In this document: positions 1 to 64,000 of the stretch, in pieces | How the letters are laid out: each line of letters begins with the position of its first letter | Position numbering within the stretch: the first letter of the stretch is position 1 | NCBI GenBank assembly: GCA_024279135.1 | Contig: JAJRRU010000014.1 | Location: 23,351 to 87,350 of the forward strand | Length of the DNA stretch: 64,000 nucleotides | Source of the DNA: Alphaproteobacteria bacterium | Lineage (GTDB): Bacteria > Pseudomonadota > Alphaproteobacteria > Rhodospirillales > Casp-alpha2 | Direction: 5' to 3' | The notes under the pieces: model-generated | What the model was told of the DNA's origin: nothing | The model's database searches: none | Seen by the model: the letters and a program-made list of their open reading frames with translations, nothing else | Position numbers and translations under genes: made by a program

Positions 1-171
1 AATGATGTGGAGTGCCTGGGCGAAGGTACGGGCATAGCCTTACGCAAGGGCAATGAGGAACTTCGCGACGCTCTAAGCCAGGCGATCCTGGATATGCGTG
101 CTGATGGTTCATACAAAATCATCAACGACAAAACCTTTGCTGTGGACATCTACGGTCCAGAGCTACAATAG
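1..171 (+). CDS. ABC-transporter periplasmic amino-acid/opine-binding protein, C-terminal end (5' partial)
   Basis: Frame 1 is open from base 1 to TAG at 169-171 (..GIALRKGNEELRDALSQAILDMRADGSYKIINDKTF..). This resembles the C-terminus of family-3 solute-binding proteins, and two matching permease genes follow. Confidence 0.55.
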   Translation, partial: NDVECLGEGTGIALRKGNEELRDALSQAILDMRADGSYKIINDKTFAVDIYGPELQ

Positions 172-286
172 ATCTCCCTGTGCATGAGGGGGCATGATTG
201 GTGCTGTGATCAATTTGCCAATTATGCTTCCTTTGCACATCCTGCATCGCGGCTCGTTATGACTTCGACACAAAGGATCTTGAGCA

Positions 287-976
287 ATGGACATTGTCAT
301 TGGCTATCTGCCGTTAATATTGAAAGGGACTATGATTACAGTCTTGGTCTCAGTCTGTTCTGTCGTATTGTCAGTCGTTTTTGGATTGCTTGGGGCATGG
401 GGAAAGCTGTCTGGCTCCAGAGCAGCCAACCGGGCAGCAAATGCATACACCACACTAATTCGAGGCGTCCCCGATTTAGTCCTCATGTTGTTGTTGTTCT
501 ACGGTGGTCAACAGATTTTAAATGACCTTGGTGATGCTACGGGTATGTGGGGATTTTTGGAAATCAATCATTTCACGGCTGGTGTCGGGACGATTGGTTT
601 TATCTTCGGTGCCTATATGACGGAAACATTTCGCGGAGCTTATCTCGCGATCCCCGGCGGTGAGGTTGAAGCGGGTGTCGCTTGCGGCATGAGCAGGCTA
701 AAACTGGTGGTTCGCATCATCTGGCCACAATTGGTCCGTTATGCGCTACCGAGCTTTAGCAATAACTGGCTGGTTCTGCTTAAAACCACAGCATTGGTAT
801 CGGTGCTCGGTCTGCATGAGCTCGTATATGAGGCCATGACTGCGGGGCGCTCTACACGCCAGTTGTTTCCATTTCTATTTGTAGCCCTGACTATCTATTT
901 GGTTCTAACGGCATTTTCAAACACTGGATTGCGGTGGCTTGGTCGTAAATACAGTGTTGGCATAAGGAGGACCTAA
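287..976 (+). CDS. ABC transporter permease, HisQ/OccQ-type (polar amino acid/opine uptake)
   Basis: 229-aa multi-TM ORF with an EAA-like loop (MTETFRGAYLAIPGGEVEAGVACGMSRLKLVVRIIWPQ) typical of His/Glu/Gln/Arg/opine permeases. Confidence 0.85.
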   Translation: MDIVIGYLPLILKGTMITVLVSVCSVVLSVVFGLLGAWGKLSGSRAANRAANAYTTLIRGVPDLVLMLLLFYGGQQILNDLGDATGMWGFLEINHFTAGVGTIGFIFGAYMTETFRGAYLAIPGGEVEAGVACGMSRLKLVVRIIWPQLVRYALPSFSNNWLVLLKTTALVSVLGLHELVYEAMTAGRSTRQLFPFLFVALTIYLVLTAFSNTGLRWLGRKYSVGIRRT

Positions 977-978
977 TT

Positions 979-1737
979 ATGGCTGAACAGGAGAAATTTG
1001 ATCATTGGGAGGCCATTCAGCAATTTAGTGAGAATGTGTCACCGATTGATTTCTATCTGATTTTAGAAAACTGGCCCATGTTCTGGGAAGGTGCCTGGCA
1101 AACCGTGACTTTGGTTGGATTAGGGTTGTTCTTTGCTGGGATGATCGCTGTACCGCTCGCTGTTTGTCAGGTTAACCGTGTGCCAGTTCTAAGTCAGGTC
1201 GTTAGTGCTTATGCTTACTTTTTTCGGGGTACGCCACTACTCCTCCAGCTTTACCTGATTTACTATGGTTTCAGTGAAATCGATTTTATCCGGCACAGTT
1301 TTCTCTGGATCGTGTTTAAAGATGCATGGTGGTGCACACTGATCGCATTCACCATTAATTCAGCCGCTTATACCACCGAGATATTGCGTGGTGCATTTGA
1401 CCAGGTCCCTCGCGGCGAGGTTGAAGCTGCAAAATCGTGCGGAATGTCCGCTTGGAAAAGATATATACGAATAATCATACCCAGCGGACTGCGCCGGGCA
1501 CTTCCAGCCTATTCAAACGAAGTAATCTTTATGATTCACGGCAGCGTCGTGGCCAGTACAGTAACAATCATTGATATCCTCGGAGCTGGCCGAATATTAA
1601 ACGGGAGGTATTATCTTGCATACGAAGGGTTCATTGCTGCGGCTGTCATTTACATGATTATCGTTTTCATAGTTACACGCGGGTTCAATTTTTGGGAAAA
1701 ACAATGGTTCGCACATCTGCGACCTCGGGAAACTTAG
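979..1737 (+). CDS. ABC transporter permease, HisM/OccM-type
   Basis: 252-aa multi-TM ORF starting 3 nt after the previous gene. The EAA loop reads TTEILRGAFDQVPRGEVEAAKSCGMSAWKRYIRIIIPS. Confidence 0.85.
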   Translation: MAEQEKFDHWEAIQQFSENVSPIDFYLILENWPMFWEGAWQTVTLVGLGLFFAGMIAVPLAVCQVNRVPVLSQVVSAYAYFFRGTPLLLQLYLIYYGFSEIDFIRHSFLWIVFKDAWWCTLIAFTINSAAYTTEILRGAFDQVPRGEVEAAKSCGMSAWKRYIRIIIPSGLRRALPAYSNEVIFMIHGSVVASTVTIIDILGAGRILNGRYYLAYEGFIAAAVIYMIIVFIVTRGFNFWEKQWFAHLRPRET

Positions 1738-1790
1738 TTTGATAGTCTCTACAATCAAAAACCATAATGCATTATCGAGGTGTATAGTTT

Positions 1791-2933
1791 ATGTCAAATC
1801 ATCGAAATTTTCTTGAAATTAGCGTTTCTGCCCTTGAGCACAATCTCAAGGCAATTAAATCTATGATCGCAAAAGATTGTCAGTTTATGGCAATCGTTAA
1901 GGGTAATGCTTGGGGAGCGGGAACGATTGGGTGTGCCAGATCGTTCGTCCATGCCGGCGCAGATTGGATAGGGGTCACCACCGTAGAGGATGCTGCTCTC
2001 GTGAGAAACGAGTTCGATATCCCCATAATGATTATATGCGAGCCACCAAAAGGACAGATCTCTGAAGCTGCTAAATTAGATATAGATATAACCATATATT
2101 CGATCGAAACGGCTCGTCTTGTTTCCCAAGCAGCGATTGATCAAGGTCGTGAAGTCAATGTACAGATCAAGATTAATGCGGGTCTTAACCGGGTGGGGGT
2201 TCCTCCCGAAAGCGCAGCCTCTTTCTTCAATGATGTACTGCTGCTTGGTAATCTAAAGGTCGCGGGAATTTTTAGTCATTTTTCTAGTGCGGATGAATTA
2301 TCCTCGAATGATGGAGCGTGTAGAGAAGAGGCATATGAAAAAACCGAAAAGGAATTAGGACTCTTCAAGCAGGTTCTTGAAGAAATAAAGAGCCAGTCGG
2401 ATTGGATCGGTATGACACACATGGCTAATACCGGTGCAACCATTTACCTGCCGGAGAGTCACCTTGATATGGTTCGGGTCAGCACTGGATTAATGGGGCT
2501 TTATGACAGATACCCGTTTGATGGGGTCATTGATTTCAAGCAGGTTTTTAGTTGGAAAACGGAAGTTAGTCACGTTATCGACGTTGATAAAGGTCAGGGC
2601 GTTGGATATTGCTTTCCCTACAAATGCTCAGTGGATACAACCATCGTGACTATCTCATTAGGTTGGGGAGACGGACTTCCCAGAGCATTTCAAAACAGCG
2701 GGCAAGTTATGATTCGCGGATCACATTACCATATTGTCACGATGAGCATGGATATGGCCACGATTGATCTAGGAGAAAGAAGAGACGACATATCGGTTGG
2801 TGAAGAAGTTGTCATCTTTGGTGAGCAGCAAGGAAGGGTCTAGGAGCCTATGGCGCAAGGCGAGGCAATTGGCGTGGCAGCGGATGCAATATTGACGGTC
2901 ATTACTGAGAGAGTTCCACGAATTTATGTATAA
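1791..2933 (+). pseudogene. alanine racemase-family PLP enzyme interrupted by an in-frame TAG (2841-2843)
   Basis: The N-terminus has the PLP-lysine motif (AIVKGNAWGAG). The ORF stops at TAG 2841-2843, but the same frame continues ..EPMAQGEAIGVAADAILTVITERVPRIYV* to TAA 2931-2933, which is the usual alanine racemase C-terminus (..RVPRxY). Confidence 0.6.
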
Positions 2934-2950
2934 GTTGGCGGAGAAACAGA

Positions 2951-3253
2951 ATGAAAAATATATTGGTCGCTATTGATGGTTCGGAACAATCCATGCGGGC
3001 CGTTTCCACAGGTAGTAAAATTGCGGCGAAGTTTAGCGCTAAATTATTGCTGCTTATTCTGCCGGACCCGGAACTACCAGAGCACTTACGTAAACTAGCA
3101 GATGCCGAACATTTTTCCGGAGGTCACGGGAATGTTCTAAACAAGGCCGCTCAGTTTGCCCTGTCCAGTGCTGAAAAACTAGCGCAAAAGCTTCAAATCG
3201 AGATCAGATACTTTTCCCATAGCCTTTTAATTTTACCAGCAAGGCAACGGTGA
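2951..3253 (+). CDS. universal stress protein (UspA) family, probably truncated
   Basis: The N-terminus MKNILVAIDGSEQSMRAV is USP-like. The protein is only 100 aa and lacks the C-terminal ATP-binding G-x2-G-x9-G(S/T) part. Confidence 0.45.
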   Translation: MKNILVAIDGSEQSMRAVSTGSKIAAKFSAKLLLLILPDPELPEHLRKLADAEHFSGGHGNVLNKAAQFALSSAEKLAQKLQIEIRYFSHSLLILPARQR

Positions 3254-3620
3254 TACATTAGAAATTTGCAAAGTAAATACAATGAATTTGTGATGTTTCC
3301 AAGGCAACAGAATGGCTATCATATTAAAATCGTTGAAGTCCTCTAGATAGATTTTCCCGAACAGGAAAGCTGAGAAGCTAGTCATTGCAGTTGAGGACAG
3401 CTAATGTGGGGGAACCACCATAATATGTTTCCCCATAGGTTTTGGTATTAGTGATTGTCGGTTTCATGGCCAATGTTGAGGTATTCTCCTCCTCCCTTAT
3501 CATCTTGCTACAACCAGGAGATAGGCTTGTCGTGGGGTAGGAACATTTAGGCCTATTAACTGGCCTGAGGTGAATAGATTGAGAAAAACAAATACTAAAT
3601 CACGCTCCTATATAACTGTG

Positions 3621-4673
3621 ATGGCTGGTGATCTGGAACAGTTGACTTTTAGGTTGGCCTATGCCGCAGGGGCTAATGAAGAAAATGCCAAAGCCATTGC
3701 AGCCGTCCACTTGTATGCTGATCTCAGCGGCGTTGGACTTCAGGGGATTGACCATATCCCATGGTTATTGAATCAACTTGCTGATGGGAGTGTCAACGGG
3801 ACAGTCTCACCACAAATCGTCCGCCAAACCGCAGCAACGGCACTAGTGAACGGGGGCCTGGGTCCGGGTGAAGTTGCAGGGATTTTTGCCGCAGATCTGG
3901 CTATTGAAATGGCGAAAAATGTTGGGACGGCCTCGGTTGGCATTACCAATTCAAGTGACATATTTATGCTGGGCTTCTATGCCAATCGCATCGTCGAGGC
4001 GGGTCTGATAGGTATGGTTTTTACCGCTGGCCCTCCGCTCGTTCATCCTTATGGGGGTGTGGAAGCCATGTTGAGTACGAATCCTCTTGCTATGAGTTTT
4101 CCAACCGGAGACGTACCGGTCATTGTGGACATGGCGACGAGCGCGTTGTCGGGGTCTCGAATACGCCAAGCGTTTTATCACGGAGAGGAAGTTCCCGTAG
4201 GAACTGGCCTGAGCGCTGCGGGTGAGCCAACAATCAATGCCGAGGAAATACATAGAGGTGGTGTATTGGCACCTCTTGCCGGGCATAAAGGGTTTGGTCT
4301 TGCATTAAGTGTTGCCTTACTTGCCGGGCCATTGACTGGTAGTGCAATCGGTTCGGATTTAGACTGGTTGTATAATGGTGGTGAGGCCGTCGGGATGGGG
4401 CATTTTATGATTGCCATTGACCCAGGTGCATTTGGTCCATCGGATGAGTTTGCGATACAAGCTAGTGATTATATTGGGAAAATAAAATCCTCAAAAAAGG
4501 CCCCTGGCGTAAACGATATACGCATACCTGGAGAACATTCAGCCCAGGAGCGCCTTTCCAACCAAACGGGTGGTGTGAAAATTCTTATCGCAACGTGGGA
4601 AATAATCTCCAAATGTGCCGACACACTTGGTGTATCAATGCCCCAAACCTACGAGTCGTTTAGGACTCAATGA
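3621..4673 (+). CDS. Ldh_2 family (malate/L-lactate/ureidoglycolate dehydrogenase-like) oxidoreductase
   Basis: The ORF is open from 3570 and I prefer ATG 3621. Motifs along the length include GIDHIPWL, STNPLAMSFP, DMATSA and GHKGFGLAL. Confidence 0.75.
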   Translation: MAGDLEQLTFRLAYAAGANEENAKAIAAVHLYADLSGVGLQGIDHIPWLLNQLADGSVNGTVSPQIVRQTAATALVNGGLGPGEVAGIFAADLAIEMAKNVGTASVGITNSSDIFMLGFYANRIVEAGLIGMVFTAGPPLVHPYGGVEAMLSTNPLAMSFPTGDVPVIVDMATSALSGSRIRQAFYHGEEVPVGTGLSAAGEPTINAEEIHRGGVLAPLAGHKGFGLALSVALLAGPLTGSAIGSDLDWLYNGGEAVGMGHFMIAIDPGAFGPSDEFAIQASDYIGKIKSSKKAPGVNDIRIPGEHSAQERLSNQTGGVKILIATWEIISKCADTLGVSMPQTYESFRTQ

Positions 4674-4704
4674 ATAATTTTAATCATCTCTGGAGATATA
4701 GATA

Positions 4705-5823
4705 ATGCTTATTGGCGTGCCAAAGGAAATCAAAAACCATGAATACCGTGTTGGTCTGGTACCAGCCAGTGTTCGCGAACTGAGCGGTAAAGGTCATACC
4801 GTTGTTGTTGAAACTAAAGCCGGTGGCGGCATTGACTTTAGTGATGGGGATTATGAAGCCGCCGGGGCGGCCATCGCCGATACGGCCGCCGAGGTCTTCG
4901 AGAAGGCAGATATGATCGTCAAGGTCAAAGAACCGCAGGCCGTTGAATGTGCCATGCTGCGTGAAGGCCAGATCCTGTACACCTATCTGCACCTGGCACC
5001 CGATCCCACACAGACGAAAGCCCTTGTGGAAAGCGGTGCTGTATGTATCGCATATGAAACCGTTACCGCGCCTACAGGTGGTCTTCCGTTGCTGGCCCCC
5101 ATGTCACAAGTCGCTGGGCGTATGTCCATGCAGGCCGCAGCCCATTGCCTTGAAAAGGCACAGGGTGGCAGTGGCGTTCTGTTGGGCGGCGTTCCCGGTG
5201 TTGAACCGGGTAAGGTCGTCATTCTGGGCGGTGGTGTTGTTGGCTCCAACGCGGCCATGATGGCTGTAGGTCTGGGTGCTGACGTCTCTATTCTGGATCG
5301 TAACAATCTGGTTCTGGATGGTCTGGTTAATCGTTTTGGCTCAACGCTGAAGACTGTCTATTCCACCAATGATGCGGTCGAGCGTCTGGTTCAGGAAGCC
5401 GACGTTGTTATCGGTGGTGTGCTGATCCCGGGTGCTGCGGCCCCCAAGCTGGTCACAGCCGATATGATCAAGGCCATGAAGCCGGGTTCTGTTGTTGTTG
5501 ACGTGGCTGTCGATCAGGGCGGTTGTTTCGAGACCACACACGCGACCACTCACGCTGATCCGACCTATATGGTTGATGATGTGGTTCACTACTGTGTTGC
5601 CAACATGCCGGGAGGTGTGGCGCGCACGTCTACTTTTGCGTTGAACAACGCAACCCTACCTTTCGCCGTAGCACTGGCCAACAAGGGCTACAAGCAGGCT
5701 CTCATCGACGATGCGCACCTGCGTATGGGCCTGAACGTTCATCACGGTAAGATCACCAATGAACCCGTAGCCATTGATCTTGGTTACGACTTCGTGTCAC
5801 CAGAAAGTATCCTCTCTGCCTAA
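4705..5823 (+). CDS. ald: alanine dehydrogenase
   Basis: 372 aa with the classic MLIGVPKEIKNHEYRVGLVP N-terminus, a GGGVVG NAD fold and VHYCVANMPG. Confidence 0.95.
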   Translation: MLIGVPKEIKNHEYRVGLVPASVRELSGKGHTVVVETKAGGGIDFSDGDYEAAGAAIADTAAEVFEKADMIVKVKEPQAVECAMLREGQILYTYLHLAPDPTQTKALVESGAVCIAYETVTAPTGGLPLLAPMSQVAGRMSMQAAAHCLEKAQGGSGVLLGGVPGVEPGKVVILGGGVVGSNAAMMAVGLGADVSILDRNNLVLDGLVNRFGSTLKTVYSTNDAVERLVQEADVVIGGVLIPGAAAPKLVTADMIKAMKPGSVVVDVAVDQGGCFETTHATTHADPTYMVDDVVHYCVANMPGGVARTSTFALNNATLPFAVALANKGYKQALIDDAHLRMGLNVHHGKITNEPVAIDLGYDFVSPESILSA

Positions 5824-5985
5824 GGCGGCCGCTACGTTACTACCTTAGGAGTACTGTCGGGAGTTGCATGAATAGCAATTCCAGGCCATTTTTTGACTCT
5901 AGACATAACGGCGCAAACCAAATTCAAATACCTAACGTCACCACTTATAGATTAGATAATTTCTGTATTTTTTTTAATTACTAAT

Positions 5986-6363
5986 TTGCATACTTCCGAG
6001 GACAACCAAATGAATTTATTTCAAATGTTAGGATTTGGTCGAGAGAAAAGGGCGCGACAACTTACCGTAAAGGTAAGTGGTGTTCCGAGGAGTGGGGATA
6101 TTAGGGCATATGTTGACGGTCGTCATCACTGCAAATTACGGGTTGGTGATAACGATTGCTTTTTTGGTAATCAAGAATTCAAACTCAGTATTTTAATCGA
6201 TAATCTGATATTAACGCGAATTGGTATATTTGGAGAGTGTATGGAATCCAATAAAATTACCATTTCGAATGATGTGGTATCAGTACAAGTCTCAATATCT
6301 GAAGAAAACATTCCGACGATTGCGGCTAAACGAGAGAATGTCACAGGCTATACTACGCCATAG
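5986..6363 (+). CDS. hypothetical protein (AT-rich region, TTG start)
   Basis: The call rests only on an ORF in a low-GC stretch. No motif was recognised. Confidence 0.2.
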   Translation: MHTSEDNQMNLFQMLGFGREKRARQLTVKVSGVPRSGDIRAYVDGRHHCKLRVGDNDCFFGNQEFKLSILIDNLILTRIGIFGECMESNKITISNDVVSVQVSISEENIPTIAAKRENVTGYTTP

Positions 6364-6422
6364 ATACAACACAGTTAGGTAGAATAAATTTCTTGCAAAA
6401 TGTCTTTTAAAGAGGAAATGCA

Positions 6423-6593
6423 TCATCTGGTCGGCACATGAAGTGGTTCAGGCTTTTCCCGATACAGACGTTTCTTCGGTTTGATACGTAAGTTCAACTC
6501 TAACTCACAGTAGATACGGTAGACCCGTTTATGGTTCCATTTAAAGCCTTTAACATTCCGCAAATATAGAAAGCACATCATAAATCCCCAGTT
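6423..6593 (-). mobile_element. IS3-family transposase (OrfB) internal fragment
   Basis: The C-terminal 56 aa of ORF 6423..7085 (NWGFMMCFLYLRNVKGFKWNHKRVYRIYCELELNLRIKPKKRLYREKPEPLHVP) match the HTH-like region upstream of the IS3 integrase core. There is no DDE core and no IS ends. Confidence 0.55.
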
Positions 6594-7085
6594 TCGATGG
6601 GACTTCGTTAAACCGATATACAGTTTGTTCAGACGCCCAGTCGCCCGGATATCGAAAGAGCTTTCACGGACTTGCTTGACCGTGGTGATCCCGGCCAGTG
6701 GCAGGAAGAAACCAAAGTGATTGGGGAAGTCGGAATAAGTGCAAGCGACGGTTTCGCCTGAGTTCAGGCCCTCGGCTTCCAGATCGGTGCCATCGGTTGC
6801 CAGAACGAACTTCGCCTTATTGCGAGCGTTGTTGGTGGCAGGGCTGGATTTCAAGACAGCCAATGTGTCGGAGACTTCTCCCTCCGCACAAACAGCCATA
6901 TGGATATGGTTGCGCTGAAGAACACCGCCTTCAATATCCGAAGCGTTGGACGAGCCGCTTTTCAGGCGCTTGATGGTGGTGGGCTTGTTATCAAAGGCTT
7001 CTAAAAACGCATAAGGGAAGCCTTCCGGATCAAATTGTTGATCCGCCAATTCAGATATGGCTTCTTCGATCTCAACAGCGTTCAA
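6594..7085 (-). pseudogene. N-terminal fragment of an MmeI-like type IIL restriction-modification enzyme
   Basis: MNAVEIEEAISELADQQFDPEGFPYAFLEAFDNKPTTIKRLKSG..KAKFVLATDG..FFLPLAGITTVKQVRES..DIRATGRLNKLY resembles the MmeI-family N-terminal nuclease domain. The methylase and TRD parts are missing. Confidence 0.55.
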
Positions 7086-7270
7086 TTGTTCCTACTCACT
7101 TTTATCGTCATTTTCTCGTCTATCCAGGCCTCGATCTCATTTCTTTTGAAACGCCAGGAACCACCCACCTTGAAGCCAGGAATCTTACCCTCGGCAACCA
7201 GTCGATAAGCCGTCTTTTCTTTAATTTTTAGAAAAACCGAGACTTCCTTGATCGTCCAAATTTCAATCAT
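7082..7270 (-). CDS. excisionase-family helix-turn-helix DNA-binding protein
   Basis: 62 aa (WTIKEVSVFLKIKEKTAYRLVAEGKIPGFKVGGSWRFKRNEIEAWI), an HTH_17/excisionase-type fold. It has a 4-nt overlap with the MmeI-like fragment. Confidence 0.7.
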   Translation of the reverse strand: MIEIWTIKEVSVFLKIKEKTAYRLVAEGKIPGFKVGGSWRFKRNEIEAWIDEKMTIKVSRNN

Positions 7271-7339
7271 TCCAACCTATCCAAGCAGTGCTTCCGTTAA
7301 GGCCAATAGTGAAAATAAGGGAAAATCGAGAAACTAGCA

Positions 7340-8259
7340 ATGCGTGAATCAATCAAAGTGACAGTCCTTCATTTACTTTACAAATACCCGCTCAAAGAAA
7401 TGCTGAACAACCACCTTTACCTGCAACTTAATATTAATTTACATAAATGGGTTGCAACTAACGACTCTCTTCCTGTAGTGGAGACACCCCATCAATACAA
7501 CACGGAGAGTTGCGAAATGCTTAAGGCGACGCAAGCAAGAAACACTGCATGGAATTTTCTGAGAAAGAACCCCGATTACATCAGCGATTGGCATCATCCC
7601 GACACTACACCATCAATCAAAAATGACACCAATTCCCTCAACATTTATGAACAACATCAACATGATCTGTCCGCCAAGAAATGGGGATTGTTCATGTACC
7701 AAGACCCAACGGCTTCGCCTGAAAGCATAACGCCCTTCTGGTCAATCGCACCAACCCTTGATGCGGAAATCGTCCACGGTAGCCTACCACCGCTATTGCC
7801 GATGTTGCGCAAAGTTGGTGCTAAAATTACCGGACTTCTGCTGCTTAATGGTGATTTAGTCCTGAAGGTCGAGCATGGTGCGATGTCCGTTCAGGTGCGG
7901 ATCAAAGACGGGAAGAAATTTGATGAAACATCCGGCCTGACACTCCACCTGCCACTGGACCTCACGCTGCCTATCCGGCTTACACGCAGTTTGGATCTTT
8001 GGAACTTCACAACAGGTCAACAGGCTAAAAAAGTCGTCATCCAAACTTTAGTTATTATAATGAACTTCTATTCGTTCTCGATGGTGTACTTTCTGGAAAG
8101 AGCCACCGCCAGATAGCTATTGACCTGTTCGGTAAAGACGAAGTTGACGCCGAATGGTACTACGGCAGCAAAATTCGCGGTGTTGTCAGGCGGCGCATTG
8201 CTAAATCCACAAAACTGATGAACAGCGGCTACCGCGATCTTTTGATCGGCGGTGGATAG
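7340..8259 (+). CDS. DUF6499/DUF2285 (FseA-like) transcriptional regulator, in two frames joined at an A6G run (8027-8033)
   Basis: The upstream frame carries NTAWNFLRKNPDYISDWHH (DUF6499-like) and KKWGLFMYQDPTASPESITPFWS (DUF2285-like). The -1 frame from 8029 encodes YNELLFVLDGVLSGKSHRQIAIDLFGKDEVDAEWYYGSKIRGVVRRRIAKSTKLMNSGYRDLLIGGG*, a DUF2285 C-terminal HTH, ending at 8259. Confidence 0.65.
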
Positions 8260-8387
8260 CTGTGCCATCTGCTGATAAGCCCGGACATCGCCTGGGGGGC
8301 CGTTTTGTTGATACATCATTTCGGCCCTATTTTTTCAAGTTTTGCAGTGCTTCATTACCTCCTCCACCAACTACGGAGATTGAAAAC

Positions 8388-8600
8388 ATGAACGACAAAA
8401 CTGAAGCCCGATACTGGAACACAAAACATGCTGCCGACTATCTGGGCATAAGCGCGGCAACTCTGAACCGTATGCGCCTGACAGGTGATGGCCCGCGTTA
8501 CGCCAAGGCCGGAACTCGGGTAATCTATTCCCGTGACGATCTGGAAACCTGGGCGGAAGCCAACAAACGCACCTTCACCAAAGAGGTAATCAAAAAATGA
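8388..8600 (+). CDS. AlpA/excisionase-like helix-turn-helix protein
   Basis: ATG 8388 follows GGAGAT. MNDKTEARYWNTKHAADYLGISAATLNRMRLTGDGPRYAKAGTRVIYSRDDLETWA. It has an ATGA overlap with repA. Confidence 0.7.
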   Translation: MNDKTEARYWNTKHAADYLGISAATLNRMRLTGDGPRYAKAGTRVIYSRDDLETWAEANKRTFTKEVIKK

Positions 8601-9442
8601 GCTTGTTCCCTCAATCAGAGAGGCGACAGCTTGAACTGTTTTCCTGTAACCCTACCCCTGCTGGCATTCGCGACTATCAGGATTTGATGGCTTTCCCGTT
8701 CTTCTCATTGGCCAAGGGACGGCGGATCAAGCCTCTGCTCTATGATCGTGATGGCGTTATCATCAAAGTCGAAGCTGTACCGGAATATGGCATGGCGACA
8801 ATCTGGGATGCGGATATGTTGATCTGGGCAGCCAGTCAGATCATGGATGCTCGAAATCGGGGGGAGCCAACCTCACGGTTACTGCGGTTCATGCCGCACC
8901 AATTTTTGCGCTTCGCCAATCGCCCGACTGGAAAACTAGGATATGAACGATTGCGCGCCGCTTTAGATCGACTGCAATCGACCACAATCCAAACCAGCAT
9001 CCGTAGCGATGATCTGAACCTCAACCCTGTCCGCAAATCCAAACGGCTGCATCGCTTTAGTTGGATTAATGAGTGGAGCGAACTAATCGTAAATGGCGGT
9101 TACAGCCGTGGAATGGAGATCGTTCTGCCCGACTGGTTCTATCAGGGGGTCATCAACGAAAATTGGGTGCTGGCCATAGACCCGGCCTATTTCGACCTGA
9201 CAGGCGGCATAGAGCGTTGGCTCTACCGCCTTGCCCGCAAGCATGGGGGACGCAGTGAGCATGGCTGGGGATTTAGCTTCAAGGTGCTATACGAAAAAAG
9301 CGGCAGCCTAGCCCGTTTCTCAAACTTCGCGATTGACCTGCGCCGTTTAGCAAAGAACCAGAGTTTACCAGGCTACAATCTATCGCTTACTACTGACCTT
9401 AGAGGTAATGAATGCCTTAATGTCACGCGGATAGCATTTTGA
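8597..9442 (+). CDS. repA: replication initiator protein A (RepA/RPA family)
   Basis: 281 aa. MAFPFFSLAKGRRIKPLLYDRDGVIIKVEAVPEYGMATIWDADMLIWAASQI is characteristic of the alphaproteobacterial replication initiator protein A family. The iteron region lies 1.2 kb downstream. Confidence 0.8.
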   Translation: MSLFPQSERRQLELFSCNPTPAGIRDYQDLMAFPFFSLAKGRRIKPLLYDRDGVIIKVEAVPEYGMATIWDADMLIWAASQIMDARNRGEPTSRLLRFMPHQFLRFANRPTGKLGYERLRAALDRLQSTTIQTSIRSDDLNLNPVRKSKRLHRFSWINEWSELIVNGGYSRGMEIVLPDWFYQGVINENWVLAIDPAYFDLTGGIERWLYRLARKHGGRSEHGWGFSFKVLYEKSGSLARFSNFAIDLRRLAKNQSLPGYNLSLTTDLRGNECLNVTRIAF

Positions 9443-9577
9443 ACGAAACGCAAACGCTTATATAACACCCACTCTACCAATAGATCTAAGGCAAAGCATA
9501 AACAATTGCGCATACAATCGTCGAAATCGTGCGGCTATATTTCACGTCAACATGAATAAGTGTTATAAGCAAATATC

Positions 9578-10405
9578 ATGCCTTATAACACAGAATACGC
9601 ATCACTACTTGAGCTCTTTATCAAGCTTGTTGAATCGCAAGCTGGAAGAGAAATAAAACCCAATGAAGTTTGGCTTAATGATGCACAGGTACTCGCAACA
9701 AAACTTTTTAAGCACCTCGTTGCAATGCAAACGTTGCATCTTGGCACAACGGTCAGGCGTGACAACGAAACAGATTTTACCTTTGTTGATCACGGATCAA
9801 TAAAGGTCGTCACGCGCGCCGCATTCGAAACTTACCTTGTCTTCTTCTATCTTTACGGAAACTCTGATCGTGCTTTAAGTGAGTTCAGGCATAAAACATG
9901 GCATCTTGGTGGGCTGATTGATCGTCAAAAATTTCATGCTTCCAGCTCTCAGGCCCGTGAAACACTAATCGATGAGAAGGAGCAAATTGACAAATTAAAA
10001 TCTGAGGTCACCAATTCAACTCAAATATGTGATTACACTGGCAAACAAATAAAACGATTGCTCGGAGGTGAATGGAGAATTGGAAGCGGTTGGTTAGATC
10101 TAGGCATAAGTGCTGGCTTTCATAAAGAGTATTTCAAGAACATTTATGGTTATCTCTGCGGGTACTCTCACTCCAGCTATCTTAGTGCGCTACAGATAGG
10201 GCAAGCTCAATCAATTGAAGATCAAAAGATGCTTTCTGAGGCCATGCTAGGGGTAGGCGTTGTCGTCATGGCTCACTTTACCTTTAGCTATTCAAATACC
10301 TTCAGCACCGCAAATAACGTCCTTTTGGCTAACCCAGCAGCAAAATCTATTGCTGAAAAATGGAAATTTGGACCAGAGGACATGTCCAAAATCTATGGCA
10401 ATTAA
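9578..10405 (+). CDS. hypothetical protein (possibly DUF5677-like), low GC
   Basis: 275-aa ORF with weak resemblance (..TRAAFETYLVFFYLY.., ..YGYLCGYSHSSY..) to DUF5677-type helical proteins. The assignment is not secure. Confidence 0.4.
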   Translation: MPYNTEYASLLELFIKLVESQAGREIKPNEVWLNDAQVLATKLFKHLVAMQTLHLGTTVRRDNETDFTFVDHGSIKVVTRAAFETYLVFFYLYGNSDRALSEFRHKTWHLGGLIDRQKFHASSSQARETLIDEKEQIDKLKSEVTNSTQICDYTGKQIKRLLGGEWRIGSGWLDLGISAGFHKEYFKNIYGYLCGYSHSSYLSALQIGQAQSIEDQKMLSEAMLGVGVVVMAHFTFSYSNTFSTANNVLLANPAAKSIAEKWKFGPEDMSKIYGN

Positions 10406-10410
10406 CTATC

Positions 10411-10439
10411 CGAGTATACGAGTATACGAGTATACGAGT
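10411..10439. repeat. 8-bp tandem repeat CGAGTATA x3.6
   Basis: The sequence reads cgagtata cgagtata cgagtata cgagt and starts 6 nt after the stop of the 275-aa ORF. Confidence 0.85.
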
Positions 10440-10619
10440 CCTTGAAAATTTGGATAAGCTCCCTTGTCTAACCATTTTTGCAGTTTGCCAAATCAAAAAA
10501 TATCTAGCGTCATTACCACGCTGACGAATCCCACATAAGATTCGCAAAAAAGTTTACACACTAAACAGCACTTTCCGATTTTCAGTCATAAATAGGGTAA
10601 ACTTCCTATAAAAATTACC

Positions 10620-10662
10620 TGTGGATAACTGTCATGTTTTCTGTGGATAAGTCTGTTGATAA
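10620..10662. promoter_or_regulatory. three same-orientation DnaA boxes (oriV component)
   Basis: TGTGGATAA occurs at 10620-10628 and 10642-10650 and is the perfect complement of TTATCCACA. TGTTGATAA at 10654-10662 has 1 mismatch. Confidence 0.7.
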
Positions 10663-10673
10663 CCGCTTTTCGT

Positions 10674-10737
10674 GATTCGTACTATCACATGCAAAGATTC
10701 GTACTATCACATGCACGACTTCGTACTATCAGGTGCA
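10674..10737. repeat. iterons: 3 direct repeats at exact 22-bp spacing (oriV component)
   Basis: TTCGTACTATCACATGCA occurs at 10676 and 10698. TTCGTACTATCAGGTGCA occurs at 10720. The first two copies extend to the 20-mer GATTCGTACTATCACATGCA. Confidence 0.75.
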
Positions 10738-10767
10738 ACTATGTTTTCAACATATTGATTTTATTGA

Positions 10768-10810
10768 CAAAAACTTGGGGTAAAAACTTATAAAAACTTA
10801 TAAAAACTTC
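10768..10810. repeat. AT-rich tandem 10-mers (TAAAAACTTA x3 plus a partial copy), candidate DNA-unwinding element
   Basis: The sequence reads caaaaacttg ggg taaaaactta taaaaactta taaaaacttc and lies directly downstream of the iterons. Confidence 0.55.
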
Positions 10811-10966
10811 TTGGTAGTTGGTCCCTGAGAATTTTCCGCTTTCCCGCCTCAATCAAAAAATACTGAAACTTTTTTTTTGGATAGCAGGAGATAGCAGGGC
10901 TTCTCTGCGCATCTCTTGCGATAGCTACACATAGCTTAACATATTGTTTTCATTGATTTTTCTTAT

Positions 10967-10994
10967 TTGACATTCAAAAAAAACTGCGCTTAAT
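10967..10994 (+). promoter_or_regulatory. candidate sigma70 promoter for the tra operon
   Basis: TTGACA (10967-10972), 16-nt spacer, CTTAAT (10989-10994), about 37 nt upstream of the traA start. Confidence 0.3.
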
Positions 10995-11030
10995 CTCCGG
11001 CAACATTCATCAACCAAGGGGAGAGCGTAG

Positions 11031-11384
11031 ATGCTCAACGACCACAATTCCGTTTGTCATGTCAAACAGGCTCCAACGTATTTCGGGCGGAACACCACAC
11101 AGCTTGTCACCATCGTGGGACTTGCCATCGTCCTGTCTGTTGTTGCCTCAAGCATGGCGCAGGCCGGAACAGGCGGCACCGAGTTTGATGCTGTCAACAA
11201 TCGCATTGTTGATATGGTCGAAGGGGGTGGTGGTAAACTTGCTGCCGGGCTGGGGCTGGTTGCCGCTCTGGCAACTTCGGTTATTCGTTTCAACATCTGG
11301 TCGGTGATCGGCGCGTTTGGTGTCGGGGCTTTGGCTGGATACGGCATTCCTATCGTTACCTCCTCCGTTTCCGCGATCATATAA
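11031..11384 (+). CDS. traA: F-type propilin (TraA-like)
   Basis: 117 aa, first gene before traL/E/K/B. It has a long leader ending ..SSMAQA followed by a roughly 71-aa Gly/Ala-rich two-TM mature part. Confidence 0.55.
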   Translation: MLNDHNSVCHVKQAPTYFGRNTTQLVTIVGLAIVLSVVASSMAQAGTGGTEFDAVNNRIVDMVEGGGGKLAAGLGLVAALATSVIRFNIWSVIGAFGVGALAGYGIPIVTSSVSAII

Positions 11385-11386
11385 TC

Positions 11387-11665
11387 ATGGAAGCCTTCGT
11401 GATCCCTCGTCGCCTCGACGAGCCGGAACGCTGGATGTTCTGGACGGTCGATGAAGCCCTGACCATGCTGGTTCCCGTCATAACCGGCATGATGACCGGG
11501 TTTCTGCTGCCCGGTGCGGTGATCGGGATTGGCGGGTTTGTTCTCATTCGTCGCCTCAAGGGCAATGGGCAAGCCAATCTGGGGCTTTATGCGCTCTACT
11601 GGTTTTTCCCCAACGTCTTCAATTTCCGTGCGACACCGCTTTCAGCCATTCGCAGGTACGTGTGA
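11387..11665 (+). CDS. traL: type IV conjugative transfer system protein TraL
   Basis: 92 aa with PRRLDEPERWMFWTVDEA and one TM segment. It occupies the traL position. Confidence 0.8.
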   Translation: MEAFVIPRRLDEPERWMFWTVDEALTMLVPVITGMMTGFLLPGAVIGIGGFVLIRRLKGNGQANLGLYALYWFFPNVFNFRATPLSAIRRYV

Positions 11666-12216
11666 TGGAACATTCCAGTCACAACACCCAACTTCATGTC
11701 GCCACCGTTTGGCGCAATCTGCTGCTGGTCGGCATGGGCCTGAGCCTTTCAGTCAATCTGGTGCTTGGTCTCGTCGTTCTCGACAAACGCGAAAGCATCA
11801 TCGTTGTTCCTTCACCTGCCGGACAGACTTACCAGCTTGGCGATACGGTCAACGCGGCCTATCTCGAAGACATGGGCCGGGATGTGGCTCTGACGTTTCT
11901 CAACGTCCATCCCGGAACCACCGATTACGTTCGCGATGCAATATTGAAAATTGCCCATCCCGCTTTTTACGGCGAGTTCAAACGCCATTTCGATGGCTGG
12001 TTGACCGACATCAAAAGTCGAAAACTTTCGACCGCCTTCTACCTCACCACCATTACCGCCGATACGCAAAAACTCAGTGTTCGTGTCACCGGAGTTCTCA
12101 AGAGTTTCATTGGCAAGTCCCAGGTTGATGCGGAGCAAGTTGCCTACATCATCGGCTTCAACAATGCAGCCGGGCGCCTGACCCTTTCCCGCTTTGAAGA
12201 GGAGCAACCACAATGA
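11662..12216 (+). CDS. traE: F-type conjugal transfer protein TraE
   Basis: 184 aa with an N-terminal TM segment, overlapping traL by 4 nt and in the expected gene order. Confidence 0.8.
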   Translation: MMEHSSHNTQLHVATVWRNLLLVGMGLSLSVNLVLGLVVLDKRESIIVVPSPAGQTYQLGDTVNAAYLEDMGRDVALTFLNVHPGTTDYVRDAILKIAHPAFYGEFKRHFDGWLTDIKSRKLSTAFYLTTITADTQKLSVRVTGVLKSFIGKSQVDAEQVAYIIGFNNAAGRLTLSRFEEEQPQ

Positions 12217-12932
12217 ACAGGATGATCCTGTCCGCAATTGTAATGGCTGCGGTTCCTTTCAGCGCCCATGCTTTGCAAATCAAGCAAGCCACCGAGAACG
12301 GGCAGATTACCGCCATTGTCTCCGCGCAAGAAATCAGCCGGGTAAGTCTGTCAAAAGACCGTATTCGCATGGTCAACGGTGATCCCGAAGTGGACATCAC
12401 CCATGACTCCGAGACTGGCGATGTTTACCTCAAACCCGCTACAGCGCCGCTTACCAAGCCGCTGAACCTGTTCATCTCGACCGAGAAGGGCTTCACCTAT
12501 CAGCTTTTGTTGATGCCAGAGAAGGTGCCATCCGAGCAAATCATCATCCGCAATGAAGATGCTTTCGATGGCTCTGAGGACGCGCAGGTTTGGGAAAGCA
12601 AAACTACGTTTCATGCCACCATCATCGACGTGCTGAAGGCCACAATCGGCGGGGTTAATTTGCCCGCAGGTTATAAGAAAGAGGTCTTCAAGAAGGAAGA
12701 CGTAGATCGCCGTGAACATCTGATTTTAAGCCGCAAGTACGCCATTTCTGGATCGGCCCTGCAAGGGATCGCCCTTGAAGTTCGCAACACGGGCAAAATC
12801 ACCACAACGCTGAGTGAGCGCGACCTTTACAGCCCCGAACAGGCCGCAATCTACCTGCCACACCGCAAGCTGGAACCGGGCGCAACCGTCACAGTTTATC
12901 TGGTGCGTCGTCGTGGGGGAACCAGTCAATGA
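12213..12932 (+). CDS. traK: F-type secretin-like protein TraK
   Basis: 239 aa with a signal peptide. It overlaps its neighbours by 4 nt (ATGA with traB) and sits between traE and traB. Confidence 0.8.
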   Translation: MNRMILSAIVMAAVPFSAHALQIKQATENGQITAIVSAQEISRVSLSKDRIRMVNGDPEVDITHDSETGDVYLKPATAPLTKPLNLFISTEKGFTYQLLLMPEKVPSEQIIIRNEDAFDGSEDAQVWESKTTFHATIIDVLKATIGGVNLPAGYKKEVFKKEDVDRREHLILSRKYAISGSALQGIALEVRNTGKITTTLSERDLYSPEQAAIYLPHRKLEPGATVTVYLVRRRGGTSQ

Positions 12933-14269
12933 AAACCCGTGCAAACGAGCTGCTGCAACGCACCACCAACCAGCAAAAGGCCGCTTTTGGCGTTTGTGCC
13001 GTGATTGTCGGTGTCGGGTTGATGTGGTTCTTCGATAGTGGCGAACCTTCCAATCGTTCCGTCCATAACGGCGATAGTGAAACCACCCGGATCGTCGCCG
13101 ATCTGACCCGAGGTGCGCGGGCCGAACGCTCATGGCTCGACATATCGGAAAACCGTTTCACCGATATGGAAGCCCGCCTCAAGCGGCTGGAACTGGAACG
13201 CCAAAAGCTGGAAAAAGACAATGAACTTCTCGCACAACGAAACGAAGAAATGGCTACAGATGCCAATCAGGCGATTGACGCGCAGGCTGAGGAAATCGAG
13301 CGCCTGCGCCACCAAGTCGAGACGATCTCGCAAGGCACGCAAGGGCAAGTCAGCGCCGGACAGCAAAGTGAGCAACAAGACGGGCAAGCGTCAGAAATAA
13401 CGACCAGCCCAAACCTGAGCAATTTGCCAGCCGCCATCACGGGAAACCCTTTCGAGCGCGCCCGCAATGACCTGGCCCCGAAAGTTCGTTCGCGCAACGA
13501 TCTGCGCTCTGGTCGCGATGCCAGAACGGACGAATCTCCCAAAGCCGCCAATTTAATCCATTTTAATCTGGGTGAACGTGAAGGGGGAAGCAAAGACCTC
13601 GACCGATATATCCCGGCTGGTGCTTACGCCCCCGCAGAAGTTATCAGCGGTGTGGATGCAGCGGTCGGGGTCAATGCCCAGGCCGATCCGCGCCCGGTGC
13701 TATTTCGTATCACTGGCCCTGCCGTGACTGCCGCCCTTGGTTCCACTCGCCAGACTGCCGACATCAAGGGCTGCACCGTCACAGGTGCCGCCTTCGGTGA
13801 TCTGTCTTCCGAAAAAGTCTATGTGCGCCTTCAAACCATGACCTGCTCACGCCGCCACGGTCAGGTGTTTGAAACCGAAGTGCAAGGTTACATGGCAGGA
13901 GCTGGCAAGGCTGGCGTTCGCGGTGTGGTTGTTAGCCGTGAAGGCGCGCTGGTCGCTCAATCCTTCGTCGCCGGAGCCGTGAGCGGAATTGGTGGCGCCG
14001 CCGCAGAAGCCATGCAGCCACAAGTGATTGATACAGGCGTAGGTGTCACCACAGGCCAGCAACAAATCACCGACATCCTCAAGGGTGGCATCGGCCAGGG
14101 CCTCGATAATGCAGGCAGCAAGGTCTCCGATTATCTGGTCAAACGCGCCGAGCAATATCAGCCCGTCGTCATTATGCAAGCGGGAACCCGTGTCGAACTG
14201 GTCTTTATCAAAGGCGTAGAGCTGAACCCTGACGGGCAAATTAAAACTGTTAAACGGGATACAAAATAA
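12929..14269 (+). CDS. traB: F-type TraB (VirB10-like)
   Basis: 446 aa with an N-terminal TM segment, a coiled coil and a conserved C-terminal domain (..VYVRLQTMTC..GVRGVVVSREG..AGTRVELVFIKGV). Confidence 0.9.
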   Translation: MKTRANELLQRTTNQQKAAFGVCAVIVGVGLMWFFDSGEPSNRSVHNGDSETTRIVADLTRGARAERSWLDISENRFTDMEARLKRLELERQKLEKDNELLAQRNEEMATDANQAIDAQAEEIERLRHQVETISQGTQGQVSAGQQSEQQDGQASEITTSPNLSNLPAAITGNPFERARNDLAPKVRSRNDLRSGRDARTDESPKAANLIHFNLGEREGGSKDLDRYIPAGAYAPAEVISGVDAAVGVNAQADPRPVLFRITGPAVTAALGSTRQTADIKGCTVTGAAFGDLSSEKVYVRLQTMTCSRRHGQVFETEVQGYMAGAGKAGVRGVVVSREGALVAQSFVAGAVSGIGGAAAEAMQPQVIDTGVGVTTGQQQITDILKGGIGQGLDNAGSKVSDYLVKRAEQYQPVVIMQAGTRVELVFIKGVELNPDGQIKTVKRDTK

Positions 14270-15021
14270 TGCTTAAAACGAAACTTCTCATAAGCTCCAC
14301 CCTTGCGGCCCTGTTGATGACAACGACCGCTATGGCAGACGAACTGGACGATGTTCGTGCCGCTTTGAAAGAAACCCTGCCAGGCACTGAAATCACGTCC
14401 CTGCGTAAATCACCGATCCCTGGATTGTATGAGATGGTGACGGGAAAGAACCTGTTTTATGTGGACAAGGCTGGTAAATATTCTGTTATCGGTACTCTTT
14501 ACAATCTCGCCACACATGAAAATTTGACTTCCAAACGATTGGCCGAGTTGGGCTATGCCCCCAAGGAAGAAAAAGCTGTCGAGGTTCCCTCAACCTCGAT
14601 CCCTTGGGACAAGTTGCCAAAAGATGCGGCTATCATCGAGAACGCTGGCGGCAAATACAAGCTGGCTGTCTTCACCGACATCAATTGCCCATACTGCCAG
14701 CGCCTTGCCGACATCCTCAAGGAAATGCCGGAAGTCGAGGTCCACACTTATCTGATTACGTTATGGAAGCGATCCGTCGCTCCCACGAAGGCGGTTCTCT
14801 GCGCCGAGGACAAGGTGGCTGCGTTACATGCCGCCTATAAAAACGATACACCCGAGTTTGCCGAGAACTGCACGACTGATGTTCTGGGTCGGATAACCGC
14901 CTTCACCTCCTTGCACGGGATTTCCGGCACCCCGTTTCTGGTTCGCTCCGATGGCGCGACAAGCGCCGGGCTTCGCAGCAAGGAGTTCCTGATTGATTGG
15001 TTGAAGGAGGCGGAACAATGA
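14269..15021 (+). CDS. DsbC-like thiol:disulfide interchange protein
   Basis: 250 aa with a signal peptide, a CPYC active site (DINCPYCQRL) and a DsbC-like N-terminal dimerisation region. Confidence 0.8.
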   Translation: MLKTKLLISSTLAALLMTTTAMADELDDVRAALKETLPGTEITSLRKSPIPGLYEMVTGKNLFYVDKAGKYSVIGTLYNLATHENLTSKRLAELGYAPKEEKAVEVPSTSIPWDKLPKDAAIIENAGGKYKLAVFTDINCPYCQRLADILKEMPEVEVHTYLITLWKRSVAPTKAVLCAEDKVAALHAAYKNDTPEFAENCTTDVLGRITAFTSLHGISGTPFLVRSDGATSAGLRSKEFLIDWLKEAEQ

Positions 15022-15536
15022 TCCGGCTGTCTCCCGCCCTTCTCATACTTGCCCTTTCCGGCTGCGCAGCCACCAACGCCAATGTCTCCGGCGAATGGGA
15101 CTGCCCGGCCCAACAAGGTCGTGCTTGCACGACAATCGAAGAGGCGGACACCCTTTCCAGTCGCTCTTCGATTTCCTCCACCGCCGTCTCGGTAGCACCA
15201 CTGCCCCCTGTCATGTCGGGCAGCTCTACTGACACACTTGTTTCTGATCTCCCTGCAAGTGAGAGCCGTGATACTGGAGCCTCCAGTGCTACTGGTGAAT
15301 CCGAGATAGCGGCCCTTTTGGAAGGTGCGGCGCAAGTATCTTCGGCTGAAGACACCTTCCCTGTTCAGATACCACCCGTCCGTCAGGCCGAAATCCTTGG
15401 CAAGGTCTGGTTCTATCCGTTTGTCGATGACACTGACCATTACCACGAAGGCGGTTTTGTGCATGTCGTCCTGCGCTCTGCCGATTGGCAGACCAGCCCG
15501 AACCATATGTTCCCAACCAAGGGTGCGGTTGAATGA
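15018..15536 (+). CDS. traV: F-type lipoprotein TraV
   Basis: ATG 15018 follows AAGGAGG. The lipobox is LILALSGC, conserved Cys residues are present, and there is an ATGA overlap with the dsbC-like gene. Confidence 0.8.
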   Translation: MIRLSPALLILALSGCAATNANVSGEWDCPAQQGRACTTIEEADTLSSRSSISSTAVSVAPLPPVMSGSSTDTLVSDLPASESRDTGASSATGESEIAALLEGAAQVSSAEDTFPVQIPPVRQAEILGKVWFYPFVDDTDHYHEGGFVHVVLRSADWQTSPNHMFPTKGAVE

Positions 15537-17998
15537 ACGTATTCGACGCCATTAATCGCAAAATCAGCGGCCTGTTTGCAGACAACCAGTTGCTGGAGCC
15601 ACATGGCCCGCCTCCGGTTGACGAACCCATCATCGACCTGTTGCCATACCGGGCTTATGACGAACAAAGCGGGCTGTTTGTGAACCGCTCGTCCTGCGGC
15701 TTCATGCTGGAGATCGCACCCCTGACAGGTGCCACAGAAGAAACTATCAACCTGCTAACGGCTGCGTTCTCTGACAACATGCCGGAAAAGTCATCGTTAC
15801 AAGTCATGTGCTGGGCCTCGCCCCATATTGGCAGCATCCTCGATGACTGGCGCACAGCTCGTGACACATCACCGGAAGTCTATCAAATGCTGGCGGGCAA
15901 GCGCACCGATTACTTTGCGGGTAGTGGCTGGAAGACACCGCTAAAAGACACCGCCCACCTGTTGCGCAATTTCCGCATATTTATCGCTGGTTCGCTGCCG
16001 GGGTCTTTGGAGAAGAACAAAGCCATCCTGTCCGCCACCCGGCGTAATCTTCTAGGCTCGATGACCGGATTAGGGACTCCGGCCAAGGCCCTCGGCCCTG
16101 ACGAGTTCCTTGCCATCATGGATGAATGGTTGCGCCCGCTTCAGGAAGATCGGCGTGAGCCACCTGTCTGGCGCAGCATTGATCCCCTGCACCACCAGCT
16201 TAGTCATGGAGAATCTTCGATCTCCGTCCATCCGTGGCGGCTGGTGTTTAACGGCACCCATGATGTGCGCTGCCTGTCGATCCAGAACTGGCCGGAAGTT
16301 TGGGCGCAATGGCAAAACACCAATCTGATTGGCTCCCCCTACAGCGATTTCCAGCGTGTCCCAAGCCCGTTTTTGACCTGCCTCTCCTTCACGGTCGGCA
16401 CCGATGCGTCTGATAGTACGAGAGCAAACCTCAAAGCGGCCCGGTCCACCCAACAGGCCGATACCGATCTGGCGCGTTTCATGCCCATGATTAAAGAACA
16501 GGCGCAGGAATGGCGCTACATCGCGCAGAAAGTCCGCGAAGGTCACAAGCTGGCCCGGTGTTTCTATCAGGTCATCACTTACGCACCCTTGCGCCAGGGC
16601 GATGAAGCCGAACAGGCTGTGCGCTCTATATATAAGGCCAACGGGTGGCGCATGGCGCGGGATCGCTACGTTCAACTTCAATCGTTCCTCAACGCCATGC
16701 CGTTCTTTCCTTCCGAAGGCATGGCGGACGAACTGCAACGCCTTGGGCGCACAAAAACACTGGTCACATGGACCTGCGCCAACATCGCCCCCATGCAGGG
16801 CGAATGGAAGGGCATGGATTCACCATGCATGTTGCTGGTCGGTCGGCGTGGCCAACCCTTCTATTGGGACCCGTTCGCCAACAAGGAAGGCAACTATAAT
16901 GTGGCCGTGATCGGTAAGTCCGGCTCCGGCAAGTCTGTCTTCATGCAGGAAATGGTCGCCTCCATCGCCGGAAGTGGTGGACAGGTGATCGTGATTGATG
17001 ATGGCTATTCATTTATGAACTCGTGCCTGCTCCAGGGCGGGGATTTTGTCGAATTCTCCGGCGACAAGGAAGTCTGCCTTAACCCCTATTCGATCATCGA
17101 CGCCGAAGCCTTCGAGGGTGATCCCGAATACCGTGAAGGGGCCATGTCGATGATCTGCGGGCTGGTTCAGCAAATGTGTCGTACCAAATCCGAGACCGAT
17201 GATTTTGAAAACTCCCATATCGAACACGCCGTTGTCGAAGTCTGGCAAACCAAAGGAACCAGCGGAGAGATTAACGATGTGGGCAAGGTTCTGGAAGCCA
17301 GCAAGGACGACCGGATTAAGGATTTAAGCCACATGCTGCGCCCGTGTATGCGTGGCGGGGTGTATGAGCGTTACTGGAACGGTAAATGCACCCTCAAGAT
17401 TGGATCGCACCTGACCGTGTTTGAACTTTCCGGCATCAAGAGCCGCAAAGACCTTCAGGGGCTGGTTATGATGATGATGATGTTTTTGGCATCTGACTCC
17501 ATGTACCACGGAGATCGTCGCCGCAAGAGCGCCATCTTTATTGATGAAGCCTGGGACTTGCTTCACGGCCCTGCTTCCAAGGTGTTCATTGAAGGCCTGG
17601 CACGCCGCGCCCGTAAATATAACGGTGCGTTGATTACTGGAACCCAGACCGTCAATGACTATTACAAGAACGATGCTGCCCTCGCGTCCTATGAAAACAC
17701 CGACTGGATTTGCTTCCTTGCCCAGAAAGCCGACAGCATCAACTTCCTGAAAAACTCAGGCCGCATATCCGTGGACGAAACAATGGAGCGGGACATGAAG
17801 TCGCTCAAACGCTCCGGCTCGCATTATTCCGAAGTGATGATCCTCGGCCCTGGTGGTTACGGAATTGGTCGCCTGATGCTCGATCCGTTCTCGGTCAAAC
17901 TTTACTCCTCTACCGCCGACGACTTTGAAAACATCAAGCAGCTTCAGGCGCAAGGGATGTCTCTTGTGGAAGCTGTCGAACATTCAGCAAAAGGATAA
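15533..17998 (+). CDS. traC: F-type TraC ATPase (VirB4 family)
   Basis: 821 aa with Walker A GKSGSGKS and Walker B AIFIDEAWDL. Confidence 0.95.
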   Translation: MNVFDAINRKISGLFADNQLLEPHGPPPVDEPIIDLLPYRAYDEQSGLFVNRSSCGFMLEIAPLTGATEETINLLTAAFSDNMPEKSSLQVMCWASPHIGSILDDWRTARDTSPEVYQMLAGKRTDYFAGSGWKTPLKDTAHLLRNFRIFIAGSLPGSLEKNKAILSATRRNLLGSMTGLGTPAKALGPDEFLAIMDEWLRPLQEDRREPPVWRSIDPLHHQLSHGESSISVHPWRLVFNGTHDVRCLSIQNWPEVWAQWQNTNLIGSPYSDFQRVPSPFLTCLSFTVGTDASDSTRANLKAARSTQQADTDLARFMPMIKEQAQEWRYIAQKVREGHKLARCFYQVITYAPLRQGDEAEQAVRSIYKANGWRMARDRYVQLQSFLNAMPFFPSEGMADELQRLGRTKTLVTWTCANIAPMQGEWKGMDSPCMLLVGRRGQPFYWDPFANKEGNYNVAVIGKSGSGKSVFMQEMVASIAGSGGQVIVIDDGYSFMNSCLLQGGDFVEFSGDKEVCLNPYSIIDAEAFEGDPEYREGAMSMICGLVQQMCRTKSETDDFENSHIEHAVVEVWQTKGTSGEINDVGKVLEASKDDRIKDLSHMLRPCMRGGVYERYWNGKCTLKIGSHLTVFELSGIKSRKDLQGLVMMMMMFLASDSMYHGDRRRKSAIFIDEAWDLLHGPASKVFIEGLARRARKYNGALITGTQTVNDYYKNDAALASYENTDWICFLAQKADSINFLKNSGRISVDETMERDMKSLKRSGSHYSEVMILGPGGYGIGRLMLDPFSVKLYSSTADDFENIKQLQAQGMSLVEAVEHSAKG

Positions 17999-18003
17999 AA
18001 CCA

Positions 18004-18372
18004 ATGAATGAACTATCACCAAGTCCCGTTATTCACCCCGCCTTGAAAAGCCTGATTCGGGGTTTTCTCATCGCCCTGCTACTGGTCGGCTCCAACATCG
18101 CCGCCAACATCCTGTGGGAAATGTATAACCCCGTCCCGCGTCTGGTCACGGTCGATATCAACAGCATTGCCCGCACGTTCATCGCAGAAACCGCCAAGAG
18201 CGACCTCTCTGACGATGAGAAACGCAGCCAAACCAAAGCCTTTGCCAACCAGCTCGATGATGCCCTGCAAGGTCTGGCCGCACGTCAGGGCTCGATCATC
18301 CTGACCACCCCCGCCGTGATCGCCGGGGCTGAAGACATCACCGAGGCCGTAAGGAAAGGCCTGGCCAAGTGA
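18004..18372 (+). CDS. trbI: F-type TrbI
   Basis: 122 aa. ..VTVDINSIARTFIAETAKSDLSDDEKRSQTKAFANQLDDALQ..GSIILTTPAVIAGAEDITEAVRKGLA aligns by eye with F-plasmid TrbI (..ILVSPAVVQGAPDITREIQ..). Confidence 0.7.
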   Translation: MNELSPSPVIHPALKSLIRGFLIALLLVGSNIAANILWEMYNPVPRLVTVDINSIARTFIAETAKSDLSDDEKRSQTKAFANQLDDALQGLAARQGSIILTTPAVIAGAEDITEAVRKGLAK

Positions 18373-18836
18373 AACCCCGTTTCATCCTTTCCGGCTTTCT
18401 TGCCCTCGCAATTATGGGAACTGGCGTTCACTGGCTCCGAGGGCATGTGAAGCTGGCTTGGAACGAGACCGAAAGCCTGCCCCAACATCTGTTTTGGGTA
18501 CGCACTGACCAGAAGCCAGGCCGTGGTGATTACGTGATGTTTGAGCCACCAGCGCATTTGAACAGCCACTACGGCTTTATCAAGCGTGTCGCCGGGGTAG
18601 CAGGAGATCGCATCGAATTTAAAAACCAGATCACCACGGTTGCTGGAACCATGATCGGCATCGTTAAGAAAATTTCACGTAAGGGAAAGCCCTTGCACGC
18701 CACCCCCACCGGAGAAATTCCACCGGGATTTTATTTTGTTCACACTGACCATAGGGATAGCTATGACAGCCGCTACCAAAGCATTGGCCTTGTGCCTGAC
18801 GCTCGCATCATTGGCCGCGCTACTCCCTTGTTCTGA
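18369..18836 (+). CDS. S26-family signal peptidase (conjugative TraF-peptidase-like)
   Basis: 155 aa with NETESLP (catalytic Ser region), GFIKRVAGVAGDRI (Lys box) and SYDSRY. Confidence 0.75.
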   Translation: MKPRFILSGFLALAIMGTGVHWLRGHVKLAWNETESLPQHLFWVRTDQKPGRGDYVMFEPPAHLNSHYGFIKRVAGVAGDRIEFKNQITTVAGTMIGIVKKISRKGKPLHATPTGEIPPGFYFVHTDHRDSYDSRYQSIGLVPDARIIGRATPLF

Positions 18837-19413
18837 GGCATCCGCCAGAGATTTAGGCGTGCGTGGACAGGTTTGGGAAATCCGTGAAACAGATCTGCTT
18901 GTCTACATCAAAGGCAAGGCTGCGGAGTTCGAGAAAAGCGGCAAGCTGGCGAAATGGCAAGACGATGCCGAAACTCGCGCCCGGTCTTACGTGGAAACCC
19001 CGAACCCGGTCACTGGCATCACCGACGCCATTGTTGAACGCAGCCGCCTGTTCGATCCAACCATCACCGTGCGTAAAGATATCTTTGATCATCAAAGCCG
19101 CGTCATCGCCAAAGCCGGCACCACGGTCAACCCGCTTGATTACCTGCCCATGTCAACGTCCATGATCTTCATCAACGGCGACGATCCGGCACAAGTGAGC
19201 TGGGCTTTAGGTGTGAAAACAAAAAACAAGATCATCCTGACCAGCGGCCCGGTCGCCAACCTCATGCGCGAACACAAACGCCCGCTCTACTTCGATCAAA
19301 AAGGTCTGATTACGGATCGCTTCGGGATAACCACCGTCCCGGCAACTGTCATTCAGGAAGGCCGCGCATTACGCATTCGCGAGTTTCCATTATCCGGGGA
19401 GAATGAACAATGA
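18763..19413 (+). CDS. traW: F-type TraW
   Basis: I prefer ATG 18763, which gives the signal peptide MTAATKALALCLTLASLAALLP. RDLGVRGQVWEIRETDLLVYIK resembles the TraW N-terminus. Confidence 0.8.
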   Translation: MTAATKALALCLTLASLAALLPCSEASARDLGVRGQVWEIRETDLLVYIKGKAAEFEKSGKLAKWQDDAETRARSYVETPNPVTGITDAIVERSRLFDPTITVRKDIFDHQSRVIAKAGTTVNPLDYLPMSTSMIFINGDDPAQVSWALGVKTKNKIILTSGPVANLMREHKRPLYFDQKGLITDRFGITTVPATVIQEGRALRIREFPLSGENEQ

Positions 19414-19429
19414 GTGGATTACACCGTAT

Positions 19430-19738
19430 TCAGGACGCTTCCTTATGGCCAAACACGACGTCACGCAATGCGTCATTAAGCCGGGTTTGCCAGCCTTTAC
19501 CACCGTCCTTGAAATACCCGACAACATCGGAATCAAGACGAAGTGTTGTTTGCACTTTCGTTGCCTCTTTTTGTGGTCCACGGAATCGACGCGGCTCATT
19601 ACGTTGCAATTCGCCACGCGTATGGGCTGCAACAATGTCTGGCGTCACTTCAGAGGCCGGGCGCATTTGGCCCAGCACCTCATCTGTCAATGGAAGATCG
19701 TCCACGTCAGGAGGCGGTTTGGGTAATTTTTTAGCCAT
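19430..19738 (-). CDS. brnA: BrnA antitoxin
   Basis: MAKKLPKPPPDVDDLPLTDE..GPQKEATKVQTTLRLDSDVVGYFKDGGKGWQTRLNDALRDVV. It overlaps brnT by 8 nt. Confidence 0.8.
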   Translation of the reverse strand: MAKKLPKPPPDVDDLPLTDEVLGQMRPASEVTPDIVAAHTRGELQRNEPRRFRGPQKEATKVQTTLRLDSDVVGYFKDGGKGWQTRLNDALRDVVFGHKEAS

Positions 19739-19991
19739 AATGTTTAACCTCTCTACTGTTGGCTTTGCGCAGGTTAATGATCCGAACGGCGCTTTCGCGC
19801 CGGGTAAAAACGACCACATGAAGGCGGTCATCAATCAGGCCCAAGGCCCAGAAACGACGCTCTCCATAGTCATAACGCAAGTCCTCAAATACTTGAGCGG
19901 TCTGCCAATCAAACCCGCGAACAGCCTCAAAATCGACACCGTGCTTATCGAGGTTGGCCTCGCATTTATTTTCATCCCACTCATATTCCAT
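19731..19991 (-). CDS. brnT: BrnT ribonuclease toxin
   Basis: MEYEWDENKCEANLDKHGVDFEAV..ERRFWALGLIDDRLHVVVFTRRESAVRIINLRKANSREVKHY matches the BrnT signature (xEWDxxKxxxNxxKHGV, RIISxRKA). Confidence 0.85.
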   Translation of the reverse strand: MEYEWDENKCEANLDKHGVDFEAVRGFDWQTAQVFEDLRYDYGERRFWALGLIDDRLHVVVFTRRESAVRIINLRKANSREVKHYG

Positions 19992-20071
19992 AATCTGATT
20001 GTAACAACAATTTGTATAATTTGCAATGCTATTTGTAACTACGATTTGACAGTAGGCAGGAGGACAGCGCA

Positions 20072-21073
20072 ATGAAACGCCTTGCCCTCCTCATCCTTCT
20101 TTCCGGCATGATTACCCTTGCGGCCCCCAAGGCTTCCGAGGCCGGAATATGCACCGGTGAATTCGTTAACCCAATCTCTGATATTTGCTGGGACTGTATT
20201 TTCCCGATCAGCATTGGCTCAACCCGGATATTTGCGGATCGCCCTGACCCGCCTAACCCTGGCAACATTCTTTGTAATTGCCCTATGCCGTATCCGCCCT
20301 ATGTGCGTGTCGGGATTACCATTGGTTTTTGGGAACCCGCACGGCTGGTTGATGTTACCAAGCGCCCTTATTGTTTCGTCAATCTGGGTGGGCTGGAACT
20401 GGATGCCGGGATCGGCACCGGGCAAACCAAGACCAAAAGCCGGGGCGGTCAAACCCATAACGCAAGTTGGCATGTGCATTGGTATGTGTACCCGGTTTAC
20501 GCCATCCTTGAGATGTTCGCGGACTCGATCTGTATGACGGGTAGCAGTTTCGATATTGCCTATATCACCGAGCTTGACCCTATGTGGCTCGATGACGAGT
20601 TGACCTTCCTGCTTAACCCGGAAGCCATCTTGTTTGGTAATCCTGCCGCGCAAGCCGCTTGTGCCGCCGATTGTGTGGCAGCTACCGCCAACCTTCCCAT
20701 CGACGCGCTGTTCTGGTGTGGCGGGTGCCAGGGTTCAATGTACCCATTGAGTGGCAATGTCTCGGCCCATGTGGGTTCGATCCAGTCTTCCCTCATGGCG
20801 ACTGAACGCATGGCCTACAAGCTGGGCCGTGAGTTCGTGTTGCTCGGAACCTCCGGTGTTGAGGCTCTCTGCCAAAAAGTTCCGCGCCCGGTTCTTAAGA
20901 AAACCGAATGGCGCACCCAGATGACCAATCCGGTTGCCATGACCAGTGGTCGCCTCGCCTGTAATCCCCTCGGTTCAAGCTCGGTTCTCTATGAAACGGG
21001 CAAGGAACTGCCTCTGGTTGGAGAGGATTTTGGCTACCTGATATGGAGGAAACGCAATTGCTGCGCCCTATAA
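20072..21073 (+). CDS. traU: F-type TraU
   Basis: 333 aa with a signal peptide and Cys-rich conserved blocks (ICWDCIFPISIG, LCNCP, FWCGGCQGSMYP). Confidence 0.9.
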   Translation: MKRLALLILLSGMITLAAPKASEAGICTGEFVNPISDICWDCIFPISIGSTRIFADRPDPPNPGNILCNCPMPYPPYVRVGITIGFWEPARLVDVTKRPYCFVNLGGLELDAGIGTGQTKTKSRGGQTHNASWHVHWYVYPVYAILEMFADSICMTGSSFDIAYITELDPMWLDDELTFLLNPEAILFGNPAAQAACAADCVAATANLPIDALFWCGGCQGSMYPLSGNVSAHVGSIQSSLMATERMAYKLGREFVLLGTSGVEALCQKVPRPVLKKTEWRTQMTNPVAMTSGRLACNPLGSSSVLYETGKELPLVGEDFGYLIWRKRNCCAL

Positions 21074-21585
21074 TCCTACTGTGCCTGCTCATCTTTAGCA
21101 GCCCTGCATTGGCGCAAAGCCCCGATGCGTGGCTGCAAGAAGCACTCAAGCTCAAACAAGAAGGGTGGGGGCAACGTGTCAGCCCTACCCTGCCCGATAT
21201 GGTGCGGCCCATAGCACCGCTAATTGCCTTTGTTTCATTCTCTATGCCGCAAGACAGCCTCAAGGCCATTCTTGAACAGGTTGACCGGGTTGGTGGCACT
21301 GTGCTGCTGCGCGGCTTGGTCAATAACAGCTTTAAGGATACGGCAACTGTGGTCGCCAGAATGGTTGAGGAACATGGCACCGGCTTTGGTGTCGATCCCA
21401 AGCTGTTTGTTAAATACGCCATCAATGCCGTTCCTGCCTTCGTGGTTCCAAACGGTGAAACCAGCTTCGACAAGATCAGCGGCAATATCAGTCTGATTGC
21501 TGCTTTGGAAGCCCTCGTTCAGGAAGGCGGAAACCCGGAAGCCGCTCGTCTCCTTCTCGGCAAATTGAGAATGGATAAACCATGA
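21043..21585 (+). CDS. trbC: F-type pilus assembly protein TrbC
   Basis: 180 aa. LIAFVSFSMPQDSLKAILEQVDRVGGTVLLRGLVNNSFKDT..INAVPAFVV is TrbC-like. Confidence 0.75.
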   Translation: MEETQLLRPIILLCLLIFSSPALAQSPDAWLQEALKLKQEGWGQRVSPTLPDMVRPIAPLIAFVSFSMPQDSLKAILEQVDRVGGTVLLRGLVNNSFKDTATVVARMVEEHGTGFGVDPKLFVKYAINAVPAFVVPNGETSFDKISGNISLIAALEALVQEGGNPEAARLLLGKLRMDKP

Positions 21586-22535
21586 AACACACCCTCGCTC
21601 TCCTTGCCCTGCTTCTGCCCGCACCAATCGCATTGGCCGCGACGGCAATAGCACAAAGCGTCAACAGCCAGACTGTTCCTGGCTACGAAGGAACCAGTCG
21701 CCCGGAAAGTGGATATTCGCACGGCCTGATGTATGACGATGCAGAAGCCCGCGCCCTGTGGGGAACCGGGCAGGACGGGGAAGCCGCCCGCGCCGTTGTT
21801 GGCGGCTTTACAGATCGTGCCGACATCGTAATTGACGAGCGCGAAGACTGGATCGGCAACGCCCAACGCGGCGAAGACACGCCTGAAGACTTCATCTCGA
21901 TCATGGAAGGTAATTATGGCGATTGCACAGGCGGCACCGTCACAACTGGTACACCCGGAACTGCCTATGAATACGCCTGCCAGTCCCCCGCCACCAAAAG
22001 CCGTTATGCCTGTCGTTCCGTACTTGCCCCGTTTTGCTCAAACGTCAGCCCGTCTTGCATGAAGCTGGTCAGCACCAACACTGGCATTATGAAGTTTTCC
22101 TTCGACGGCTCTCGATACATGTACATCGGCAACCGCACCCGCAACTACATCGCGGATCGGCGCAGTCGAACCCGGATCAACTACTACACAGCCGAATTAA
22201 CATTCGAGGCAGACCGTAAAGACGTCAACCGCTTCATGCTGGTTCGCATGGAATACGAAGACTTCGTGGAAGTCACCTTCAACGGAATCCCGGTGTTCAC
22301 CGATCTCGACCGCGCTCAGTATACCAAGGTCAAAACCTGCGGCGGGTGCCACGTCATTAACAGAAACGTAAGCCGCAACCTCAACTTCGATCTGCGGCCT
22401 TACCTTCGCACTGGCCTCAACACGTTCCGTGTCCGCCTGACCGCCGTGGCGCATGGCAACCTGTGGCTCAAACTCGATACCGATAGCAAGTGCTGCAAGC
22501 AATGGATCGATAGATGGTCGGAGAGTTGCCAATGA
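21582..22535 (+). CDS. secreted Cys-rich protein with a predicted beta-sandwich C-terminal domain (TraN-associated?)
   Basis: 317 aa with its own signal peptide (MKHTLALLALLLPAPIALAATAIAQ) and about 11 Cys in the mature part. It has an ATGA overlap with traN and no recognised family. Confidence 0.5.
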   Translation: MKHTLALLALLLPAPIALAATAIAQSVNSQTVPGYEGTSRPESGYSHGLMYDDAEARALWGTGQDGEAARAVVGGFTDRADIVIDEREDWIGNAQRGEDTPEDFISIMEGNYGDCTGGTVTTGTPGTAYEYACQSPATKSRYACRSVLAPFCSNVSPSCMKLVSTNTGIMKFSFDGSRYMYIGNRTRNYIADRRSRTRINYYTAELTFEADRKDVNRFMLVRMEYEDFVEVTFNGIPVFTDLDRAQYTKVKTCGGCHVINRNVSRNLNFDLRPYLRTGLNTFRVRLTAVAHGNLWLKLDTDSKCCKQWIDRWSESCQ

Positions 22536-23527
22536 GAATGCTCCTCGTATCTTTAGCATTGCTCCTTGCCGCGCCTGCCTCGGCGAACGCCGCCCCTGCA
22601 GGGTGTGTAGCCGTTTCCAATCTATGCACGATTGATGCAGCCGAACGGACAATTCAGGGATTTAAAATCGAGCGTGACTGCTGGGAAAAACAAATTGTCT
22701 ATTCCTGTCCTAACGCCCGGCCCGGTGGAGCTTGTTCCTCGCTTGCCAATGATCCCGAATGCACCCAGATTGGCGCGGAATGTACCCGCCGTGGGCCAAG
22801 TGGTGTTTGTATCACCGAGGTCAACACGTTTCGTTGTTCCAGCCCCAAGAATGGTTCCGGTATCTCTCTGGAAGACATCATAGACGCAGCGCCGGAGCGC
22901 GATGTCCGCACACCAATGCAATGTGGCAGCAACCTTTATTGCCCGGACGGACTTTGCGATGATCTGGGTGAAGACGAGACCAGTGCCGACTTTGGCAAGG
23001 CGGCGTCATGGATAGGACTGCTCACCAAAATGGGGGAAGAAAAAGACCCCGATGCCGTTACGCTGTTTCGCGGTGAAGGTCAGAAGTGCGCCAAGTGGCC
23101 GCTTGGAGCCAAGAATTGTTGTTCCGATGATGGTTGGTTGCTGGATTACTTTGGCTGCTCATCAAGTGAGAAAGCCCTCGCCGAGCGTCGCAGTGAAAAG
23201 ATGACCCATTACATTGGCAGCTATTGCTCCAACGATACATGGTTCGGCTGCATCACCAGAAAACAAGGCTATTGCTCCTTCCGCTCAAAGTTCGCCCGGG
23301 TGTTTCAGGAACAAGCCCGCGCTCAGCTCGGTATCGGCTGGGGAAGCCCTGAAAGCCCCATGTGCCGATCGCTCTCCATCGAAGAAATTCAGCGTGTTGA
23401 TTTTAGCCGTGTCGATCTGTCGGAGATTTACGTCGACATGCTGAGCGATGCCAACGCGCCAAGCCCTGCCGCCACCAATCAGCAAATCAAGTCGCGGATT
23501 GAAGACTACTATCGGAGCAACCAATGA
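22532..23527 (+). CDS. traN: F-type mating-pair stabilisation protein TraN (short form, C-terminal conserved part)
   Basis: ATG 22532 gives the signal peptide MRMLLVSLALLLAAPASA. The Cys-rich C-terminus reads KCAKWPLGAKNCCSDDGW..GSYCSNDTWFGCITRKQGYCSFRSKFARVFQEQ..WGSPESPMCRSLSIEE. Confidence 0.8.
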   Translation: MRMLLVSLALLLAAPASANAAPAGCVAVSNLCTIDAAERTIQGFKIERDCWEKQIVYSCPNARPGGACSSLANDPECTQIGAECTRRGPSGVCITEVNTFRCSSPKNGSGISLEDIIDAAPERDVRTPMQCGSNLYCPDGLCDDLGEDETSADFGKAASWIGLLTKMGEEKDPDAVTLFRGEGQKCAKWPLGAKNCCSDDGWLLDYFGCSSSEKALAERRSEKMTHYIGSYCSNDTWFGCITRKQGYCSFRSKFARVFQEQARAQLGIGWGSPESPMCRSLSIEEIQRVDFSRVDLSEIYVDMLSDANAPSPAATNQQIKSRIEDYYRSNQ

Positions 23528-24288
23528 AACGTGCGCTCCTGGTACTGGCTCTTATATCCTCCCCCGCCTACGCTGCCGAAGACTGCAACACCCTGGGCTG
23601 GCACTTCTATTGTGATCCCGCCGAAGAGGAACCGGCAGCGCCGGAGGCAAAGCCAAAAGTGGAGTTGCCACCGGCTCCGGACTCTCGCGCTCAAATCAAG
23701 GCCATTGGTGACAAGCTCGACGACCTGAAGGCAACAGCCATTCTCTATCCCACATCGGAAAATCTAAAAACCTACATCAGCTTCCAGCGTGAACAGCTCG
23801 ACCGTGCCTCAACCTTCTCTGACCAGTGGCGGCGCGTGATCTGGCAAAACCCCGACATGGATTACGATCTGATCCGCCCGACTGGATCATTGGCAAAACG
23901 AGCATGGTCTGACCAGCGCAAGCAAACTGCCGCCACCACTCTGGCAAACCTGAACAACCGATACGGCGTGTTTTACTTTTTCAAGGGCAACGATTGTCCG
24001 CAATGTGAAGCGTTTGAAACCGCCCTCAAGCCCTTCACCGACAAGCACGGCCTACACGTCATGGCCATCACGCTCGACGACACCCCGTCTCAATCCTTTC
24101 CGACATCCATACCAGATAGCGGGCAAGCCGCACGCCTCGGCATAACAGGTGAACACCTGCCCGCCCTCGCCTTGTTTGACACGGTAACATCGCAAGTCAT
24201 CCCCGTAGGCTTCGGCGCACTGGCAGCCGACGAGCTGGAACGCCGGATTTACATCCTGACACAAGTGGAGGTCGGCAATGACTACTGA
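23524..24288 (+). CDS. traF: F-type TraF (thioredoxin-fold pilus assembly protein)
   Basis: 254 aa with a signal peptide. YGVFYFFKGNDCPQCEAF contains a CxxC motif. Confidence 0.85.
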   Translation: MKRALLVLALISSPAYAAEDCNTLGWHFYCDPAEEEPAAPEAKPKVELPPAPDSRAQIKAIGDKLDDLKATAILYPTSENLKTYISFQREQLDRASTFSDQWRRVIWQNPDMDYDLIRPTGSLAKRAWSDQRKQTAATTLANLNNRYGVFYFFKGNDCPQCEAFETALKPFTDKHGLHVMAITLDDTPSQSFPTSIPDSGQAARLGITGEHLPALALFDTVTSQVIPVGFGALAADELERRIYILTQVEVGNDY

Positions 24289-24490
24289 CACCACGCCACA
24301 CCCGACACCGGATGAACTGGACAAAGACACTGCCGTTTCCTTCTGGCTCAAACGCAACTGGCGCATGGCCTGTGAACGCGATCCTCACGATGCCACCCGT
24401 GATGCGGCGGTGCTCCACCACCTATGCGAAACACGGCTGAAAGAGGTTTTAAGCCAGCACAATTTGCACGAAGTGAAGAACGATGAGTAG
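24278..24490 (+). CDS. hypothetical small protein in the tra operon
   Basis: 70-aa ORF overlapping both neighbours. No motif was recognised. Confidence 0.3.
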   Translation: MTTDTTPHPTPDELDKDTAVSFWLKRNWRMACERDPHDATRDAAVLHHLCETRLKEVLSQHNLHEVKNDE

Positions 24491-24899
24491 GTTTCTACGG
24501 GCTTTGCCCACACCCACCAAGGGGCGCGGCCCCTTGTATCCCATGACTTTGGTCCTGTGTTTGTTAGCAACGCCTGTGCAAGCAAGCGACGAGTTTGGGT
24601 TGATCTTTGTTTATCGGACTGATTGCGCGGCGAGCCGCGCGTTTTCTTACTCGGTCAAGGCTGTGGCGGATCGTTACGCAATGGCGGTTTTGCCCGTCTC
24701 CCAAAATAACGCCCACTTTGAGGAATGGCCCAACACCATCCCCGACAACGGCCAATCCCAAGCCTTGCGAATCACCCGCGTTCCATTCCTTGCCCTCTTT
24801 GATAAAACTTCCGGCGCGATAGCGCCAATAACAAACCGCTATCTGCCCCCGGCACAACTGGAGCAGCGCATAGCCCAAACCCTAAAGGTACTCCCATGA
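24483..24899 (+). CDS. TrbB/TraF-like thioredoxin-fold protein with CxxS instead of CxxC
   Basis: 138 aa. GLIFVYRTDCAASRAF..IPDNGQSQALRITRVPFLALFDKTSG parallels the TraF C-terminal domain encoded at 23524..24288. Confidence 0.6.
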   Translation: MSRFLRALPTPTKGRGPLYPMTLVLCLLATPVQASDEFGLIFVYRTDCAASRAFSYSVKAVADRYAMAVLPVSQNNAHFEEWPNTIPDNGQSQALRITRVPFLALFDKTSGAIAPITNRYLPPAQLEQRIAQTLKVLP

Positions 24900-26320
24900 A
24901 AAACTCAAAGGATCAAAGGGGCCGCGCCCCTTTGCGGGCATGGGCAGCGCCCATACTTCTTTCCCTCATATTCGCAACACCAGCGCAAGCCGATGTCCCC
25001 GGTGCCATGAAGGATTTTTGGGACGGGGTTGGGGTATCGAACTCGACCGGGCCTTCGGCTTTTGCGGGGCAGGCGGCGGGGTATTACACCGGGGGTAATT
25101 TGTTTATGCGAACACCAAGCCGCAATACGACTTTGGCAACGGTGAACTTGCCGTCGTCTCGGGCCGGGTGCGGAGGGATTGATATGTTTTCTGGCGGGTT
25201 TTCGTTTATCAATTCTGACGAGTTGGTGGCCTTGATGAAATCCATTGGCAACAACGCCGTGGCTTATTCGTTCAAGTTGGCACTAGAGACAATCTCTCCG
25301 ATGATCGCCGAACAGATTGGCGAGTTGCAGGATTGGCTACAGCGCATAAACCAGTTCAACATCAATTCGTGTGAGACGGCAAAGGGAATTGTTGGTGGGT
25401 TATGGCCAAGGAATGAGACGGCCAGCCGGGTGATTTGTGAAGACCTTGGTAATTCCACAGGCATCTTTACGGACAGGGCTGCGTCACGCCATGGCTGCGG
25501 ATCGCAAGGGCGGCGGCAAAGTACGCTGAATAGTGCCAGCGGAGCCATGCGGGATCAGATTCCCACCGACATCAACATTGCCTGGATGGCAGCAAAGAAG
25601 AACCCGTTGTTTGCCAGTGATCGTGATCTGGCAGAGCTGATTATGACGCTCTCCGGCACTATCGTCGTACTGGCCCCAGCCAATGACGATGCGTCACCGC
25701 GTTTTAAATATTACGGCCATAAAGTGGAAACCGACCAGCTTATCGGTGCGTTGTTGCAGGGCGGCACCGCTACCATCAACCGCTGCATCGACAGTGACAA
25801 GTGCCTGTCTGTCAATCCTAATGCCATACTTGTTGTCTCGACCACCAACGCATTTTCCGAACGGGTGCGCCGGGTGCTTGAAAGCATTCAGGATAAGATT
25901 GATACCGATGGCAGCCTGAACGCTGACGAGCAAGCCCTGCTCAACACCACCAACATTCCGATCTATAAAATCATCAACGTGATGACCGCCTATCAGGGCG
26001 GGTTGTCATCGTTGTCCCTGCCGCAATACTCAGACTTGATTGCGCTCGACATCCTCTACCGTTTCGCCAGTGATCTCATGGGCGAGATTGAAAAAGGTGG
26101 CGCGGCCCTGACACTGGCAGATGACCAGATCATCAAGGACTGGCGCGAGGGCTTGCAATCGGCGCGGCGTGCCTTGCGTGAGAAAATGGCGGATGTGTCG
26201 GGCAATTTCCAGAAATCAGTTTCCATTATCGAGTCCGCCCGTGTGTTGGAACAACACTTGATCGGCAATATGTCGGCCCATATGCGCGCCAACATTGGCT
26301 GGGTAAACGGAAGTGAGTGA
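24896..26320 (+). CDS. traH: F-type TraH
   Basis: 474 aa with a signal peptide and conserved blocks (GGIDMFSGGFSFINSDELV, NSCETAKG). Confidence 0.9.
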   Translation: MKNSKDQRGRAPLRAWAAPILLSLIFATPAQADVPGAMKDFWDGVGVSNSTGPSAFAGQAAGYYTGGNLFMRTPSRNTTLATVNLPSSRAGCGGIDMFSGGFSFINSDELVALMKSIGNNAVAYSFKLALETISPMIAEQIGELQDWLQRINQFNINSCETAKGIVGGLWPRNETASRVICEDLGNSTGIFTDRAASRHGCGSQGRRQSTLNSASGAMRDQIPTDINIAWMAAKKNPLFASDRDLAELIMTLSGTIVVLAPANDDASPRFKYYGHKVETDQLIGALLQGGTATINRCIDSDKCLSVNPNAILVVSTTNAFSERVRRVLESIQDKIDTDGSLNADEQALLNTTNIPIYKIINVMTAYQGGLSSLSLPQYSDLIALDILYRFASDLMGEIEKGGAALTLADDQIIKDWREGLQSARRALREKMADVSGNFQKSVSIIESARVLEQHLIGNMSAHMRANIGWVNGSE

Positions 26321-26328
26321 GGTCAATT

Positions 26329-29091
26329 ATGTATGAAGTCTTCACCCTGGGCGGCGGTACTTATCTGGTTGATATTTTCAACTCCGTTGCCGCCCTGACC
26401 GGGGGCAGTGCCTTTGCGAACTTGATCCGCATTACCGCTGTATTCTCGTTACTTTGGTTAATGTTCCAAACAGCCTTTGGTGGCTCGTGGATGACAAACA
26501 TCAAATGGTATATGGCGTTTCTGGCAATTTACATGGTGCTGTTCACACCCAAAGTTACCGTGCATGTGACGGACAGATTAAACCCGGCACTGGCAGGCGG
26601 CACCATCGACAACGTGCCGTATGGTCTGGCGGCGTTTGCCTCCATGACCAGTGAAATCGGTGATGGTTTGACCCGCCTGAGCGAAGTTACGTTCAGCTTG
26701 CCTTCTGATCTTCGCTATCAGGAAACCGGGATGCTGTTCGGGGCGCAATTGCTCAAGGAAGCAACCAAGTGGCAAATCACCGATAGCCGATACTCCGGCA
26801 ACATGTCCCGCTTTACCCGCCAATGTGTTTTCTATGGGATTTTGCTGGGGCAAATTGATCTCAATGACCTCAAACAGTCCCCCGACCTTTGGCAGTATGT
26901 CTCGACCACAGCCGCCTCCCCCTTACGTCATTTTGAATACCGCAGTGCGATTGCTGGTGGCGAACGACGCGATATTGTTTCTTGCCAGGACGGGGTTGGT
27001 TATCTCGCCAGCCTTTGGCCGCAAGAACTCGATCAAGCCAGCACCATATTCGGATTACGCCTGTTCCCCGGTGTCCCGGCTGCAACAGCCAAGGCTGAAT
27101 TGATCTCTCGTCTGCCTATCGCCCACAATTACCTGATTGGCGCGTCACGGGATGCGGGTGAAATCATGCAGCAGCAAATGATGATTAACGCTTTTGACAG
27201 CGCCACCAAAGGTTGGGCCGAAGAACTTGGTAACGCAGCAGCACTCGATGGCTACATGCGGGCGCGTGCCGATCTGCAAACCGAGGCCGTTTATAAAACC
27301 ACCGGGCTACAAGCTGAAAAGTGGGTGCCGATCCTCAAGATCGTGTTTGAATCGCTCTATTACGGAGCCTTCCCGATTGCCTTCATAATGATGCTCACAC
27401 CCATTGGTATGACTGTTGTGCGCGGATACTTCTCCGGCTTCGTCTGGCTGCAAAGCTGGGGGCCGCTTTATGCCATTCTGCACCGGATTATGATGGGCGA
27501 GGTTGCAGTTAAGGCAACCTCAATATCGGGCGGCGAGAGTATCGCAATGGTCACGCAATTGGGCGTGCGAGCAATTATTCAGGATACCTCTGCAATGGCG
27601 GGCTACCTCTCCATGTCAGTGCCATTCCTCGCCTTTGGCCTCATGTTCGGTGCCAGCCGCTTTGCCCATCTGGCAACATCCATGTTGGCCCCTACTCAAC
27701 GGGCAGCGGGAACGGCGGCAGAAGAAGGCACATCGGGCAACATCAATCTCGCCAACACCAGCATGGATAATCACAGTTTCTACACCATGCGCGGGAACTC
27801 CATGCAGACCAACGCCATGATTGACACTGGCATGGTCAGCAACCGTATGGGCGACGGTGCCATGAACCACCGCACGGCAGATGGCGGCGAAAGTGTGTTC
27901 AAAGACCGCGCCCTTTCCGATCCGGGCTTCAACGTCTCATGGGGATCGCGGGTTAGTCAGGGCTTGCAGGAACGATCTTCCGAAGCCCGATCCCATGCCG
28001 TCACCCAGGCCGAACGTGCCTCGGAAAGCATGGGTGCGTCTATGGGACAATCACTGGCGTTCAGCAATTCCTTACAAAACAGCGAAGGCTTCAACAGGTC
28101 GGAAGGTCTGGAACAACGCCAGGTCATCGCCAATTCTGCATCCAACATCGAACAGGCTTCGGAGCGTCTCAGCGAAACTACTGGTTGGAGCCAACAACAA
28201 TCTCTTCGCATGTTGGGCCGCGCCGCCGTCGATCTTGGCACCCCGCTTAAAGGCATTATCGGTTCTGGTGTGAACCTTCAAGGCTCCGGCGAGTGGACCT
28301 CCAGCGGAACTTCAAAAGACGACTGGGCCACGGTTAAGGGTATCGCCAAGGAATACGGAGTGCGCGAGAGTTTTGAAAATTTGGATGCAGCTTCTCAAAA
28401 CCTTTCATTCAGTGAAGGGCAAAGCCAGCTTAGAGATCAACGCGATTCAATGAACGCCAGCCATTCGGAAAGCCAGTCGGCAGAAAAGAGCCTGAACGAA
28501 AGTCTCAGCCAGGCCCGAAGCTACGAGCAAGCCCTGACCTCCTACAAGGAAGACAGCGGCAGCTTTAACGCCAACCTCAATCAAATGGCCCTTGAAATTG
28601 GTGCCGAACGGCATGGTGGCAACATGGCCGAAGCCTATCAAGCATCCAAAGCCGATCCGCGTGTTGCACAAGGTTGGGCCGATGAAGCGGTTGACCGCTA
28701 CCTTGATAAGATGCCCATCGGTGACAAAACGCCGGGCAGTCTCATGGGTGATATTTATGGCTCTCGTGGAGCGGAAGGCAATCTTCGCCATGACATCAAT
28801 CGTGAAGAACTCACGATGGCGAACAGCCAACCCGGCAACCGGATTAATGAGGCCAGAAGCCAAGTCACCGGAGGCAGTAAAAATCTCGGTAGCCAGATGA
28901 CCAATGGGTCTGCAAAGGTTGGGGGTGAGGTTCGATCATCACGGGCGACAACCGGAAAAACAGTCAAGGAACGAAGCGATGACTCTCTAATAGAAGGTGT
29001 GGGGTCAGCACTTTACCATAACCCTGGGGACGCAATTGATGAGGTAAAGAAATGGTTCGGGCCTGGTGATAAGAAACCGGGGCAAGATTAA
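26329..29091 (+). CDS. traG: F-type TraG (N-terminal membrane domain plus long hydrophilic C-terminus)
   Basis: The ORF is open from GTG 26317 and ATG 26329 follows GAGG. It has multiple TM segments followed by a Ser/Gln/Asn-rich C-terminal half. Confidence 0.9.
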   Translation: MYEVFTLGGGTYLVDIFNSVAALTGGSAFANLIRITAVFSLLWLMFQTAFGGSWMTNIKWYMAFLAIYMVLFTPKVTVHVTDRLNPALAGGTIDNVPYGLAAFASMTSEIGDGLTRLSEVTFSLPSDLRYQETGMLFGAQLLKEATKWQITDSRYSGNMSRFTRQCVFYGILLGQIDLNDLKQSPDLWQYVSTTAASPLRHFEYRSAIAGGERRDIVSCQDGVGYLASLWPQELDQASTIFGLRLFPGVPAATAKAELISRLPIAHNYLIGASRDAGEIMQQQMMINAFDSATKGWAEELGNAAALDGYMRARADLQTEAVYKTTGLQAEKWVPILKIVFESLYYGAFPIAFIMMLTPIGMTVVRGYFSGFVWLQSWGPLYAILHRIMMGEVAVKATSISGGESIAMVTQLGVRAIIQDTSAMAGYLSMSVPFLAFGLMFGASRFAHLATSMLAPTQRAAGTAAEEGTSGNINLANTSMDNHSFYTMRGNSMQTNAMIDTGMVSNRMGDGAMNHRTADGGESVFKDRALSDPGFNVSWGSRVSQGLQERSSEARSHAVTQAERASESMGASMGQSLAFSNSLQNSEGFNRSEGLEQRQVIANSASNIEQASERLSETTGWSQQQSLRMLGRAAVDLGTPLKGIIGSGVNLQGSGEWTSSGTSKDDWATVKGIAKEYGVRESFENLDAASQNLSFSEGQSQLRDQRDSMNASHSESQSAEKSLNESLSQARSYEQALTSYKEDSGSFNANLNQMALEIGAERHGGNMAEAYQASKADPRVAQGWADEAVDRYLDKMPIGDKTPGSLMGDIYGSRGAEGNLRHDINREELTMANSQPGNRINEARSQVTGGSKNLGSQMTNGSAKVGGEVRSSRATTGKTVKERSDDSLIEGVGSALYHNPGDAIDEVKKWFGPGDKKPGQD

Positions 29092-29096
29092 TGGCT

Positions 29097-29372
29097 TTAG
29101 CTTCCCTTGCTTTTTTCAATCAAAGCCTGTTCGACAAGATCACCACCTGCTTCAAGGAGCGGATCGGTAATTCTGTTCCCAAGCCAAAAAGCCCCAATAA
29201 ATGTTGCGAGCATTGTCGCAAGGGTTGCTGGTCCCACCAGATTAGGGAGATTGAAAACTCCGACTATCAACTGCGGCAAAATAATCATCTCAGCAACGAG
29301 CAACAGAACAAGCCAAACAATCATTTTTCTCATCTTCTTTCTGGTCTGAACCAGCTTTTTGCCAAACGACAT
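29097..29372 (-). CDS. small two-TM membrane protein, antisense between traG and traD
   Basis: 91 aa with an AGGGA RBS 7 nt upstream. The hydrophobic segments are MIVWLVLLLVAEMIILPQLIVGVF and PATLATMLATFIGAFWL. Confidence 0.5.
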   Translation of the reverse strand: MSFGKKLVQTRKKMRKMIVWLVLLLVAEMIILPQLIVGVFNLPNLVGPATLATMLATFIGAFWLGNRITDPLLEAGGDLVEQALIEKSKGS

Positions 29373-29443
29373 AACAGTTTCCCTTTCTTTAAATCGACTA
29401 TAACACCCTTCTCTCTTTCGCCTCTAACTCTACGGGGTGATTT

Positions 29444-31342
29444 ATGAAAAATAGTCACTTTATTCGAGGTGGGCAGACCGCCCTGCACGAATACAGGATG
29501 TCCATTCAGGTGGTCAAAACCCTGATATGGATTATCTCCGGGATCGCCATGACCTTCATGCTGATAAAACTGGTATTAAATCTGACCATCCACGAAGTTT
29601 ATCAATGGTTCGTCTGGCATTGGGCGCAGTTTCTTTACCTGGCTTCGTTCAGGTATGAACAGGAAATCACCATCTACGATTATGACTGGGTTCCATACGT
29701 CACCTACACCGGGGCGATTGTAGACCACCCCGGAATGATCGCCACCAAAGACAAAGTAGTTAACCTGATATTTTCGGGTAGCGGAATTGGCCTGTTGATT
29801 GGCCTGACCGTTGCCGCCATTGCAGCCGGGTATTTCCTGTGGCGCGGAGCCAGGTTGCAAAGAAGCAAGCACCTGCGTGGCTCCAAACTCTTGCCAGCAC
29901 CGGAACTGGTCCGACAAGTGAAGTCTTATAACAAGAAGCGTAACACCGGAACGCCTTATGCCATCGCCGGGATTCCATTCCCTGCTGGCGCACCTATGAC
30001 CCACGTTATGATTTGCGGAACCACAGGCACGGGCAAAACCACCTTGTTTGCCGATCTGATTGAACAGATCCGCGCCAACGGTGATCGTGCCATTATATAT
30101 GACAAGATGGGCGGGTTTGTCGGGCGCTATTATGATCCATCCAAAGACGTAATCTGCAATCCGTTTGATGCTCGCACCCCGCAATGGAGCGTGTTTTCCG
30201 AAGGCCGCAAAGCTTCTGACTTTGAGATGATGGCCAAGGCTCTGATCCCTGAACAAAAAGGCATGGTCGATCCGTTCTGGATTTTGGCTGCACGTATCTT
30301 GTTTTCCAAGGTAGCTGACGGATTGCGGATCGCGGGCAACCCCACCAATGAAATGCTGGTTTCGCAGCTCCTTAAAATCGACCTGACAGAAATGGCGGCA
30401 TTGCTCAAAAACACCGCAGCACAATCCATCATCGACGAGCAAAGCCCCAAAACTGCCCTATCCGTTCGCGCCGTGATGACCGCCTACCTGTCCTGCCTCG
30501 AACACTTGCCGGACGATCCCACGGCTGAACCCTTCTCTATCCGCAACTGGATTGAGGATGACGAGCGTGACGGCTTTATGTTCCTGACTTCTCGCGGCGA
30601 CATGCACGAAAGCATCAAGGGCTTAACCACATGTTGGCTGGAGATCGCGGTCAACAGCTTGCTCTCGCTTGAGCAAAGCCGGAACCGTAAAATATGGATT
30701 ATCCTCGATGAGGTTCCATCGCTCTACAACATCCCAAGCCTACAACCCGGCATGGCCGAAAGTCGCCAGTTTGGTGGGTGCTTCGTGCTGGGTCTGCAAG
30801 TTTGGTCAGCCATGCGCGACATCTACGGGCAGAACGGTGCAGAAACCCTCTCCGGGCTGGCACGAACCCGCCTGATACTCTCAACACCGGATAAATCCAC
30901 AGCCGACTGGTGCAGCCAGGCCCTCGGCAATGCGGAGAAAACCGAGCTTCAGGAAACCCTCTCATACGGCGCACATGACATGCGAGACGGCGTATCTCTG
31001 GCAGCAAGGAATGAGCTTCGCCCTATCGTCTTACCAACCGAAATCATGAGCCTCCCCGATCTGGATGGCTATATCCGCCTCCCCCAGGGCTTCCCGGTGT
31101 CCCGTTTTAGCATCCAACCCAACAAAACACCCATAATCGCCAAGGCCGTCGTTGAACGACCGCTCGCGGCCCTTGAATTGCCCCGGAGGCCGCCATTATC
31201 ATCCGAGAAACAATCCCAACCAAAGCCCAAACCCAAGCCTGCGCCAAAGAAGAAACCGAAACCTGCTCCAGAGCCAAAGTCCATTAAGGCTCCGCTAGTT
31301 GATGACCAAGAAGATGATTCAAAGAAAGGTCTTATCTTCTGA
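29444..31342 (+). CDS. traD: type IV coupling protein TraD
   Basis: 632 aa with N-terminal TM segments, Walker A GTTGTGKT and Walker B WIILDE. The tail is Pro/Lys-rich. Confidence 0.9.
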   Translation: MKNSHFIRGGQTALHEYRMSIQVVKTLIWIISGIAMTFMLIKLVLNLTIHEVYQWFVWHWAQFLYLASFRYEQEITIYDYDWVPYVTYTGAIVDHPGMIATKDKVVNLIFSGSGIGLLIGLTVAAIAAGYFLWRGARLQRSKHLRGSKLLPAPELVRQVKSYNKKRNTGTPYAIAGIPFPAGAPMTHVMICGTTGTGKTTLFADLIEQIRANGDRAIIYDKMGGFVGRYYDPSKDVICNPFDARTPQWSVFSEGRKASDFEMMAKALIPEQKGMVDPFWILAARILFSKVADGLRIAGNPTNEMLVSQLLKIDLTEMAALLKNTAAQSIIDEQSPKTALSVRAVMTAYLSCLEHLPDDPTAEPFSIRNWIEDDERDGFMFLTSRGDMHESIKGLTTCWLEIAVNSLLSLEQSRNRKIWIILDEVPSLYNIPSLQPGMAESRQFGGCFVLGLQVWSAMRDIYGQNGAETLSGLARTRLILSTPDKSTADWCSQALGNAEKTELQETLSYGAHDMRDGVSLAARNELRPIVLPTEIMSLPDLDGYIRLPQGFPVSRFSIQPNKTPIIAKAVVERPLAALELPRRPPLSSEKQSQPKPKPKPAPKKKPKPAPEPKSIKAPLVDDQEDDSKKGLIF

Positions 31343-34146
31343 TGCTTTCCGTTTATCCGATCTCAACGCCGCAAGGCATGTCCACCTATTATGATTCCGA
31401 TGGCTATTACGCCAAGGGTGACGAACAGGCACAGCTTGCCAGTCAGTGGCATGGCAAAGGCGCGGGAACCGCCGGATACTCTGGCCATATCAAGCCGGAA
31501 GACTTTCAGAACGTTCTGGACGGCAATACGCCAGACGGTCGGCGCCTCGGGCGCACCGTGGACGGGGAATGGAAACACCGCGCCGGGGTCGATCTCACCT
31601 TCTCTGCTCCGAAAAGCGTGTCGGTCATGGCTCTGGTGGCCGGGGATGAACGCCTTATTGAAGCCCATAACGAAGCCGTTAAAGCGACACTCAATCATAT
31701 TGAGGAGAAAATCCTTGAAACCCGCGTCTGGGACAAAGCAGCAAAGGTTCAATTCAAAGAGCGCAACATAGAAATGATCGCCGGGCTGTTCCGCCATGAG
31801 GTCAACCGCAACCAAGACCCGCACCTTCACACCCATGCGGTGATTGCCAACATGACCCTACCCTCGGATGGCAAATGGCGCTCTATCGAGGGTGCCAGCC
31901 TGCTCCATCACAAGATGGAAATGGGGGCCATGTACCGGGCGGAATTGGCAATGAATGTGCGTGAGCTTGGCTATGAGGTTGAGCGCACCCATATGGATGG
32001 TCGTTTCGATCTCAAAGGTGTCCCCAAAGACATAATGACTGCGTTTTCCACACGCAGCACAGAAATCCGCAAAGCTCTGGCCGGGTACGATTATCAAAAC
32101 GCCAAGACCGCCGCCAATGCCACCTTGATGACACGGAACCACAAAGTAACTGTGAATCGGGACGACCTGCACAAGGACTGGACGAAGAAAGGCGAACGGC
32201 TGGGCCTTAAAGCCCGCATTCCCGATCAACCTGTCCTTACGGATAAAGCAGAGGAAAAGCGTCTTGCCGCCGAGGTTGTGGATTATTCCATTCGTCATCT
32301 TTCAGAGCGAGCCAGTGTGTTCAACTTGTCCGATCTTCGCACCACTGCCAATGGCTATGGTGTCGGTCATTTTCGTCCCGCGACCCTCGATCAGGCCATT
32401 GCGTCTGACAAACGCCTAATAGCCTCCAAACATCGCGACCATGTGGGTCGTGAATATGTCACCACAAAAGGTGCTATCGCCATCGAGCGCGAAACCATCG
32501 CCTCCATGAAATTCGCCCAAAACACAGTGCGCCCGTTCATGGAATTTACCGATATCAACAAGGGGCTTGATGGCACCTTCCTTAATGAAGGCCAGCAGAA
32601 CGCTGTGCGTTCTTTGCTCTCAAGCCAGGACCGTATCATCGGCATTCAAGGTTATGCGGGTGTCGGCAAAACCACTCTTCTCACCGCCGCAAGGGAACTC
32701 TCAGAAAAGCAAGGGTTTGAGCTGATCGGCCTCGCCCCCTCGGCCAGCGCCGCCAAGACTTTAAACGATGAGGCCGGGATTGAATCGCGCACATTGCAGA
32801 AGTTTTTAGGTCAATACGATGGCTATGCCCATGGTCGCGGTTCTGAGGCAGGCAAGCAAGCGGTTCAGGATGACTTTAAAAAGAAAATGATCGTGGTCGA
32901 TGAAACCTCACTGGCCAGCACCGCCCAAATACGCGACCTGTTCAAGATTGTTGAAGCCATTAAACCCGCAAGGTTGGTTCTGGTTGGCGATGAGAAACAA
33001 TTGGATGCTGTCGATGCCGGCAAACCCTTTGCTCAACTCCAGACGCACGGTATGCGAACCATCAAGGTCAATGAAATCGTTCGCCAGACAAACCCCGAAC
33101 TCAAAACCGCCGTTCATGCGGCCATTGCTGGCAATATCAAGGAAGCCTTTGGCAAGATCGGTGACAATATCATTGAGGCGGACAAACCTGAAAAGAATGA
33201 AACCGGGAACCTTGAACCCGGCGCAATGGATCAGGCCCTGGCAGAAGCCGCGTTCAAGGCATGGAATGCTATGCCAGAGGGTAAGCGCGACGGCACAGGC
33301 ATAGCTGCCCCCACCCACGTAATTCGCCAAAGCATCAATGCTCAGGTGCGTGAGCAGTTGGAAAAGGAAGGCCGGATCGTCGGCCCTGAAAAGGAAATCG
33401 AGACCCTGAAATCCGCCGGATATACCAATGCGGAAAAAGGCCGCGCAAAGAACTATTTTGCCGATGATAAAGTCATCTTCAACCGCGAACGTAACGGAGT
33501 TGAACAGGGTGAGGTTCTGACTGTTGCCGGACGCAATGAAGAAACCAACACCATCGCGCTCAAACGGGAAAACGGTGATCCTGTATTGCTCAACGTTGAC
33601 AGCAAGCGGGCGGCTCAATCAGTCGATATTCTTCGGTCCTCCCCACTGGGCATTCGCCAGGGCGACCGCATTCGCTTTACCCGCAATGATGAAAGCCTTG
33701 GCCTGATTAACTCTGCTATGGCCGAAGTCACAGACATCGACAAACAAGGCAATGTCACCCTGCACAAAGAGGATGGCAGCAAGCTAACCCTTGAAGGGGA
33801 CGCGCAAGCCCTCAAGTTCATCGAGCATGCCTGGGCTTCTACGGTTCATGCCTTTCAGGGCCGCACCGTCGATAACATTATCGGTGTGATGCACTCTGCA
33901 CACCCGCACCTGACCAACCAGAAAGCCTTCTATGTGGAGGTCTCCCGCGCCCGTGAAACCGCCATTCTCATCACCGATGACCGACAGCGCCTTGGCAAGA
34001 CACTTACCGAAGAAACGGGCGAGCGAATTGCCGCCCTCGAAGCGGCTCCGGAGGAAACACGGATGGAGTCAATCTCGGCTGAATCAACCTCAATAGAAGC
34101 CTCTCAAGACAGCATTAAAGACATGGAACCGGAGATAGATAAATGA
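31342..34146 (+). CDS. traI: MobF-family relaxase/helicase (TrwC/TraI-like)
   Basis: 934 aa. The N-terminal TrwC relaxase domain contains the histidine triad HEVNRNQDPHLHTHAVIAN. A RecD-like helicase follows (GYAGVGKTT, VVDETS). Confidence 0.9.
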   Translation: MLSVYPISTPQGMSTYYDSDGYYAKGDEQAQLASQWHGKGAGTAGYSGHIKPEDFQNVLDGNTPDGRRLGRTVDGEWKHRAGVDLTFSAPKSVSVMALVAGDERLIEAHNEAVKATLNHIEEKILETRVWDKAAKVQFKERNIEMIAGLFRHEVNRNQDPHLHTHAVIANMTLPSDGKWRSIEGASLLHHKMEMGAMYRAELAMNVRELGYEVERTHMDGRFDLKGVPKDIMTAFSTRSTEIRKALAGYDYQNAKTAANATLMTRNHKVTVNRDDLHKDWTKKGERLGLKARIPDQPVLTDKAEEKRLAAEVVDYSIRHLSERASVFNLSDLRTTANGYGVGHFRPATLDQAIASDKRLIASKHRDHVGREYVTTKGAIAIERETIASMKFAQNTVRPFMEFTDINKGLDGTFLNEGQQNAVRSLLSSQDRIIGIQGYAGVGKTTLLTAARELSEKQGFELIGLAPSASAAKTLNDEAGIESRTLQKFLGQYDGYAHGRGSEAGKQAVQDDFKKKMIVVDETSLASTAQIRDLFKIVEAIKPARLVLVGDEKQLDAVDAGKPFAQLQTHGMRTIKVNEIVRQTNPELKTAVHAAIAGNIKEAFGKIGDNIIEADKPEKNETGNLEPGAMDQALAEAAFKAWNAMPEGKRDGTGIAAPTHVIRQSINAQVREQLEKEGRIVGPEKEIETLKSAGYTNAEKGRAKNYFADDKVIFNRERNGVEQGEVLTVAGRNEETNTIALKRENGDPVLLNVDSKRAAQSVDILRSSPLGIRQGDRIRFTRNDESLGLINSAMAEVTDIDKQGNVTLHKEDGSKLTLEGDAQALKFIEHAWASTVHAFQGRTVDNIIGVMHSAHPHLTNQKAFYVEVSRARETAILITDDRQRLGKTLTEETGERIAALEAAPEETRMESISAESTSIEASQDSIKDMEPEIDK

Positions 34147-34454
34147 GCGTGAACACCAAAGTCATCAGTATGCGAACCACCAAGGAAGACGGAACGCTGT
34201 TTGAACAGGCTGCCGCGCAAAAGGGACAAGCTATCAGTGTCTGGATGCGCGAAAACTTGCGCCAAAACGCATTGGAGCAAGTCTACGATACTGGGGAAAA
34301 GAATGACTTCCCCAGAACACCGGGGGAGACCGCCCTCTTCCGTGCCGTATTGGTCATATTGCAAACAGTCGGCGTTGACACGTCTGATGACACCAAACGG
34401 CTTTACGCAGAAAAAGCAGCCCTTCAAATCGACAAAATGAAAGCAGGAGAGTAA
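34143..34454 (+). CDS. ribbon-helix-helix-like small protein (possible relaxosome accessory factor)
   Basis: 103 aa. VISMRTTKEDGTLFEQAAAQKGQAISVWMRENL fits a beta-strand/helix/G-x-S/helix RHH pattern. It has an ATGA overlap with the relaxase gene. Confidence 0.45.
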   Translation: MSVNTKVISMRTTKEDGTLFEQAAAQKGQAISVWMRENLRQNALEQVYDTGEKNDFPRTPGETALFRAVLVILQTVGVDTSDDTKRLYAEKAALQIDKMKAGE

Positions 34455-34486
34455 GGAAATTCAAATTTTTACCCTAAAATCTAGTC

Positions 34487-34569
34487 ACTATTCATTCAAT
34501 AGGTAGGCCCTAACTAGCCAATACCTATTGGCAAACTATTCACAACCTCGCCACCAACTATTCAATAGG
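34487..34569. promoter_or_regulatory. repeat cluster upstream of parA (candidate operator/centromere)
   Basis: ACTATTCA occurs three times (near 34488, 34536 and 34557). TTCAATAGG occurs at 34495-34503 and 34561-34569. The palindrome CCAATACCTATTGG lies at 34518-34531. Confidence 0.4.
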
Positions 34570-34577
34570 AAATCAAT

Positions 34578-35258
34578 ATGCCCGTAATAGCCTTCGCTAA
34601 CTCAAAAGGCGGTGTTGGAAAATCCACCACCGCATTGGCCCTCGCTCAAGTATTTGCAAAGGGTGGTGCAGCCGTCACCCTGATAGATGCCGATCCAAAC
34701 CAACCGTTAGCACGTTGGGCGTCAAAGGACCCAGGTAATGTTCCCCAGAATTTACAAATCCTACCAGACATCACCGAGGAAACCATCATCGACGCCATTG
34801 ATGCGGCAGCGGCCCGTGATCCGTTCATACTGGTCGATCTGGAAGGCTCGGCCAACGTGGCCGTCTCATATTCAATCGGGCGCGCCGATCTGGTCTTGAT
34901 CCCCATGCGCGGAAGCCAGCTCGATGCCGACCAGGCTGCAAGGGTCATCAAGCTGATAGAACGTGAGGCCAAAGCCTACCGCCGCCAAATTCCGTTCGCC
35001 GTGGTGTTCACCTGCACATCCCCAGCGTTGAGATCGCGAGACTTCAAACACATAGAGCAACAACTGATCCAGAACAACATCCCGATCTTGCCTGTTGAAA
35101 TGGTCGAACGGGCCGCTTTCCGCGCTATGATCCAGCTTGGCGGCACGCTCTACGATTTAACACAAAACGAGGTCAACAACCCGCAAGCCGCCATCGACAA
35201 CGCCGAAGCCCTGGCGAAGTCCGTGGTCACATTTATTAAAGAGGGGACCACAGTATGA
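34578..35258 (+). CDS. parA: ParA-family partition ATPase
   Basis: 226 aa with the deviant Walker [15 protein letters not shown]. Confidence 0.9.
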
Positions 35259-35605
35259 ATAACAGAACAAGAGGCGATCTGGGCATCAATAGCGATGACA
35301 AAGGCCCGGATAAACAAACACCGGATTATACCGATTTCAAACCCCGCTCACAGCCCCCTCAATCATCAACCGAGCCAGCCGGACGCACGGCACAAGAAAC
35401 AGGTTTTACAACCAGGCACGCGCCCTCACCTTCAGCCAGGGTTGATGGTCGCAGCCTGAGGGCCACCAAACGAAAATCCCAACTCAATATTGCCGTTGCA
35501 GAAGAAACAAAAGAACAGTTTTGGACCCTGGCTCAAGCAGCCGGAATGCAAACAGGAGAAGATTTTTTGATACGATTAATGGATGGGTTTGTAGGACGGG
35601 AATGA
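35255..35605 (+). CDS. ParG-like RHH partition/DNA-binding partner
   Basis: 116 aa with an ATGA overlap with parA. A disordered N-terminus precedes [38 protein letters not shown] (RHH pattern). Confidence 0.5.
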
Positions 35606-35876
35606 CGAGTTAAAGTTCTCAAAAGTCCGGTTAATGCTGCAAGCAGAAGATTTCGCTTCGCAATTCATATTGATACGGAATAGCCATAAGGAGACATTAG
35701 ATGGTTGCTGTTTCACCCCGCATTTTGGCACCAAGATGCTTTCGGGTGGGAGCTGTCCAGGACATTAAGCTCAAGCATTGCTTGCAGCAACATAATGTGA
35801 TTAGTTTGGGCAGCACAAATCTGCACAGGAAGTCGGAATTTTGGCTCTACCATATCCAACTGTTAGGCACCTACAC

Positions 35877-36410
35877 ATGATCTACTACCGTCAAATGGAG
35901 CTATCCGAGATAGAACGTATTGCCGAAATTGATCGAACGGAGTACGTCACGAAGGCGTATCGACAAAATGGAGCGGAACTTGATCTGATTGATGTTGAGT
36001 GGGACATCGGCCAGTGGTCTGCACAGGAACAACTCAACGAGTGGGACAAATATTTACAAAACAATTGTGTGCTTTGGGGCGCGTTTGAAGGTGATTTTCT
36101 TGTAGGATTTTGTGGTTACAAGCCAAATATTGCACCTGGCATGGGCCTGCTCGCACTCATGTATGTCAGTGCTGCGCACCGCCGCCAAGGCATTGGACGA
36201 AAACTCACCGAAATGCTTGTGGAATATGGAAAAGAAAAACAAATTGCCAGCCTGTATGTTACCGCAGAGCACACAAGAGGAACCGTGGATTTTTATAGCA
36301 GCCTGGGATTTCGTCCAGCGGATCGACCATTACCTGAGTTACTGGAAATGGAGCCTGACGACATCCATATGCTGATGGAATTCCCGGGTCCAGGTAATCT
36401 GGTTGCATGA
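35877..36410 (+). CDS. GNAT-family N-acetyltransferase
   Basis: The acetyl-CoA motif is YVSAAHRRQGIGRKLTEML. The ORF is open from 35841 and I prefer ATG 35877. Confidence 0.75.
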   Translation: MIYYRQMELSEIERIAEIDRTEYVTKAYRQNGAELDLIDVEWDIGQWSAQEQLNEWDKYLQNNCVLWGAFEGDFLVGFCGYKPNIAPGMGLLALMYVSAAHRRQGIGRKLTEMLVEYGKEKQIASLYVTAEHTRGTVDFYSSLGFRPADRPLPELLEMEPDDIHMLMEFPGPGNLVA

Positions 36411-36658
36411 TACGGTGCAAATCTGCATCCAAGGTTAAAAAATGATTTAGACCAATTCGGTCTTTTATCACATGACTGGCTTAGACGAAGTCCACTTGAT
36501 CTGCTCCAAAAGAGCCGCTTCGAGTCAAAACACTAAATTTGATTATCTCAACATTTGTAAACATCTGGTCAATTACTCGTAGTCTTTCATCATACGAATT
36601 TAGGGTAATGGCGTGGATAGAAGGCTTCAAGCTGACTACCTTTGTGGTCTACTCAAAA

Positions 36659-36734
36659 TACCTGTAAACGCCCCCGGAACACCGCAGAAACGCTACGATT
36701 TTCTGCTTTTGATCCACAGAAGCGATAGGTGTGG
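36659..36734. repeat. left copy of an imperfect direct repeat bracketing the defence island (candidate att site)
   Basis: TACCTGTAA lies at 36659-36667 and ACAGAAGCGATAGGTGTGG at 36716-36734. The same two halves are contiguous at 48866-48891. Confidence 0.35.
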
Positions 36735-37070
36735 GAGAATTTTTCGCTTTAGCGTCACATAAAAACGCTCAGTAATATCAGTTTTGATTCTCAGGCTGAA
36801 ACCCGCATTTTATCTACGATTTTTCCACTTTGCAAGGGGATGGTGGGGTTGATATTTAACCCTGATTTGGGCTTAGGCGTATCGCCAAAATCAAAAATCC
36901 GCTGCACTCCGGGAAGGGATTTTGATATTTTCGTGGTTCTAGGAGTCTCAAAAAATCCGGGTTTCTGGCAAAAAGTGCAGCGGATTTTTCGGAAGGCCTA
37001 CAAGACAACCCTTAATATGGCGTGACACTGACTCATCTTGTGTTGCGTGGGGTGATTTTATGACTGTTTT

Positions 37071-37182
37071 AATAAAAGTTGCCCCCTGAATGCAGAAGCA
37101 CGCAGGGGGCAGAGCTTTACGAGAATATCCCCGGAGGGAATCTCTTACCATAACAACACTTTTTGCATCGTTGTGCTATGTG
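37071..37182 (-). ncRNA. tracrRNA: predicted tracrRNA
   Basis: The minus strand at 37180-37147 pairs with the minus-sense CRISPR repeat (34 positions: 26 Watson-Crick, 4 G-U, 4 mismatches by hand). It is followed by UAAG, a GAGAUUCCCUCCGGGGAUAUUCUC hairpin and a GCCCCCUG..GCUUCUGC..CAGGGGGC hairpin plus AACUUUUAUU. The -10 TAAGAT (37194-37189) and -35 TTGATA (37216-37211) have a 16-nt spacer. Confidence 0.7.
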
Positions 37183-37250
37183 CTTTGCATCTTACAGGCT
37201 TATCTTGTAATATCAAAATACTTTTTAGCTAAACGCATAAGGGGAAAAAC

Positions 37251-40200
37251 ATGCGGGTAATTGGCCTTGATGTGGGGATTAATTCTGTTGGCTTTTCTTT
37301 CATCAACATGGATAAAAGTGAAATTCTGGAAATGGGCAGCCGCTTGTTTGAGGCTGCGGAGCACCCAAAATCTGGCGCTTCCCTCGCCTTGCCACGAAGA
37401 GAGGCACGGGGGACTCGACGCAGGCTGGCCCGCAAAGCGCGAAAGGTTTCCCGGCTTCGTACCCTATTGAAAGAACACGGCCTGCCTGCGCAAAAAATTG
37501 TTCAATTAAAAAAGGGAGACAAGTCACCCTGGCAATTGCGCAAGGAGGGCCTGGAGCGTGTACTAAGCGATGAAGAATTTGCCCGCGCCCTGATCCACTT
37601 TGCCAAACGCCCCGGATTTCAAACAAACCGTAAATCGGCCCCGCCAAATGAAGAAACAACTTTCACGAAAGCCGGGAATGACCTTTACGAGGCCATGAGC
37701 GCAGGGGGAGCAAAAACAATTGGCGCCTGGTTAGCCGATCAGCCAAAACAACGTAATGATCCAGACAGTTATGGGCGCACTGTTATCCGCGACCACTTGA
37801 GGGCAGAAATCAAAACCCTGTTCACAACCCAACGCAGCTTCGGTAATCAAAAGGCAACAGAGCGGCTGTGTGATGATGTCATCAAATTTGCCTTTTATCG
37901 CAGAGACCTGCAATCCAGTCTGAAGCTGGTGGGCAAGTGTGCCGTGTATGGGGGCGAAGGGGAAAAACGCGCACCAAAAAGAGCCTTTCACGCGGAGCTG
38001 TTTGTTGCGCTTTCACGGTTAACCAACTTGAACATAATTTCGTATAACGGCGACAAGCGCCCCCTGGGTATTGAGGAAATTGCCTTGCTTGAGCAAAAGG
38101 CGCTCACAACAAGCAAGGTAACCTTTGCCCAGGCGCGAAAAACTCTCAACCTGCACGAAGATGAAACTTTCAACCTAGCCTCCTATACTTTCAAGCCGGG
38201 TGAGGCGTTGACGAAAGAGCAAGTCAGGGAACGGGCAGAGAAACTCTGCCTTGTGGAAATGAAAGGTTTCCACACATTGCGTGTTGCGCTTGAAAGAATA
38301 TCCAAAATGGATTGGGCGGCACTTGCATCAAGGCATGATGATCTTGACCAGATCGCCTTTGCCCTGTCGTTCTATGAATCTGAAGATGACATCAGGAGCC
38401 AACTGGAACCTTTAAACCTGTCTGAAAATAAAATCATTGCCCTGCTGGGAGCAACTGGCTTTTCCCAGACCATCAACATTTCCTTAAAAGCCGCAAAAGA
38501 AATAATTCCATACCTGCGGCAGGGTGAAACCTATATGGATGCGGTATTGAAAATACGCCCGAACCACCAGGTACGCGCAGGAGAGCAAACGCTTCTGCCT
38601 CCCTTGGCAGAAAGCACGAGAAACCCGATTGTTGATCGCTCACTGTCACAAATCCGCAAGGTCGTCAACGCTCTGATCCGCAAACACGGAATGCCGGATT
38701 ATTTCCATGTGGAAACAGCACGGGACCTGGGGCGAAATTTCAAGGATCGCAAATCAATAGAATCCGACAACAAAAAGCGCCAAGCATACAAGGAGGCAAC
38801 CAGGAAACATGCCGCAGAGATTTACGGGTTCGAGCCCAACGGAGATCAACTGGCCCGGTTTCGCCTGTGGAAAGAGCAAAACATGTGCTGCCCGTATTCT
38901 GGCGAAGAAATCAAGCCCCACCATCTCCAGAATGGCACGGATACACAGATAGACCATATCCTGCCTTATAGTCGTTCATACGACGATTCATGGTCAAACA
39001 AGGTGCTGTGTTTTTCCCGTGAAAATCAGGCCAAGGGAAATCTGACCGCGTGGGAATACATGGAGCGCAACAACATGACGCGGGAACTTGAGGCTTTTGC
39101 CAGGGGACTGGATTATCATCGAAGGAAAAAGCTGTTAACGCAGAACTTTGATGAAGAAAAGGAAAAGGACTGGAAGTCCCGCCATCTGAATGACACCCGT
39201 TACGTTGCGCGCGCGCTGAGCGCGTACCTGGAAGAAAACCTGAAACCAAACCCCAATATTAAAAAGCTGGTTCGCACCCGCAAGGGTGGGCTGACCAGCA
39301 AGCTGCGCCACTTGTGGGGCTTGCCGGAGAAAGACCGTGAAAACGATCACCGACACCACGGTGTAGATGCCTTGGTAATTGCCTGTGCGACAGACGGCAT
39401 GGTGCAAAAAGTGGCACGGTGGAGTCGATACCAACGCGGCAAAAGGGACGATCCGGGCTTTTATGCCGATACCCCGTGGGAAAATTTCCGCAAGGATGCG
39501 CTGGCGAAACTGGATGAAATGTTCGTAACTCGCCAGCCATCGCGTAAAACCGGCGGAAGGCTGCACAAGGACACGATCATGAGCCTGCGCTTTGATGATG
39601 AGGGAGCGTGGCAGGCCATCAAACGGGTTAAGGTAAAGGACTTGAAAAAGTCGGATCTTGAAAACTTGGTTGATGTGGAGATTATAGACGGTCAACCCCG
39701 TGGTCGAAACGCCACTTTGTACAAAGTGCTGAATGACCGTCTGACGGCGTTCGACAACAAACCGGACAAGGCTTTTGCCGAACCTGTGTTCATGCCGCTA
39801 AAACCCGAAAAAACCGGACCGAACGGAGAGCCTCACGGCCCAGAAATTCGCCGGGTGCGGGTTTACGATAACACCAAAGCTGGTTTTCGCCTCAAAAACA
39901 ATGGTTTTGCAGACAATGCAGAAATGGCCTGGACGGAAGTTTACGAAAAAGACGGAAAGTTCTACCTGCTACCGGTTTATACATGGCAGGTAAAGACAAA
40001 GAAATGGCCCCGAGGACTGATATATCAAGGGCGTACAGAGGAAAGCTGGCCAAATGTTGATGATGGTTACGCCTTCCTGTTTTCCCTGTTCAAGAACGAT
40101 TTCGTGGTACTCAAAAATAGTAAAAGCGTAATTACAGAGGGATATTTTAAAGGTACACACCGCGCATTGGGGCAAATAAACATTGAACAGCATAAAGGAG

Positions 40201-40322
40201 ATAATGCCGCAAATTACGGTGTTAAAACCCTGAATTCATTCCGCAAATACCACATCGACCTGTTTGGCGGACGTTCCGAAATAAAGGAGAGTACGCCGTG
40301 GCGTGGCGAACCGTCATCATAA
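37251..40322 (+). CDS. cas9: type II-C CRISPR-associated endonuclease Cas9 (1023 aa)
   Basis: RuvC-I is MRVIGLDVGINSVGFS. The Arg-rich bridge helix is LPRREARGTRRRLARKARK. The HNH motif is DTQIDHILPYSRSYDDSWSNKVLCFSRENQAKGN. RuvC-III is HHGVDALVIA. cas1 and cas2 follow with no csn2 or cas4. Confidence 0.97.
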   Translation: MRVIGLDVGINSVGFSFINMDKSEILEMGSRLFEAAEHPKSGASLALPRREARGTRRRLARKARKVSRLRTLLKEHGLPAQKIVQLKKGDKSPWQLRKEGLERVLSDEEFARALIHFAKRPGFQTNRKSAPPNEETTFTKAGNDLYEAMSAGGAKTIGAWLADQPKQRNDPDSYGRTVIRDHLRAEIKTLFTTQRSFGNQKATERLCDDVIKFAFYRRDLQSSLKLVGKCAVYGGEGEKRAPKRAFHAELFVALSRLTNLNIISYNGDKRPLGIEEIALLEQKALTTSKVTFAQARKTLNLHEDETFNLASYTFKPGEALTKEQVRERAEKLCLVEMKGFHTLRVALERISKMDWAALASRHDDLDQIAFALSFYESEDDIRSQLEPLNLSENKIIALLGATGFSQTINISLKAAKEIIPYLRQGETYMDAVLKIRPNHQVRAGEQTLLPPLAESTRNPIVDRSLSQIRKVVNALIRKHGMPDYFHVETARDLGRNFKDRKSIESDNKKRQAYKEATRKHAAEIYGFEPNGDQLARFRLWKEQNMCCPYSGEEIKPHHLQNGTDTQIDHILPYSRSYDDSWSNKVLCFSRENQAKGNLTAWEYMERNNMTRELEAFARGLDYHRRKKLLTQNFDEEKEKDWKSRHLNDTRYVARALSAYLEENLKPNPNIKKLVRTRKGGLTSKLRHLWGLPEKDRENDHRHHGVDALVIACATDGMVQKVARWSRYQRGKRDDPGFYADTPWENFRKDALAKLDEMFVTRQPSRKTGGRLHKDTIMSLRFDDEGAWQAIKRVKVKDLKKSDLENLVDVEIIDGQPRGRNATLYKVLNDRLTAFDNKPDKAFAEPVFMPLKPEKTGPNGEPHGPEIRRVRVYDNTKAGFRLKNNGFADNAEMAWTEVYEKDGKFYLLPVYTWQVKTKKWPRGLIYQGRTEESWPNVDDGYAFLFSLFKNDFVVLKNSKSVITEGYFKGTHRALGQINIEQHKGDNAANYGVKTLNSFRKYHIDLFGGRSEIKESTPWRGEPSS

Positions 40323-41188
40323 GCTCGGAATGCCGGGTTTCGTTAAAGCGCAGCCAGTTAGTGGTTGAGCGGGAAGACGACACACTGAGTGTTCCGGTCG
40401 AGGATATTGCTGTTTGCGTACTCGAACACAGGGGCATTACCGTTTCAACGGCCCTGCTTTCATCCCTGTGCGAGGCAGGAGCCGCCATTGCCGTTTGTAA
40501 CAACCGCCACTTGCCCAACGGCTTGATGCTGCCGCTCCTCACCCATTCGCGGCAAAGTCAGATTGCGGCGTTACAGGCTGGATGGTCTACTCCATTCAAA
40601 AAAAGGGCATGGCAAAACATCGTTCGTGCAAAAATAATCAACCAGGCCCACTGCTTGGCCCGCCGCGATCCGGAAAAAGGCAAGACCATACGCGAAATGG
40701 CAAAACGGGTTGATTCCGGGGATTTAAAAAACCGGGAAGCCCACGCCGCCCGAACCTACTGGCCCGCCCTGATGGGCAAGGGCTTCATTCGCGGGGCCGG
40801 AGACCTGCCCAACAGTTTTTTAAATTACGGATACACGGTTGTGCGCGCCTGTGTCGCCCGCTCGCTAGTCGGGGCCGGATTGCTGCCCTGCTTTGGGCTT
40901 CATCACGATAACAACCTGAACGGATTTAACCTTGCCGATGATTTAATCGAACCGTTTCGCCCCTTTGTTGATGACGCCATCATTGGCTTGGCCGCTCACC
41001 GCGACAAGAAAGACGACCTTAACAAGGAGGATCGCGCCGCCCTCGCCCAGCTCCCGGCCACTCAGGTTCTGATTGAGGGCGAACTGCAAACCATACTGAA
41101 TGCCACGCAAATTTCGGCTGAAAGCCTGGTACGTGCCATACGGAACAAAGACGCTTCGGCCTTGTGCCTACCGGAATTTTCCATGTAA
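40298..41188 (+). CDS. cas1: CRISPR-associated endonuclease Cas1 (type II)
   Basis: GTG 40298 follows AAGGAGA. 296 aa with the NYGYTVVRA and GLHH motifs. It overlaps the cas9 end. Confidence 0.95.
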   Translation: MAWRTVIISSECRVSLKRSQLVVEREDDTLSVPVEDIAVCVLEHRGITVSTALLSSLCEAGAAIAVCNNRHLPNGLMLPLLTHSRQSQIAALQAGWSTPFKKRAWQNIVRAKIINQAHCLARRDPEKGKTIREMAKRVDSGDLKNREAHAARTYWPALMGKGFIRGAGDLPNSFLNYGYTVVRACVARSLVGAGLLPCFGLHHDNNLNGFNLADDLIEPFRPFVDDAIIGLAAHRDKKDDLNKEDRAALAQLPATQVLIEGELQTILNATQISAESLVRAIRNKDASALCLPEFSM

Positions 41189-41208
41189 GCCATGAGGGAT
41201 GACTGAAA

Positions 41209-41550
41209 ATGAGCGTAAACGGAGATCGCTTCATGTGGATAATGGTATTTTTTGACCTGCCAGTTGGCACAAAGCCACAACGACGCGCTGCCACTCGTTT
41301 TCGCAATTATTTGCTCAAGGATGGTTATATTATGCTACAATTCTCCGTCTATGGGCGAATCTGTAACGGCCAGGAACGGGTTGATAAACATCTAAAGCGC
41401 CTACAGACTGTTTTGCCGTCAAATGGCAACATTCGCGCCCTGCAAGTCACCGATCAGCAATACGGACGTATGAAGATTCTTCTAGGAGAACGAGATGAAA
41501 ACGAAGAAAAAGATACAAAAAACAATGGCGGACAGCTCCTTTTACTCTGA
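41209..41550 (+). CDS. cas2: CRISPR-associated endoribonuclease Cas2
   Basis: 113 aa. MWIMVFFDLPVGTKPQRRAATRFRNYLLKDGYIMLQFSVYGR is Cas2-like. Confidence 0.9.
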   Translation: MSVNGDRFMWIMVFFDLPVGTKPQRRAATRFRNYLLKDGYIMLQFSVYGRICNGQERVDKHLKRLQTVLPSNGNIRALQVTDQQYGRMKILLGERDENEEKDTKNNGGQLLLL

Positions 41551-41596
41551 ACAATCCGCCATTTATTCTTTGTTTTCAACCGGCTAACAGGAGCGT

Positions 41597-43216
41597 ACCA
41601 TAACATAACGATGCAAAAAGGGAAGCTATGGCACCCACGATTTTATGAAACGGGTAATTTTTACCATAACATAACGATGCAAAAAGGGAAGCTATGGCGG
41701 CTAGTAGGGTTTCGCGCCTGTTCAAGCCACCATAACATAACGATGCAAAAAGGGAAGCTATGGCTGGCTTGCAATAACAGGACCAGGGCGATCCACCATA
41801 ACATAACGATGCAAAAAGGGAAGCTATGGCAGCTTTTGTACTCTTACGAGCCATAGTATTACCATAACATAACGATGCAAAAAGGGAAGCTATGGCGGCT
41901 GATTTGGTGTTCAATGCAGCAAACTAACCATAACATAACGATGCAAAAAGGGAAGCTATGGCCGTACTAATGGTGGTGAGAAGTTCCTAGGTACCATAAC
42001 ATAACGATGCAAAAAGGGAAGCTATGGCCTAATGTTCCATATCAAGTCTAATGCTAAGACCATAACATAACGATGCAAAAAGGGAAGCTATGGCTAAGTC
42101 TCTAAGAACTGATTTGATTAATCAACCATAACATAACGATGCAAAAAGGGAAGCTATGGCTATCATTAGACTGCCTAAATTTTAATAGAGACCATAACAT
42201 AACGATGCAAAAAGGGAAGCTATGGCTACCTTTTCATGTTTAGCATTGACCATCTGACCATAACATAACGATGCAAAAAGGGAAGCTATGGCTCCTACAG
42301 GAGAGCATGACTGGTCTGAAAAACCATAACATAACGATGCAAAAAGGGAAGCTATGGCTATTCCTCTCTTGGCCCCCCCCAAGAAGAGACCATAACATAA
42401 CGATGCAAAAAGGGAAGCTATGGCTCCATTGCGGCATGCCATTCACGGCTCAATACCATAACATAACGATGCAAAAAGGGAAGCTATGGCCGGTCTTACG
42501 TAATACCAGCGCCGCAATCAACCATAACATAACGATGCAAAAAGGGAAGCTATGGCTCTTCACATGATGCAGTCGCTCATAATTGGACCATAACATAACG
42601 ATGCAAAAAGGGAAGCTATGGCCGATGGTAAAACGTATGCCCAGATTACCGAACCATAACATAACGATGCAAAAAGGGAAGCTATGGCGGTTGGCACTCA
42701 GCTGGCCTTGAGCGAAGAACCATAACATAACGATGCAAAAAGGGAAGCTATGGCCTGCGCAAAGCGTTTACGGTAGTTATTAAAACCATAACATAACGAT
42801 GCAAAAAGGGAAGCTATGGCTTATAAGCCAGAATATGCAATACAGGATTTACCATAACATAACGATGCAAAAAGGGAAGCTATGGCCATTGATTGTTGAT
42901 TTCAATGAAGTTGGCGACCATAACATAACGATGCAAAAAGGGAAGCTATGGCTCCAAAGCTATAATGGATTAAAGGCTGTTAACCATAACATAACGATGC
43001 AAAAAGGGAAGCTATGGCTTCAGAAACATAAGACGGTTTGCCAAAGCGACCATAACATAACGATGCAAAAAGGGAAGCTATGGCCAACGCCCTTGCTGGC
43101 ATTATTGGCAGCATACCATAACATAACGATGCAAAAAGGGAAGCTATGGCTGCCTGCTAGATGTTCAAAAATGTTTCGTTACCATAACATAACGATGCAA
43201 AAAGGGAAGCTATGGC
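41597..43216 (-). CRISPR. CRISPR array: 25 identical 36-bp repeats, 24 spacers of exactly 30 bp
   Basis: The plus-strand repeat is ACCATAACATAACGATGCAAAAAGGGAAGCTATGGC, at 41597+66k for k=0..24; all were checked by eye. The minus-sense form is GCCATAGCTTCCCTTTTTGCATCGTTATGTTATGGT. It resembles type II-C (Neisseria-like) repeats and is complementary to the predicted tracrRNA, so the crRNA is read from the minus strand. Confidence 0.97.
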
Positions 43217-43259
43217 TAATTCTTTGATTGCTAACTTTCGTTAGCAATCAAAGAATTAG
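43217..43259. terminator. perfect 19-bp-stem hairpin abutting the last CRISPR repeat
   Basis: taattctttgattgctaac-tttc-gttagcaatcaaagaatta starts at the first base after repeat 25. Confidence 0.5.
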
Positions 43260-43630
43260 CCAGCTTGACCGGCAAGCCGCTCCCTGCAAATAACCTCAAC
43301 CAAATCCTATAACTTGCGAATACGGGCTTACAGCCCTTCGAGTTCTTCGGCTGTGATTTCGTAGTGTTTGGAATATCGGGCCTCGACGTAGGCGCGGCGT
43401 AGTAACTCAAATTTCCACTTAACGGAGCGTTGCTAGTGGCAAATGTTCCAGTGAAGTTTTCATATGTCCTGTTTATCAAAAATCAAACAGGACAAAAGAA
43501 GAATGAACACTCATACCCTTAATTTTGAATCTGGCATAATAATTAGAAAATATCCATATTTGGTAGTCGATTTTAATTATATGCCAGCTTATGATGTTGC
43601 ATTCATTTATACATGGTGAAATTTTAGCAT

Positions 43631-45112
43631 ATGATTAAAGCAGCCGCACTAGCCCAAGCCGATTATCTGACAGCCAAGCCCGAAGTGGTACGTAAAGAGC
43701 TTGGGCAATATTTCACTGGTAGCTCTATAGCCGACTATATGGCTTCAATGCTGGAACCAGTAAGCGCACCTACGGTGCGTATTCTTGATGCTGGTGCAGG
43801 GGCTGGTATCCTGACCATTGCAGCCGCAATGCGATATTTGGCCTTAGGCAATAACTGCGTTCACGCTGTGTTGTATGAAATCGATCAGGACACCCTATCG
43901 CATTTAGAACTCAATATGCGTCGTGTAGCCAAAGCGTTCAAGGAACAAGGTGGATCATTTACCTTTGAAATTCGCCACGAAGATTTCGTATTGGCAAGGC
44001 CGGATCGTAAAGAAGAACGCTTCCATGCGTCTTCGATAAATCCGCCATACTTCAAATATAGTTCCAAAACGTCACCTTATGCCAGTGCAACGCCAGACCT
44101 CTACAAGGGAAACCCGAATATTTACGCATCTTTCATGGCTGTCGTAGCAGCCTGCATGACTGATGATGGGCAAATGATTGTCATTGTTCCCCGAAGTTTC
44201 ACCAATGGCCTATATTTCAAAGGATTTAGAAGATACCTTAATCGCGCTATGAGCCTTGAAAAAATCCATATTTTCAGAGCACGCAACCAAGTGTTCCGGG
44301 AATCAGCCGTGTTGCAAGAAAATATCATTTGCAGCTATCGTAAGGCGCAACAGGGAACTTCTATTAGTATTTCCACCTCAACAGGGCACCATGACCTAAG
44401 CCAAACTGAAACCAATCACTACCCCGCTAGGCAACTGATAGACACAACAAACGCCCATGAAATAATTCGTATTCCGGAAACAGTTGAAGATGCCAAGATA
44501 TTAGCAGGTGTCGAGCATTGGCCTTCAAGTTTTCAAGACAACGGTTACTTCATCTCAACTGGCCCGGTGGTGGAACATCGCACACGGGAATTTATCACTG
44601 CCCCTGACAACATAAAAAACAGCATTCCATTGCTAAGAATGCACAATATCAAAACACTTAAAACAGAGTGGACTGGAACCAACAAAAAGGATGCCCGCTT
44701 CCTTTTGCTCAATTGCCATGAGAAGCACACATCAAACAATTTACCCTATGTCATCTTGAAACGTTTCAGCTCAAAAGATGAGAAGCGCCGTTTAGTCGCT
44801 GGAGTGCATAACCCTGAGGTAATTAAAGGCGAAATCATCGCCTTGGAGAATCATTTAAATTACATTGGGCACAATGATGGCCCTCTTAAGCAAGATGAAA
44901 TTTACGGATTGGCATTATTATTCAACTCAACACTGATAGATAAATATTTCCGATGTATATCAGGGAACACCCAGGTAAATGCAACTGAAATACGGCTCCT
45001 GAAGTTACCTGCCCGTGACACAATCAGGAAAATAGGTAAAACCTACAAATCAAATAGCTCTTTTCCACAAGAGCAAATAGATATGATTATTGAACGATTT
45101 TTAGAAATTTAA
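43631..45112 (+). CDS. N6-adenine DNA methyltransferase (gamma-class, PstI/BsuBI-system type)
   Basis: 493 aa with SAM motif [13 protein letters not shown] and catalytic motif [12 protein letters not shown]. The cognate endonuclease gene lies directly upstream of its partner position, immediately after this gene. Confidence 0.85.
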
Positions 45113-45126
45113 AGGCCCCACAAATA

Positions 45127-46098
45127 ATGAGTCAAAGAGAAGAAAAACTGCTGCAGGCACAAGAATTATTAAAAGCACTTGGCTTGCCAAAATCGCAATA
45201 TAACAACCGCTCGGCGTGGGTATTTCTCGCCTTATCGAATATTAAACCGGATGATAGTTGGAACAACGCACAAGCTCCATTACTTCCAACTGTAGAAATA
45301 ATGCAGTTCATACGCGAACACTACGGACAGGATTACAAACCAAATTCCAGAGAGACAATTCGCCGTCAAACACTTCATCAATTTGAGCAGGCCCGCATTG
45401 TTGACCGCAACCGGGACGACCCTTCGAGGGCCACCAACAGCAAGGATAATAATTACTCGCTGAACTCACCTATCATTGAAGTGCTAAAGACTTTCCCTGG
45501 CGGCAACTGGAAACAAAGAATTGAACGGTACAAAGCCGATCTGCAAAGCCTTCAAGAGCTTTACCAGCGCAGTTTAGAAATGCATAAAATCCCCGTAAAA
45601 TTACCCAGTGGGCAAGAAGTTAAACTATCGCCCGGTAAACATAATCAGCTACATGCTGATATTATTCATGAGTTTTGCCCTCGCTTTATTGGTGAAGGTG
45701 GAATCGTGCTTTACATCGGTGATACCGCAAGTAGCCGCAAAGAGGGCGGCAAACTAATGGTGCTGGAAACGGAAGTTCTGGAAGAACTGGGCGTTCCTCC
45801 GATGTCACATGATAAATTACCTGACGTAGTCGTTTATGATAAAAAGCGGGAATGGTTATTTCTTATCGAGGCTGTGACCAGTCACGGCCCGGTATCACCC
45901 AAACGTTGGATTGAACTGGAAGATGCACTAAAAACATGCAAAGTAGGCAGAGTCTATGTTACCGCCTTTCCTGACAGAGCAGAATTTCGTAGAAACGCTG
46001 CTGATATTGCTTGGGAAACGGAGGTCTGGATTGCTGACAATCCAGACCATATGATCCATTTCAATGGTGATCGCTTCTTAGGGCCACACAAAAGATAA
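45127..46098 (+). CDS. BsuBI/PstI-family type II restriction endonuclease
   Basis: 323 aa. The N-terminus (..[60 protein letters not shown]) and C-terminal catalytic part (..[26 protein letters not shown]..) match my memory of this family. Confidence 0.8.
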
Positions 46099-46119
46099 CC
46101 CCAGAAATATTCTGGCCCT

Positions 46120-47592
46120 TCACCCCTCCAACGCCACCGTTCGCGCCCAACAGGCCATAGACAGCCCGGCGGCTTCGGCTGACTCTACGTATTGCTGATG
46201 TTGCTCGCTGGGTATGGACAAATTCACCTTTACGGCTCTCAATCCCCATTTTGACGGGGTTGGCAATATGGGCGGCGGGGTTTCCAGCCTTTTTGCCAGC
46301 CACATGGGAATGCTCAAGCCTTCGGCATCGGCTTTGCTCTTGGCGATGGCTTCCTCGTCTTCGTTAAGCCGGAAGGAAAACACCGCCTTTTTGACTGTCG
46401 GTGGCCCTGGCTTCCTCACCCTTTCCAGCATCACCCCAATTTCCGGCGATAAACCGCCAAGCAAGCCTTGCAGAGTTTGCCCGATCCGCTCGGCGGCTTC
46501 TTCTGTCTGTTTATCGGTCACATGGGTATAGCGCAGGGTCATGGAGGTTTTCTTGTGGCCTAACAATTTGGAAACCATCGGCAACGGTACACCGCGCAAC
46601 ACTGCATGGCTGGCGAAGGTGTGGCGCAGGTCGTGGACTCGCACGTCTGGCACTCCGGCCCTTTGGCGAACGAGCACCCAGAACAGCCCCACTTCCGGGC
46701 GTGCCCTTTTGGTATCGCGGTAGAATGGGAACACAAAGGGGCTTTTGCCTCTTGGTTGCTTGCTCAACAGCTTCACCGCTTCCTTGCACAGGTAAACGTC
46801 ACGAGGCCCGGTTTTGGTGTCTGCCAACTTGATAACATCGCCTTTGACCGTTGACCATTTGAGACTGCAAATCTCCTGATGGCGGCACCCGGTAAGCAGT
46901 AGCATTCGTATAATATCGGCACCCTGTTTGTCTTCCGGCCTTTCGAGTTCAATCTGGCCCAATATCCGCGATACCGTGTTGATTTCCTCGGATGACAGAA
47001 ACCGGTTAAGCGTTTTCTTCGGGTTCTTCTTGATGCCCTGCACCGGGTTCTCGATCAGGTGTCCGCACACAATGGCGAACTCCATCATGGAATAGAGCAT
47101 TTCCAGAACACGGTTGGCCCCGCCGGGGAACTCATTGCTGTATTCTTCGAACCATCGGGCCACCAGCGCCCGGTCAATCTCGTCCAGATACAGCTTGCCG
47201 AAGTTTGGCATTAACCGCGCATTGATATAGCAGCGGGTCGATCTTTGCCCCGATGGTTTGAACTGGCTGAACTTCTGCTCCCACCAGATACCGTTGATAA
47301 AATCGGCAAACAGCGGTGTTGCTGAATTGCTGACTCCTGAACCCTCCGGCGTGTCGCCCTGTGCGATTTTCTCAAGGCATAGTTTCCGGGCTTGCACTTC
47401 ATCAATCACCGGAAACTTACCAAGGGTAATCCTGCGCGATTGCTTTTCCACCTGCTTATGCAGAACAAAGGATTTATAGCCGGACGGTTTGACGCGAAGC
47501 CCAAAGCCGGAAAGCTGGCTATCCCAAACGGTGTATTCTTTATCGGTTGGGGCAAGGCGTTTAATGCGCTGGCTTGAAAGTTTGGTTTTCAT
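46120..47592 (-). CDS. P4-type tyrosine integrase with a ~112-aa C-terminal extension containing two RHH-like modules
   Basis: The DUF4102-like arm domain is TVWDSQLSGFGLRVKPSGYKSFV. The catalytic motifs are HDLRHTFAS and LLGHKKTSMTLRYTH. The extra tail contains AVFSFRLNEDEEAIAKSKADAEGLSIPMWLAKRL and AVKVNLSIPSEQHQQYVESAEAAGLSMACWARTVAL. Confidence 0.9.
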   Translation of the reverse strand: MKTKLSSQRIKRLAPTDKEYTVWDSQLSGFGLRVKPSGYKSFVLHKQVEKQSRRITLGKFPVIDEVQARKLCLEKIAQGDTPEGSGVSNSATPLFADFINGIWWEQKFSQFKPSGQRSTRCYINARLMPNFGKLYLDEIDRALVARWFEEYSNEFPGGANRVLEMLYSMMEFAIVCGHLIENPVQGIKKNPKKTLNRFLSSEEINTVSRILGQIELERPEDKQGADIIRMLLLTGCRHQEICSLKWSTVKGDVIKLADTKTGPRDVYLCKEAVKLLSKQPRGKSPFVFPFYRDTKRARPEVGLFWVLVRQRAGVPDVRVHDLRHTFASHAVLRGVPLPMVSKLLGHKKTSMTLRYTHVTDKQTEEAAERIGQTLQGLLGGLSPEIGVMLERVRKPGPPTVKKAVFSFRLNEDEEAIAKSKADAEGLSIPMWLAKRLETPPPILPTPSKWGLRAVKVNLSIPSEQHQQYVESAEAAGLSMACWARTVALEG

Positions 47593-48734
47593 TATTTCAA
47601 CTCCCCGGCAATAGCGGAGGCCACGTCTCGGGCTGTCTCGCGAACATGCCCGTTAGCAAGGTGCGCGTATTTAAGAGTGGTTTCCGGGTCAACATGTCCC
47701 AGCAACCGCCCGATGGTCAGAATATGCTCACCATGTTCAAGGGCAATGCTGGCATAAGTATGGCGAAGGTCATGCATCCGCACCCCTTCCAGCCCTGCCC
47801 GTTTGCGGATCGCGCTCCAATGAACGATATGGTTACAAGCACCGCGACAGTTGTTCACGGTGCTGGCTGTCGATCTGGCGGGAAGCACATACGGGGATGA
47901 CGTGCGCGGGATGGCATCGAGCACGGCACAGGCTGCGGTGGACAGGTAGACCGTTTTTGCCCCGGTCTTGCTATCGGGCAGATACAACTTGCCGTGCTTG
48001 TAGTCCGTCCATTTCAGATTAATGATTTCACTTTTCCGGCATCCCGTTAAAATCAGCAGGTGGAAGAAAGCAACGCACACCGGAGAAATTGTTTTGTACT
48101 CCTGCAAAACCTGCCCAAGCCTTGCCAGTTCGACGGCTGACAGGAAACGCTCCGAGGGTGCCATTTTATAACGGGGAATGCCCTTGCATGGGTTGGTGTT
48201 GTCCGGGCGGTATCCGTATAGCTCGGCCTGTTGCATCATCACCGACAAAACAGGCAAGGCCCGGTTGGCTGGCCCCGCCCTGTTGCCCAAGGACGCGAAC
48301 CAGCGTTTAATCAGGTTCTTGTCGATTATGGCAATCTGCATTCCTTTGAAAAAAGGCAAAATATCACGCTCATAAGCGTTGCGACTGGCGAGAATAGTTG
48401 ACGATTTCCAGTTGCGTTTATAGCGCTCAAAAAACATCGCGCCCACGTCTTCAAACAAGGCAATTTCAAGTTGCTTTTTTCCCGCTACGGCCTTGCCTTC
48501 GGCGGTACAGGCCAAAGCCAGTTCGCGGGCTTTGGCTTCGCCCAACTCGGCGGTGGTGCCAAGACTTTCTTGCTTGCGCCTTCCCCTGTTCTGGGTCTGG
48601 ACAAAAAACAATTTACGCCCAGTCGGATAAACTCGCACCCCGTAACCGGGTATGATAGTATCGCGGATAACGTAATCTTTTTGGCGCAATTTGAGAGATT
48701 CAACGAATTTCTGTGTCAGCTTTTTCTTTTCCAT
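47592..48734 (-). CDS. P4-type tyrosine integrase
   Basis: The ORF is open to 48812 and I prefer ATG 48734 after GGAG. The arm domain is VIRDTIIPGYGVRVYPTGRKLFF. The catalytic motifs are HDLRHTYAS and LLGHVDPETTLKYAH. Its stop shares one base with the downstream integrase start. Confidence 0.9.
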   Translation of the reverse strand: MEKKKLTQKFVESLKLRQKDYVIRDTIIPGYGVRVYPTGRKLFFVQTQNRGRRKQESLGTTAELGEAKARELALACTAEGKAVAGKKQLEIALFEDVGAMFFERYKRNWKSSTILASRNAYERDILPFFKGMQIAIIDKNLIKRWFASLGNRAGPANRALPVLSVMMQQAELYGYRPDNTNPCKGIPRYKMAPSERFLSAVELARLGQVLQEYKTISPVCVAFFHLLILTGCRKSEIINLKWTDYKHGKLYLPDSKTGAKTVYLSTAACAVLDAIPRTSSPYVLPARSTASTVNNCRGACNHIVHWSAIRKRAGLEGVRMHDLRHTYASIALEHGEHILTIGRLLGHVDPETTLKYAHLANGHVRETARDVASAIAGELK

Positions 48735-48865
48735 GATTTCAGTATCTCCATGAAACGGGTTCAAAAAACCGCTGCACTGGAGGAAAGGAAAAACCAAAGC
48801 CACCCGCTGCAACGGGCAACCCGAATAAAAAAACTGAATATTTTGAGCTACTTAGCTTCTCCCAC

Positions 48866-48891
48866 TACCTGTAAGACAGAGATAGGTGTGG
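48866..48891. repeat. right copy of the imperfect direct repeat bracketing the defence island (candidate att site)
   Basis: TACCTGTAAGACAGAGATAGGTGTGG lies 54 bp beyond the open end (48812) of the outer integrase ORF. Confidence 0.35.
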
Positions 48892-49432
48892 TCACTTAAC
48901 GTCCGAGGACGTCCCGTAATCAGCGAGGGGCAAAGCCCTTTTTTGCTGTTCGGGTTCACAAGATGACATAGAGAACGGAGTAGTCCCTCTTGGGGGACAG
49001 ATAGGGGGTGCAGGTGTTGATCGTATCTCCCGCGCAAGGGGCAGTCACCCGAAGGGATAAGACGCGCCTTCGCGGCTTAGTGACGAGCTTCTTGGCGAGG
49101 AATATGACCCGGTCCGACGAAGGAGGATGCGCCCAGACCTTACGGCATAACAAACAGCCTGACAGGCAAAAATGATCTCCCCAAATCAGCCAAAACAAGC
49201 TCCCAAACCTGATTAAATATCACCCTCGACAGGCACTCAAAAAAATCTCGCCATTACAAAAACCGTTCCCGCAAAAACTCCACTCGCAACCGTCCAGGGG
49301 TGCCGGGGACTTGTCCCCGGCTGGGTCAAGGGCAAAGCCCTTGGTTGGCGCAAGCCAATGCGGATCGTCACCCACAAAAAAGTCAAAAGCCGATCAGGCT
49401 TTTGTCCGCAATAAACTCAGCAGGCGGGCATA

Positions 49433-49465
49433 AAAATAACCCTGCCGGTGATTACCGACAGGGCT
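49433..49465 (-). terminator. rho-independent terminator of the DUF2493 gene
   Basis: On the minus strand, CCCTGTCGG-taatca-CCGGCAGGG is followed by TTATTTTT, 8 nt after the stop codon. Confidence 0.6.
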
Positions 49466-49472
49466 TGTGTGC

Positions 49473-50399
49473 TTATGCGTATTTCTTTGTTGGGATGCCC
49501 ATGCCTCGGGCTTTGTCTACCAAATTCTCGGTGATGCCGGTTCCGGGGAATGCCAGCACACCGATGGGCAAAATCTCCAGCATTGAGTCGTTACGTTTGA
49601 ACCCGGCGCGGGATTTTCCGTATTTGTTCCAGTCCGGCTTGAACACCACTTGCGCGACCTTTCTGGCGGCGGCCCATTTGGCGGCAATCAGATCTGTGCC
49701 TTTCGGTGCACCTCCATGAACCAACGTCATGTCCGGGTGTTTCTTGTGAGCCTTGTCGAGGGCAGCGAATATCAGCTCGTACTCGTTGAAGTCCATGCCT
49801 CCGGCGACGACCACCGTGGGGCCTTCGGGTGCCATTGAGAGTGTCTTTTTGCGCTCGGTGGCGGCGAGGAAGTCTCGGCTGTCAACCACGGCGGCGGTCA
49901 TGTGTGATGTGCTGATGCGGGAGCCTCGGCTTGGCATCCACGGTTGTCCGGTCTGGGCCGAAAAAAGCTCGGCTGCGTGGTCGCGCATGGTTTCAAAATA
50001 TTCGCGGGCGTATGATGTGGCTTTGGCCCGGATTTCAAGTTTCTCCAGTTCCACCGATTTCACCTCGGTTCCGTCCTGTTCACGGATGGCGCGGCGGATA
50101 TCGAAGCTCAGTTGGTCGAAACCTTTGTCGAGGCGGTCGAGCTTGCGCTGGAAGACGTTGACTGTGTTCCACAGCACGTCGGTGGCCTCGCTCTCCAAGC
50201 ATGTATCTGTGAAGAGATGGGCCAGACTGTCAAACACGTTGTCGAGGGTTGCAAAGCTGTGATCTTGCTCGGGCAGGGGCCGGGGATCGACTTCATCTGC
50301 TGGGGGCATGGCACCGAAGAGCTGCATGCGGTTCATAATCTCGTGGGTGGCGCTCTGGCCTGTCAGGCTGTCGGTGATGTCGGGTGTTTCTGAATACAT
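49473..50399 (-). CDS. DUF2493 (SLOG-like) domain protein with a ~190-aa N-terminal extension
   Basis: 308 aa. The C-terminus TVVVAGGMDFNEYELIFAALDKAHKKHPDMTLVHGGAPKGTDLIAAKWAAARKVAQVVFKPDWNKYGKSRAGFKRND is DUF2493-like. Confidence 0.75.
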   Translation of the reverse strand: MYSETPDITDSLTGQSATHEIMNRMQLFGAMPPADEVDPRPLPEQDHSFATLDNVFDSLAHLFTDTCLESEATDVLWNTVNVFQRKLDRLDKGFDQLSFDIRRAIREQDGTEVKSVELEKLEIRAKATSYAREYFETMRDHAAELFSAQTGQPWMPSRGSRISTSHMTAAVVDSRDFLAATERKKTLSMAPEGPTVVVAGGMDFNEYELIFAALDKAHKKHPDMTLVHGGAPKGTDLIAAKWAAARKVAQVVFKPDWNKYGKSRAGFKRNDSMLEILPIGVLAFPGTGITENLVDKARGMGIPTKKYA

Positions 50400-50681
50400 T
50401 TGTTTAGCTCCTTCGTTGCGGCGAACGGTTGATCCCGCTCATGGGGCTACTTTGCGGATCGGATAGGGGCATTCATCACCCCACCCCCGCAGGGGGCTTG
50501 AGTGGGGCCGCAACGAAGTGGAGGACTGTCTGGGACAGCTTTTTTGCCTCGCGAGGAATGGGCGCTTGCGCCCAGGGGAAAAAAGGTGGTTCAGCCAGTT
50601 GATCTATGCCCCCCGATCCGCGATGCCCCACTCATGAGCGGAATCAAACGGTCGGTGCAACGAAGGAGCGGACGTGTTCAG

Positions 50682-51490
50682 ATGCCTGTCATTACCGATA
50701 GCCTGACCGGACTCGATGCCCATGAGGTTATGAACTGTTTGTAACTCGCCTTGCCCCTGTTGAAGTTGATCCCCGGCCCCTGCCCGAACCCACAGCCCTC
50801 AACCCGAACGTGCTTGGTGGTCTGGCCCGGCTCTTCACTGCTTGCTGGCGGGGCTGCTGGCTTGCTGTGGAACACGGTCAATGTCTTCCAGCCCACCGCC
50901 TGATAAGGGTTACGAGCATCTGAGCAATCCGCCGTGCCATCCGCGAACAGGACGGAATATGCAAAGATGGAACTGGAGAAACTGGAAATTCGGGCAACTC
51001 CACCAGCCTGCGGCTGTTTTGGAACCATGCGCGACCATGTAGCTTTCTGCCAAGGCCAGATCGGGCAACCGTGGATGCCGGGGCGGGGTTCCCCACATGC
51101 CACCATGATCGTTGCCTTGGTTGACAGCCGGGACTTAATCGCCGCCATGCAACCAGCCTCTGGCCACCCGAAGGTTTTACGGTGGTCGTCGCCGGGGGCA
51201 TTCTCAGTTCAACACCTGATATTCGCAGCCCTCGACTAGGCTCACCCTATACCCGGCCTATTGGCTTCATAGGCAACAACTAGGCACTGGCTATTGCCGC
51301 CATAGCCGCAGCCCGGTCGCGCAAGTGGTGCTCAAGCCGGAACGGTGTTCGATAAATCCAGTGCCGGGTTCAAACGTAACGACACGATGCAGATTACAAT
51401 GCCATCGGTGTGCTGGCATTCCCCGGAACCTGCACCACAATTTAAAAGGCAAAGCACGAGGCTTGGGCATCCCTGCAAAAAATTCACCCG
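50682..51490 (+). pseudogene. decayed inverted copy of the DUF2493 gene
   Basis: Frame-hopping matches to the intact copy include MPVITDSLTGLDAHEVMN (vs TPDITDSLTGQSATHEIMN), MELEKLEIRA..FGTMRDH..GQIGQPWMPGRGS (vs VELEKLEIRAKA..FETMRDH..AQTGQPWMPSRGS) and KARGLGIPAKN (vs KARGMGIPTKK). A matching terminator hairpin lies at about 51497-51530. Confidence 0.7.
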
Positions 51491-51731
51491 CAACAAGCCC
51501 TGTCGGTAATCTCCGGCAGGGATGTTTTTCGGCCCGGTCGCGTATCTGTCAATCCGCACTTGCCCGAGTTGAAAATCTATCACGATTTTATTGCACAACC
51601 CGCTTTACCTTCATCAAAGGACATTCATACAATCTGTATGCAGGAGGCTCTTATCTTTGCCTATAGCCGTAGGCGGACGAAGATACTCTTTCGGATGAGG
51701 TTTGTAGTGGCTTGAAGTTACAATAAATGCA

Positions 51732-52979
51732 TCAATCTGACACCTCAACCCATTTGCCATTCGGCACAATCTTCAACTGCGCACCGAATTCGGTGAATTG
51801 TTTGGGCTCTAACGTATGTATGGGAATTAGTGCCTTAGGCTTAATCGCTGAAACCAATCGCTTGAGGTCTACCGCAGAGGCATGTCCTGACGTATGGACT
51901 ATATCGAAAGCAACTTCGTTCTCACTACACCAATTGCGAAGGTCAACTTTTCCTCTCTCCAGATAACCTGGCCACATAGAGTAGATAACCTTGGCACCAA
52001 TAAGGCAGTTGGCCCTGCATAAATCCTCGGCCATTGATTGCCTGAATGACATTACTAGATTACCTGACCTTCGTTTAAGTTCGCTCGGATAAATTCGGCG
52101 ATTTTTGAATGGCTCGACAAGATCGAACGTACCATCCCTAACGATTTTCAACTTTGCTCGATGAGGAAGGTAAACCCTGAGTGCGCTAGTTGTCGGGTCG
52201 GGAAGTGTTTTCCTGCCGATAGCGCAAAGCATATGCGCAACATAGAGATCAACGACGAACGTTCGCCCGCTTTTTAATGTGGCTTTGTAAAAACTGATAA
52301 ACCGATCTATGTTTTGACCTGAAAACGCAGCAAGTACGATTCCTTGTGTTTTTTGCATCTGCTCAGACAAAACTTCCACAAGGTCCGCCTCGCGGAGCTC
52401 CGGTTCACTGATATTTCGCCCAAGTGTCGTGCCTTCTAACAGCATGGCATCGACCGAGACGGGTGGATCGTTCAACAAAGCCTCAAAGGCCCATTTCTTC
52501 CATCCATGCCCCCGGATATCGCCAGAATAAAACAACCGCTCGCCATTCGCCTCAATCAAAAATGAGTAAGCATCAAAAGCGGAATGATCTGCCAAATAAG
52601 GTGTTATGGAAAACGGGCCAATGCGAAACACTTTTCGTGCATGGTAGAAACAGACATTTGGAAACGCAGCACCAAATGGTCCAAAGGCCATTGCCGCTCG
52701 AAGGAGCTTGTCTGCTCCACGTCCGATATATATTGGTATTGCAGGGTGCGCGTACTCCGCAAGTCCGTAATGATCGGCATGAGGGTGGGAAATGATAATC
52801 CCCAACAGGTCTACGTTGCTCCCGTCTGTAAGGCCCGGAATTGAAGGTAAGGCTTTTTCGCCATGAAGATCACCCATAAGAGGGGCACCCAGATCAAGGA
52901 GAATAGATTTACCATCCGCCTGAAGCTCGATGCAGTTTCCGCCAATTTCCTCGGCTCCTCTATGAATTTTTACCCTCAT
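51732..52979 (-). CDS. beta-CASP-type metallo-beta-lactamase-fold nuclease
   Basis: 415 aa. The MBL motifs are LLDLG, SHPHADHYG, LADHS and YSGD. The beta-CASP-like motifs are LLEGTTLG (A), HTSGHA (B) and IPIHT (C). Confidence 0.75.
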   Translation of the reverse strand: MRVKIHRGAEEIGGNCIELQADGKSILLDLGAPLMGDLHGEKALPSIPGLTDGSNVDLLGIIISHPHADHYGLAEYAHPAIPIYIGRGADKLLRAAMAFGPFGAAFPNVCFYHARKVFRIGPFSITPYLADHSAFDAYSFLIEANGERLFYSGDIRGHGWKKWAFEALLNDPPVSVDAMLLEGTTLGRNISEPELREADLVEVLSEQMQKTQGIVLAAFSGQNIDRFISFYKATLKSGRTFVVDLYVAHMLCAIGRKTLPDPTTSALRVYLPHRAKLKIVRDGTFDLVEPFKNRRIYPSELKRRSGNLVMSFRQSMAEDLCRANCLIGAKVIYSMWPGYLERGKVDLRNWCSENEVAFDIVHTSGHASAVDLKRLVSAIKPKALIPIHTLEPKQFTEFGAQLKIVPNGKWVEVSD

Positions 52980-52986
52980 CGGTGCC

Positions 52987-53907
52987 TCAAATCCAAACTG
53001 GATGAAGATTGTTCATCGCTTCAATAAGCAATCGATTTGGACCGAATGCAACTTCTTTACCCTGCTGTTGCAAAACATCCTCACCACTTGAAAACGGCAA
53101 CTGAAAATCATCTGGGAACGAGAGAAATTCGAAATTCATCTTAAGACCGTCATCTCGATCAACGCAAAGTCGTTCCAGCCCGTCCCGAATACCAACGGCG
53201 AGGAAGCCCAAATCATAGGATGCATAAAACTTTATTGGGGCCAAGACTTGAAGGGTGACGCATTCTACCTGCAAAAGTTTTTTATCTTCGTATCCAAAGA
53301 TGCTCTTTTTGTCTCGACATAGGAGATAAGCAAGACCGTATTGAAGAATTTCAAATGCTGCGAATGCCGGTGTATCGCTTCCCCATTTCAATTCAACGAG
53401 ATCAACGTTCCGATCTTGGATACAAATCAAGTCAATAGCAGCCCGCTTGTCGGCTTTATCATCAACCATGCCAGAGGCAACCGGTATTTGGTTGTACCAA
53501 TTCCCAAGCTCCCCACTTTCACCTAGGATGGCAATGGCACGTTCGAGCACAACTTCGGGACTCTTGTTTTTTGAAGCAAGTGTTATTTGTCGTTTAATGC
53601 GCCAATTTTCTTGCGATGGAATTCGCCCTGACCAATTCAAAAACACTTGATTTAGTAGCCTTCCCACCAACCTTGGAACAACATCGTCGTCAATTGATTT
53701 AGGTGAAAGGTTTAAGCATGTTGATTTCTGCTTGAGGTGCTTGCCCGGCTCAAGTCCAAGGGCATTATGGATAAGATTTTCAGTGCCATTGAATATGCCT
53801 TTCGTAGTCATAACGTCTCGCTCATTTCCAAGTGTTATCGCTGTTAGGGTCAGAGATTGCAGCGTGATAAAAAATTCCCAACCAGAAGTCACATGTTGTA
53901 CTTTCAA
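52987..53907 (-). CDS. hypothetical protein with a PD-(D/E)xK-like nuclease motif
   Basis: 306-aa ORF with a TTG start and an alternative ATG at 53811. AAIDLICIQDRNVDLVELKWG fits hydrophobic-D ... ExK. It ends 7 nt upstream of the MBL gene start on the same strand. Confidence 0.5.
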   Translation of the reverse strand: MKVQHVTSGWEFFITLQSLTLTAITLGNERDVMTTKGIFNGTENLIHNALGLEPGKHLKQKSTCLNLSPKSIDDDVVPRLVGRLLNQVFLNWSGRIPSQENWRIKRQITLASKNKSPEVVLERAIAILGESGELGNWYNQIPVASGMVDDKADKRAAIDLICIQDRNVDLVELKWGSDTPAFAAFEILQYGLAYLLCRDKKSIFGYEDKKLLQVECVTLQVLAPIKFYASYDLGFLAVGIRDGLERLCVDRDDGLKMNFEFLSFPDDFQLPFSSGEDVLQQQGKEVAFGPNRLLIEAMNNLHPVWI

Positions 53908-54027
53908 CCATTACGTTAACGTAGATGACGGGCCAGATAAAGAACGGGTTATTATCAATGAATCTAGCGGATCAACTTTGCCCAATTAGTATGGGAATAT
54001 GCGAAAACTCCGCCAGTTTAAACGCCC

Positions 54028-54291
54028 CTATCCATTTGCCACTCGATGTAAAACATCGCCATGACAGGCCGCAGGAGCGCACCAGCATACCAAATCCTTA
54101 CCACGCAGTTCGCGCTTGATTACTGCCTGTAGTTCCGGGCGGCATCCGATGTATGCACTGAATTTCTCAACCACTTCTGCCCGTGATCCATCCCTGCCCA
54201 TTTGAAACGGATTACCCCATTTACCGGGCCGTCCGATATAAACCGCGTTTGCCGGGGCTGTGCCTGATCGTTTGTTATGTACGCATGTCAT
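54028..54291 (-). CDS. DUF4326 domain protein
   Basis: 87 aa. VYIGRPGKWGNPF..KDLVCWCAPAACHGDVL is the DUF4326 signature. Confidence 0.8.
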   Translation of the reverse strand: MTCVHNKRSGTAPANAVYIGRPGKWGNPFQMGRDGSRAEVVEKFSAYIGCRPELQAVIKRELRGKDLVCWCAPAACHGDVLHRVANG

Positions 54292-54311
54292 GTTTCTTCT
54301 CCTGCTATGTG

Positions 54312-54464
54312 TTCAATTACACCCAACATTTTTTCGCCTTTACCTCTGGGCGTTACGAAGCACCGCCTTGGCGTTTAGCCATAGGCGGTGGGAGAACTCC
54401 GGCATTGACGGGATGATGTGAATTGCCCTGCGCGGGGATGGGAGCGAAGCGATACCATCCAGCC
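54312..54464. repeat. conserved non-coding leader, copy A (upstream of the DUF4326 gene)
   Basis: Block 1 at 54312-54347 matches 55873-55908 at 28/36 positions. Block 2 at 54430-54464 matches 56034-56068 at 32/35. GTGAATTG is also shared (54418 and 56002). Confidence 0.7.
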
Positions 54465-54613
54465 CGTGCAAGGGCAGGGCAACGGACAGCCAGCGGCGTT
54501 TAGCCGTCTGACCTTGTCCAGAATGCCCGTGAGTGTTGGCACAGCCATAGACCGGGCCGGAGGTTCTGGCGTTCAGCCATGAACCAATCGGCCTAGGTCA
54601 TGGCGTGATGGGT

Positions 54614-55336
54614 TTACCAACTTGGGACGACACTCCAGTAATCATCTTGCAGCCGATCGCGTTCAGCGACCAAGCTGGCGCGATTGCGCAAAAGTGCTTG
54701 CAAAGCACTGCGCAATGCCGAGCGGATCAGCTGGTGCTGCCCGATGTCGGGGCAAGCCTCGCGAATGGAGCGACACAGAGCCAGAAAGTCGGTGCGGATG
54801 CTTTTAAGCTCGTTTGCAATATCCTCGATCCGCAGTGTTGCTGATTCCTTCGCTTCGTATTCACGGGCATCTTCGCCCGCACGTTCTGCCAGGCGGTCGG
54901 CCTCCCGGGCCGCGCCAAACTGGTCATCGTTCCAGACCTCGGAGAGGTCGAGAACGAAACCGTCACTCATGCTCTCGCCATAGCCAGCGACGAACCGCTC
55001 TTTCCCGCACTTGCCGGGAAGGCGGAAGATCGCGCCGCGAAATGTTTCCTCGGCGTAATTATCCGAATACCAACCCGTATGGCGAAGCCGCAGGCTTTCG
55101 TCGGCCCAGCCGACAAAGCGCAGGCCAGCCTGTTCAGCGTCCTCATAGAACCGCCGTGCGGCCCGTTCAGGGTCGCTGGCGTTTATCGGGCAATGTCGCA
55201 TCGTCAAAGGGCGAAAGCCCTGACGATAGACCTGGCGCATGTCGCCATAATGCGGATAACGCGCCGCCAAAGCCTTCAGGCTGGCAAGGCGTGATGATGG
55301 TGATTTACCCAACAGGGCGATGATTTTGATTTCCAT
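54614..55336 (-). CDS. hypothetical protein (240 aa from ATG 55336)
   Basis: The ORF is open to 55435 and I prefer ATG 55336 after GGAGGG. No family was recognised. It lies between ssb and the DUF4326 gene. Confidence 0.5.
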   Translation of the reverse strand: MEIKIIALLGKSPSSRLASLKALAARYPHYGDMRQVYRQGFRPLTMRHCPINASDPERAARRFYEDAEQAGLRFVGWADESLRLRHTGWYSDNYAEETFRGAIFRLPGKCGKERFVAGYGESMSDGFVLDLSEVWNDDQFGAAREADRLAERAGEDAREYEAKESATLRIEDIANELKSIRTDFLALCRSIREACPDIGQHQLIRSALRSALQALLRNRASLVAERDRLQDDYWSVVPSW

Positions 55337-55415
55337 GATGTGTCCCTCCAGAATGAGAAACGGCGGAAGCCCGTAAGCCCCCGCCGTGTGATTATGTTTA
55401 TTCTCAAGAGGCCAC

Positions 55416-55850
55416 TTAGAACGGGATATCATCATCCAGATCGGACGGAGGGTTGTTGTAGCCAGCGTCGTCCTGGGGTGGCATATCGTCTTCGGGACGG
55501 TCGTTGAGTTTCTCCAGGAACTGGATTTGGCAACCGGGTGTAACCGCGATTTCGGTGGTGTAACGCTCGATGTTATTGTTGTCCGTCCACTTACGGGTGC
55601 GAAGCATACCCTGCACGGCGGTCAGGCGGCCCTTGCGAGCGTGCTTTTCCAGAACCGAAACCAGCCCCTTCTGGAACGTCACCACCCGGTGCCATTCCGT
55701 GCGCTTAACCCATTCTCCAGATTGTTTGTCTTTGTAGCTGTGGTCGGTCGCGATGGACATGGTTGCCACCTTGTCACCGTTCTGCATTGTCCGAATGTCG
55801 GCGTCCGCGCCAAGATGCCCTACGATTGTTACGCTGTTGATACTGTACAT
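55416..55850 (-). CDS. ssb: single-stranded DNA-binding protein
   Basis: The OB-fold reads MYSINSVTIVGHLGADADIRTMQNGDKVATMSIATD..WHRVVTF. The acidic tail is DLDDDIPF. Confidence 0.95.
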   Translation of the reverse strand: MYSINSVTIVGHLGADADIRTMQNGDKVATMSIATDHSYKDKQSGEWVKRTEWHRVVTFQKGLVSVLEKHARKGRLTAVQGMLRTRKWTDNNNIERYTTEIAVTPGCQIQFLEKLNDRPEDDMPPQDDAGYNNPPSDLDDDIPF

Positions 55851-55872
55851 TGTCTTAATCTCCATTTGATTG

Positions 55873-56068
55873 TTGAATAACACCCAAAACTTTCTCGCCT
55901 CAACCTCTTCGCGGTTGCTGCAAATTCAGTGCTAGAAAGGGAGACAAAACGGCACAACAAATCACCGGCGCAAAATGCCAGGTTCATAAAAATTCTAGAT
56001 TGTGAATTGATTTATCGCTGCCCGGTAAATCAGGCGCGGCGATGGGAGCGAAGCGAAACCTTCCAGCC
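55873..56068. repeat. conserved non-coding leader, copy B (upstream of ssb)
   Basis: This is the counterpart of 54312-54464. Block 2 contains the direct pentamer repeat AGCGAAGCGA in both copies. Confidence 0.7.
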
Positions 56069-56205
56069 GCAAAACTTCATATTAATTTGGCCGATTTACA
56101 TACGTCAACAGACCTAAAACTGACGCACCTTAAAACCAGCGATTTTGACCCGAATGAGACATTCTGAGTCTCGCCATGACCCGCCATTGCGTGTAGCTTG
56201 TAGTA

Positions 56206-57393
56206 ATGTCTAAACGCGTAACTACAGCAAATTTCATCCAACGTGCTCTCGAAGTGCACGGCAACCGGTACGACTACTCGAAAGTGTTGTATGTGGCCGC
56301 TAGAAGTAAGGTCACGATAATTTGTCCGGTACACGGTGAGTTCGAGCAGCAACCATCGAGTCATTGTACGGGGCGCGGTTGCCACAAGTGTGGCGGAAAT
56401 AAACCGCTGACGTTGGACAGATTTATCGAACGCGCTAACAAGAAACACAAAGGTCGTTATGACTACTCCCGTGTAGAGTTCCAAAACGTTGAGATTAAGG
56501 TGGAAATCATATGCCCGGATCACGGCTCGTTTCTTCAGCGACCAGCCTCACACCTAAAGGGGTTTGGATGTGATCGATGTGGCAGGGTCGAGACGGGCAA
56601 AAAGCTGGGCCATTCCCTTGAGCGTTTTGTGGAGGACGCACGGCGAGCGCATGGGGATCGATACGACTATTCGCAAGTCGAGTACATCAATGCGCTCAGT
56701 AACGTGACTATCATCTGTCCCGATCACGGTGCGTTTGGGCAGAAACCAGCCAACCACATACGGGATGTCGGGTGCCCGGTGTGTGGCACTGAAAGCGCGG
56801 CTGCGTTAAGGGTCAAGACGACCGAAAAATTTATACAGGAAGCGAGGGAGGTGCACGGCGACCGGTACGACTATTCAAAGGTCGAGTACGTGACATCTCA
56901 CATAAAAGTTGAAATAGCCTGTAGAGAGCACGGATCATTTTGGACATCCGCAGTTAACCACGTAAAAGGGAACAAGTCCGGTTGTCCCGACTGTGCCGAG
57001 TCGGGGTTTAATCCAAGTGAACCCGGCCTGCTGTACTACATTGCCGTGACAGCAGACGACGGCGACACGCTATACAAGATTGGCATCACGAACCACTCGG
57101 TACAAAGGCGTTTCCCCACCCCAGACCTCGCACGCATGAGAATTGTCAAGATATGGAGGTTTGTCGTAGGTCGTGTCGCGGCGGAGAGGGAAGCAGATAT
57201 TCTGAGCCAATTTGCCGGGAACCGGTATTACGGGCCTGACATTCTGGTGGGCGCTGGAAATACTGAACTATTCACCCGCGATGTATTGCGGCTGGACGGG
57301 CAAGATAGTGAAAATGGTCAGTCGGCGGTTGACGCGGACGCCCGGGTGCTTTCCCGTCCGATCCAGATCAACTTTGAATTCATCCAGAGGTGA
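56206..57393 (+). CDS. protein with 4 tandem zinc-ribbon modules plus a C-terminal GIY-YIG/T5orf172-like nuclease domain
   Basis: The module F(I/V)xxAxxxHGxRYDYSxVxYxxxxxKVxIxCPxHGxFxQxPxxHxxGxGCxxCG occurs four times (aa ~9-64, 72-124, 137-192, 207-264). It is followed by PGLLYYIAVTADDGDTLYKIGITNHSVQRRF...ELF. Confidence 0.65.
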   Translation: MSKRVTTANFIQRALEVHGNRYDYSKVLYVAARSKVTIICPVHGEFEQQPSSHCTGRGCHKCGGNKPLTLDRFIERANKKHKGRYDYSRVEFQNVEIKVEIICPDHGSFLQRPASHLKGFGCDRCGRVETGKKLGHSLERFVEDARRAHGDRYDYSQVEYINALSNVTIICPDHGAFGQKPANHIRDVGCPVCGTESAAALRVKTTEKFIQEAREVHGDRYDYSKVEYVTSHIKVEIACREHGSFWTSAVNHVKGNKSGCPDCAESGFNPSEPGLLYYIAVTADDGDTLYKIGITNHSVQRRFPTPDLARMRIVKIWRFVVGRVAAEREADILSQFAGNRYYGPDILVGAGNTELFTRDVLRLDGQDSENGQSAVDADARVLSRPIQINFEFIQR

Positions 57394-57809
57394 ACGATCA
57401 CGCGTTTGATTGGTGAACCCATGCGGTAGTCAATTTGTCTGCTCATGGCTATGAAGACCATTCACGGACAGGCGATTTTCACGCCCGGTGTACCCAGGAC
57501 TCCGGACCAGTTTCTAGGCCGTCCAGGACCAGCTAGTATGACCCGGTGCGGTCATTGGGTGAAGCAGCTTTAAAGCACTAATTAAGTATTGCGTCCCCGG
57601 AATTTCGGAATTGGTCGGTTAGATCAATTTGAAAATTGATTCTTCCTCAGATTTATTATATGGTCTTCTTGCTCTTGGTAAGAGCCTGCCGCCCGTCGCT
57701 GCAAAGCTGTAGACAGCATTACTTTTATACATCCTTACTTTTCAATGTTATTTTTAGCTTGAGAAGTGGTAGACGGGCGACGCTTACTATGCAGGCTAGG
57801 AGAATAACA

Positions 57810-59114
57810 ATGACAAGTAAAGATGTGCAACCATCATCTCTTAATGGCATTAAACGTTTAGCTAATCAGCTCAAAAAATCTAACGGTTATCAGCATCACG
57901 AAGCTCTAAATATTGCAGCTCGGGCTGCTTCTTTTGAGAATTTCAACCATGCAAGAAATCAACTTCAAAACCTGACAGTAAGCAATCAGCTTTACCTGAC
58001 AGCTTACTGGTATGACACCAAAAGCTATCAAAGTGGAAGGGAAACTATTAAAATTGAGTTATCAAAACCACTTACCAAGATTGCCTCTAAGTCAGAGCTA
58101 AAAGAAGCCAAAGGTTTAGGTTGGTTCAGGGTTGCTGCCGAAGATCACTTAGTGAGTGACAAGCTGTTTCATTCACAACCAGTAGCCAGAAGTTATGTTT
58201 GCATGGCGACTAGGGCTTTACGCTTTATGGAAGCAACGGGATTAAAACCTGCCAAACATACCAATGCGATCTATCCGAATGGAGATATAGCGAACAAAAT
58301 CCCAAAATGTGACCATACAACAGACTGGTATGTTCCCAAAACAGGGCAATTCATCATGATTGATGAGCCTTATAATCATATAGAAGAGAATGCAGAGCGT
58401 ACCGCATGGGCTAAAAAGCACAATTGGCATTTGAAAATGTCAATATGGCCCGGAATACATAACCCTTATCATTGCAATCTGTTTGTCGCGACGGATGCTT
58501 CAAAGAATTATGACTTTCAGAGGCTAATGTCTAAAATTGATGCCATACCTGCCCCTATAACACAGGATAAGTGGAACGGTGTTTCAGCGGAGGATCATGC
58601 CCCTTTCATAAGTCCTTTGGCTGCAACGCCACAGGATAATCAACGGGCAAAATCCAAAGGAACCATCTGGCGGTTTTCCAGCAAAAAAACAATACCTCTG
58701 CATTATCGTTCCTCAAATAACGAGCGACGCCCCAATGCTTCCATGCCTATTGCAACTCATCTGGAGATTGCTCGACTCATCAAAGCCCTCACACGTTCCT
58801 CTGCAAAGCCTTATGCAGTGAATTATCGCCTTGATGCTGTGCGCAGTAAACTTGAAGACTGGTTTTTTGCGGAACATAGTCGTGAAGAAACCGATAAGCA
58901 TGATCTTTTTTACTATGGAGAAATTTCTGATGACGACCCGTTTATAAAGAAAACCAGTTCAACCAAGGGCGTTATTCAGCAGCTCAACAAACTGAAAGAC
59001 ACTTTGAAAACATACTATATTGATTGTGAACCTTTGAGAAAAATGGTCAGCAAAACTGATACTGCAATTAAAATTACTACAAAGTTTGATTGCGCTGAGA
59101 TAGTAATTACCTGA
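57810..59114 (+). CDS. hypothetical protein (434 aa from ATG 57810), low GC
   Basis: An AGGAGA RBS lies 6 nt upstream of ATG 57810 and the ORF is open from 57636. No family was recognised. Confidence 0.45.
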   Translation: MTSKDVQPSSLNGIKRLANQLKKSNGYQHHEALNIAARAASFENFNHARNQLQNLTVSNQLYLTAYWYDTKSYQSGRETIKIELSKPLTKIASKSELKEAKGLGWFRVAAEDHLVSDKLFHSQPVARSYVCMATRALRFMEATGLKPAKHTNAIYPNGDIANKIPKCDHTTDWYVPKTGQFIMIDEPYNHIEENAERTAWAKKHNWHLKMSIWPGIHNPYHCNLFVATDASKNYDFQRLMSKIDAIPAPITQDKWNGVSAEDHAPFISPLAATPQDNQRAKSKGTIWRFSSKKTIPLHYRSSNNERRPNASMPIATHLEIARLIKALTRSSAKPYAVNYRLDAVRSKLEDWFFAEHSREETDKHDLFYYGEISDDDPFIKKTSSTKGVIQQLNKLKDTLKTYYIDCEPLRKMVSKTDTAIKITTKFDCAEIVIT

Positions 59115-59122
59115 CAGTTTGC

Positions 59123-59160
59123 ACCACACAGGGCCTTTTGATAAAAAGGCCCTGTGTGGT
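59123..59160. terminator. bidirectional terminator hairpin between convergent genes
   Basis: accacacagggcctttt-gata-aaaaggccctgtgtggt is a perfect 17-bp stem. Confidence 0.75.
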
Positions 59161-59293
59161 CGCCGGGATTTCGGAGACAGCCCCCCTTACCTCTGTATAT
59201 TCAGTAATGACTGCAAATGGCTAGTGTCGATGGTCAAAACGCACCTATGATTACATATGATTCATGCTCGATTGCCGACATTCCAGCATTTCG

Positions 59294-60214
59294 CTAATGA
59301 GCACCGATCAAATCATCATTAAAATCCGACAACTTCGGGAAGATCACTCTTGTTTTGACACTTTGCCTGAGCGCACTAGTTTCCAGTGTTTTTGCAGCAT
59401 CCCGTCCTGCCGTACCGTTGTCGGCGGCTATTGTTAGATATTTAACGACAGCTGGTATCTTGAACGCTGCCATGTGTGCGGAGCTTAGTGTGGCGGCCAG
59501 TGCTTGACCGGGGTGGGTTACGGTGAATGATAGAGTTGATTCCAGTCCTTCGCCGACCAGCAAGTGATGAGCGTTGATTGGGCCGATGCGGGCGGCGTTG
59601 CCGTTTAGCTCTCCCAGGGCGCGGCGTTCTATCAGGTTGGCGTTTTTGTCCAGAAACATCCGATTGATGCCTGTGAACTTGCCTGCATTATTGTGTACGC
59701 CGACGATGATCGCCGGGCGGTACGTGTTGGCATCGAACCATGCGCGGGGGTGGAAGCGAAGTGCCCCCATCCCATCGCACAGGGTTATGCCGCGCTTGTT
59801 GAGGTAGGTTTCGCCCAGGGTTCCAGCCAGCGGACGGGTATCGGCGTACAGGCGTTTGGCTATGTCTCTGTTGCTTGATTTTTTGCCCTTACGGTTTGAG
59901 TTAAAATTTTGCGGCGATGGCGCTGGTGACAGTCTCAAAAAATGCGCAGCTTCGACCATCGCGCTCGATAGATCGGGCAGGTCGCGTGACAACTGGATCA
60001 TGTCCAGCAAGTCGCCATGTTGAGCCTCTGCTGGATCATTCCACTTCCCTAAAATACCGGGGGCGGCAAGACGCACGAACATGCTTTGGCCTTTTTCGTT
60101 TTGCACATTACCCACCTGCCAATACCGCCCGGCTTTGCGGCCATTGGGCAAATAGTAGCGACACACCGCCTCGGCGTTCAGCCCGAGGCGGTGGGAGAGT
60201 TCCGATGCTTTCAT
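59294..60214 (-). CDS. DUF7146/Toprim domain protein (primase-like)
   Basis: 306 aa. The N-terminus is RYYLPNGRKAGRYWQVGNVQNEKGQSMFVRL..GKWND. The Toprim-like part is LLVGEGLESTLS and TIAADNGTAGRDAA. Confidence 0.7.
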   Translation of the reverse strand: MKASELSHRLGLNAEAVCRYYLPNGRKAGRYWQVGNVQNEKGQSMFVRLAAPGILGKWNDPAEAQHGDLLDMIQLSRDLPDLSSAMVEAAHFLRLSPAPSPQNFNSNRKGKKSSNRDIAKRLYADTRPLAGTLGETYLNKRGITLCDGMGALRFHPRAWFDANTYRPAIIVGVHNNAGKFTGINRMFLDKNANLIERRALGELNGNAARIGPINAHHLLVGEGLESTLSFTVTHPGQALAATLSSAHMAAFKIPAVVKYLTIAADNGTAGRDAAKTLETSALRQSVKTRVIFPKLSDFNDDLIGAH

Positions 60215-60217
60215 GGC

Positions 60218-63200
60218 TCAAGCTCCTGTCAGCGGGAAGCGTTCCAGCACTTTCGCCAGAATTTCCTGACCACCAGCACCGACCGGAATGAACGCCCGGC
60301 GTTTGTACTGGATGATCTCGGTCATGCAGCCGAGGCCTGTCAGTGTGGCGAAGATGTCCGAGCAGCCATCGAAGCTCAGTTCGACCCGGTTCTCCGCCAT
60401 CACTCTCGATCTGCGCAGGCGAAGCCCACGTATCAAGGCGTATGAATTGCCATCGTCCAGCACCGAATTCCAGACGGCCTCAAGCGAAAGCTTGGGTGCT
60501 TCCAGTCCAAGTGCTGTGTAGAACGCTGGCAGGTCTTTCTCGTGCAGCACCCGGCCCAGCAGTCTGCGACTGTCATCGGTTTGCAGGCGGTAGATACGCA
60601 AGCTGCCCTTGCCCATACGATCCCAGATCGGCAACAGCAAGCCCGTCACCAGATAGAACGACGATGTGTGGAATTCCGGCAATGCCGCCAGTTCCGCCTC
60701 CCATGCTTCCTTGAAGCGATAGAGTGCGACCTCCTCCCATTTCGAGGTCATCAGCTCGATCTCGGTCATGCTGTCGGAGTCCAGTGGCCTGACCAGACGG
60801 ACGCACGGCTGCACCGCACCTTCTTCGGTCATGCGACTGCGGCCCGGAACCTGTAATGCAGCCCGACCTGATTGTGCATTGACCAGGAACTTTGCTTCAT
60901 CCGTATGCCACGACATGACATCGGTGAACTTGGTCGGCGTCAGCTTGTCCTTGCGGGTGATTTTCAGGCTGCTTGTTTTGGCTCCGGTGCGGCCATGTGT
61001 GTAAACTTCGCGAGTTTCCGCCACGGTAAAGCTGTGCGCTTGCAGCGTCTCCACACCAATATCCAAGCCACCACTGGCTCGCATTCCTTCCAGAATTTGC
61101 TCAAGGATCGTCTCGAAAGCCTCGAAGATGCTGTTCTGCCGCGAGATGGTCAGGGCCAGCACCCGGTTGAGGAAGCGGCTCATGGGCGGCAGCTCTTCGC
61201 GCACCGATCCATCGCCATCAAGTAGCGACAAGCCGGTTTGATCTACAAAGGTCTGTAGCGAACAATTTTCGACTTCCCCGCGCACTATCTGGTGATATAG
61301 TTGACGCAAGGCGGCGCGGGCATAGGGGCTTTCAAGATTGTCTTCCGATCTGAACATGCCTTGCCCGCCCGTCTGGCGCTGGCCCTTGGTAATCGCGCCC
61401 AAGGTGTCCAACCGCCTCGCGATTGTCGAGAGGAACCGCTTTTCGCCCTTCACATCGGTTGCCACCGGACGGAACAACGGCGGGCAAGATTGGTTGGTGC
61501 GATTGGATCGTCCCAGACCCTGAATGGCGTTGTCAGCCCGCCAGCCCGGTTCCAGCAAGTAATGCACCCGGCGGCGGGAGTTCTTTGCATCCTTATCAGC
61601 ATGGTACGAACGCCCGGTGCCGCCAGCGTCCGAGAATATCAGGATACACTTTTTATCGTCCATGTAGGCTTGCGCGTCCGACAGATTGCTGGAACCCGGA
61701 CGTTTTTGCACCTTCACAACGCCATCTTCGCGCACCAGCCGAAGTTTGCGGCCAGTAACTTCGGACACATTGTTTGTTCCAAAGTGGTGCAAGATTTGAT
61801 CCAGCGCGGTCGGCACGGCGGGTAATCCGGCCAGATGTTCGATCATCGCGTCCCGTTTGGTTTCTGCTGCGCGGTTGAACACCGGATTGCCTTCGGCATC
61901 GAACATGGGCCGTGAGCATTCGTTGCCATCTTCATCAGTGTAAACCTCGAACAATTGGGTCGGGAACGAGTTGGCCAGATAGTCCAGCACGTACTCACGC
62001 GGCGTAATATCGACGTTCAAATCCTGCCATTCGCTGCTGGGGATGGTCGAAAGGCGGCGTTCCAGCAAGGCTTCGCCCGTGGATACCAACTGCACGATCA
62101 CAGCGTCACCGCGCTCGATATCGGCCTCAATGGCCTTGATGAGCGATGGGCATTTCATAGCAGTCAGCATGTGGTTGAAGAAGCGTTGTTTCGAGCTTTC
62201 AAACGCCGACAGTGCTGCGGCCTTGGCGTTCTTATTCAGCGTGCCATCCTCGCTGGAGATATTCAGGGCTTCCAGCGCCGCTTGCAGATTGTTATGGATG
62301 ATGTGGTAAGCCTCGGCAAAGCTGTCATAAATGCCAATCTGATCTTCCGACAGCGCGTGTTCGAGAATATCGACTTCCACCCCGTCATAACTCAATGAGC
62401 GCGCCGTATAGAGGCCCATCGCCTTCAAGTCCCGCGAGATGACTTCCATCGCCGCCACCCCGCCTGCGTCCATCGCCTGCACAAAGCCGGCACGGGTTTT
62501 AAACGCGGTGTCTTCACCCCACAGGCCAAGCCGCTCGGCATAAGCCAGGTTGCTCACATGAGTGGCTCCGGTCGCCGATACATAACAAACCCGCGCCATC
62601 GGCAACGCCCGTTGCAGGCGGAGGCCCGCCTGGCCTTGTTTGGAAGCGGACTTAATCCCGCGATCACCTTTCGATGATGTGGCGTTGGCCAGCGCGTGGG
62701 ATTCATCGAACATCAACGGCCCATCGAAGTCCGGCCCCAGCCATTCGACGATCTGTTCCAGCCGGGATGTTTTGCCCTGCCTTGCGGCTGACCTCAAAGT
62801 TCCGTAAGTCAAAAACAAGATACCCTCAGTGAGGGTGATCGGCTGGCCTTGCTTGAATTTGGATAGCGGCACCACTTGCCTCGGATCGCCACCAATGGCT
62901 GCCCAATCCCGACGAGCGTCTTCCAGTAATTTATCGTTCTTGCTCACCCACATGGCACGTTTGCGACCCTTGAGGCGATTGTCGAGAATAATCCCGGCCA
63001 CCTGCCGGCCCTTACCGCAACCCGTGCCATCGCCAAGGAACCAGCCTTGCCGAAACTGCACCGAACGAACTTTGTTTTCTTCTCCGGCCTCAATCTCGCT
63101 TTCGCCAACCAGATCATGGTGCTGGTTCACTGCCCACTCGCCGGGCAGCAAGTTGCTGTGTGCTTCACCAGCGTAAATGATGCTTTCAAGCTGCGCGTCC

Positions 63201-64000
63201 GACAAAATGCCATCTGTAATCAGGCGTTTGGGAAGATCGGGTACATAGGTGGGTTTGGGTGGAGCCACCGAAGCCATAGCCGCCGATTGCACCAGCGGTG
63301 TTGGATGGGGGCTAGCCCCTTCTATGTTTACCGACTGCGGAGTGTAATTTTCATACAGGCAGTCTTGCAGCTCCTCGCTCGGTGCTTGCCAATCCAGCGT
63401 TTCAAATGCCAGCGGCAGAGCATCGGTAATGTCGATGGGCCTGGGTTTTTCGGCCACGGGCGTTGTTTTAACCGCCGGAGCTTTGGCTGACTTGATCTCA
63501 GCAATCTTGCCTTCAACGTCCTGCCTGTCTGGCACAGATCGCAACACCAGTCGCAGCAAGTCAGCCGTTGAGTTGACCAGTCTTGGCACATATCCCGAAA
63601 AATCCTTCGGATCGTCAGCCGGGAGTTTGTCAATCACGGTCAGGCGGGTCTCGAAGCTGGTTCCATGCTTGGCGTAGATTTTGCCAGCCAGCGGAGCCGA
63701 GAACACAATCCGACCGATCCCCTGAAGCCGAACGAACGCTTCGCGCCATTTAGGACTGTCTGGTGCAAAGTTCCGCCCGGTGATCGTCACCAGTCGCCCA
63801 CCTTCAGCCAAGCGATTGAGCGCGGAAAATACATGCCGCCCGGCCACCGAGGGAGATGTCGTGGTCATGGTCGGTGAAGTGGAAAACGGCGGGTTCATCA
63901 ACACCACGGACGGCACGAACCCGCGTGGCAGCAGATCATCAATATATTCCGCATTGTGGTTTGAAATCGCCACATCGGAAAACATCTGCTTTAATAGTGC
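60218..64000 (-). CDS. large DNA methyltransferase / strawberry-notch-type helicase fusion (N-terminus beyond the window)
   Basis: More than 1255 aa. The N-terminal region has an amino-methyltransferase motif VVLMNPPFSTS. The helicase has GDGTGCGKGRQ (Walker A-like) and MFDESHALAN (DExH), followed by a long C-terminal Sno-like region. The frame is still open at 64000. Confidence 0.8.
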   Translation of the reverse strand, partial: ALLKQMFSDVAISNHNAEYIDDLLPRGFVPSVVLMNPPFSTSPTMTTTSPSVAGRHVFSALNRLAEGGRLVTITGRNFAPDSPKWREAFVRLQGIGRIVFSAPLAGKIYAKHGTSFETRLTVIDKLPADDPKDFSGYVPRLVNSTADLLRLVLRSVPDRQDVEGKIAEIKSAKAPAVKTTPVAEKPRPIDITDALPLAFETLDWQAPSEELQDCLYENYTPQSVNIEGASPHPTPLVQSAAMASVAPPKPTYVPDLPKRLITDGILSDAQLESIIYAGEAHSNLLPGEWAVNQHHDLVGESEIEAGEENKVRSVQFRQGWFLGDGTGCGKGRQVAGIILDNRLKGRKRAMWVSKNDKLLEDARRDWAAIGGDPRQVVPLSKFKQGQPITLTEGILFLTYGTLRSAARQGKTSRLEQIVEWLGPDFDGPLMFDESHALANATSSKGDRGIKSASKQGQAGLRLQRALPMARVCYVSATGATHVSNLAYAERLGLWGEDTAFKTRAGFVQAMDAGGVAAMEVISRDLKAMGLYTARSLSYDGVEVDILEHALSEDQIGIYDSFAEAYHIIHNNLQAALEALNISSEDGTLNKNAKAAALSAFESSKQRFFNHMLTAMKCPSLIKAIEADIERGDAVIVQLVSTGEALLERRLSTIPSSEWQDLNVDITPREYVLDYLANSFPTQLFEVYTDEDGNECSRPMFDAEGNPVFNRAAETKRDAMIEHLAGLPAVPTALDQILHHFGTNNVSEVTGRKLRLVREDGVVKVQKRPGSSNLSDAQAYMDDKKCILIFSDAGGTGRSYHADKDAKNSRRRVHYLLEPGWRADNAIQGLGRSNRTNQSCPPLFRPVATDVKGEKRFLSTIARRLDTLGAITKGQRQTGGQGMFRSEDNLESPYARAALRQLYHQIVRGEVENCSLQTFVDQTGLSLLDGDGSVREELPPMSRFLNRVLALTISRQNSIFEAFETILEQILEGMRASGGLDIGVETLQAHSFTVAETREVYTHGRTGAKTSSLKITRKDKLTPTKFTDVMSWHTDEAKFLVNAQSGRAALQVPGRSRMTEEGAVQPCVRLVRPLDSDSMTEIELMTSKWEEVALYRFKEAWEAELAALPEFHTSSFYLVTGLLLPIWDRMGKGSLRIYRLQTDDSRRLLGRVLHEKDLPAFYTALGLEAPKLSLEAVWNSVLDDGNSYALIRGLRLRRSRVMAENRVELSFDGCSDIFATLTGLGCMTEIIQYKRRAFIPVGAGGQEILAKVLERFPLTGA

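Follow-up and report, generated by a model that had tools for sequence, protein, structure and literature searches.

The window, meaning the whole 64,000-nucleotide (64-kb) stretch of DNA analysed here, contains an FseA-like regulatory gene whose coding sequence changes reading frame at a run of six A residues. The question is whether such a gene still yields a complete regulator and, if so, how. The first-pass annotation had placed the split of this DUF6499/DUF2285 regulator at an A6G run (8027-8033), and its layout, coordinates and translations all proved correct.

One regulator encoded in two frames

The frame-0 open reading frame is listed at 7340..8116 on the plus strand, with a likely true start at ATG 7517, preceded by GGAGAG. 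From this ATG, the protein begins MLKATQARNTAWNFLRKNPDY, and the reading frame (7517..8116, +) specifies 199 amino acids, namely 172 residues of real protein (DUF6499 and a middle domain) and a 27-residue out-of-frame tail. At the junction, frame 0 reads GCT AAA AAA GTC and continues for 27 residues, VVIQTLVIIMNFYSFSMVYFLERATAR, to a TAG at 8114-8116, in agreement with the earlier claim that this frame terminates in junk past the two AAA codons. The putative slip site, AAA AAA G (8027..8033, +), consists of A6 at 8027-8032 and a G at 8033; it encodes Lys171-Lys172 and forms an A_AA.A-type tetramer in frame-0 phasing. By direct reading of the sequence, the −1 frame has a TAA (8026..8028, +) directly before the slip codons, and the same UAA occurs in most orthologues. 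This stop confines a productive shift to the two Lys codons. From 8029, the −1 frame is open to a TAG at 8257-8259 and reads KSRHPNFSYYNELLFVLDGVLSGKSHRQIAIDLFGKD...GYRDLLIGGG. Its 76 codons (8029..8259, +) encode a linker and a DUF2285 extended-turn helix-turn-helix (HTH), assigned from the PF10074 match, the RovC alignment and dN/dS. The frame change was placed between 8029 and ~8055. A runs of six or more number only 34 on the plus strand of the 64-kb window, about 1 per 1.9 kb, and the run has the same placement in every orthologue examined; chance placement of an A run at the frame junction is therefore unlikely.

The joined 247-amino acid conceptual protein matched Pfam PF10074 (DUF2285/RovC_DNA-bd) with 56.3 bits (cut-off 26.4). 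The match covers profile positions 2-106 and joined residues 145-243, and thus spans the junction. Taken alone, the −1 piece scored 51.7 bits against the same profile at positions 45-106 only, bearing out the proposal that the frame opening after the TAA encodes a DUF2285 HTH. The N-terminus scored 21.3-22.7 bits against PF20109 (DUF6499), just below the cut-off of 23.8; it contains the family motifs AWNFLRKNPDY and KKWGLF, and several orthologues carry a precomputed PF20109 match. No NCBIfam model matched the joined protein. RovC of Yersinia (PDB 6xz5), which is a single chain, is colinear with both halves of the joined protein, with RovC 13-83 aligned to residues 9-78 of the query (E 1.2e-5) and RovC 190-251 aligned to joined residues 181-242 (E 9e-7). 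RovC belongs to the same fold family and has a solved structure; unlike the window gene, it is one uninterrupted ORF and regulates type VI secretion off conjugative elements. In the window gene, the break comes where the middle domain meets DUF2285, corresponding to about residue 190 of the 266 in FseA. The predicted structure of the 199-amino acid product, based on a 15-row alignment, was of low confidence (mean pLDDT 55.5, with 71-79 in the middle domain and 31-46 in the tail). The domain matches and alignments indicate that the two frames specify a single FseA-family protein, a putative transcriptional activator probably carried by a conjugative element.

Next after the split gene in the window comes an excisionase-type, RdfS-like HTH_17 gene (8388..8600, +; PF12728 40.3 bits, TIGR01764 weak). 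An HTH_17 gene has the same place in L041, L042, L043, L046 and L048, and it is present wherever the contig extends far enough. It overlaps by 4 nt with repA (Replication initiator protein A; 8597..9442, +; PF10134 254.8 bits), which is part of the element backbone. Upstream of the HTH_17 gene lies an inverted repeat, GGGCCG-N19-CGGCCC (8297..8327, +), a candidate operator and FseA-box analogue conserved in 13 loci. In these loci it takes the form GGNCG-N19-CGNCC, with a central base that covaries on both halves, fully in 10 and partly in 2. The proximal half of the window's repeat (8322-8327) is 61-66 nt upstream of ATG 8388, and the whole repeat 61-91 nt upstream; the corresponding figure for the proximal hexamer of the FseA box is 62-67 (PMC10359603). 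The half-sites are separated by 19 nt in the window, compared with 15-16 nt in the FseA box. From its position and covariation, we infer that the repeat at 8297-8327 is a candidate operator for the full-length protein, and the HTH_17 gene is likely to be the activator's first target. The gene at 6423-7085, which neighbours the split gene, is an IS-disrupted remnant.

Conservation of the split and selection on the out-of-frame domain

We searched 5.8 billion proteins with the joined sequence and obtained, besides the window's own product, 14 relatives with 43-76% identity. Thirteen of the 14 share one end point, with a 5- or 27-residue tail following an invariant KK, giving proteins of 142-208 amino acids, most of them 196-199. 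The exception, P0010, continues across the junction and no longer has the A run, and its contig (L042) has a TGA for the W of the WGL motif.

Junction DNA of relatives was taken from genome, metagenome and assembly collections, and every junction was read. Sixteen loci including the window, from at least 12 independent datasets or assemblies and spanning 37-73% GC, need a −1 shift at the same A run. The site is A6G in the window, L011, L013, L041, L046, L047 and L048; A7U in L006, L007, L009, L010, L044 and L045; A7G in L014 and L043; and CA5G in L008. L012, L003 and L049 have A8 and need a +1 shift, L003 being a paralogue on contig C13 of the window's own genome. An A run was thus present at the site in 19 of 19 A-type loci. 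The first-pass annotation had asked whether orthologues share the two-frame layout; both the layout and the A run are conserved in the 16 loci, the reverse of the uninterrupted ORFs that would have spoken against it.

The nature of the run varies within limits. In several A-run loci, the run has changed length through a G to A substitution and not through insertion or deletion, leaving the phase unchanged. L012 (A8) is two A's longer than its near-identical relatives P0008 and P0003 (A6), which shows that the DNA tract itself can change length. The GC-rich relatives L017, L018 and L031 have a −1 split at the same position on CGG GGG ACG (a G5 run), and L029 has one at the same position on C5G3. 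L047 and L048, on contigs of 73% and 70% GC, nevertheless retain AAA AAA G, so the choice between an A and a G run does not depend on base composition alone. About six of the 401 genomes sampled from the class have the second-site type, and DNA and protein searches of the plasmid collection returned no relative of the split gene.

The out-of-frame domain is under purifying selection. Across its C-terminal 63 codons, dN/dS was 0.05-0.38, with most pairs at 0.07-0.25, and dS was ~0.45-2 or saturated except among the near-identical L009-L011. The window's −1 segment compared with five orthologues gave dN/dS of 0.07-0.15. In the loci compared, this frame has no stops in 73-77 codons, and its stop position is identical in all.

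The nucleotide run itself is also under selection. Both Lys codons are AAA in every A6-A8 locus, and the KK they encode is invariant inside an otherwise variable linker. Across 15 tested loci, 29 of 29 Lys codons at the site were AAA (the first position in L008 is CAA), compared with AAA:AAG of 153:60 elsewhere in the same genes. The all-AAA usage has a p of about 7e-5 with 29 codons, an optimistic figure since relatedness is ignored.

In the window, L006 and L009-L011, no ATG, GTG or TTG occurs in the C-terminal frame until codon 52-64 of 76 (in the window, none before 64), a point already past the recognition helix. With no usable start codon in its frame, the DUF2285 domain cannot be made alone.

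A site and direction distinct from those of FseA

FseA (Msi172-Msi171) of ICEMlSymR7A depends on a +1 ribosomal shift. This shift takes place at UUU-C, adjoining the WGL motif (UGGGGG) with which DUF6499 ends (PMC10359603, PMC4755241). The first-pass annotation correctly noted that the published shift is +1 and the one needed here −1. The annotation overlooked that the FseA site lies elsewhere, after WGL at the end of DUF6499, where the window gene is in frame. Approximately 61% of 4,709 curated FseA homologues have the +1 UUU-C site, and the rest are single ORFs (PMC10359603). In the window, the corresponding position encodes W56-G-L-F59 (TGG GGA TTG TTC; 7682..7693, +); UUU-C is absent from this WGL site, and TGG GGA TTG TTC ATG (7682-7696) is read in frame. 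The window's break lies ~115 codons 3' of it.

We collected canonical +1 examples by a PF20109 search of the 401 genomes, retaining strong matches with short open frames. Ten genomes (L050, L055-L061, L075 and L077) have the canonical site, with frame 0 ending soon after W-G-L-x-F and the +1 frame holding the middle domain and DUF2285 uninterrupted. Two further short DUF6499 matches, L038 and L040, were rejected as examples, both being decayed remnants. In a maximum-likelihood tree, the ten canonical +1 genes formed one clade (100/100), and all second-site split genes fell in another (100/100), intermixed with some fused genes. The full-length fused homologues in the second-site clade are P0041, P0065 and P0067. 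G-run split genes share this clade with A-run split genes, and the A-run −1 genes form a group with internal path lengths of more than 1 change per site.

The window gene and FseA are alike in combining DUF6499, a middle domain and a DUF2285 extended-turn HTH, in being carried, in the case of the window gene probably, on a conjugative element, and in a two-frame coding that would make the full activator rare. Each also adjoins or controls an excisionase-type gene, putatively RdfS-like in the window, with an inverted repeat ~60 nt upstream of its start. They differ in that FseA shifts +1 at UUU-C after DUF6499, whereas the window gene would shift −1 at the A run before DUF2285; as a result, the window gene's default product keeps the middle domain, unlike that of FseA. 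We found no description of a second-site split in the texts consulted on FseA, among them PMC10359603 and PMC4755241. On comparison of the sequences, the shift needed at A6 differs from the published FseA shift in both site and direction, and the full protein is probably made by rare slippage.

Slippage as a proposed throttle, and its alternatives

We propose that slippage during expression at the A run makes the full-length activator only rarely and thereby throttles it, a reading to which we assign a probability of roughly 0.7. Normal decoding would yield the 199-amino acid product, with DUF6499, the middle domain and the junk tail and no DNA-binding domain. Slippage on AAA AAA G (8027-8033), presumably infrequent, would move reading into the −1 frame by one of two routes: the single tRNA-Lys(UUU) could re-pair one base back (A_AA.A), or RNA polymerase could add one A to the transcript. 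Either route would give the 247-amino acid protein with its DUF2285 HTH. This protein may then bind the inverted repeat at 8297-8327 and switch on the excisionase-like gene, repA and transfer functions, and the A run would serve as a throttle keeping a costly activator very low. In the sister clade, ribosomal frameshifting is proven and throttles the same activator, to 4-13% at the level of translation and 0.8% at that of promoter activation (PMC4755241, PMC10359603), and overexpression of FseA in Mesorhizobium inhibits growth (PMC10359603, PMC8789080).

Close relatives with an intact junction lack a working N-terminus. In L042 (P0010), the W of WGL is replaced by TGA; L004, which has an in-frame A7, is a duplicate truncated at its 5' end and 87% identical to L003; and P0127 is apparently missing its first ~50 residues, as judged from the protein match only. 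That an intact junction occurs in these relatives only with a broken N-terminus is in line with selection against unrestrained synthesis of the whole activator.

Within slippage during expression, we give the ribosomal and transcriptional routes roughly equal odds. For a ribosomal event, no classical X_XXZ_ZZN heptamer is present in frame-0 phase, frame 0 being GCU AAA AAA GUC. The P-site tRNA would need to re-pair on UAA, and only the second AAA, preceded by A, fits (the A_AA.A tetramer). We also found no stimulatory RNA downstream, whether conserved or specific to a lineage. The alignment consensus fold was −0.88 kcal/mol with 3 pairs, and the window alone gave z = +0.48 relative to shuffles; for the 50 nt after the run, z ranged from −1.7 to +1.4 across all 18 loci. 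A candidate hairpin (GUCGAG..CUCGAC) immediately 3' of the run in L046 was rejected, being neither conserved nor stabler than shuffles made from its GC-rich surroundings. By eye, no upstream Shine-Dalgarno-like element was seen at a fixed spacing, GG-rich stretches varying in distance and being absent in some loci. The lack of a downstream hairpin or pseudoknot means that a classical stimulated −1 site is not supported. Of the first-pass proposal of a programmed −1 frameshift or slippage switch, recoding or slippage is therefore retained, and the classical stimulated heptamer and the hairpin or pseudoknot suggested for it are not. Bare Z_ZZN tetramers in E. coli shift near background (0.15% vs 0.11%; PMC4066793), so a ribosomal event would be rare. 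Among the 39 tRNAs found in the window's genome, the only tRNA-Lys has the anticodon UUU. A single tRNA-Lys (UUU) is a condition favouring slippage on Lys codons, known from E. coli.

RNA polymerase stuttering fits at least as well. The junction of every split locus sits at a homopolymer run (A5-A8 or G5), both +1-nt and −1-nt needs occur, and G5 is found at the same place; the A8 class needs the opposite shift, with no rare or stop codon behind the run. Proven transcriptional-slippage genes use runs of 9-11 (PMC5009743, PMC4256274). The runs here, at 5-8, are shorter, so that the expected yield of transcriptional slippage is far lower. A promoter and terminator scan of 7000-8700 gave counts as expected by chance.

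Known systems provide likenesses for both routes. At the IS1 insA-insB' site (A_AAA_AAC) and at IS3 sites, as proposed here, the activity of a mobile element depends on a rare −1 shift at Lys codons within an A run, and decoding without the shift yields a shorter protein from the same gene; IS1 also has no established stimulator (PMC4066793). Those sites are heptamer-phased, with two tRNAs re-pairing, whereas the window site is a tetramer with one AAA codon preceded by A. The shift in IS3 members relies on pseudoknots or hairpins, of which the window site has none, and the IS1/IS3 proteins belong to an unrelated family. On the transcriptional side, Shigella mxiE is likewise a transcriptional activator in two frames joined at a homopolymer run (PMC5009743), and Citrobacter tssM, an interrupted secretion gene rescued by transcriptional slippage, resembles the window gene as well (PMC4256274). 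The mechanism of mxiE and tssM needs no mRNA structure and permits both insertions and deletions, and would therefore account at once for the −1 loci and the A8 loci that need +1.

A more speculative extension, to which we give only about a one-in-five weight in our own reckoning, combines a direction-free RNA polymerase slip site, with A5-A7, A8 and G5 serving alike, with a function for the 199-amino acid product. By keeping the DUF6499 surface that normally holds DUF2285, this product might act as a built-in anti-activator or decoy of the full-length protein. If so, one gene would give both activator and anti-activator, and the donor fraction would be set without quorum sensing or QseM.

The alternative that survives best, although we regard it as unlikely, places slippage in the DNA. 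As a contingency switch, slipped-strand mispairing would generate rare heritable in-frame A7 alleles, only the cells carrying them would make the activator, and A6 and A8 would be stable OFF states. The exclusive use of homopolymer tracts at the site (A5-A8, G5), the occurrence of both −1 and +1 OFF phases and the difference in tract length between L012 and P0008/P0003 are consistent with such a switch, as are the interleaving of fused and split genes in the tree and the presence of KKK at the site in a fused relative. The low transfer frequencies of such elements could also be fed by mutation. However, no in-frame allele with an intact N-terminus occurred in the 15 close clusters and 19 A-run loci, a modest sample, although every transconjugant would inherit the ON allele. 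Tracts of 5-7 are shorter than typical phase-variable tracts, 11 of 12 A-run clade members hold the −1 phase across branch lengths of more than 1 change per site, and several run lengths changed by G to A substitution with the phase kept the same.

Slippage during expression is also preferred over the view that only the 199-amino acid frame-0 product matters, or that the gene is an inactivated remnant whose C-terminal frame is no longer expressed. The default product would be far more abundant, the IS-disrupted remnant (6423-7085) lies next door, and the relatives L013, L015, L038, L040 and L042 are clearly decayed. Nevertheless, an unexpressed frame would not survive intact over such divergence, with dN/dS of 0.05-0.38 at saturated dS, 73-77 codons without stops and a shared stop position, and the A run would not be expected to persist even at 73% GC; we consider this view improbable. 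The related option in the first-pass annotation, a fresh pseudogene, is ruled out by the 16 conserved loci and the purifying selection on the out-of-frame domain. Still less probable is a two-protein system in which DUF2285 is translated from an internal start and acts in trans, QseM-like, with the N-terminal protein. Lone DUF2285 proteins (QseM) do exist and bind DUF6499 (PMC10359603), and the gene caller placed a 57-amino acid DUF2285 ORF in L046, but the start-free stretch before codon 52-64 of 76 in the window, L006 and L009-L011 speaks against it, and in-frame starts, where present, are at non-conserved positions. The weakest explanation, that an error dropped one A from an A7 in a 39-contig draft genome, draws on the error-prone nature of homopolymers and is scarcely credible given the same phase in 15 other loci from independent assemblies and projects, including runs that differ by substitution. 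Taken together, conservation, selection and the lack of a start codon rule out that the split reflects recent pseudogene formation, a sequencing error or two separate proteins.

FseA-type activators decide the transfer of many proteobacterial conjugative elements, and the one translational throttle described for them is the +1 frameshift after DUF6499 (PMC10359603, PMC4755241). The tree and the junction sequences point to a second, probable throttle that arose at its own site in a sister clade, namely slippage on a homopolymer ahead of the DNA-binding domain. A second throttle would imply strong, repeated selection for a scarce activator, and also that additional regulators of this type are overlooked or wrongly divided by annotation pipelines and domain censuses. 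The loci provide a natural series for separating ribosomal from transcriptional slippage, with A5-A8 and G5 runs, both directions and 37-73% GC. Because the default product differs from that of FseA, the second site further raises a testable question, namely whether truncated regulators act on the full-length forms.

Neighborhood of the FseA-like gene

A minus-strand ORF (6423-7085) located just before the FseA-like gene shows similarity to an MmeI N-terminal domain followed, in a single frame, by an IS3-type HTH_21 fragment, and is preceded on the same strand by a 62-aa HTH_17 gene (7082-7270). This ORF looks like the remnant of an IS-disrupted restriction gene. On the other side of the FseA-like gene, an inverted repeat, GGGCCG-N19-CGGCCC (8297-8327), is located 61-91 nt upstream of the excisionase-type HTH_17 gene (8388-8600). 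The repeat is kept in 13 orthologous loci, across which its central base varies in step in both halves (C/G, T/A, A/T). It is a candidate operator, although it could also represent an RNA or DNA hairpin. In L048, an orthologous locus with 70% GC, the DUF2285 frame contains no stop ahead of the HTH_17 gene and enters that gene in frame, a read-through that may reflect the mere scarcity of stop codons in GC-rich DNA.

Relatives with joined or decayed frames

L042, a Logan contig of 968 nt, was the sole close relative with an unbroken junction and without an A run. Its bases 46-60 read AAG TGA AAC CTC TTT, in which a stop codon occupies the position expected for the W of WGL, the motif at the end of DUF6499. 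A GC-rich genome carries two copies, L015 (G155:C3:2138419-2139096) and L029, of which L015 appears fused. Comparison with L029 revealed that this fusion is due to a second, downstream indel, leaving frame-0 junk in place of the conserved ELLLALDG helix, and the L015 copy is probably inactive. L038 (G006:C1:3469362-3469526) is a decayed DUF6499 fragment, which after WGVLAWE continues in the -1 frame, with GAT short of one base, and then ends at unrelated sequence.

FseA-like copies within the same genome

ARAGORN identified 39 tRNAs in the genome that contains the window, including a single tRNA-Lys, with anticodon UUU; no tRNA-Lys(CUU) was found in this 98%-complete draft. The genome encodes a second FseA-like gene, L003 (C13:70632-71337; 32-38% identity), which is split at GCA AAA AAA AUG, an A8 run that requires a +1 shift. 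The same A8 +1 layout is present in L049, and the GKAKK tail of the L003 type also ends P0033 and P0053, two homologues known from proteins only. These shared features indicate that the A8 +1 split is a conserved sub-type of the FseA-like gene. Nucleotide comparison revealed a 5'-truncated duplicate of the C13 gene, L004 (C13:86389-86685), with 87% nucleotide identity over 686 nt. The A run of L004 is A7, in frame, and its ORF, starting from MKAKSLWDIAHGKAKKYPPS, is predicted to encode a lone helix plus DUF2285 protein. Because of this predicted product, L004 is a candidate QseM-like anti-activator, which would have arisen from a truncated copy of the activator.

Follow-up and report, generated by a model that had tools for sequence, protein, structure and literature searches.

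Genomic islands and satellites with P4-type integrases include Vibrio islands that carry CRISPR-Cas systems (PMC6360697), and a type II-C Cas9 occurs alone on CampyICE1, an ICE of Campylobacter (PMC8743540). iOriT and integrative mobilizable elements hitch on conjugative elements by way of oriT (bioRxiv 10.64898/2026.01.13.699239). The locus described here lies in a stretch of 64,000 nucleotides, referred to below as the window, and resembles CampyICE1 and plasmid-borne CRISPR-Cas systems in placing a type II-C Cas9 on a conjugative element. We interpret positions 36735-48891 (12,157 bp, the borders being set by comparison with related plasmids) as an integrative island that entered a plasmid when its own attP recombined site-specifically with an attB of that plasmid, and we put the probability of this reading at roughly 0.8. 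An integrase-borne island with attL and attR, carrying Cas9 and restriction-modification (R-M) genes as cargo within a conjugative replicon, had been proposed in the initial annotation; comparative evidence supports that proposal, and searches of Pfam, NCBIfam and the PDB bear out the gene content it listed. The features are as follows.

36664-36723, no strand: left backbone flank, B' side of attB; aligns to the related plasmid L106 and contains TACCTGTAA (36659-36667)
36724-36734, no strand: attL core GATAGGTGTGG (CCACACCTATC on the integrase strand), exact copy of 48881-48891
36735-37052, no strand: P' arm, island-internal non-coding DNA at the end far from the integrases, with a conserved segment and an inverted pair
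37073-37190, minus strand: tracrRNA (anti-repeat, nexus, terminator), anti-repeat at 37148-37190
37251-40322, plus strand: cas9, 1023 aa, type II-C; HNH_4, RuvC_III; TIGR01865, 672 bits
40298-41188, plus strand: cas1; PF01867, E 7e-30
41209-41550, plus strand: cas2; PF09827, E 2e-16
41597-43216, probably minus strand: CRISPR array, 25 identical 36-nt repeats and 24 unique 30-nt spacers
43631-45112, plus strand: N6-adenine DNA methyltransferase; PF07669, PF02384
45127-46098, plus strand: BsuBI/PstI-family restriction endonuclease; PF06616, E 1e-63; PF17728, E 6e-49
46120-47592, minus strand: IntA, P4-type tyrosine integrase; PF00589, PF13356, PF21983
47592-48734, minus strand: IntB, P4-type tyrosine integrase, 380 aa; PF00589, PF14659, PF13356; 5' end faces attR
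48735-48880, no strand: P arm and promoter region adjoining IntB, with a candidate arm-type site and a small palindrome
48881-48891, no strand: attR core GATAGGTGTGG, where L085 homology stops and the L106 empty-site alignment ends
48892-49472, no strand: target, hairpin-rich conserved non-coding backbone downstream of the DUF2493 gene, outside the island

Both borders are placed by homology, and the 11-bp core is duplicated in identical, directly repeated copies. In L106, the closest relative of the backbone, the site is empty and the two flanks of the window meet on a single core: the right flank with its core (49472 to 48881) aligns to 2880-3423, and the left flank with its core (36734 to 36664) aligns contiguously to 3413-3480. 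Two more plasmid lineages, L092-L094 and L096-L100, are likewise empty, with the order DUF2493, about 730 nt, HipAB, ParA, TrwC and a single CCACACCTGTCGCT; the right flank aligns end to end with the L092 and L096 plasmids (score 276-279, the shuffle mean being 21), and the left flank also matches L092, more weakly, at the same offset. Only about 70 nt of the left flank are homologous to the empty sites, since the adjoining accessory slot differs, being occupied by GNAT here and by HipBA or a 293-aa ORF elsewhere. The empty site that the initial annotation had proposed to seek in related plasmids exists, the same two flanks being joined on one core copy in L106, L092 and L096, and these plasmids are also examples of relatives that do not carry the block. 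In L085, a flank of 95% identity breaks off at the core and gives way to a different tandem-integrase element; there, a different member of the same element family occupies this site. Finally, an 18-nt consensus, TCTCCCACACCTRTCKCT, derived from both copies of a direct repeat in L003 (36 nt, 86%, the copies lying 5.2 kb apart on either side of IntB, IntA and toxin-antitoxin cargo), has one match in the window, with 0 mismatches, at 36721-36738 on the minus strand, the expectation being 0.08 even with 3 mismatches allowed.

The repeat from which the island was initially proposed is only partly the one that these comparisons delimit. Its strings do lie where they had been reported (TACCTGTAA at 36659-36667, ACAGAAGCGATAGGTGTGG at 36716-36734 and TACCTGTAAGACAGAGATAGGTGTGG at 48866-48891), and the GATAGGTGTGG portion (36724-36734 and 48881-48891) is the att core; TACCTGTAA is rejected as an att half-site because it lies about 60 nt outside the island, within the backbone flank that aligns with the empty-site plasmids. 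The geometry of two split halves is not real, the left border being 36724-36734 rather than 36659, and the 54 bp given between core and integrase become about 150 nt, since IntB most probably starts at the ATG at 48734, not at the TTG at 48812. Within the narrow alignment windows used initially, which were picked after the fact, the match is reached in 12 of 2000 shuffles with standard gap costs and in 10 of 2000 with free gap extension. When the whole intergenic regions are compared (36411-37250 against 48735-49472), 114 of 500 dinucleotide shuffles score at least as high as the core alignment (23), which means that the repeat alone lacks significance; the core is validated because homology agrees, in the L003 consensus, L085 and L106. 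The top real repeat between the two regions is another, of 29 nt (36891-36919 against 48761-48789, score 33), reached in 0 of 500 shuffles. That unbiased comparison of the core is what could be cited for chance repeats in a variable plasmid region that happens to hold two unrelated integrase genes, a reading to which we give next to no credence: the L106 flanks are colinear on one core, L085 homology breaks exactly at the core, the L003-derived consensus is exact at the left border, more than 50 loci share the integrase pair, and the empty sites already contradict it.

PLSDB contains no near-identical plasmids, and the target region is absent from those of its plasmids that encode DUF2493 at about 50% identity. 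An exact-pattern scan with the att flank gave no match in viral contigs and returned the L085 contig alone from metagenome contigs; the latter scan, whose query was the flank and not the junction, produced no circular junction, and neither an excised site nor a second copy of the cas9-bearing island was found. It is a past insertion only that is demonstrated for the island; self-mobilisation is unproven.

The replicon is a MOBF conjugative plasmid with an F-type mating apparatus (TrwC/TraI relaxase, TrwB coupling protein, TraC/TraH/TraG_N). The initial annotation had left the choice between an F-type conjugative plasmid and an ICE; RepA (PF10134, 8597-9442), with iterons and DnaA boxes at 10.4-10.8 kb, identifies a plasmid, and the ICE falls away. 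The attB is non-coding; on one side of it lies the DUF2493/SSB gene block and on the other the par/accessory-gene block. The target region aligns end to end with L092 and L096 at about 70% identity, with L106 in 452 of 597 columns and with L085 at about 95%, and positions 1-288 of L003 are homologous to it (61%). Its DNA-fold z-scores are -1.9 and -4.2; a two-sequence fold contains some compensatory pairs at too little depth, and no Rfam family was found there at gathering or relaxed thresholds. A tRNA or tmRNA was considered as the target and none lies within the window; L003 has a tRNA-Arg about 280 nt from its direct repeat.

On the plus strand the empty site reads CGCTAC-ACCA-GTAGCG, ATAGGTGT, GG, that is, a hairpin, 8 nt and GGTGT|GG; the spacing across the att region is 8-10 nt. 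The F plasmid nick sequence is GGGGTGT|GGTGC (PMC2504302), to which an 8-nt likeness is weak evidence of kinship, and any resemblance of the target to an F-type oriT nick site is speculative. The plasmid attB may nevertheless be the oriT nick site itself, a possibility that we regard as doubtful but worth stating. If it were, tandem-integrase islands of this clade would integrate at the start of the leading region, with a second copy of the nick sequence as the result. The island would then enter the recipient first, or could move alone between two nick copies, and the NikA-like tail of IntA would tie integration to the relaxosome. Taken further, the plasmid relaxase rather than the integrases could be what mainly moves the island, transfer starting at one copy of a duplicated nick and finishing at the other, with the island alone being transferred or deleted in consequence. 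The hairpin arrangement, with candidate nick sequence GCGATAGGTGTGGTCAC, its similarity to the F nick, the TrwC/TraI type of the relaxase and the relaxosome-type domains on IntA are in keeping with this, as is the order of entry were the plus strand transferred: the hairpin-rich region and then DUF2493 and SSB would come first, as template strands. We judge such relaxase-driven movement very unlikely, given that the plasmid group has no mapped oriT and an 8-nt match is weak evidence, that an ordinary attP/attB pair also shows similarity on both sides of the core, and that oriT might instead lie in repeats a little ahead of the tra operon (about 10.86-10.96 kb), beside an oriV-like region. Elsewhere in the family, CACACC cores lie inside ordinary genes, for example one for an MFS protein in L086 and one for a porin in L011, and the core is therefore an integrase site first.

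Recombination by the island's own integrases is the reading that we prefer. Both genes are full length, and the catalytic R..HxxR..H..Y set can be read in both translations (TGCR, HDLRH, LLGH, K/RY); the IntA start overlaps the IntB stop by 1 nt, and the two are translationally coupled. A database contains an identical 380-aa IntB protein (P0001); an exact look-up of the window's IntB gave no record. At its C-terminus IntA is extended by two ribbon-helix-helix repeats of a NikA-like kind (PF21983, 36.7 bits where the cutoff is 27, in two stretches). This tail would serve for regulatory or directionality DNA binding; it is a candidate substitute for an excisionase, the island's small ORFs having no Pfam hit and no excisionase gene having been recognised. 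The two proteins presumably act together on the core, and a role for the pair is suggested only by its conservation. Candidate arm-type sites occur in both arms. GTGCAGCGGWTTTT has exactly three exact copies in 64 kb, all at the island ends; the P' arm holds a 15-bp perfect inverted pair of the candidate site (AAAAATCCGCTGCAC at 36893-36907, GTGCAGCGGATTTTT at 36975-36989) and the P arm a further one at 48764-48777 (minus strand). The shared 14-nt GTGCAGCGG(A/T)TTTT would be bound by the N-terminal Arm-DNA-bind_3 domains, and the motif can also be read 43 nt upstream of IntB in L003 and in L086. The conserved segment of the P' arm (36782-36858), read from 36858 to 36782, is 77% identical to L001 9704-9781, which in that tandem array lies about 62 nt ahead of a core and the next IntB; in the P arm, the small palindrome CTGTAAGACAG adjoins the attR core.

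The IntB-IntA operon of two paralogous P4-type integrases, with its 1-nt overlap, is found again in more than 50 loci, and a genome often has several of them; a CACACC-type core lies 118-150 nt upstream of IntB in 23 of 80 loci. One element type is found in differing targets (L003 and L086), and cargo follows the integrases directly, with nothing between, in the window, L003 and L089. Members also decay, IntA of L001 being in fragments. Cargo is heterogeneous and the short repeats are uncertain in more distant members, and we therefore claim no defence-only family. Single-integrase relatives of IntB (L069-L083) belong to islands with a 45-50-nt exact direct repeat resembling a tRNA 3' end. Literature searches found no description of the tandem-integrase elements; the family is widespread, and its two-integrase operon would define a previously undescribed kind of mobile element, a large family with two coupled P4-type integrases being exposed here.

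The first cargo module (37053-43217) is apparently a complete Nme-like type II-C system, with cas9, cas1 and cas2 only (no csn2 or cas4), a tracrRNA and an adjoining array. The solved structure closest to Cas9 is 6JDQ (E 7e-159, listed as Cas9), which we take to be Nme1Cas9. On the minus strand the tracrRNA has a promoter-like site (37216-37189) and a terminator-like site (37100-37080), its anti-repeat is about 80% complementary to the CRISPR repeat, and the region is conserved in chromosomal relatives. Transcription of the array probably runs on the minus strand, as it does in Neisseria meningitidis; read as its reverse complement, GCCATAGCTTCCC...TGTTATGGT, the repeat has the type II orientation, and its end TGTTATGGT may be extended -10-like. 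No spacer targets were found in the window, the fetched loci, PLSDB or a phage collection, and inter-element warfare is a plausible role for the system. The second module is a type II R-M system of the BsuBI/PstI family, an endonuclease with catalytic and HTH domains adjoining an N6-adenine methyltransferase; CTGCAG, its candidate specificity, is found 2 times in 64 kb, where about 16 occurrences would be expected.

The k-mer composition of the island differs from that of its flanks, with a tetranucleotide correlation to the backbone of r = 0.67, where same-size backbone pieces never fall below 0.82. GC content is 0.44 in the R-M genes, 0.51 in the cas genes and 0.54 in the integrases; these differences make the island a mosaic, which may have acquired cargo once it had landed. 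It is conceivable, if unlikely, that this went further: that the arrival was integrase-mediated, that CRISPR-Cas and R-M were added in place at what is now a fixed composite hot spot, and that att sites and integrases no longer move the 12 kb. The unlike composition of the three modules would fit, as would the cas module's DNA identity of about 80% to a chromosomal locus without integrases, where its closest Cas9 relatives are found, the 42-nt perfect palindrome at its end (43217-43258), the decay seen in L001 and the failure to find an excisionase or a second cas9-bearing copy. Set against these are integrases that keep their full length, catalytic motifs and overlap, identical core copies, intact candidate arm sites at both ends, and repeats identical in 25 of 25 cases, and we continue to favour the integrative island.

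In the course of events that we propose, attP of the island would recombine with the plasmid attB and duplicate the core on integration. Excision would yield a circle whose attP would be the nearly perfect palindrome TTCTCCCACTACCT-N13-AGGTGTGGGAGAA, the halves of which would now lie at opposite island ends; the predicted circular junction is ...GACAGAGATAGGTGTGGGAGAATTTTTCG... and the predicted repaired site ...CAGAAGCGATAGGTGTGGTCACTTAACG.... On a conjugative plasmid the island would provide plasmid and host with adaptive and innate immunity, and could spread along with the plasmid. Nesting of the island in a conjugative plasmid thus makes for three layers of mobility. Since the borders are mapped and have matching empty sites, excision and integration are directly testable, with a defined attP and attB for a new integrase pair, and the plasmid transfer origin as an integration site for defence islands is raised as a further testable idea.

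Among described systems, the island resembles iOriT and integrative mobilizable elements in being small, free of relaxase and mating-pore genes, tied to a conjugative element and furnished with defence genes beside a possible oriT-like sequence; it differs in lying inside the helper plasmid itself, and oriT function of its att region is hypothetical. Like Tn554, SE, GInt and RIT, it is a small element that integrates at few target sites and has an operon with two or more tyrosine recombinase genes at one of its ends. Those elements also have conserved genes of their own (tnpC; tfp and srap; ginC and ginD; or a third recombinase), and their termini bear inverted motifs, whereas here there are two P4 arm-binding recombinases only and a directly repeated core; this distinction is drawn from published gene content, not sequence search. 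BIM and RIT are ruled out as the island's family by their description (PMC3414803). P4-type integrase islands likewise have a terminal integrase gene whose 5' end faces the att site, a short core that is present in duplicate, once at each end, a carried copy of target sequence, and defence and toxin-antitoxin cargo. Unlike them, this island has two paralogous integrases in one coupled operon, one with a ribbon-helix-helix tail, no AlpA/Xis gene was found in it, its target on the conjugative plasmid is non-coding and is no tRNA gene, and its core measures only 11 bp. Unlike CampyICE1, finally, it includes cas1, cas2, a tracrRNA and 24 spacers, and these are cargo of a small separate island nested in a plasmid instead of belonging to the backbone. 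The locus offers a clean example from nature of an entire adaptive Cas9 immune system that, together with R-M, is the portable cargo of a small integrative element.

There is good support for a past insertion of the block at window positions 36735–48891 into the plasmid that now carries it. Related backbones were fetched through close homologues of the DUF2493 protein encoded at its right; loci L092–L094 and L096–L100 (87–89% identity) have the order Sbn, Toprim, SSB, DUF2493, approximately 730 nt of non-coding DNA, HipAB, ParA and TrwC, with neither integrases nor cas genes, and with a single CCACACCTGTCGCT. Over its full 581 nt, the right flank of the window can be aligned with regions of the L092/L096 type (scores of 276–279 against a shuffle mean of 21). 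In L106, the closest backbone (90% or more identity), positions 2880–3423 correspond to the right flank and core of the window (452 of 597 columns identical) and 3413–3480 to the left flank and core, the two alignments sharing one CCACACCTATC at 3413–3423. Hence the empty site with both flanks joined, which the initial annotation had set as a test, was found, and since the flanks meet on one core the island comprises 36735–48891, or 12,157 bp counting one copy of the 11-bp core (attL 36724–36734, attR 48881–48891). No second copy of the cas9-bearing island was found, and no circle junction was seen in an exact-pattern scan of metagenome contigs, the pattern being the att flank and not the junction.

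The replicon is a plasmid, given its RepA gene and a region resembling an origin, where DnaA boxes and iterons occur; this region holds GAGTATAC three times, two DnaA-box-like CTGTGGATAA/G, three iterons of ~22 nt (TTCGTACTATCACATGCA...) and three AT-rich AAAACTTATAAAAACTT repeats. An F-type mating apparatus (TraC, TraH, TraG_N) is present in the window, together with a TrwB coupling protein.

Features of the plasmid segment and island (window coordinates)
8597–9442: RepA gene (PF10134)
10395–10830: likely replication origin adjoining RepA, with DnaA boxes and iterons
31342–34146: TrwC/TraI-type relaxase gene
ending at 36410: GNAT gene, with ParA the left neighbours of the block
~37190 to 37073, minus strand: tracrRNA, with anti-repeat, promoter-like site and terminator-like site
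46120–47592, minus strand: IntA, the second integrase
47592–48734, minus strand: IntB, the integrase at the right border
49473–50399, minus strand: DUF2493 gene, a right neighbour of the block, with those for SSB, a Toprim protein and a Strawberry-notch helicase on the same strand

Related plasmids differ in what lies between the ParA partner gene and attB, the empty target: GNAT in the window (35841–36410), HipBA in L092 (11654–13322) and L096, and a 293-aa ORF in L106 (3736–4617). This slot is a second hot spot, adjoining the island site. Directly 3' of the relaxase gene, a 103-aa ORF at 34143–34454 shows weak ribbon-helix-helix-like similarity (DUF6290, E 0.002) and keeps its position in L092, L096 and L106; it may encode a relaxosome accessory protein.

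The initial annotation had bracketed the block, from 36659, with imperfect direct repeats. Its strings are present at the coordinates it gave, but TACCTGTAA at 36659 is backbone flank and not att. Within its narrow windows, the repeat score was reached by 12 of 2000 shuffles with standard gap costs and by 10 of 2000 when gap extension was free; when complete intergenic regions were compared, the core alignment (score 23) was matched in 114 of 500 shuffles, so that the repeat is no better than chance there and cannot by itself carry the island claim. The strongest repeat between these regions pairs 36891–36919 with 48761–48789 (score 33, reached in 0 of 500 shuffles).

Other loci with tandem integrases define the borders. 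In L003, a 36-nt direct repeat of 86% identity (ACGTCTTACGACG...TCTCCCACACCTGTC.CT), with copies 5.2 kb apart, encloses IntB, IntA and toxin-antitoxin genes, and an 18-nt consensus drawn from both copies has one match in the window, with 0 mismatches, at the left border (36721–36738, minus strand). At the right border, a 680-nt flank of L085 is ~95% identical to window 49565–48884, the end of the DUF2493 gene included, and this identity ends exactly after GTGACCACACCT; beyond lies internal sequence of another element, of L001 type, and the L085 IntB is only 63% identical to that of the window. In L086, CACACCT is where an L003-type interior meets the end of an MFS transporter gene. One site takes different elements (L085) and one element type occupies different sites (L003 and L086). 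A segment of L001 that lies ~62 nt ahead of a core and of the following IntB is 77% identical to the far-end arm (36858–36782). Within the ~95%-identical non-coding flank shared with L085 there is a divergent patch of ~100 nt (48955–49057; L085 alignment columns 544–645), in which one hairpin keeps its pairing by compensatory change (GTCCC..GGGAC vs GTCCT..AGGAC); the 580-nt flank region is hairpin-rich (DNA-fold z-scores of -1.9 and -4.2) and has no match in Rfam.

IntB and IntA are both tyrosine integrases whose arm-binding domains are of P4 type; each keeps its catalytic motifs, and the stop of IntB overlaps the start of IntA by 1 base. The start codon of IntB is most likely the ATG at 48734, not the TTG at 48812; the database holds a 380-aa protein identical to IntB read from this ATG. 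The C-terminus of IntA bears a pair of NikA-like ribbon-helix-helix repeats (36.7 bits, cutoff 27), and a Pfam search of the small ORFs of the island returned no excisionase. IntB homologues at 57–63% identity are each followed by an IntA homologue and then by cargo: HigBA and BrnTA in L003, HigBA and MNT/HEPN in L089, and TerB, BrxC/D-like, DEAD-box and Fic genes in L001. Scanning species-representative genomes yielded 80 loci; IntA lies 10–30 nt downstream of IntB in nearly all of those with at least 42% IntB identity, and several genomes have three to five copies, a conservation suggesting that both integrases may be required. An 8-mer within one mismatch of CCACACCT occurs 118–150 nt upstream of IntB at 23 of the 80 loci, where chance would give ~0.01 per locus. 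More distant single-integrase relatives have the same geometry, with exact direct repeats of 45–50 nt resembling tRNA 3' ends. In L001 1–10000, two tandem-integrase elements appear to be arrayed in tandem, the first with the TerB, BrxC/D-like, DEAD-box and Fic genes and the second with IntA in fragments, adjoining decayed tra genes. The tandem-integrase island of L011, at whose borders ~270 nt of a porin gene are duplicated, contains three to four more tyrosine recombinase genes in a row (12085–15842), recombinase-in-trio-like.

Excision would join the island ends in a circle with the junction GCTTCTCCCACTACCTGTAAGACAGAGATAGGTGTGGGAGAATTTTTCGCTTTAGCGTCAC and leave the plasmid with the repaired site TTTTGATCCACAGAAGCGATAGGTGTGGTCACTTAACGTCCGAGGACG. 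The joined ends would constitute an attP with a near-perfect palindrome, TTCTCCCACTACCT-N13-AGGTGTGGGAGAA, the halves of which are now 12 kb apart. The motif GTGCAGCGG(A/T)TTTT has exactly three copies in the 64 kb, two forming a 15-bp inverted pair in the far arm and the third 43 nt upstream of IntB, where it is conserved in L003 and L086; we infer that these are candidate arm-type sites for the Arm-DNA-bind_3 domains.

Domain, family and structure searches bore out the gene content first proposed for the block. Cas9 (1023 aa) has as its closest solved relative 6JDQ (E 7e-159), which we take to be Nme1Cas9; Cas1 and Cas2 are present, and the R-M pair consists of an N6A methylase and a BsuBI/PstI nuclease. 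The CRISPR array has 25 identical 36-nt repeats and 24 unique 30-nt spacers, for which no match was found in the window, fetched loci, plasmids or phages. Repeat orientation suggests that crRNAs, like the tracrRNA, are transcribed from the minus strand, the same arrangement as in Neisseria meningitidis. The cas module (37053–43217) is bounded by ~80% DNA identity to one chromosomal locus, and its nearest relatives are chromosomal cas9-cas1-cas2 loci without integrases (Cas9 identity 83% and 71%), which points to a captured module of chromosomal type. Directly after the last CRISPR repeat, a perfect palindrome with a 19-bp stem (TAATTCTTTGATTGCTAAC TTTC GTTAGCAATCAAAGAATTA, 43217–43258) lies exactly where DNA homology with the chromosomal cas loci stops; it may act as a terminator or mark a junction between modules. 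Tetranucleotide use in the island correlates with that of the backbone at r = 0.67, where equal-size backbone pieces never fall below 0.82; the R-M pair deviates most and the integrases least. CTGCAG, the PstI/BsuBI site, occurs twice in 64 kb (22596 and 45151, one within the nuclease gene itself) against ~16 expected from base composition, a scarcity suggesting that PstI-type restriction has long acted on this DNA.

Read on the plus strand, the empty site is CGCTAC-ACCA-GTAGCG ATAGGTGT GG, and then, after 7–9 nt, comes a second hairpin that varies in sequence between lineages with its pairing kept. The F plasmid is nicked between TTTGCGTGGGGTGT and GGTGCTTT (PMC2504302), and the relaxases of F and of this plasmid belong to one superfamily. 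It is conceivable, if rather doubtful, that attB is the plasmid's own oriT nick site, with GCGATAGGTGTGGTCAC as the candidate sequence and cleavage between GGTGT and GG; yet the match is of just 8 nt in a plasmid group without a mapped oriT, CACACC cores lie within ordinary genes in other family members, and repeats at ~10.86–10.96 kb, just upstream of the tra operon, offer an alternative place. These repeats (10860–10960) are direct copies of GATAGCAGGAGATAGCAGGG with a small hairpin, AGCTA-CACA-TAGCT, that has words in common with the attB-side hairpin (CGCTAC..GTAGCG, GCGATAG); they might serve as regulator sites, or as oriT instead. Were attB the nick site, the island would lie between two nick-like copies where the leading region begins, and, if the plus strand is transferred, the hairpin-rich region followed by DUF2493 and SSB would enter the recipient first as template strands, in keeping with the logic of a leading region.

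CRISPR-Cas systems are established on plasmids and ICEs, as in CampyICE1 (PMC8743540), and in integrase-bearing islands, as in Vibrio (PMC6360697), and there are good descriptions of islands that hitch on conjugative elements (bioRxiv 10.64898/2026.01.13.699239). Tn554, SEs, GInts and RITs also have several tyrosine recombinases, but with other accessory genes and end structures. Full-text literature searches turned up no account of P4-type integrases in a two-gene operon.

Follow-up and report, generated by a model that had tools for sequence, protein, structure and literature searches.

In a 64-kb stretch of DNA (the window), the tyrosine integrase IntB was found to continue beyond its catalytic domain into a tail of two ribbon-helix-helix (RHH) modules. 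The tail is proposed, with a probability of about 50%, to bind DNA in cis as a tethered factor, accessory or architectural, when the island that encodes it recombines. The integrase gene has the following features:

46120..47592, minus strand: intB, a P4-type tyrosine integrase of 490 aa with a fused tandem-RHH tail; stop codon at 46120-46122
47368..47580, minus strand: arm-type DNA-binding domain at the N-terminus, residues 5-75 (PF13356, score 32.3 bits, cut-off 27)
46510..46974, minus strand: catalytic domain, residues 207-361 (PF00589, 75 bits)
46390..46458, minus strand: flexible tether, residues 379-401, from the last integrase helix to RHH module 1 (from AlphaFold2 pLDDT)
46282..46389, minus strand: predicted RHH module 1, residues 402-437 (AlphaFold2 models, NikA-like match)
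46237..46281, minus strand: proline-rich inter-module linker, residues 438-452, with the motif PSKWGLR (orthologue alignments)
46123..46236, minus strand: predicted RHH module 2, residues 453-490 (AlphaFold2, NikA-like match, profile match to module 1)

Pfam matches to IntB comprise Arm-DNA-bind_3, SAM-like, Phage_integrase and NikA-like, the SAM-like core-binding domain (PF14659) scoring 23.6 bits (cut-off 22.6); an arm-binding domain of family PF13356 with a SAM-like core-binding domain is the P4-type arrangement. The Phage_integrase domain contains the R-K-H-R-H/W-Y set of the tyrosine recombinases, with R237, K260, H320, R323, H346 and Y355 invariant in an alignment of 34 sequences; the codon of Tyr355 (in LRYTH) is at 46528-46530. 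As judged from its sequence, IntB is a complete P4-type tyrosine integrase with its catalytic residues all present. About 118 of the 120 best homologues stop 2-50 residues past the last common helix (at about residue 378), and IntB extends 112 residues past this point, where related integrases end (at about residue 380). Both the open reading frame and the homologue ends bear out the earlier note, which had described a 490-aa integrase with a tail of about 112 aa after the RYTH box. A search of E. coli genomes with the integrase region gave no match.

In the AlphaFold2 model, the tail folds as beta-alpha-alpha twice, with its sole two strands paired to each other. Module 1 is predicted to consist of a strand (402-410), a helix (411-423), a G-L-S turn and a second helix (428-437), with pLDDT of 78-90, and module 2 of a strand (453-461), a helix (462-474), a G-L-S turn and a second helix (479-489), with pLDDT of 68-84; the G-L-S turns are conserved across the tail orthologues. 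The tail model, a monomer run from a shallow alignment, is of moderate confidence overall (mean pLDDT 72, pTM 0.55). The tether has pLDDT below 50 (residues 382-398 of the full-length model, residues 1-18 of the tail-only model), and its sequence and length vary among orthologues. In the inter-module linker, PP..LP.PSKWGLR is invariant in the three-sequence alignments A1 and A2 (window, P0002, and P0121 or the L001 translation); in an alignment with more orthologues L008 has PSKRGLR, and in the P0123/P0146 lineage the sequence diverges after NPPExLPP.

The features that define the RHH superfamily (beta-alpha-alpha, a G-x-S/T turn and paired strands) are thus present in the tail by prediction only. 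When the model was compared with the PDB by Foldseek, the top ten matches were all F-plasmid TraY chains (TM 0.54-0.65, rmsd 2.2-3.7 Å over about 90 columns, in both halves of the tail); the tail profile, searched against PDB sequences, gave chance matches only. The tail is predicted to be a single-chain RHH unit of the TraY type, in which two RHH units in one chain form a monomeric pseudo-dimer. Both strands have polar or basic residues at alternating positions (S406/R408/N410 and K455/N457/S459), and by analogy with Arc, S406, R408 and N410 of module 1 would face the DNA.

The Pfam NikA-like family (PF21983) matches the tail in two stretches with 37.2 bits (cut-off 27), and the match covers only the generic RHH portion, positions 3-40 of the 72 in the model; on their own, module 1 scores 23.1 bits (E 8e-5) and module 2 scores 19.5 bits (E 1e-3). 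Plain BLASTP found no match between the two modules, so that shuffled Smith-Waterman and profile comparisons were needed. The former gave z = 4.4, a score reached by 0.4% of shuffles, and in the latter the profiles of the two modules (10 orthologues) were colinear, with an hhalign probability of 96.3% (E 1.7e-9). These alignments indicate that the likeness of the modules is one of family level, not of recent duplication.

The earlier note had read two similar peptides, encoded at 46285-46386 and 46129-46236 and translating exactly as it gave them, as RHH modules that could pair within one chain; the family matches, the profile comparison and the predicted strand pairing favour this reading, and its proviso that the tail might prove disordered or of another fold is answered by a model that is folded and RHH. 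It had also likened both modules to a stand-alone RHH-like protein encoded at 34143..34454. This likeness is weaker than implied (z = 6.5 for module 1, z = 2.7 for module 2); BLASTP gave no match between the tail and that protein, for which Pfam returns only sub-threshold RHH families.

In at least five independent sequences no break in the reading frame separates the catalytic tyrosine from the tail, with continuous integrase-tail ORFs in the window, P0002 (59% identity), L006, L010, P0123/P0144 and P0146, so the frameshift fusion that the earlier note had considered does not apply. Tail dN/dS is 0.12-0.38 in 21 of 21 pairs, and the fusion has been maintained across lineages whose tails are just 33-60% identical; on the sequence evidence, it is genuine and under purifying selection. 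Both observations count against a scarcely credible reading, in which the tail is a fortuitous or decaying fusion without a function of its own, for instance an antitoxin or accessory gene that was captured, or an artefact of assembly or of a frameshift. This reading would draw on weak matches to antitoxin RHH families (DUF6290, HicB, RelB), all below threshold, on the toxin-antitoxin cargo common beside such integrases, and on L011, where the tail was called as a separate overlapping gene. The L011 split, however, is on a 3x contig, and its frame-corrected translation is colinear with the fused P0123, linker included; in the window no cognate toxin gene adjoins the tail, the next gene downstream of intB encoding a convergent BsuBI/PstI restriction enzyme. 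This explanation is largely refuted.

P0121 was rejected as a stand-alone tail: the homology runs upstream of its GTG up to an inserted sequence, which we take to be an IS from the C-terminus of an IS5-type transposase. P0122 was rejected as a separate gene, being a probable frameshift on a 3x contig. There is also decay in tail-bearing loci, IntA being split in L011 and L016 and IntB a pseudogene in L008. The earlier note had held that close homologues ending at the catalytic domain would tell against its reading; the nearest relatives keep the tail, but a nested sub-clade (P0004-P0006, 55-58% identity) is without it. The island in which this sub-clade sits shares the att core, and there is no RHH gene in its vicinity. 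Its tail was either lost or never present, indicating that the tail is dispensable for the basic recombination reaction.

One orthologue, P0146 (633 aa, on a 2.0-Mb contig at 87x), has four RHH modules, the whole pair having been duplicated, with a DNA repeat of 375 nt; the odd-numbered modules are alike, and so are the even-numbered ones. This duplication argues that the RHH pair would be the functional unit. It also bears on whether the modules pair between IntB protomers instead, by a domain swap that would make them an oligomerisation clamp for the synaptic tetramer. Such inter-chain pairing is conceivable in principle because RHH domains are obligate dimers, and the AlphaFold2 model covers the monomer only. 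We consider it very improbable, since the unit duplicated in P0146 is the pair, the modules have diverged into module-1 and module-2 types that are conserved as such, the 15-residue linker is long enough for intramolecular pairing, and the monomer model matches TraY across both halves. The linker of engineered single-chain Arc is reportedly of similar length.

A profile of the tail found only 11 proteins at E <= 0.001 among 1.84 billion cluster representatives. The tail had no match in plasmid, phage and viral-contig collections, and in GTDB genomes it had a single archaeal match of 24 residues, which is spurious. Word-indexed protein searches with the tail returned short proteins only and missed even P0002, so the frequency of integrase fusions is not measurable from them. 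The literature search found nothing relevant on integrase-RHH fusions, and no recombination directionality factor or excisionase with an RHH fold. The built-in tandem-RHH tail is a rare architecture, found in these searches in no characterised integrase; the earlier note had likewise known of none.

The intB gene and its neighbour intA lie at one end of an island of 12.2 kb (36724..48891), with these further features:

47592..48734, minus strand: intA, the other P4-type integrase (380 aa, counted from the ATG at 48734)
36724..36734, plus strand: attL core, the left one of two direct repeats of 11 bp, GATAGGTGTGG (three-way attL/attB/attR alignment)
48881..48891, plus strand: attR core, right copy of GATAGGTGTGG, about 147 bp upstream of intA
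48764..48778, plus strand: P-arm copy of the arm motif AAAAWCCGCTGCACT, which is a candidate for an arm-type or promoter element
36894-36908, plus strand: arm motif AAAAWCCGCTGCACT in the P' arm, repeat of the P-arm motif
36974-36988, minus strand: second P'-arm copy of the same motif

The intA stop overlaps the intB start (TAATG), and the two genes are probably translationally coupled; the IntA-IntB pair is conserved in L002, L008, L011, L013 and L016. No third recombinase was found upstream of intA-intB in the window, which has two only, both P4-type. The island carries a complete type II CRISPR-Cas9 system and restriction-modification genes, and is inserted inside a conjugative element with a MOBF relaxase, 12 kb from the tail; its target site here is not a tRNA gene. 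The GATAGGTGTGG 11-mer occurs exactly twice in the window, both times on the plus strand, and once in the empty-site locus L017, which was reached through cluster members of two flank proteins of the window, neither of which had an exact-protein entry. Homology to this island-free relative resumes at 48878; direct repeats flank the element, and its integration site is empty in the related element. The circular junction of the excised island is predicted to read ...CTTCTCCCACTACCTGTAAGACAGAGATAGGTGTGGGAGAATTTTTCGC.... The regions at 36.6-36.8 kb and 48.8-49.0 kb, which the earlier note had proposed as targets of the tail, contain the attL and attR cores, respectively. The CCACACC core likewise flanks the tail-less island of L013 (positions 309 and 5514); direct repeats were not found at the bounds of the L016 island. 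A 29-nt repeat (36891/48761) that had been considered as att was superseded by the GATAGGTGTGG core after the empty site was found.

The AAAAWCCGCTGCACT arm motif is conserved upstream of intA in L008 and also in tail-less L013, and is therefore not tail-specific. For the same reason, TGCAGCGGWTTTT was rejected as a tail-specific binding site, as L013 has the motif. The search for a DNA site peculiar to tail-bearing elements was negative, the sole repeated arm motif being present in L013 too, and operator-like repeats that only tail-bearing loci have were likewise not seen. These observations weigh on the reading of the tail as an autorepressor, by which the integrase would limit its own synthesis through an operator among the promoter sequences of intA-intB. 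Repression is the typical role of RHH proteins, with Arc, Mnt and CopG as free examples; the tail has weak RHH matches to the RelB and TraJ regulators, and the intA promoter lies within the P arm (attR core to ATG) among conserved elements. The conserved elements, however, are common to tail-less L013, and with the operator search negative we consider autorepression rather unlikely. It would be compatible with an architectural role, because promoter and arm overlap.

The conjugative surroundings of the island lend some weight to another reading, in which the tail is a relaxosome-type accessory at an oriT of the island or of the host element and couples excision to mobilisation, or, most radically, IntB is an atypical relaxase. 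NikA-like is the only family matched above threshold (with weak NCBIfam matches to MobA, MbpA and TraJ), and the top structural match, TraY, is a relaxosome protein. However, the NikA-like match is confined to the generic RHH part, no sequence similarity between the tail and F TraY is detectable by hhalign (probability 0.3%), and the tail is not encoded with a relaxase and oriT, as NikA-like proteins are. Behind its relaxase gene the host element carries a small RHH gene of its own, which is conserved in island-free L017; the other tail-bearing loci are chromosomal or lie amid defence or toxin genes, with no transfer genes in view; and IntB retains the full integrase architecture. A relaxosome role is thus improbable.

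For the preferred reading of the tail as a tethered DNA binder in recombination, IntA and IntB would constitute the recombination module of the island. Two diverged RHH modules with a 15-residue proline-rich linker between them would make one unit, attached to the C-terminus of IntB through a flexible stretch of about 20 residues and binding an asymmetric DNA site in or near the att arms. Acting in cis, it would replace the separate small accessory (Xis-type, TnpC/GinD) of other elements, and tethering would raise the local concentration of the factor and tie its dose to that of the integrase. The genes downstream of the tail differ in every locus and the tail always ends the IntA-IntB operon, which connects it with recombination and not with the cargo genes. 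The gene of P0127, a distant tandem-RHH protein that stands alone, overlaps the beginning of a gene for a tyrosine recombinase and lies where xis does relative to int.

We suggest tentatively, at well below even odds, that IntB has an accessory or directionality factor built in covalently, the tail (one copy, or two in P0146) reading and bending an asymmetric arm site so that no separate Xis-type protein is needed. In a more radical version, the tail would recruit the excised island to the transfer machinery of the host element. The support for a directionality factor as such consists of a positional analogy (L012). If the suggestion is true, an accessory DNA-bending factor has been fused to its recombinase in variable copy number, and is not a separately regulated small protein. 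Such a fusion leads one to ask how integration is kept separate from excision, and tail-less IntA may be the answer. For engineering, an integrase that is self-contained and bears an additional modular head for reading DNA would be of use, and the compact 12-kb island, with att sites, empty site and cargo defined, offers a testable system.

Among known systems, F-plasmid TraY is, according to its depositors, a monomer with a whole RHH dimer in one chain (PMC12117103). TraY (PDB 9f0x-9f12) and, by prediction, the tail both have two RHH units in one polypeptide, and both would be accessory DNA binders tied to a DNA-processing enzyme, DNA binding by the tail being supposed by analogy. TraY binds in trains, and P0146 has two pairs in tandem; TraY, however, is a free 131-aa protein at oriT with the relaxase, whereas the tail is fused to a tyrosine integrase. 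NikA, MobA and MbpA are RHH proteins like the tail, and theirs (PF21983) is the sole above-threshold family, with both modules contributing; they have one RHH per chain and dimerise, whereas the tail has two per chain, and their genes adjoin relaxase and oriT, whereas the tail ends an integrase gene.

P4-type island integrases (with a DUF4102 arm-binding domain) share the architecture and catalytic residues of IntB residues 1-378, and direct repeats flank their islands; they end about 25 residues past the catalytic tyrosine, whereas IntB adds the tail and is coupled to IntA. GInt and Tn554-type elements require a small accessory protein encoded directly after the recombinases (PMC5385486). The likeness of Xis, TnpC (Tn554) and GinD (GInts), all small DNA-binding accessories, to the tail is positional, and a shared function is presumed by analogy: the GinD and TnpC genes directly follow the recombinases and xis overlaps, with cargo starting right behind. 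These are separate polypeptides, whereas the tail is fused. Xis proteins are winged-helix, and GinD is predicted to be helix-loop-helix, the tail RHH. GInts and Tn554-type elements are defined by three XerC/D-like recombinases and a small fourth gene, whereas the island here has two recombinases, both P4-type. Two RHH units per chain also occur in AvtR (4hv0) and engineered single-chain Arc (1u9p), both lower in the Foldseek list, and in Agrobacterium VirC2. All of these are free regulators or accessories, whereas the IntB tail is part of an enzyme.

The analysis shows that IntB, the tyrosine integrase of the window, is a real and constrained fusion of a complete integrase with a predicted single-chain ribbon-helix-helix (RHH) unit, the two being joined by a flexible tether. 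The enzyme part belongs to the P4-type integrases and looks active, judging by residues R237, K260, H320, R323, H346 and Y355, which are invariant in IntB and its homologues (alignment of 34 sequences). Among the 120 best homologues, most stop 2-50 residues past the last common helix (about residue 378), and the Pfam family NikA-like (PF21983) is found in only two of them, the window's own protein (P0001) and P0002.

Features of IntB (intB, 46120..47592, minus strand, 490 aa)
Residues 5-75, arm-type DNA-binding domain (Pfam)
SAM-like core-binding domain (Pfam)
Residues 207-361, Phage_integrase catalytic domain (Pfam)
Residues 382-398, tether, disordered in the full-length model
Residues 402-410, 411-423 and 428-437, strand, helix and helix of module 1 (full-length model)
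Residues 453-461, 462-474 and 479-489, strand, helix and helix of module 2 (full-length model)

The two tail peptides given in the earlier note translate exactly as written there, and its description of the tail as two similar modules of RHH pattern is borne out by profile matches, profile alignment and predicted structure. NikA-like matches the tail in two stretches (tail alone, 37.2 bits against a curated Pfam cut-off of 27), and the RHH part of this family is matched by the single modules (module 1, 23.1 bits, E 8e-5; module 2, 19.5 bits, E 1e-3). The tail belongs to the RHH superfamily and, formally, to Pfam NikA-like. BLASTP found no match between module 1 and module 2; Smith-Waterman alignment against shuffles gave z = 4.4, and module profiles built from ten orthologues aligned colinearly (hhalign probability 96.3%, E 1.7e-9). 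The tail-only AlphaFold2 model (3-sequence alignment as input) contains strand-helix-helix twice; pLDDT is about 80-87 for the modules and stays under 50 for residues 1-18 of the tail. The same elements recur in the full-length model, which was built on 34 sequences and has a mean pLDDT of 81. Because the tail model has just two strands, each called paired by DSSP, the predicted strands must pair with each other in the fashion of an RHH ribbon; pairing of the modules between chains is very unlikely.

The possibility that a frameshift had joined two genes is contradicted by the reading frame, which runs unbroken from catalytic domain to tail in the window, in P0002 (489 aa, 59% identical to IntB), at related loci L006 and L010 (the latter truncated after module 1), in the fragments P0123 and P0144, and in P0146; at L004 and L005 it is open up to the contig edge. 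P0146, an orthologous integrase (633 aa, NikA-like 60.9 bits), has four RHH modules in two pairs, and the 375-nt DNA repeat inside its gene shows that the pair was duplicated as one unit. This gene lies on a 2.0-Mb contig with 87x coverage (L016 10001-11902), adjoining a tolQ/tolR/tolA/tolB cluster; its IntA partner is split into pieces of 88 and 265 aa. Tail dN/dS (Nei-Gojobori, 89 codons), computed for seven sequences, lies at 0.12-0.38 in each of the 21 pairs, so the tail is translated and constrained; a tail that lacks function or is an artefact is highly improbable.

Two candidate separate tails were rejected. P0121 is the 3' end left over from a fused gene that an IS interrupts, since linker homology extends upstream of its start codon to the IS end, and P0122, which follows integrase P0003 on a contig with 3x coverage, becomes colinear with P0123, linker included, after a one-base frame correction (47% identity, E 9e-44). 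At L008 (8860-10270), an intB copy has decayed: it contains frameshifts, and a short tandem repeat has expanded within the catalytic domain, translating as repeated ...CANTCANT...; its tail ORF is still open, in a different frame, and P0144, a second, divergent integrase-tail fragment, lies on the same 89-kb contig.

The tail is rare. Its profile matches 11 proteins at E <= 0.001 among 1.84 billion cluster representatives (HMMER), none in a named family; tandem and four-fold RHH repeat proteins are among these matches. The tail was present in seven metagenome loci and was missing from GTDB species genomes, PLSDB plasmids, INPHARED phages and IMG/VR. Comparison of relatives with and without the tail, as proposed earlier, showed that P0002 and P0003/P0146 keep it and that P0004-P0006 do not. 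A neighbour-joining tree of the integrase part alone, without bootstrap support, unites these proteins and IntB in one clade, with the tail-less three as a nested subgroup; the simplest reading is that the tail was gained once, then lost once. The island of tail-less P0004, of IntA-IntB type, carries toxin-antitoxin genes as cargo and lacks any RHH gene.

Features of the window
8597-9442, replication initiator protein A
26317-29091, F-type TraG_N
29444-31342, coupling protein
31342-34146, MOBF (TrwC-type) relaxase
34143-34454, RHH-like protein, 103 aa, start overlapping the relaxase stop; VirC1/ParA-like ATPase next
37148-43216, complete type II CRISPR-Cas locus
37148-37190, tracrRNA-like anti-repeat, upstream of cas9
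37251-40322, cas9, 1023 aa
40298-41188, cas1
41209-41550, cas2
41596-43216, CRISPR array, about 25 repeats, spacing 66 nt
43631-45112, Eco57I/N6-type methylase
45127-46098, BsuBI/PstI-type endonuclease
47592..48734, intA, 1-base overlap with intB (TAATG)
49473-50399, YspA/SLOG protein
59294-60214, Toprim protein
60218-63985, Strawberry-notch-type helicase

The host replicon (1-35600 and 48900-64000) is a conjugative plasmid or ICE, and 90%-identity clusters of its proteins have members in MAGs labelled Arenicellales, Rhodospirillales and Sphingomonadales. L017, a related conjugative element, aligns colinearly with the window over 27410-35589 (80% identity) and 48878-51563 (85%), and the whole stretch from cas9 to intA is absent from it. 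GATAGGTGTGG is an 11-mer with exactly two copies in the window (36724 and 48881, both plus strand) and one in L017, and in a three-way alignment the left flank of attL matches the left, and the right flank of attR the right, of the L017 site. Comparison of these sequences thus places in the conjugative element an inserted island of 12.2 kb (36724..48891), with 11-bp direct repeats at its ends, carrying the anti-repeat, cas9, cas1, cas2, the 25-repeat array, methylase, endonuclease, intB and intA. The att assignment is supported by the tail-less L013 island (5.2 kb), which also has a CCACACC core at its ends and adjoins a tRNA-Arg gene, and by the inverted repeat TTCTCCCAC/GTGGGAGAA restored around the core when the island ends are joined.

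A Cas9 system is carried on an integrase-driven island within a conjugative element. Neither csn2 nor cas4 was seen among the larger ORFs of the locus, which would suggest type II-C. The restriction-modification pair (43631-46098) adjoins the integrase tail, convergent with it; GC is 42-46% over 41-46 kb and 52-58% in surrounding DNA. The SLOG gene region includes a diverged inverted partial duplicate (49425-49550 versus 51419-51536, opposite strand, 79% over 126 nt), and the L017 SLOG region matches 50613-51536 in reverse (70%).

The relaxase, RHH-like and ATPase gene order is conserved in island-free L017, so the 103-aa RHH-like protein belongs to the host element and is probably its own relaxosome or partition accessory. 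As for the resemblance of the tail to this protein claimed previously, that of module 1 is real (z = 6.5), that of module 2 weak (z = 2.7), and BLASTP found no match between tail and protein.

Most likely, at a probability of about one half, the tail would act in cis on the att arms as an accessory or architectural binder. In favour of this role are the tail's unvarying place as the last part of the recombinase operon, the pair-wise duplication in P0146, the precedent of GinD/TnpC from multi-recombinase elements (PMC5385486), and P0127, a distant stand-alone tandem RHH protein (98 aa, NikA-like 69.8 bits) in xis position. The P0127 gene shares 4 nt with the beginning of the gene for a 335-aa tyrosine recombinase (L012 8001-9301), an arrangement resembling xis-int, in an element that also has helicase, D5-type primase and SSB genes. 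The IntA-IntB pair is present at every related locus with a visible upstream side, and a different set of genes follows the tail at each. From RHH biology, an asymmetric major-groove site would be the target of the alternating residues S406/R408/N410 and K455/N457/S459 of the two strands, and the phosphate backbone that of the conserved G-L-S turns. The motif AAAAWCCGCTGCACT, present once in the P arm (intA side) and twice in the P' arm (cas9 side), is kept upstream of intA in tail-less L013 and more probably represents an arm-type or promoter element than the target of the tail. That the tail is an autorepressor is doubtful.

No description of an RHH-tailed tyrosine integrase was found in the open literature searched. 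Foldseek against the PDB gave as its ten best hits ten F-plasmid relaxosome chains, all of them TraY (TM 0.54-0.65, rmsd 2.2-3.7 A, about 90 aligned columns), with AvtR and single-chain Arc lower in the same list. F TraY is a monomer in which one polypeptide contains the whole RHH dimer (PMC12117103). By its predicted fold the tail would work like TraY, yet it is no sequence relative: neither TraY nor any other PDB chain resembles it in sequence. A link to the relaxosome or oriT is unlikely, and the tail does not have the relaxosome context of the NikA-like relaxosome proteins. The duplicated pair in the tail of P0146 recalls the trains of TraY on oriT.

Follow-up and report, generated by a model that had tools for sequence, protein, structure and literature searches.

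Nucleases with the metallo-beta-lactamase (MBL) fold are already known as defence effectors, as exemplified by a protease-activated MBL dsDNase (PMC12642450) and by Cas14 (PMC13069675). In Avs2, Avs4 and Hachiman (HamMAB), MBL-fold DNases act as the effectors of modular immune systems and are encoded beside a variable partner (PMC12642450, PMC13069673), being zymogens that are cut by the adjacent trypsin-, caspase- or subtilisin-like protease and that are tied to STAND or helicase sensors. Two nucleases are also combined in restriction-type systems, such as the large and small subunits of R.BspD6I and the type IV enzymes. Among beta-CASP proteins, the two described ones that come nearest to the protein considered below are RNase J and EF2904 of Enterococcus faecalis (PDB 2az4), the latter uncharacterised.

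Here we analyse a two-gene cassette in a 64,000-nt stretch of an alphaproteobacterial contig (JAJRRU010000014.1), the whole of which is referred to as the window. On the minus strand the cassette encodes SM, a 274-aa protein of predicted PD-(D/E)xK fold from an unannotated family (52987-53811), and MBL, a 415-aa beta-CASP metallo-beta-lactamase-fold nuclease of the EF2904/RNase J-like type (51732-52979). As in Avs2, Avs4 and Hachiman, an MBL-fold nuclease is thus encoded next to a variable partner; by contrast with those modules, the cassette has neither protease nor NTPase, its partner is a predicted nuclease-fold protein and its flanks consist of DUF4326 and a YspA remnant. With R.BspD6I and the type IV enzymes it shares a (here predicted) PD-(D/E)xK protein joined by a second nuclease and the lack of a cognate methyltransferase, the latter also setting the SM-MBL unit apart from R-M systems: no methyltransferase is encoded in 51564-54026, and the nearest one (43631-45112) goes with its own PstI-like REase. 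It differs from the R.BspD6I type in that the second subunit is a beta-CASP metallo-nuclease and in that SM has no recognisable specificity domain; we know of no described restriction system with such an enzyme as the second subunit. Type VII CRISPR is more distant, as MBL scores 19.8 bits with Cas14 against the NF045584 cut-off of 800, and the CRISPR-Cas system of the window is of type II.

Both reading frames are intact and co-directional, with only 7 nt between them, and their counterparts in homologous loci either show a 4-nt overlap or stand a few nt apart. The spacer (52980-52988, minus strand) bears a GAGG Shine-Dalgarno-like motif at 52985-52988 that overlaps the SM stop codon, which implies a single operon with coupled translation. 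The original prediction had described two frames separated by 7 nt, encoding proteins of 306 and 415 aa; this holds with the exception of the length of the upstream protein. The raw frame does run to a TTG at 53907, but the 306-aa form (52987-53907) is an over-extension, because the public protein P0001 has 274 aa, all SM homologues begin at the position that matches the ATG at 53811, and nucleotide homology to the nearest relative, the locus L138, sets in exactly at 53811. This homology, with 73% identity, spans the SM ATG to the MBL end only, and the conserved unit therefore consists of exactly two genes. No conserved third gene was found: the small ORF that follows MBL in L138 is missing from the window, and the downstream genes vary from locus to locus among the relatives. 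No Rfam match at E <= 0.1 occurs in 51000-54600, and promoter- and terminator-like sites around the cassette are in no excess over the shuffled expectation.

The two genes lie in an inserted cargo segment (51564-54026; 2,463 nt, GC about 0.46). Upstream, the segment is bounded by the minus-strand DUF4326 gene (54028-54291; Pfam DUF4326, E 9e-25), whose stop codon is one edge of the cargo slot, and downstream by a decayed copy of the YspA/DUF2493 gene (50633-51536, plus strand), both of which belong to the backbone. In L144-L146, which are close relatives of the conjugative element that carries the cassette, the backbone aligns to 54370-54027 and 51563-49553 with 84-89% identity, an identical DUF4326 protein is encoded, and the same slot holds a 128-aa ORF and an rve IS transposase; the accessory slot that had been proposed here is borne out by this exchange of cargo. 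The duplication of DUF2493 that had been read as decayed does exist, but the copy is inverted relative to the intact one (49473-50399, minus strand). The two share 71% nucleotide identity over 1029 nt by blastn and 37% amino-acid identity over 50679-51404 by tblastn, and the decayed copy is also part of the relatives' backbone. As had been judged by eye, the cassette is lower in GC (0.463) than its neighbours (0.573 for YspA and 0.562 for DUF4326-ssb), but within this mosaic stretch the value, at the 17th percentile among segments of the same size, is not extreme, and the GC of other cargo blocks is just as low. A 24-nt direct repeat with 79% identity (51740-51763 and 54022-54045) was considered as a boundary repeat and rejected, as it lies off the mapped breakpoints and is taken as chance. 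Neither plasmids nor E. coli genomes contain a megablast match to the cassette, and a search with 10 kb of flank gave a single one, of 80 nt, in Agrobacterium. The SM and MBL genes are one operon-like unit that is mobile as a unit.

MBL matches Lactamase_B_2 and Lactamase_B of Pfam above their cut-offs, and RMMBL with 27.9 bits against a cut-off of 21.6. Across 24 homologues the residues H65xH67xD69H70, H132, D154, E182, H362/H366 (HTSGH) and H388 are invariant and D29 is nearly so, so that motifs 1-4 are complete together with the beta-CASP motifs A (E182), B (H362/H366) and C (H388), in agreement with the HxHxDH set and the three beta-CASP motifs that had been noted. The AF2 model (pLDDT 90) finds 2az4 first by Foldseek (E 1e-26, TM 0.75), followed by RNase J, CPSF73 and IntS11, with TTHA0252 also among the nearest characterised structures; the full length of 2az4, RNase J and CPSF73 is covered with TM 0.65-0.75, while normalisation to the RNase J targets lowers the TM to 0.52-0.56, since nothing in MBL matches their C-terminal domain. 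By sequence the best PDB match is again 2az4 (E 1.6e-17). EF2904 is of the same length class of about 425 aa, with MBL and beta-CASP domains only and no extra RNA-binding or dimerisation domain, and the SGHA motif B region is common to both proteins (PMC3095777), although their identity is only 20%. RNase J resembles MBL in its beta-CASP fold (TM about 0.7), in the same set of metal ligands and in the histidines at motifs B and C, with a spacing of 22 residues in both.

It could then be proposed that the pair serves housekeeping or stress-related nucleic-acid metabolism, with MBL processing RNA in the manner of RNase J, or acting as a repair exonuclease of the SNM1 kind, and SM as an accessory endonuclease. 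The nearest characterised structures named above, the RMMBL motif, the histidine at motif C and the JGI label 'ribonuclease J' on MBL homologues all fit this proposal. By contrast, MBL reaches only 63.2 bits against the 400-bit cut-off of TIGR00649 (RNase J) and 41.6 bits against the 820-bit cut-off of NF047419 (RNase J1), has 16-20% identity to RNase J, and ends at 415 aa whereas RNase J has about 550 aa with a C-terminal dimerisation domain. From the score under TIGR00649 and the missing C-terminal domain it follows that MBL is not a housekeeping RNase J, in favour of the original prediction. The proposal is also at variance with the rare and patchy spread of the pair over unrelated phyla, with its place in a low-GC cargo insert that is missing in sister elements, with the existence of MBL pseudogene remnants and with the fast divergence of the partner families, and we regard it as improbable. 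A further difference from RNase J is that MBL is mobile-DNA cargo and is almost always paired with a PD-(D/E)xK protein. We conclude that MBL belongs, as an intact beta-CASP metallo-nuclease, to the EF2904/RNase J type without being an RNase J orthologue.

In SM, the D...ExK string AAIDLICIQDRNVDLVELKWG is present in the translation as had been reported, like HPHADH in MBL, and E90, D127, E140 and K142 (E140-x-K142) are invariant in 23 homologues. The AF2 model, with pLDDT 93, has the topology alpha-beta-beta-beta-alpha-beta, composed of helix 85-98 (with E90), strands 105-110, 125-132 (D127) and 135-141 (E140, K142), helix 148-167 and strand 184-191, such that the Asp is on strand 2, the ExK on strand 3 and the Glu on helix 1, as the PD-(D/E)xK core requires. 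Almost all top entries in the Foldseek lists are PD-(D/E)xK nucleases, the BspD6I subunits and BamHI among them, with single scores that are weak (best PDB E 0.016; best BFVD E 3e-4, to a PD-(D/E)XK endonuclease-like protein; TM 0.2-0.3). In Pfam the single match is DUF5575_N, with an E of 0.014 that is under the cut-off, and SM falls in no Pfam, NCBIfam, PADLOC or PHROG family; against the PDB, neither sequence nor profile search gave a match, the profile search returning chance light-harvesting proteins only. On the strength of the model, SM is a protein of the predicted restriction-endonuclease (PD-(D/E)xK) fold with an intact E...D...ExK site, as had been anticipated.

The pairing of the two proteins was examined in a census of 57 species-level SM loci. 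SM and MBL are adjacent in 14 of them, in two gene orders (SM before MBL in 9 and MBL before SM in 5), and the pair is present in every close metagenomic relative examined. The identities of SM and of MBL to the window pair correlate with r = 0.92 (n = 15), so by this sequence measure the two proteins co-diverge. The commoner partner of SM is REase-ARP (PF22558), found with it in 24 of the 57 loci, of which 22 are adjacent (19 co-directional, 3 convergent) and 2 fused; the remaining 19 loci have neither known partner. SM-REase-ARP and SM-DUF6946 fusions occur among database proteins. DUF6946 (PF22187) is a member of Pfam clan CL0236 (PMC10584680). These two families, neither of which is present in the window, hold the place of MBL beside SM homologues or are fused to SM, and although they differ from MBL in fold they appear to be interchangeable with it as SM partners. 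On the other side, MBL homologues almost always have beside them a D...ExK protein that is encoded in the same direction and comes from one of several families that diverge fast. D...ExK-motif ORFs make up 44 of the 88 co-directional neighbours of MBL homologues, compared with 10 of the 215 remaining genes of those loci (Fisher p = 5e-19). MBL pairs with five or more such families, its partner clusters being linked by hhalign as SM~c4~c13~c3 and c1~c5. The tested representatives of the other partner families have no Pfam match, no protease occurs among the partner clusters, and the REase-ARP-type partners have no PADLOC match. The SM-MBL pairing is thus real and modular, occurring across many bacterial phyla far beyond chance.

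Two genes in a compact unit with coupled translation, located on mobile elements and often adjoined by integrases, would also be expected of an addiction or toxin-antitoxin-like module, in which one nuclease is a toxin curbed by the other and the mobile element is stabilised. This is the least probable of the readings considered and we think it very improbable. Both proteins are large (274 and 415 aa) and keep their full catalytic motif sets across all homologues. L075 and L117 encode single polypeptides that join an MBL domain to a D...ExK-motif domain, and fusions of SM with other nucleases also exist. Moreover, in L007 and L013 an intact SM stands next to MBL remnants (pseudogenes), and SM also occurs with neither of its known partners.

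The surroundings of the cassette bear on the choice between defence and anti-defence. The conjugative element also carries Cas9 and an R-M system: in the window, a complete type II CRISPR-Cas locus (Cas9/Cas1/Cas2) lies about 5.6-8.5 kb and a PstI-like R-M system 5.6 kb from the cassette. Its immediate neighbours in the element, ssb, DUF4326 and YspA, are establishment-type rather than defence genes. At 13 other SM-MBL loci the neighbours include five Arm-type integrases, Gabija-like GajA/GajB, type II methyltransferases and prophage terminases, and at the loci of close relatives they include WYL-WCX regulators, a cyclase plus E2 system and integrases, while many of the genes around the 13 pairs have ordinary metabolic roles; the neighbourhood signal is suggestive of defence. 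The SM family is rare, comprising 1,070 representative clusters among 1.84 billion, and the MBL family 2,886 homologues at E <= 1e-5.

It is conceivable, then, that the cassette has an anti-defence or establishment role, in which the nucleases, made soon after entry into a new host, would destroy host immune nucleic acids (crRNAs, retron msDNA or signalling oligonucleotides) or process the transferred strand. Consistent with this, the cassette stands among same-strand ssb, DUF4326, YspA/SLOG, Toprim and Sno-helicase genes, and one database protein (P0243) has a weak SM-YspA-like fusion (E 6e-4, under the Pfam cut-off). This role is nevertheless unlikely, if less so than the two readings above. 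A tblastn search of 72,556 plasmids and 50,697 phages found no match to SM, and MBL has none in the phages and is found in 11 of the plasmids at <=42% identity, 2 of the 11 being conjugative. Most homologous pairs are on chromosomal contigs, by integrases, Gabija, methyltransferases or WYL regulators and not in conjugative leading regions, and relatives of the conjugative element lack the pair. Some 17 kb, with CRISPR-Cas, R-M and integrases, separate the cassette from the end of the relaxase gene at 34146, so that the suggested leading-region position of the cassette is at best tentative. Anti-defence genes are, besides, mostly small, single genes. The evidence leans towards defence.

We therefore favour, with modest confidence, the reading that the cassette is a horizontally acquired two-nuclease module, carried as cargo of a conjugative element, and most likely an innate defence system that is as yet undescribed. 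The original prediction of a candidate defence or anti-defence module is supported in this sense, with the addition that SM goes with REase-ARP more often than with MBL. In a defence system of this kind, SM and MBL would act as a complex. The fast-diverging PD-(D/E)xK subunit would recognise and nick or cleave an invader-specific nucleic-acid feature, for which modified bases, unusual ends and replication intermediates are candidates, and the RNase J-like subunit would load on the new 5' end and then degrade the strand 5'->3'. The MBL substrate is more likely to be RNA or single-stranded DNA, because motif C is a His and the nearest folds are those of RNA enzymes. As no methyltransferase lies within the SM-MBL unit, discrimination between self and non-self would be type-IV-like or structure-based and not modification-protected. 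In agreement with the statement that no named defence system could be recognised, no family of PADLOC-DB v2.0.0 matches SM or MBL at E <= 1, a null result to be expected of a novel system as much as of two genes with no role in defence. In the literature we found no description of a PD-(D/E)xK and beta-CASP pairing.

More broadly, and more tentatively, SM-MBL may belong, as one branch, to a large and so far undescribed class of immune systems that are modular and built from two nucleases. In such a class a fast-evolving PD-(D/E)xK 'recognition' nuclease would be adjacent or fused to an interchangeable 'degradation' nuclease (beta-CASP, REase-ARP or DUF6946). If this class is real, its beta-CASP branch would give bacterial innate immunity a first effector of stand-alone RNase J type, and this effector might target invader RNA or single-stranded transfer or replication intermediates instead of dsDNA. 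The partner-swap network, with SM joined to MBL, REase-ARP or DUF6946 and MBL joined to at least five D...ExK families, is a natural experiment in immune-module recombination.

Finally, even if the function is not defence, a conserved predicted nuclease heteromer has been defined all the same. If the cassette is an immune system, it would have a new effector logic, that of an endonuclease with a 5'-3' beta-CASP exonuclease acting with no methyltransferase, NTPase or protease, and a function would be provided for the whole MBL family, including the orphan crystal structure EF2904, for the roughly one thousand clusters of an unannotated PD-(D/E)xK family and for the other MBL-partner families. 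Its presence on a conjugative element that bears Cas9 and R-M is relevant to the ways in which mobile elements arm themselves or their hosts, and the SM-MBL pairing is a credible candidate for a new immune module.

The cassette consists of two ORFs on the minus strand at 51732-53907, the upstream one encoding the putative PD-(D/E)xK-type protein (SM) and the downstream one (51732-52979, minus strand) encoding, from an ATG, the 415-aa beta-CASP metallo-beta-lactamase-fold protein (MBL). As the original prediction had read in the sequence, MBL starts 7 nt past the SM stop. A GAGG motif overlaps that stop. The length of 306 aa given there for SM, which is counted from a TTG with the gene reaching up to 53907, has to be corrected to 274 aa, with the ATG at 53811 as the start, because a public protein (P0001) is 274 aa long, all SM homologues in the alignment begin at the position equivalent to this ATG, and the nucleotide homology to the nearest relative (L138; 73% identity) spans exactly 53811 to 51745. 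The pair is indeed lower in GC, with 0.463 for the cassette vs 0.56-0.58 in the flanking backbone genes; since other cargo within the window is about as low in GC, the dip marks cargo and is nothing exceptional.

SM has no significant match in Pfam, NCBIfam, PADLOC, PHROG or the PDB sequences, and its family is rare, falling into 143 clusters at 90% identity and accounting for 1,070 representative clusters in a set of 1.84 billion proteins. In the alignment E90, D127 and E140-L-K142 are invariant, and an NQxPVASG motif is present besides. In the AF2 model, which is of high confidence (pLDDT 93, pTM 0.92), the predicted order is helix (E90), strand, strand (D127), strand (E140, K142), helix and strand, which on the model is the canonical PD-(D/E)xK core. 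A strong single match to the model was not found with Foldseek, while the PDB list consists almost throughout of PD-(D/E)xK nucleases, including bunyaviral cap-snatching endonucleases, BamHI, BspD6I, the R2 endonuclease, the Can2 nuclease domain, the RecB nuclease and McrC, and the best BFVD match is annotated 'PD-(D/E)XK endonuclease-like' (E 3e-4). The proposed D...ExK pattern and restriction-endonuclease fold are thus upheld by the predicted core and by Foldseek lists that agree, though they are weak singly, and we accept SM as a new, divergent family with a predicted PD-(D/E)xK fold.

MBL matches Lactamase_B_2, Lactamase_B and the RMMBL motif in Pfam, and among solved structures the nearest to it in sequence is EF2904 (2az4, E 1.6e-17), with RNase J and CPSF73 next. 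The full HxHxDH set and beta-CASP motifs A/B/C that had been noticed are present and invariant across 24 homologues, comprising the metal ligands H65xH67xD69H70, H132 and D154 and motifs A (E182), B (HTSGH, 362-366) and C (H388). With the AF2 model (pLDDT 90), Foldseek gives 2az4 at TM 0.75 and RNase J, CPSF73, IntS11 and TTHA0252 at TM 0.63-0.73, with no SNM1/Artemis entry among the best 50 matches. A His at beta-CASP motif C accompanies RNA-acting members of the family; by this analogy H388 leans towards RNA as the substrate, which is not proof. It had been asked whether MBL is merely a housekeeping RNase J; it is not an orthologue, scoring 63 bits vs the 400-bit cut-off at 16-20% identity and being without the C-terminal domain.

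The window belongs to a conjugative element. First in window order are its F-type transfer genes (TraC, TraH, TraG, the TrwB coupling protein and the TrwC relaxase). These are followed by a complete type II CRISPR-Cas locus (37251-43230) with Cas9 (1023 aa; HNH_4, RuvC_III), Cas1, a probable Cas2 (41209-41550) and a repeat array. The array has 25 repeats of 36 nt (ACCATAACATAACGATGCAAAAAGGGAAGCTATGGC), separated by spacers of 30 nt; an ORF at 42799-43227 is spurious, falling within it. At 43631-48812 there are an Eco57I-like N6 methyltransferase and a BsuBI/PstI-family restriction endonuclease, and then two tandem minus-strand tyrosine integrases, one with a NikA-like C-terminal stretch. Together, the CRISPR locus, the R-M pair and the integrases form a defence/cargo island that separates the transfer genes from the ssb region. 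An intact YspA/DUF2493 gene (49473-50399) lies between the integrases and the cassette, and on the far side follow, in order, DUF4326, a 273-aa protein with no Pfam match, SSB, a Toprim protein and a Strawberry-notch-type helicase, so that the gene order agrees with the expected position between DUF4326/ssb genes and a DUF2493 duplication. The decayed copy exists (50633-51536; 71% nt identity to the intact one, frameshift-broken), with the amendment that it is inverted and, like the intact copy, belongs to the backbone common to the sister elements.

These sister elements, three metagenomic contigs (L144-L146) without the cassette, encode a DUF4326 protein identical to that of the window, and their backbone matches it at 84-89% nt identity. 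The homology breaks off where the DUF4326 gene stops (54027) and restarts at 51563, and in place of SM-MBL they have a 128-aa ORF together with an IS transposase of the rve family (e.g. L145 354-1687). The cassette is therefore a cargo segment (51564-54026, 2,463 nt) in a variable slot, the accessory site that had been suspected. A 24-nt imperfect direct repeat (79% identity; 51740-51763 and 54022-54045), overlapping the MBL and DUF4326 3' ends, is off the mapped breakpoints and is probably due to chance. On the plus strand, a 395-aa protein built of repeated DUF723/treble-clef zinc-ribbon units (56206-57393) and an adjoining 492-aa DUF5623 protein of low GC (0.41; 57636-59114) look like further cargo. 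An anti-defence or establishment role of the cassette on its conjugative element is less well supported than an immune one.

Among 57 SM loci, one per species, MBL directly adjoins SM in 14, downstream in 9 (two of these being MBL remnants) and upstream in 5. In 24 the neighbour is instead a ~250-aa Pfam REase-ARP protein (co-directional in 19, convergent in 3, fused in 2), and 19, several of them truncated contigs, have neither. Fusions in database proteins join SM to REase-ARP and, in one case, DUF6946 to SM; Pfam clan CL0236 we take to be the PD-(D/E)xK clan. DUF6946 is assigned to CL0236 (PMC10584680). The co-occurrence of the two genes holds in every close relative with enough contig as well, and the SM and MBL identities to the window proteins are correlated (r = 0.92 across 15 pairs), which is consistent with inheritance as a unit. 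In some genomes the module decays: intact SM is followed by short MBL remnants in L007 (10813-11035) and L013 (10843-11163), with 58-67% identity over 60-110 codons. In a 505-aa SM homologue (P0243), a C-terminal stretch weakly matches YspA/SLOG (E 6e-4, below the Pfam cut-off), which is notable given the YspA genes next to the cassette in the window; the match could be chance.

Seen from MBL (80 metagenomic loci, 40-52% identity), the neighbour belongs to the SM family in only ~8, while nearly all loci have some co-directional neighbour of 260-350 aa. By sequence these neighbours form several clusters, every one of which has an hDh...hhExK motif of its own, and profile comparison links SM with cluster c4 (92%), c4 with c13 (81%) and c3 (58%) and, separately, c1 with c5 (98%); five cluster representatives gave no Pfam match (0/5). 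Three MBLs (L075, L117, L077) carry a ~340-aa C-terminal extension, with D...ELK by the motif test in the first two and the string LSVIELK visible, unscored by the regex, in L077. The D...ExK motif is present in 44 of 88 adjacent co-directional ORFs vs 10 of 215 among the remaining genes of these loci (p = 5e-19), and in 30 of the 44 loci with room on both sides. The general architecture is therefore a beta-CASP nuclease with a fast-diverging PD-(D/E)xK-type protein, of which SM-MBL is one branch.

Among 106 neighbours from 13 SM-MBL loci, the commonest are Arm-type integrase domains (5), type II methyltransferases (3) and prophage terminase/DUF5681 (3), together with UvrD/GajB (3, two at E < 1e-229) and AAA_15/DUF2813 GajA-like partners (2). 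Ordinary metabolic genes are likewise present. The P0002 locus holds an integrase and a Dam-type methyltransferase, L140 two WYL-WCX regulators, a large SF1 helicase and an AAA+ ATPase, and an MBL homologue on a Rhizobium plasmid adjoins an Eco57I-type methylase and a GIY-YIG nuclease. In L139 an integrase lies downstream of the SM-MBL pair, and directly upstream of it (459-3905) are two cyclase-type genes, the first for a cNMP-binding/guanylate-cyclase protein and the second for a cyclase-like one, with a gene for an E2-like (E2-ntca/E2-Crich) protein. These upstream genes may constitute a nucleotide-signalling conflict system of their own within that island. SM was found neither in 72,556 plasmids nor in 50,697 phage records; MBL occurs in 11 of the plasmids and in none of the phage records.

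These patterns agree with a modular two-nuclease unit that is horizontally mobile, often decays and lies in mobile/defence-rich neighbourhoods, which is the usual signature of immune systems and leads to the immune reading of the cassette; an addiction module and a role in housekeeping RNA or DNA metabolism are less well-supported alternatives. Under the immune reading, SM would recognise and nick the invader nucleic acid, and the RNase J-like MBL would next degrade it from the new 5' end; that the two proteins physically form a complex, how they divide the labour and what the substrate is are our inferences. The pairing, which had not been recognised as a named defence system, matches no PADLOC model with either SM or MBL, and no description of it was present in the literature searched. 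The MBL-fold defence effectors described there are protease-activated MBL DNases and Cas14, from both of which the cassette differs in partner and architecture. We thus rate the cassette as a candidate nuclease-based innate defence, assembled from unannotated families.
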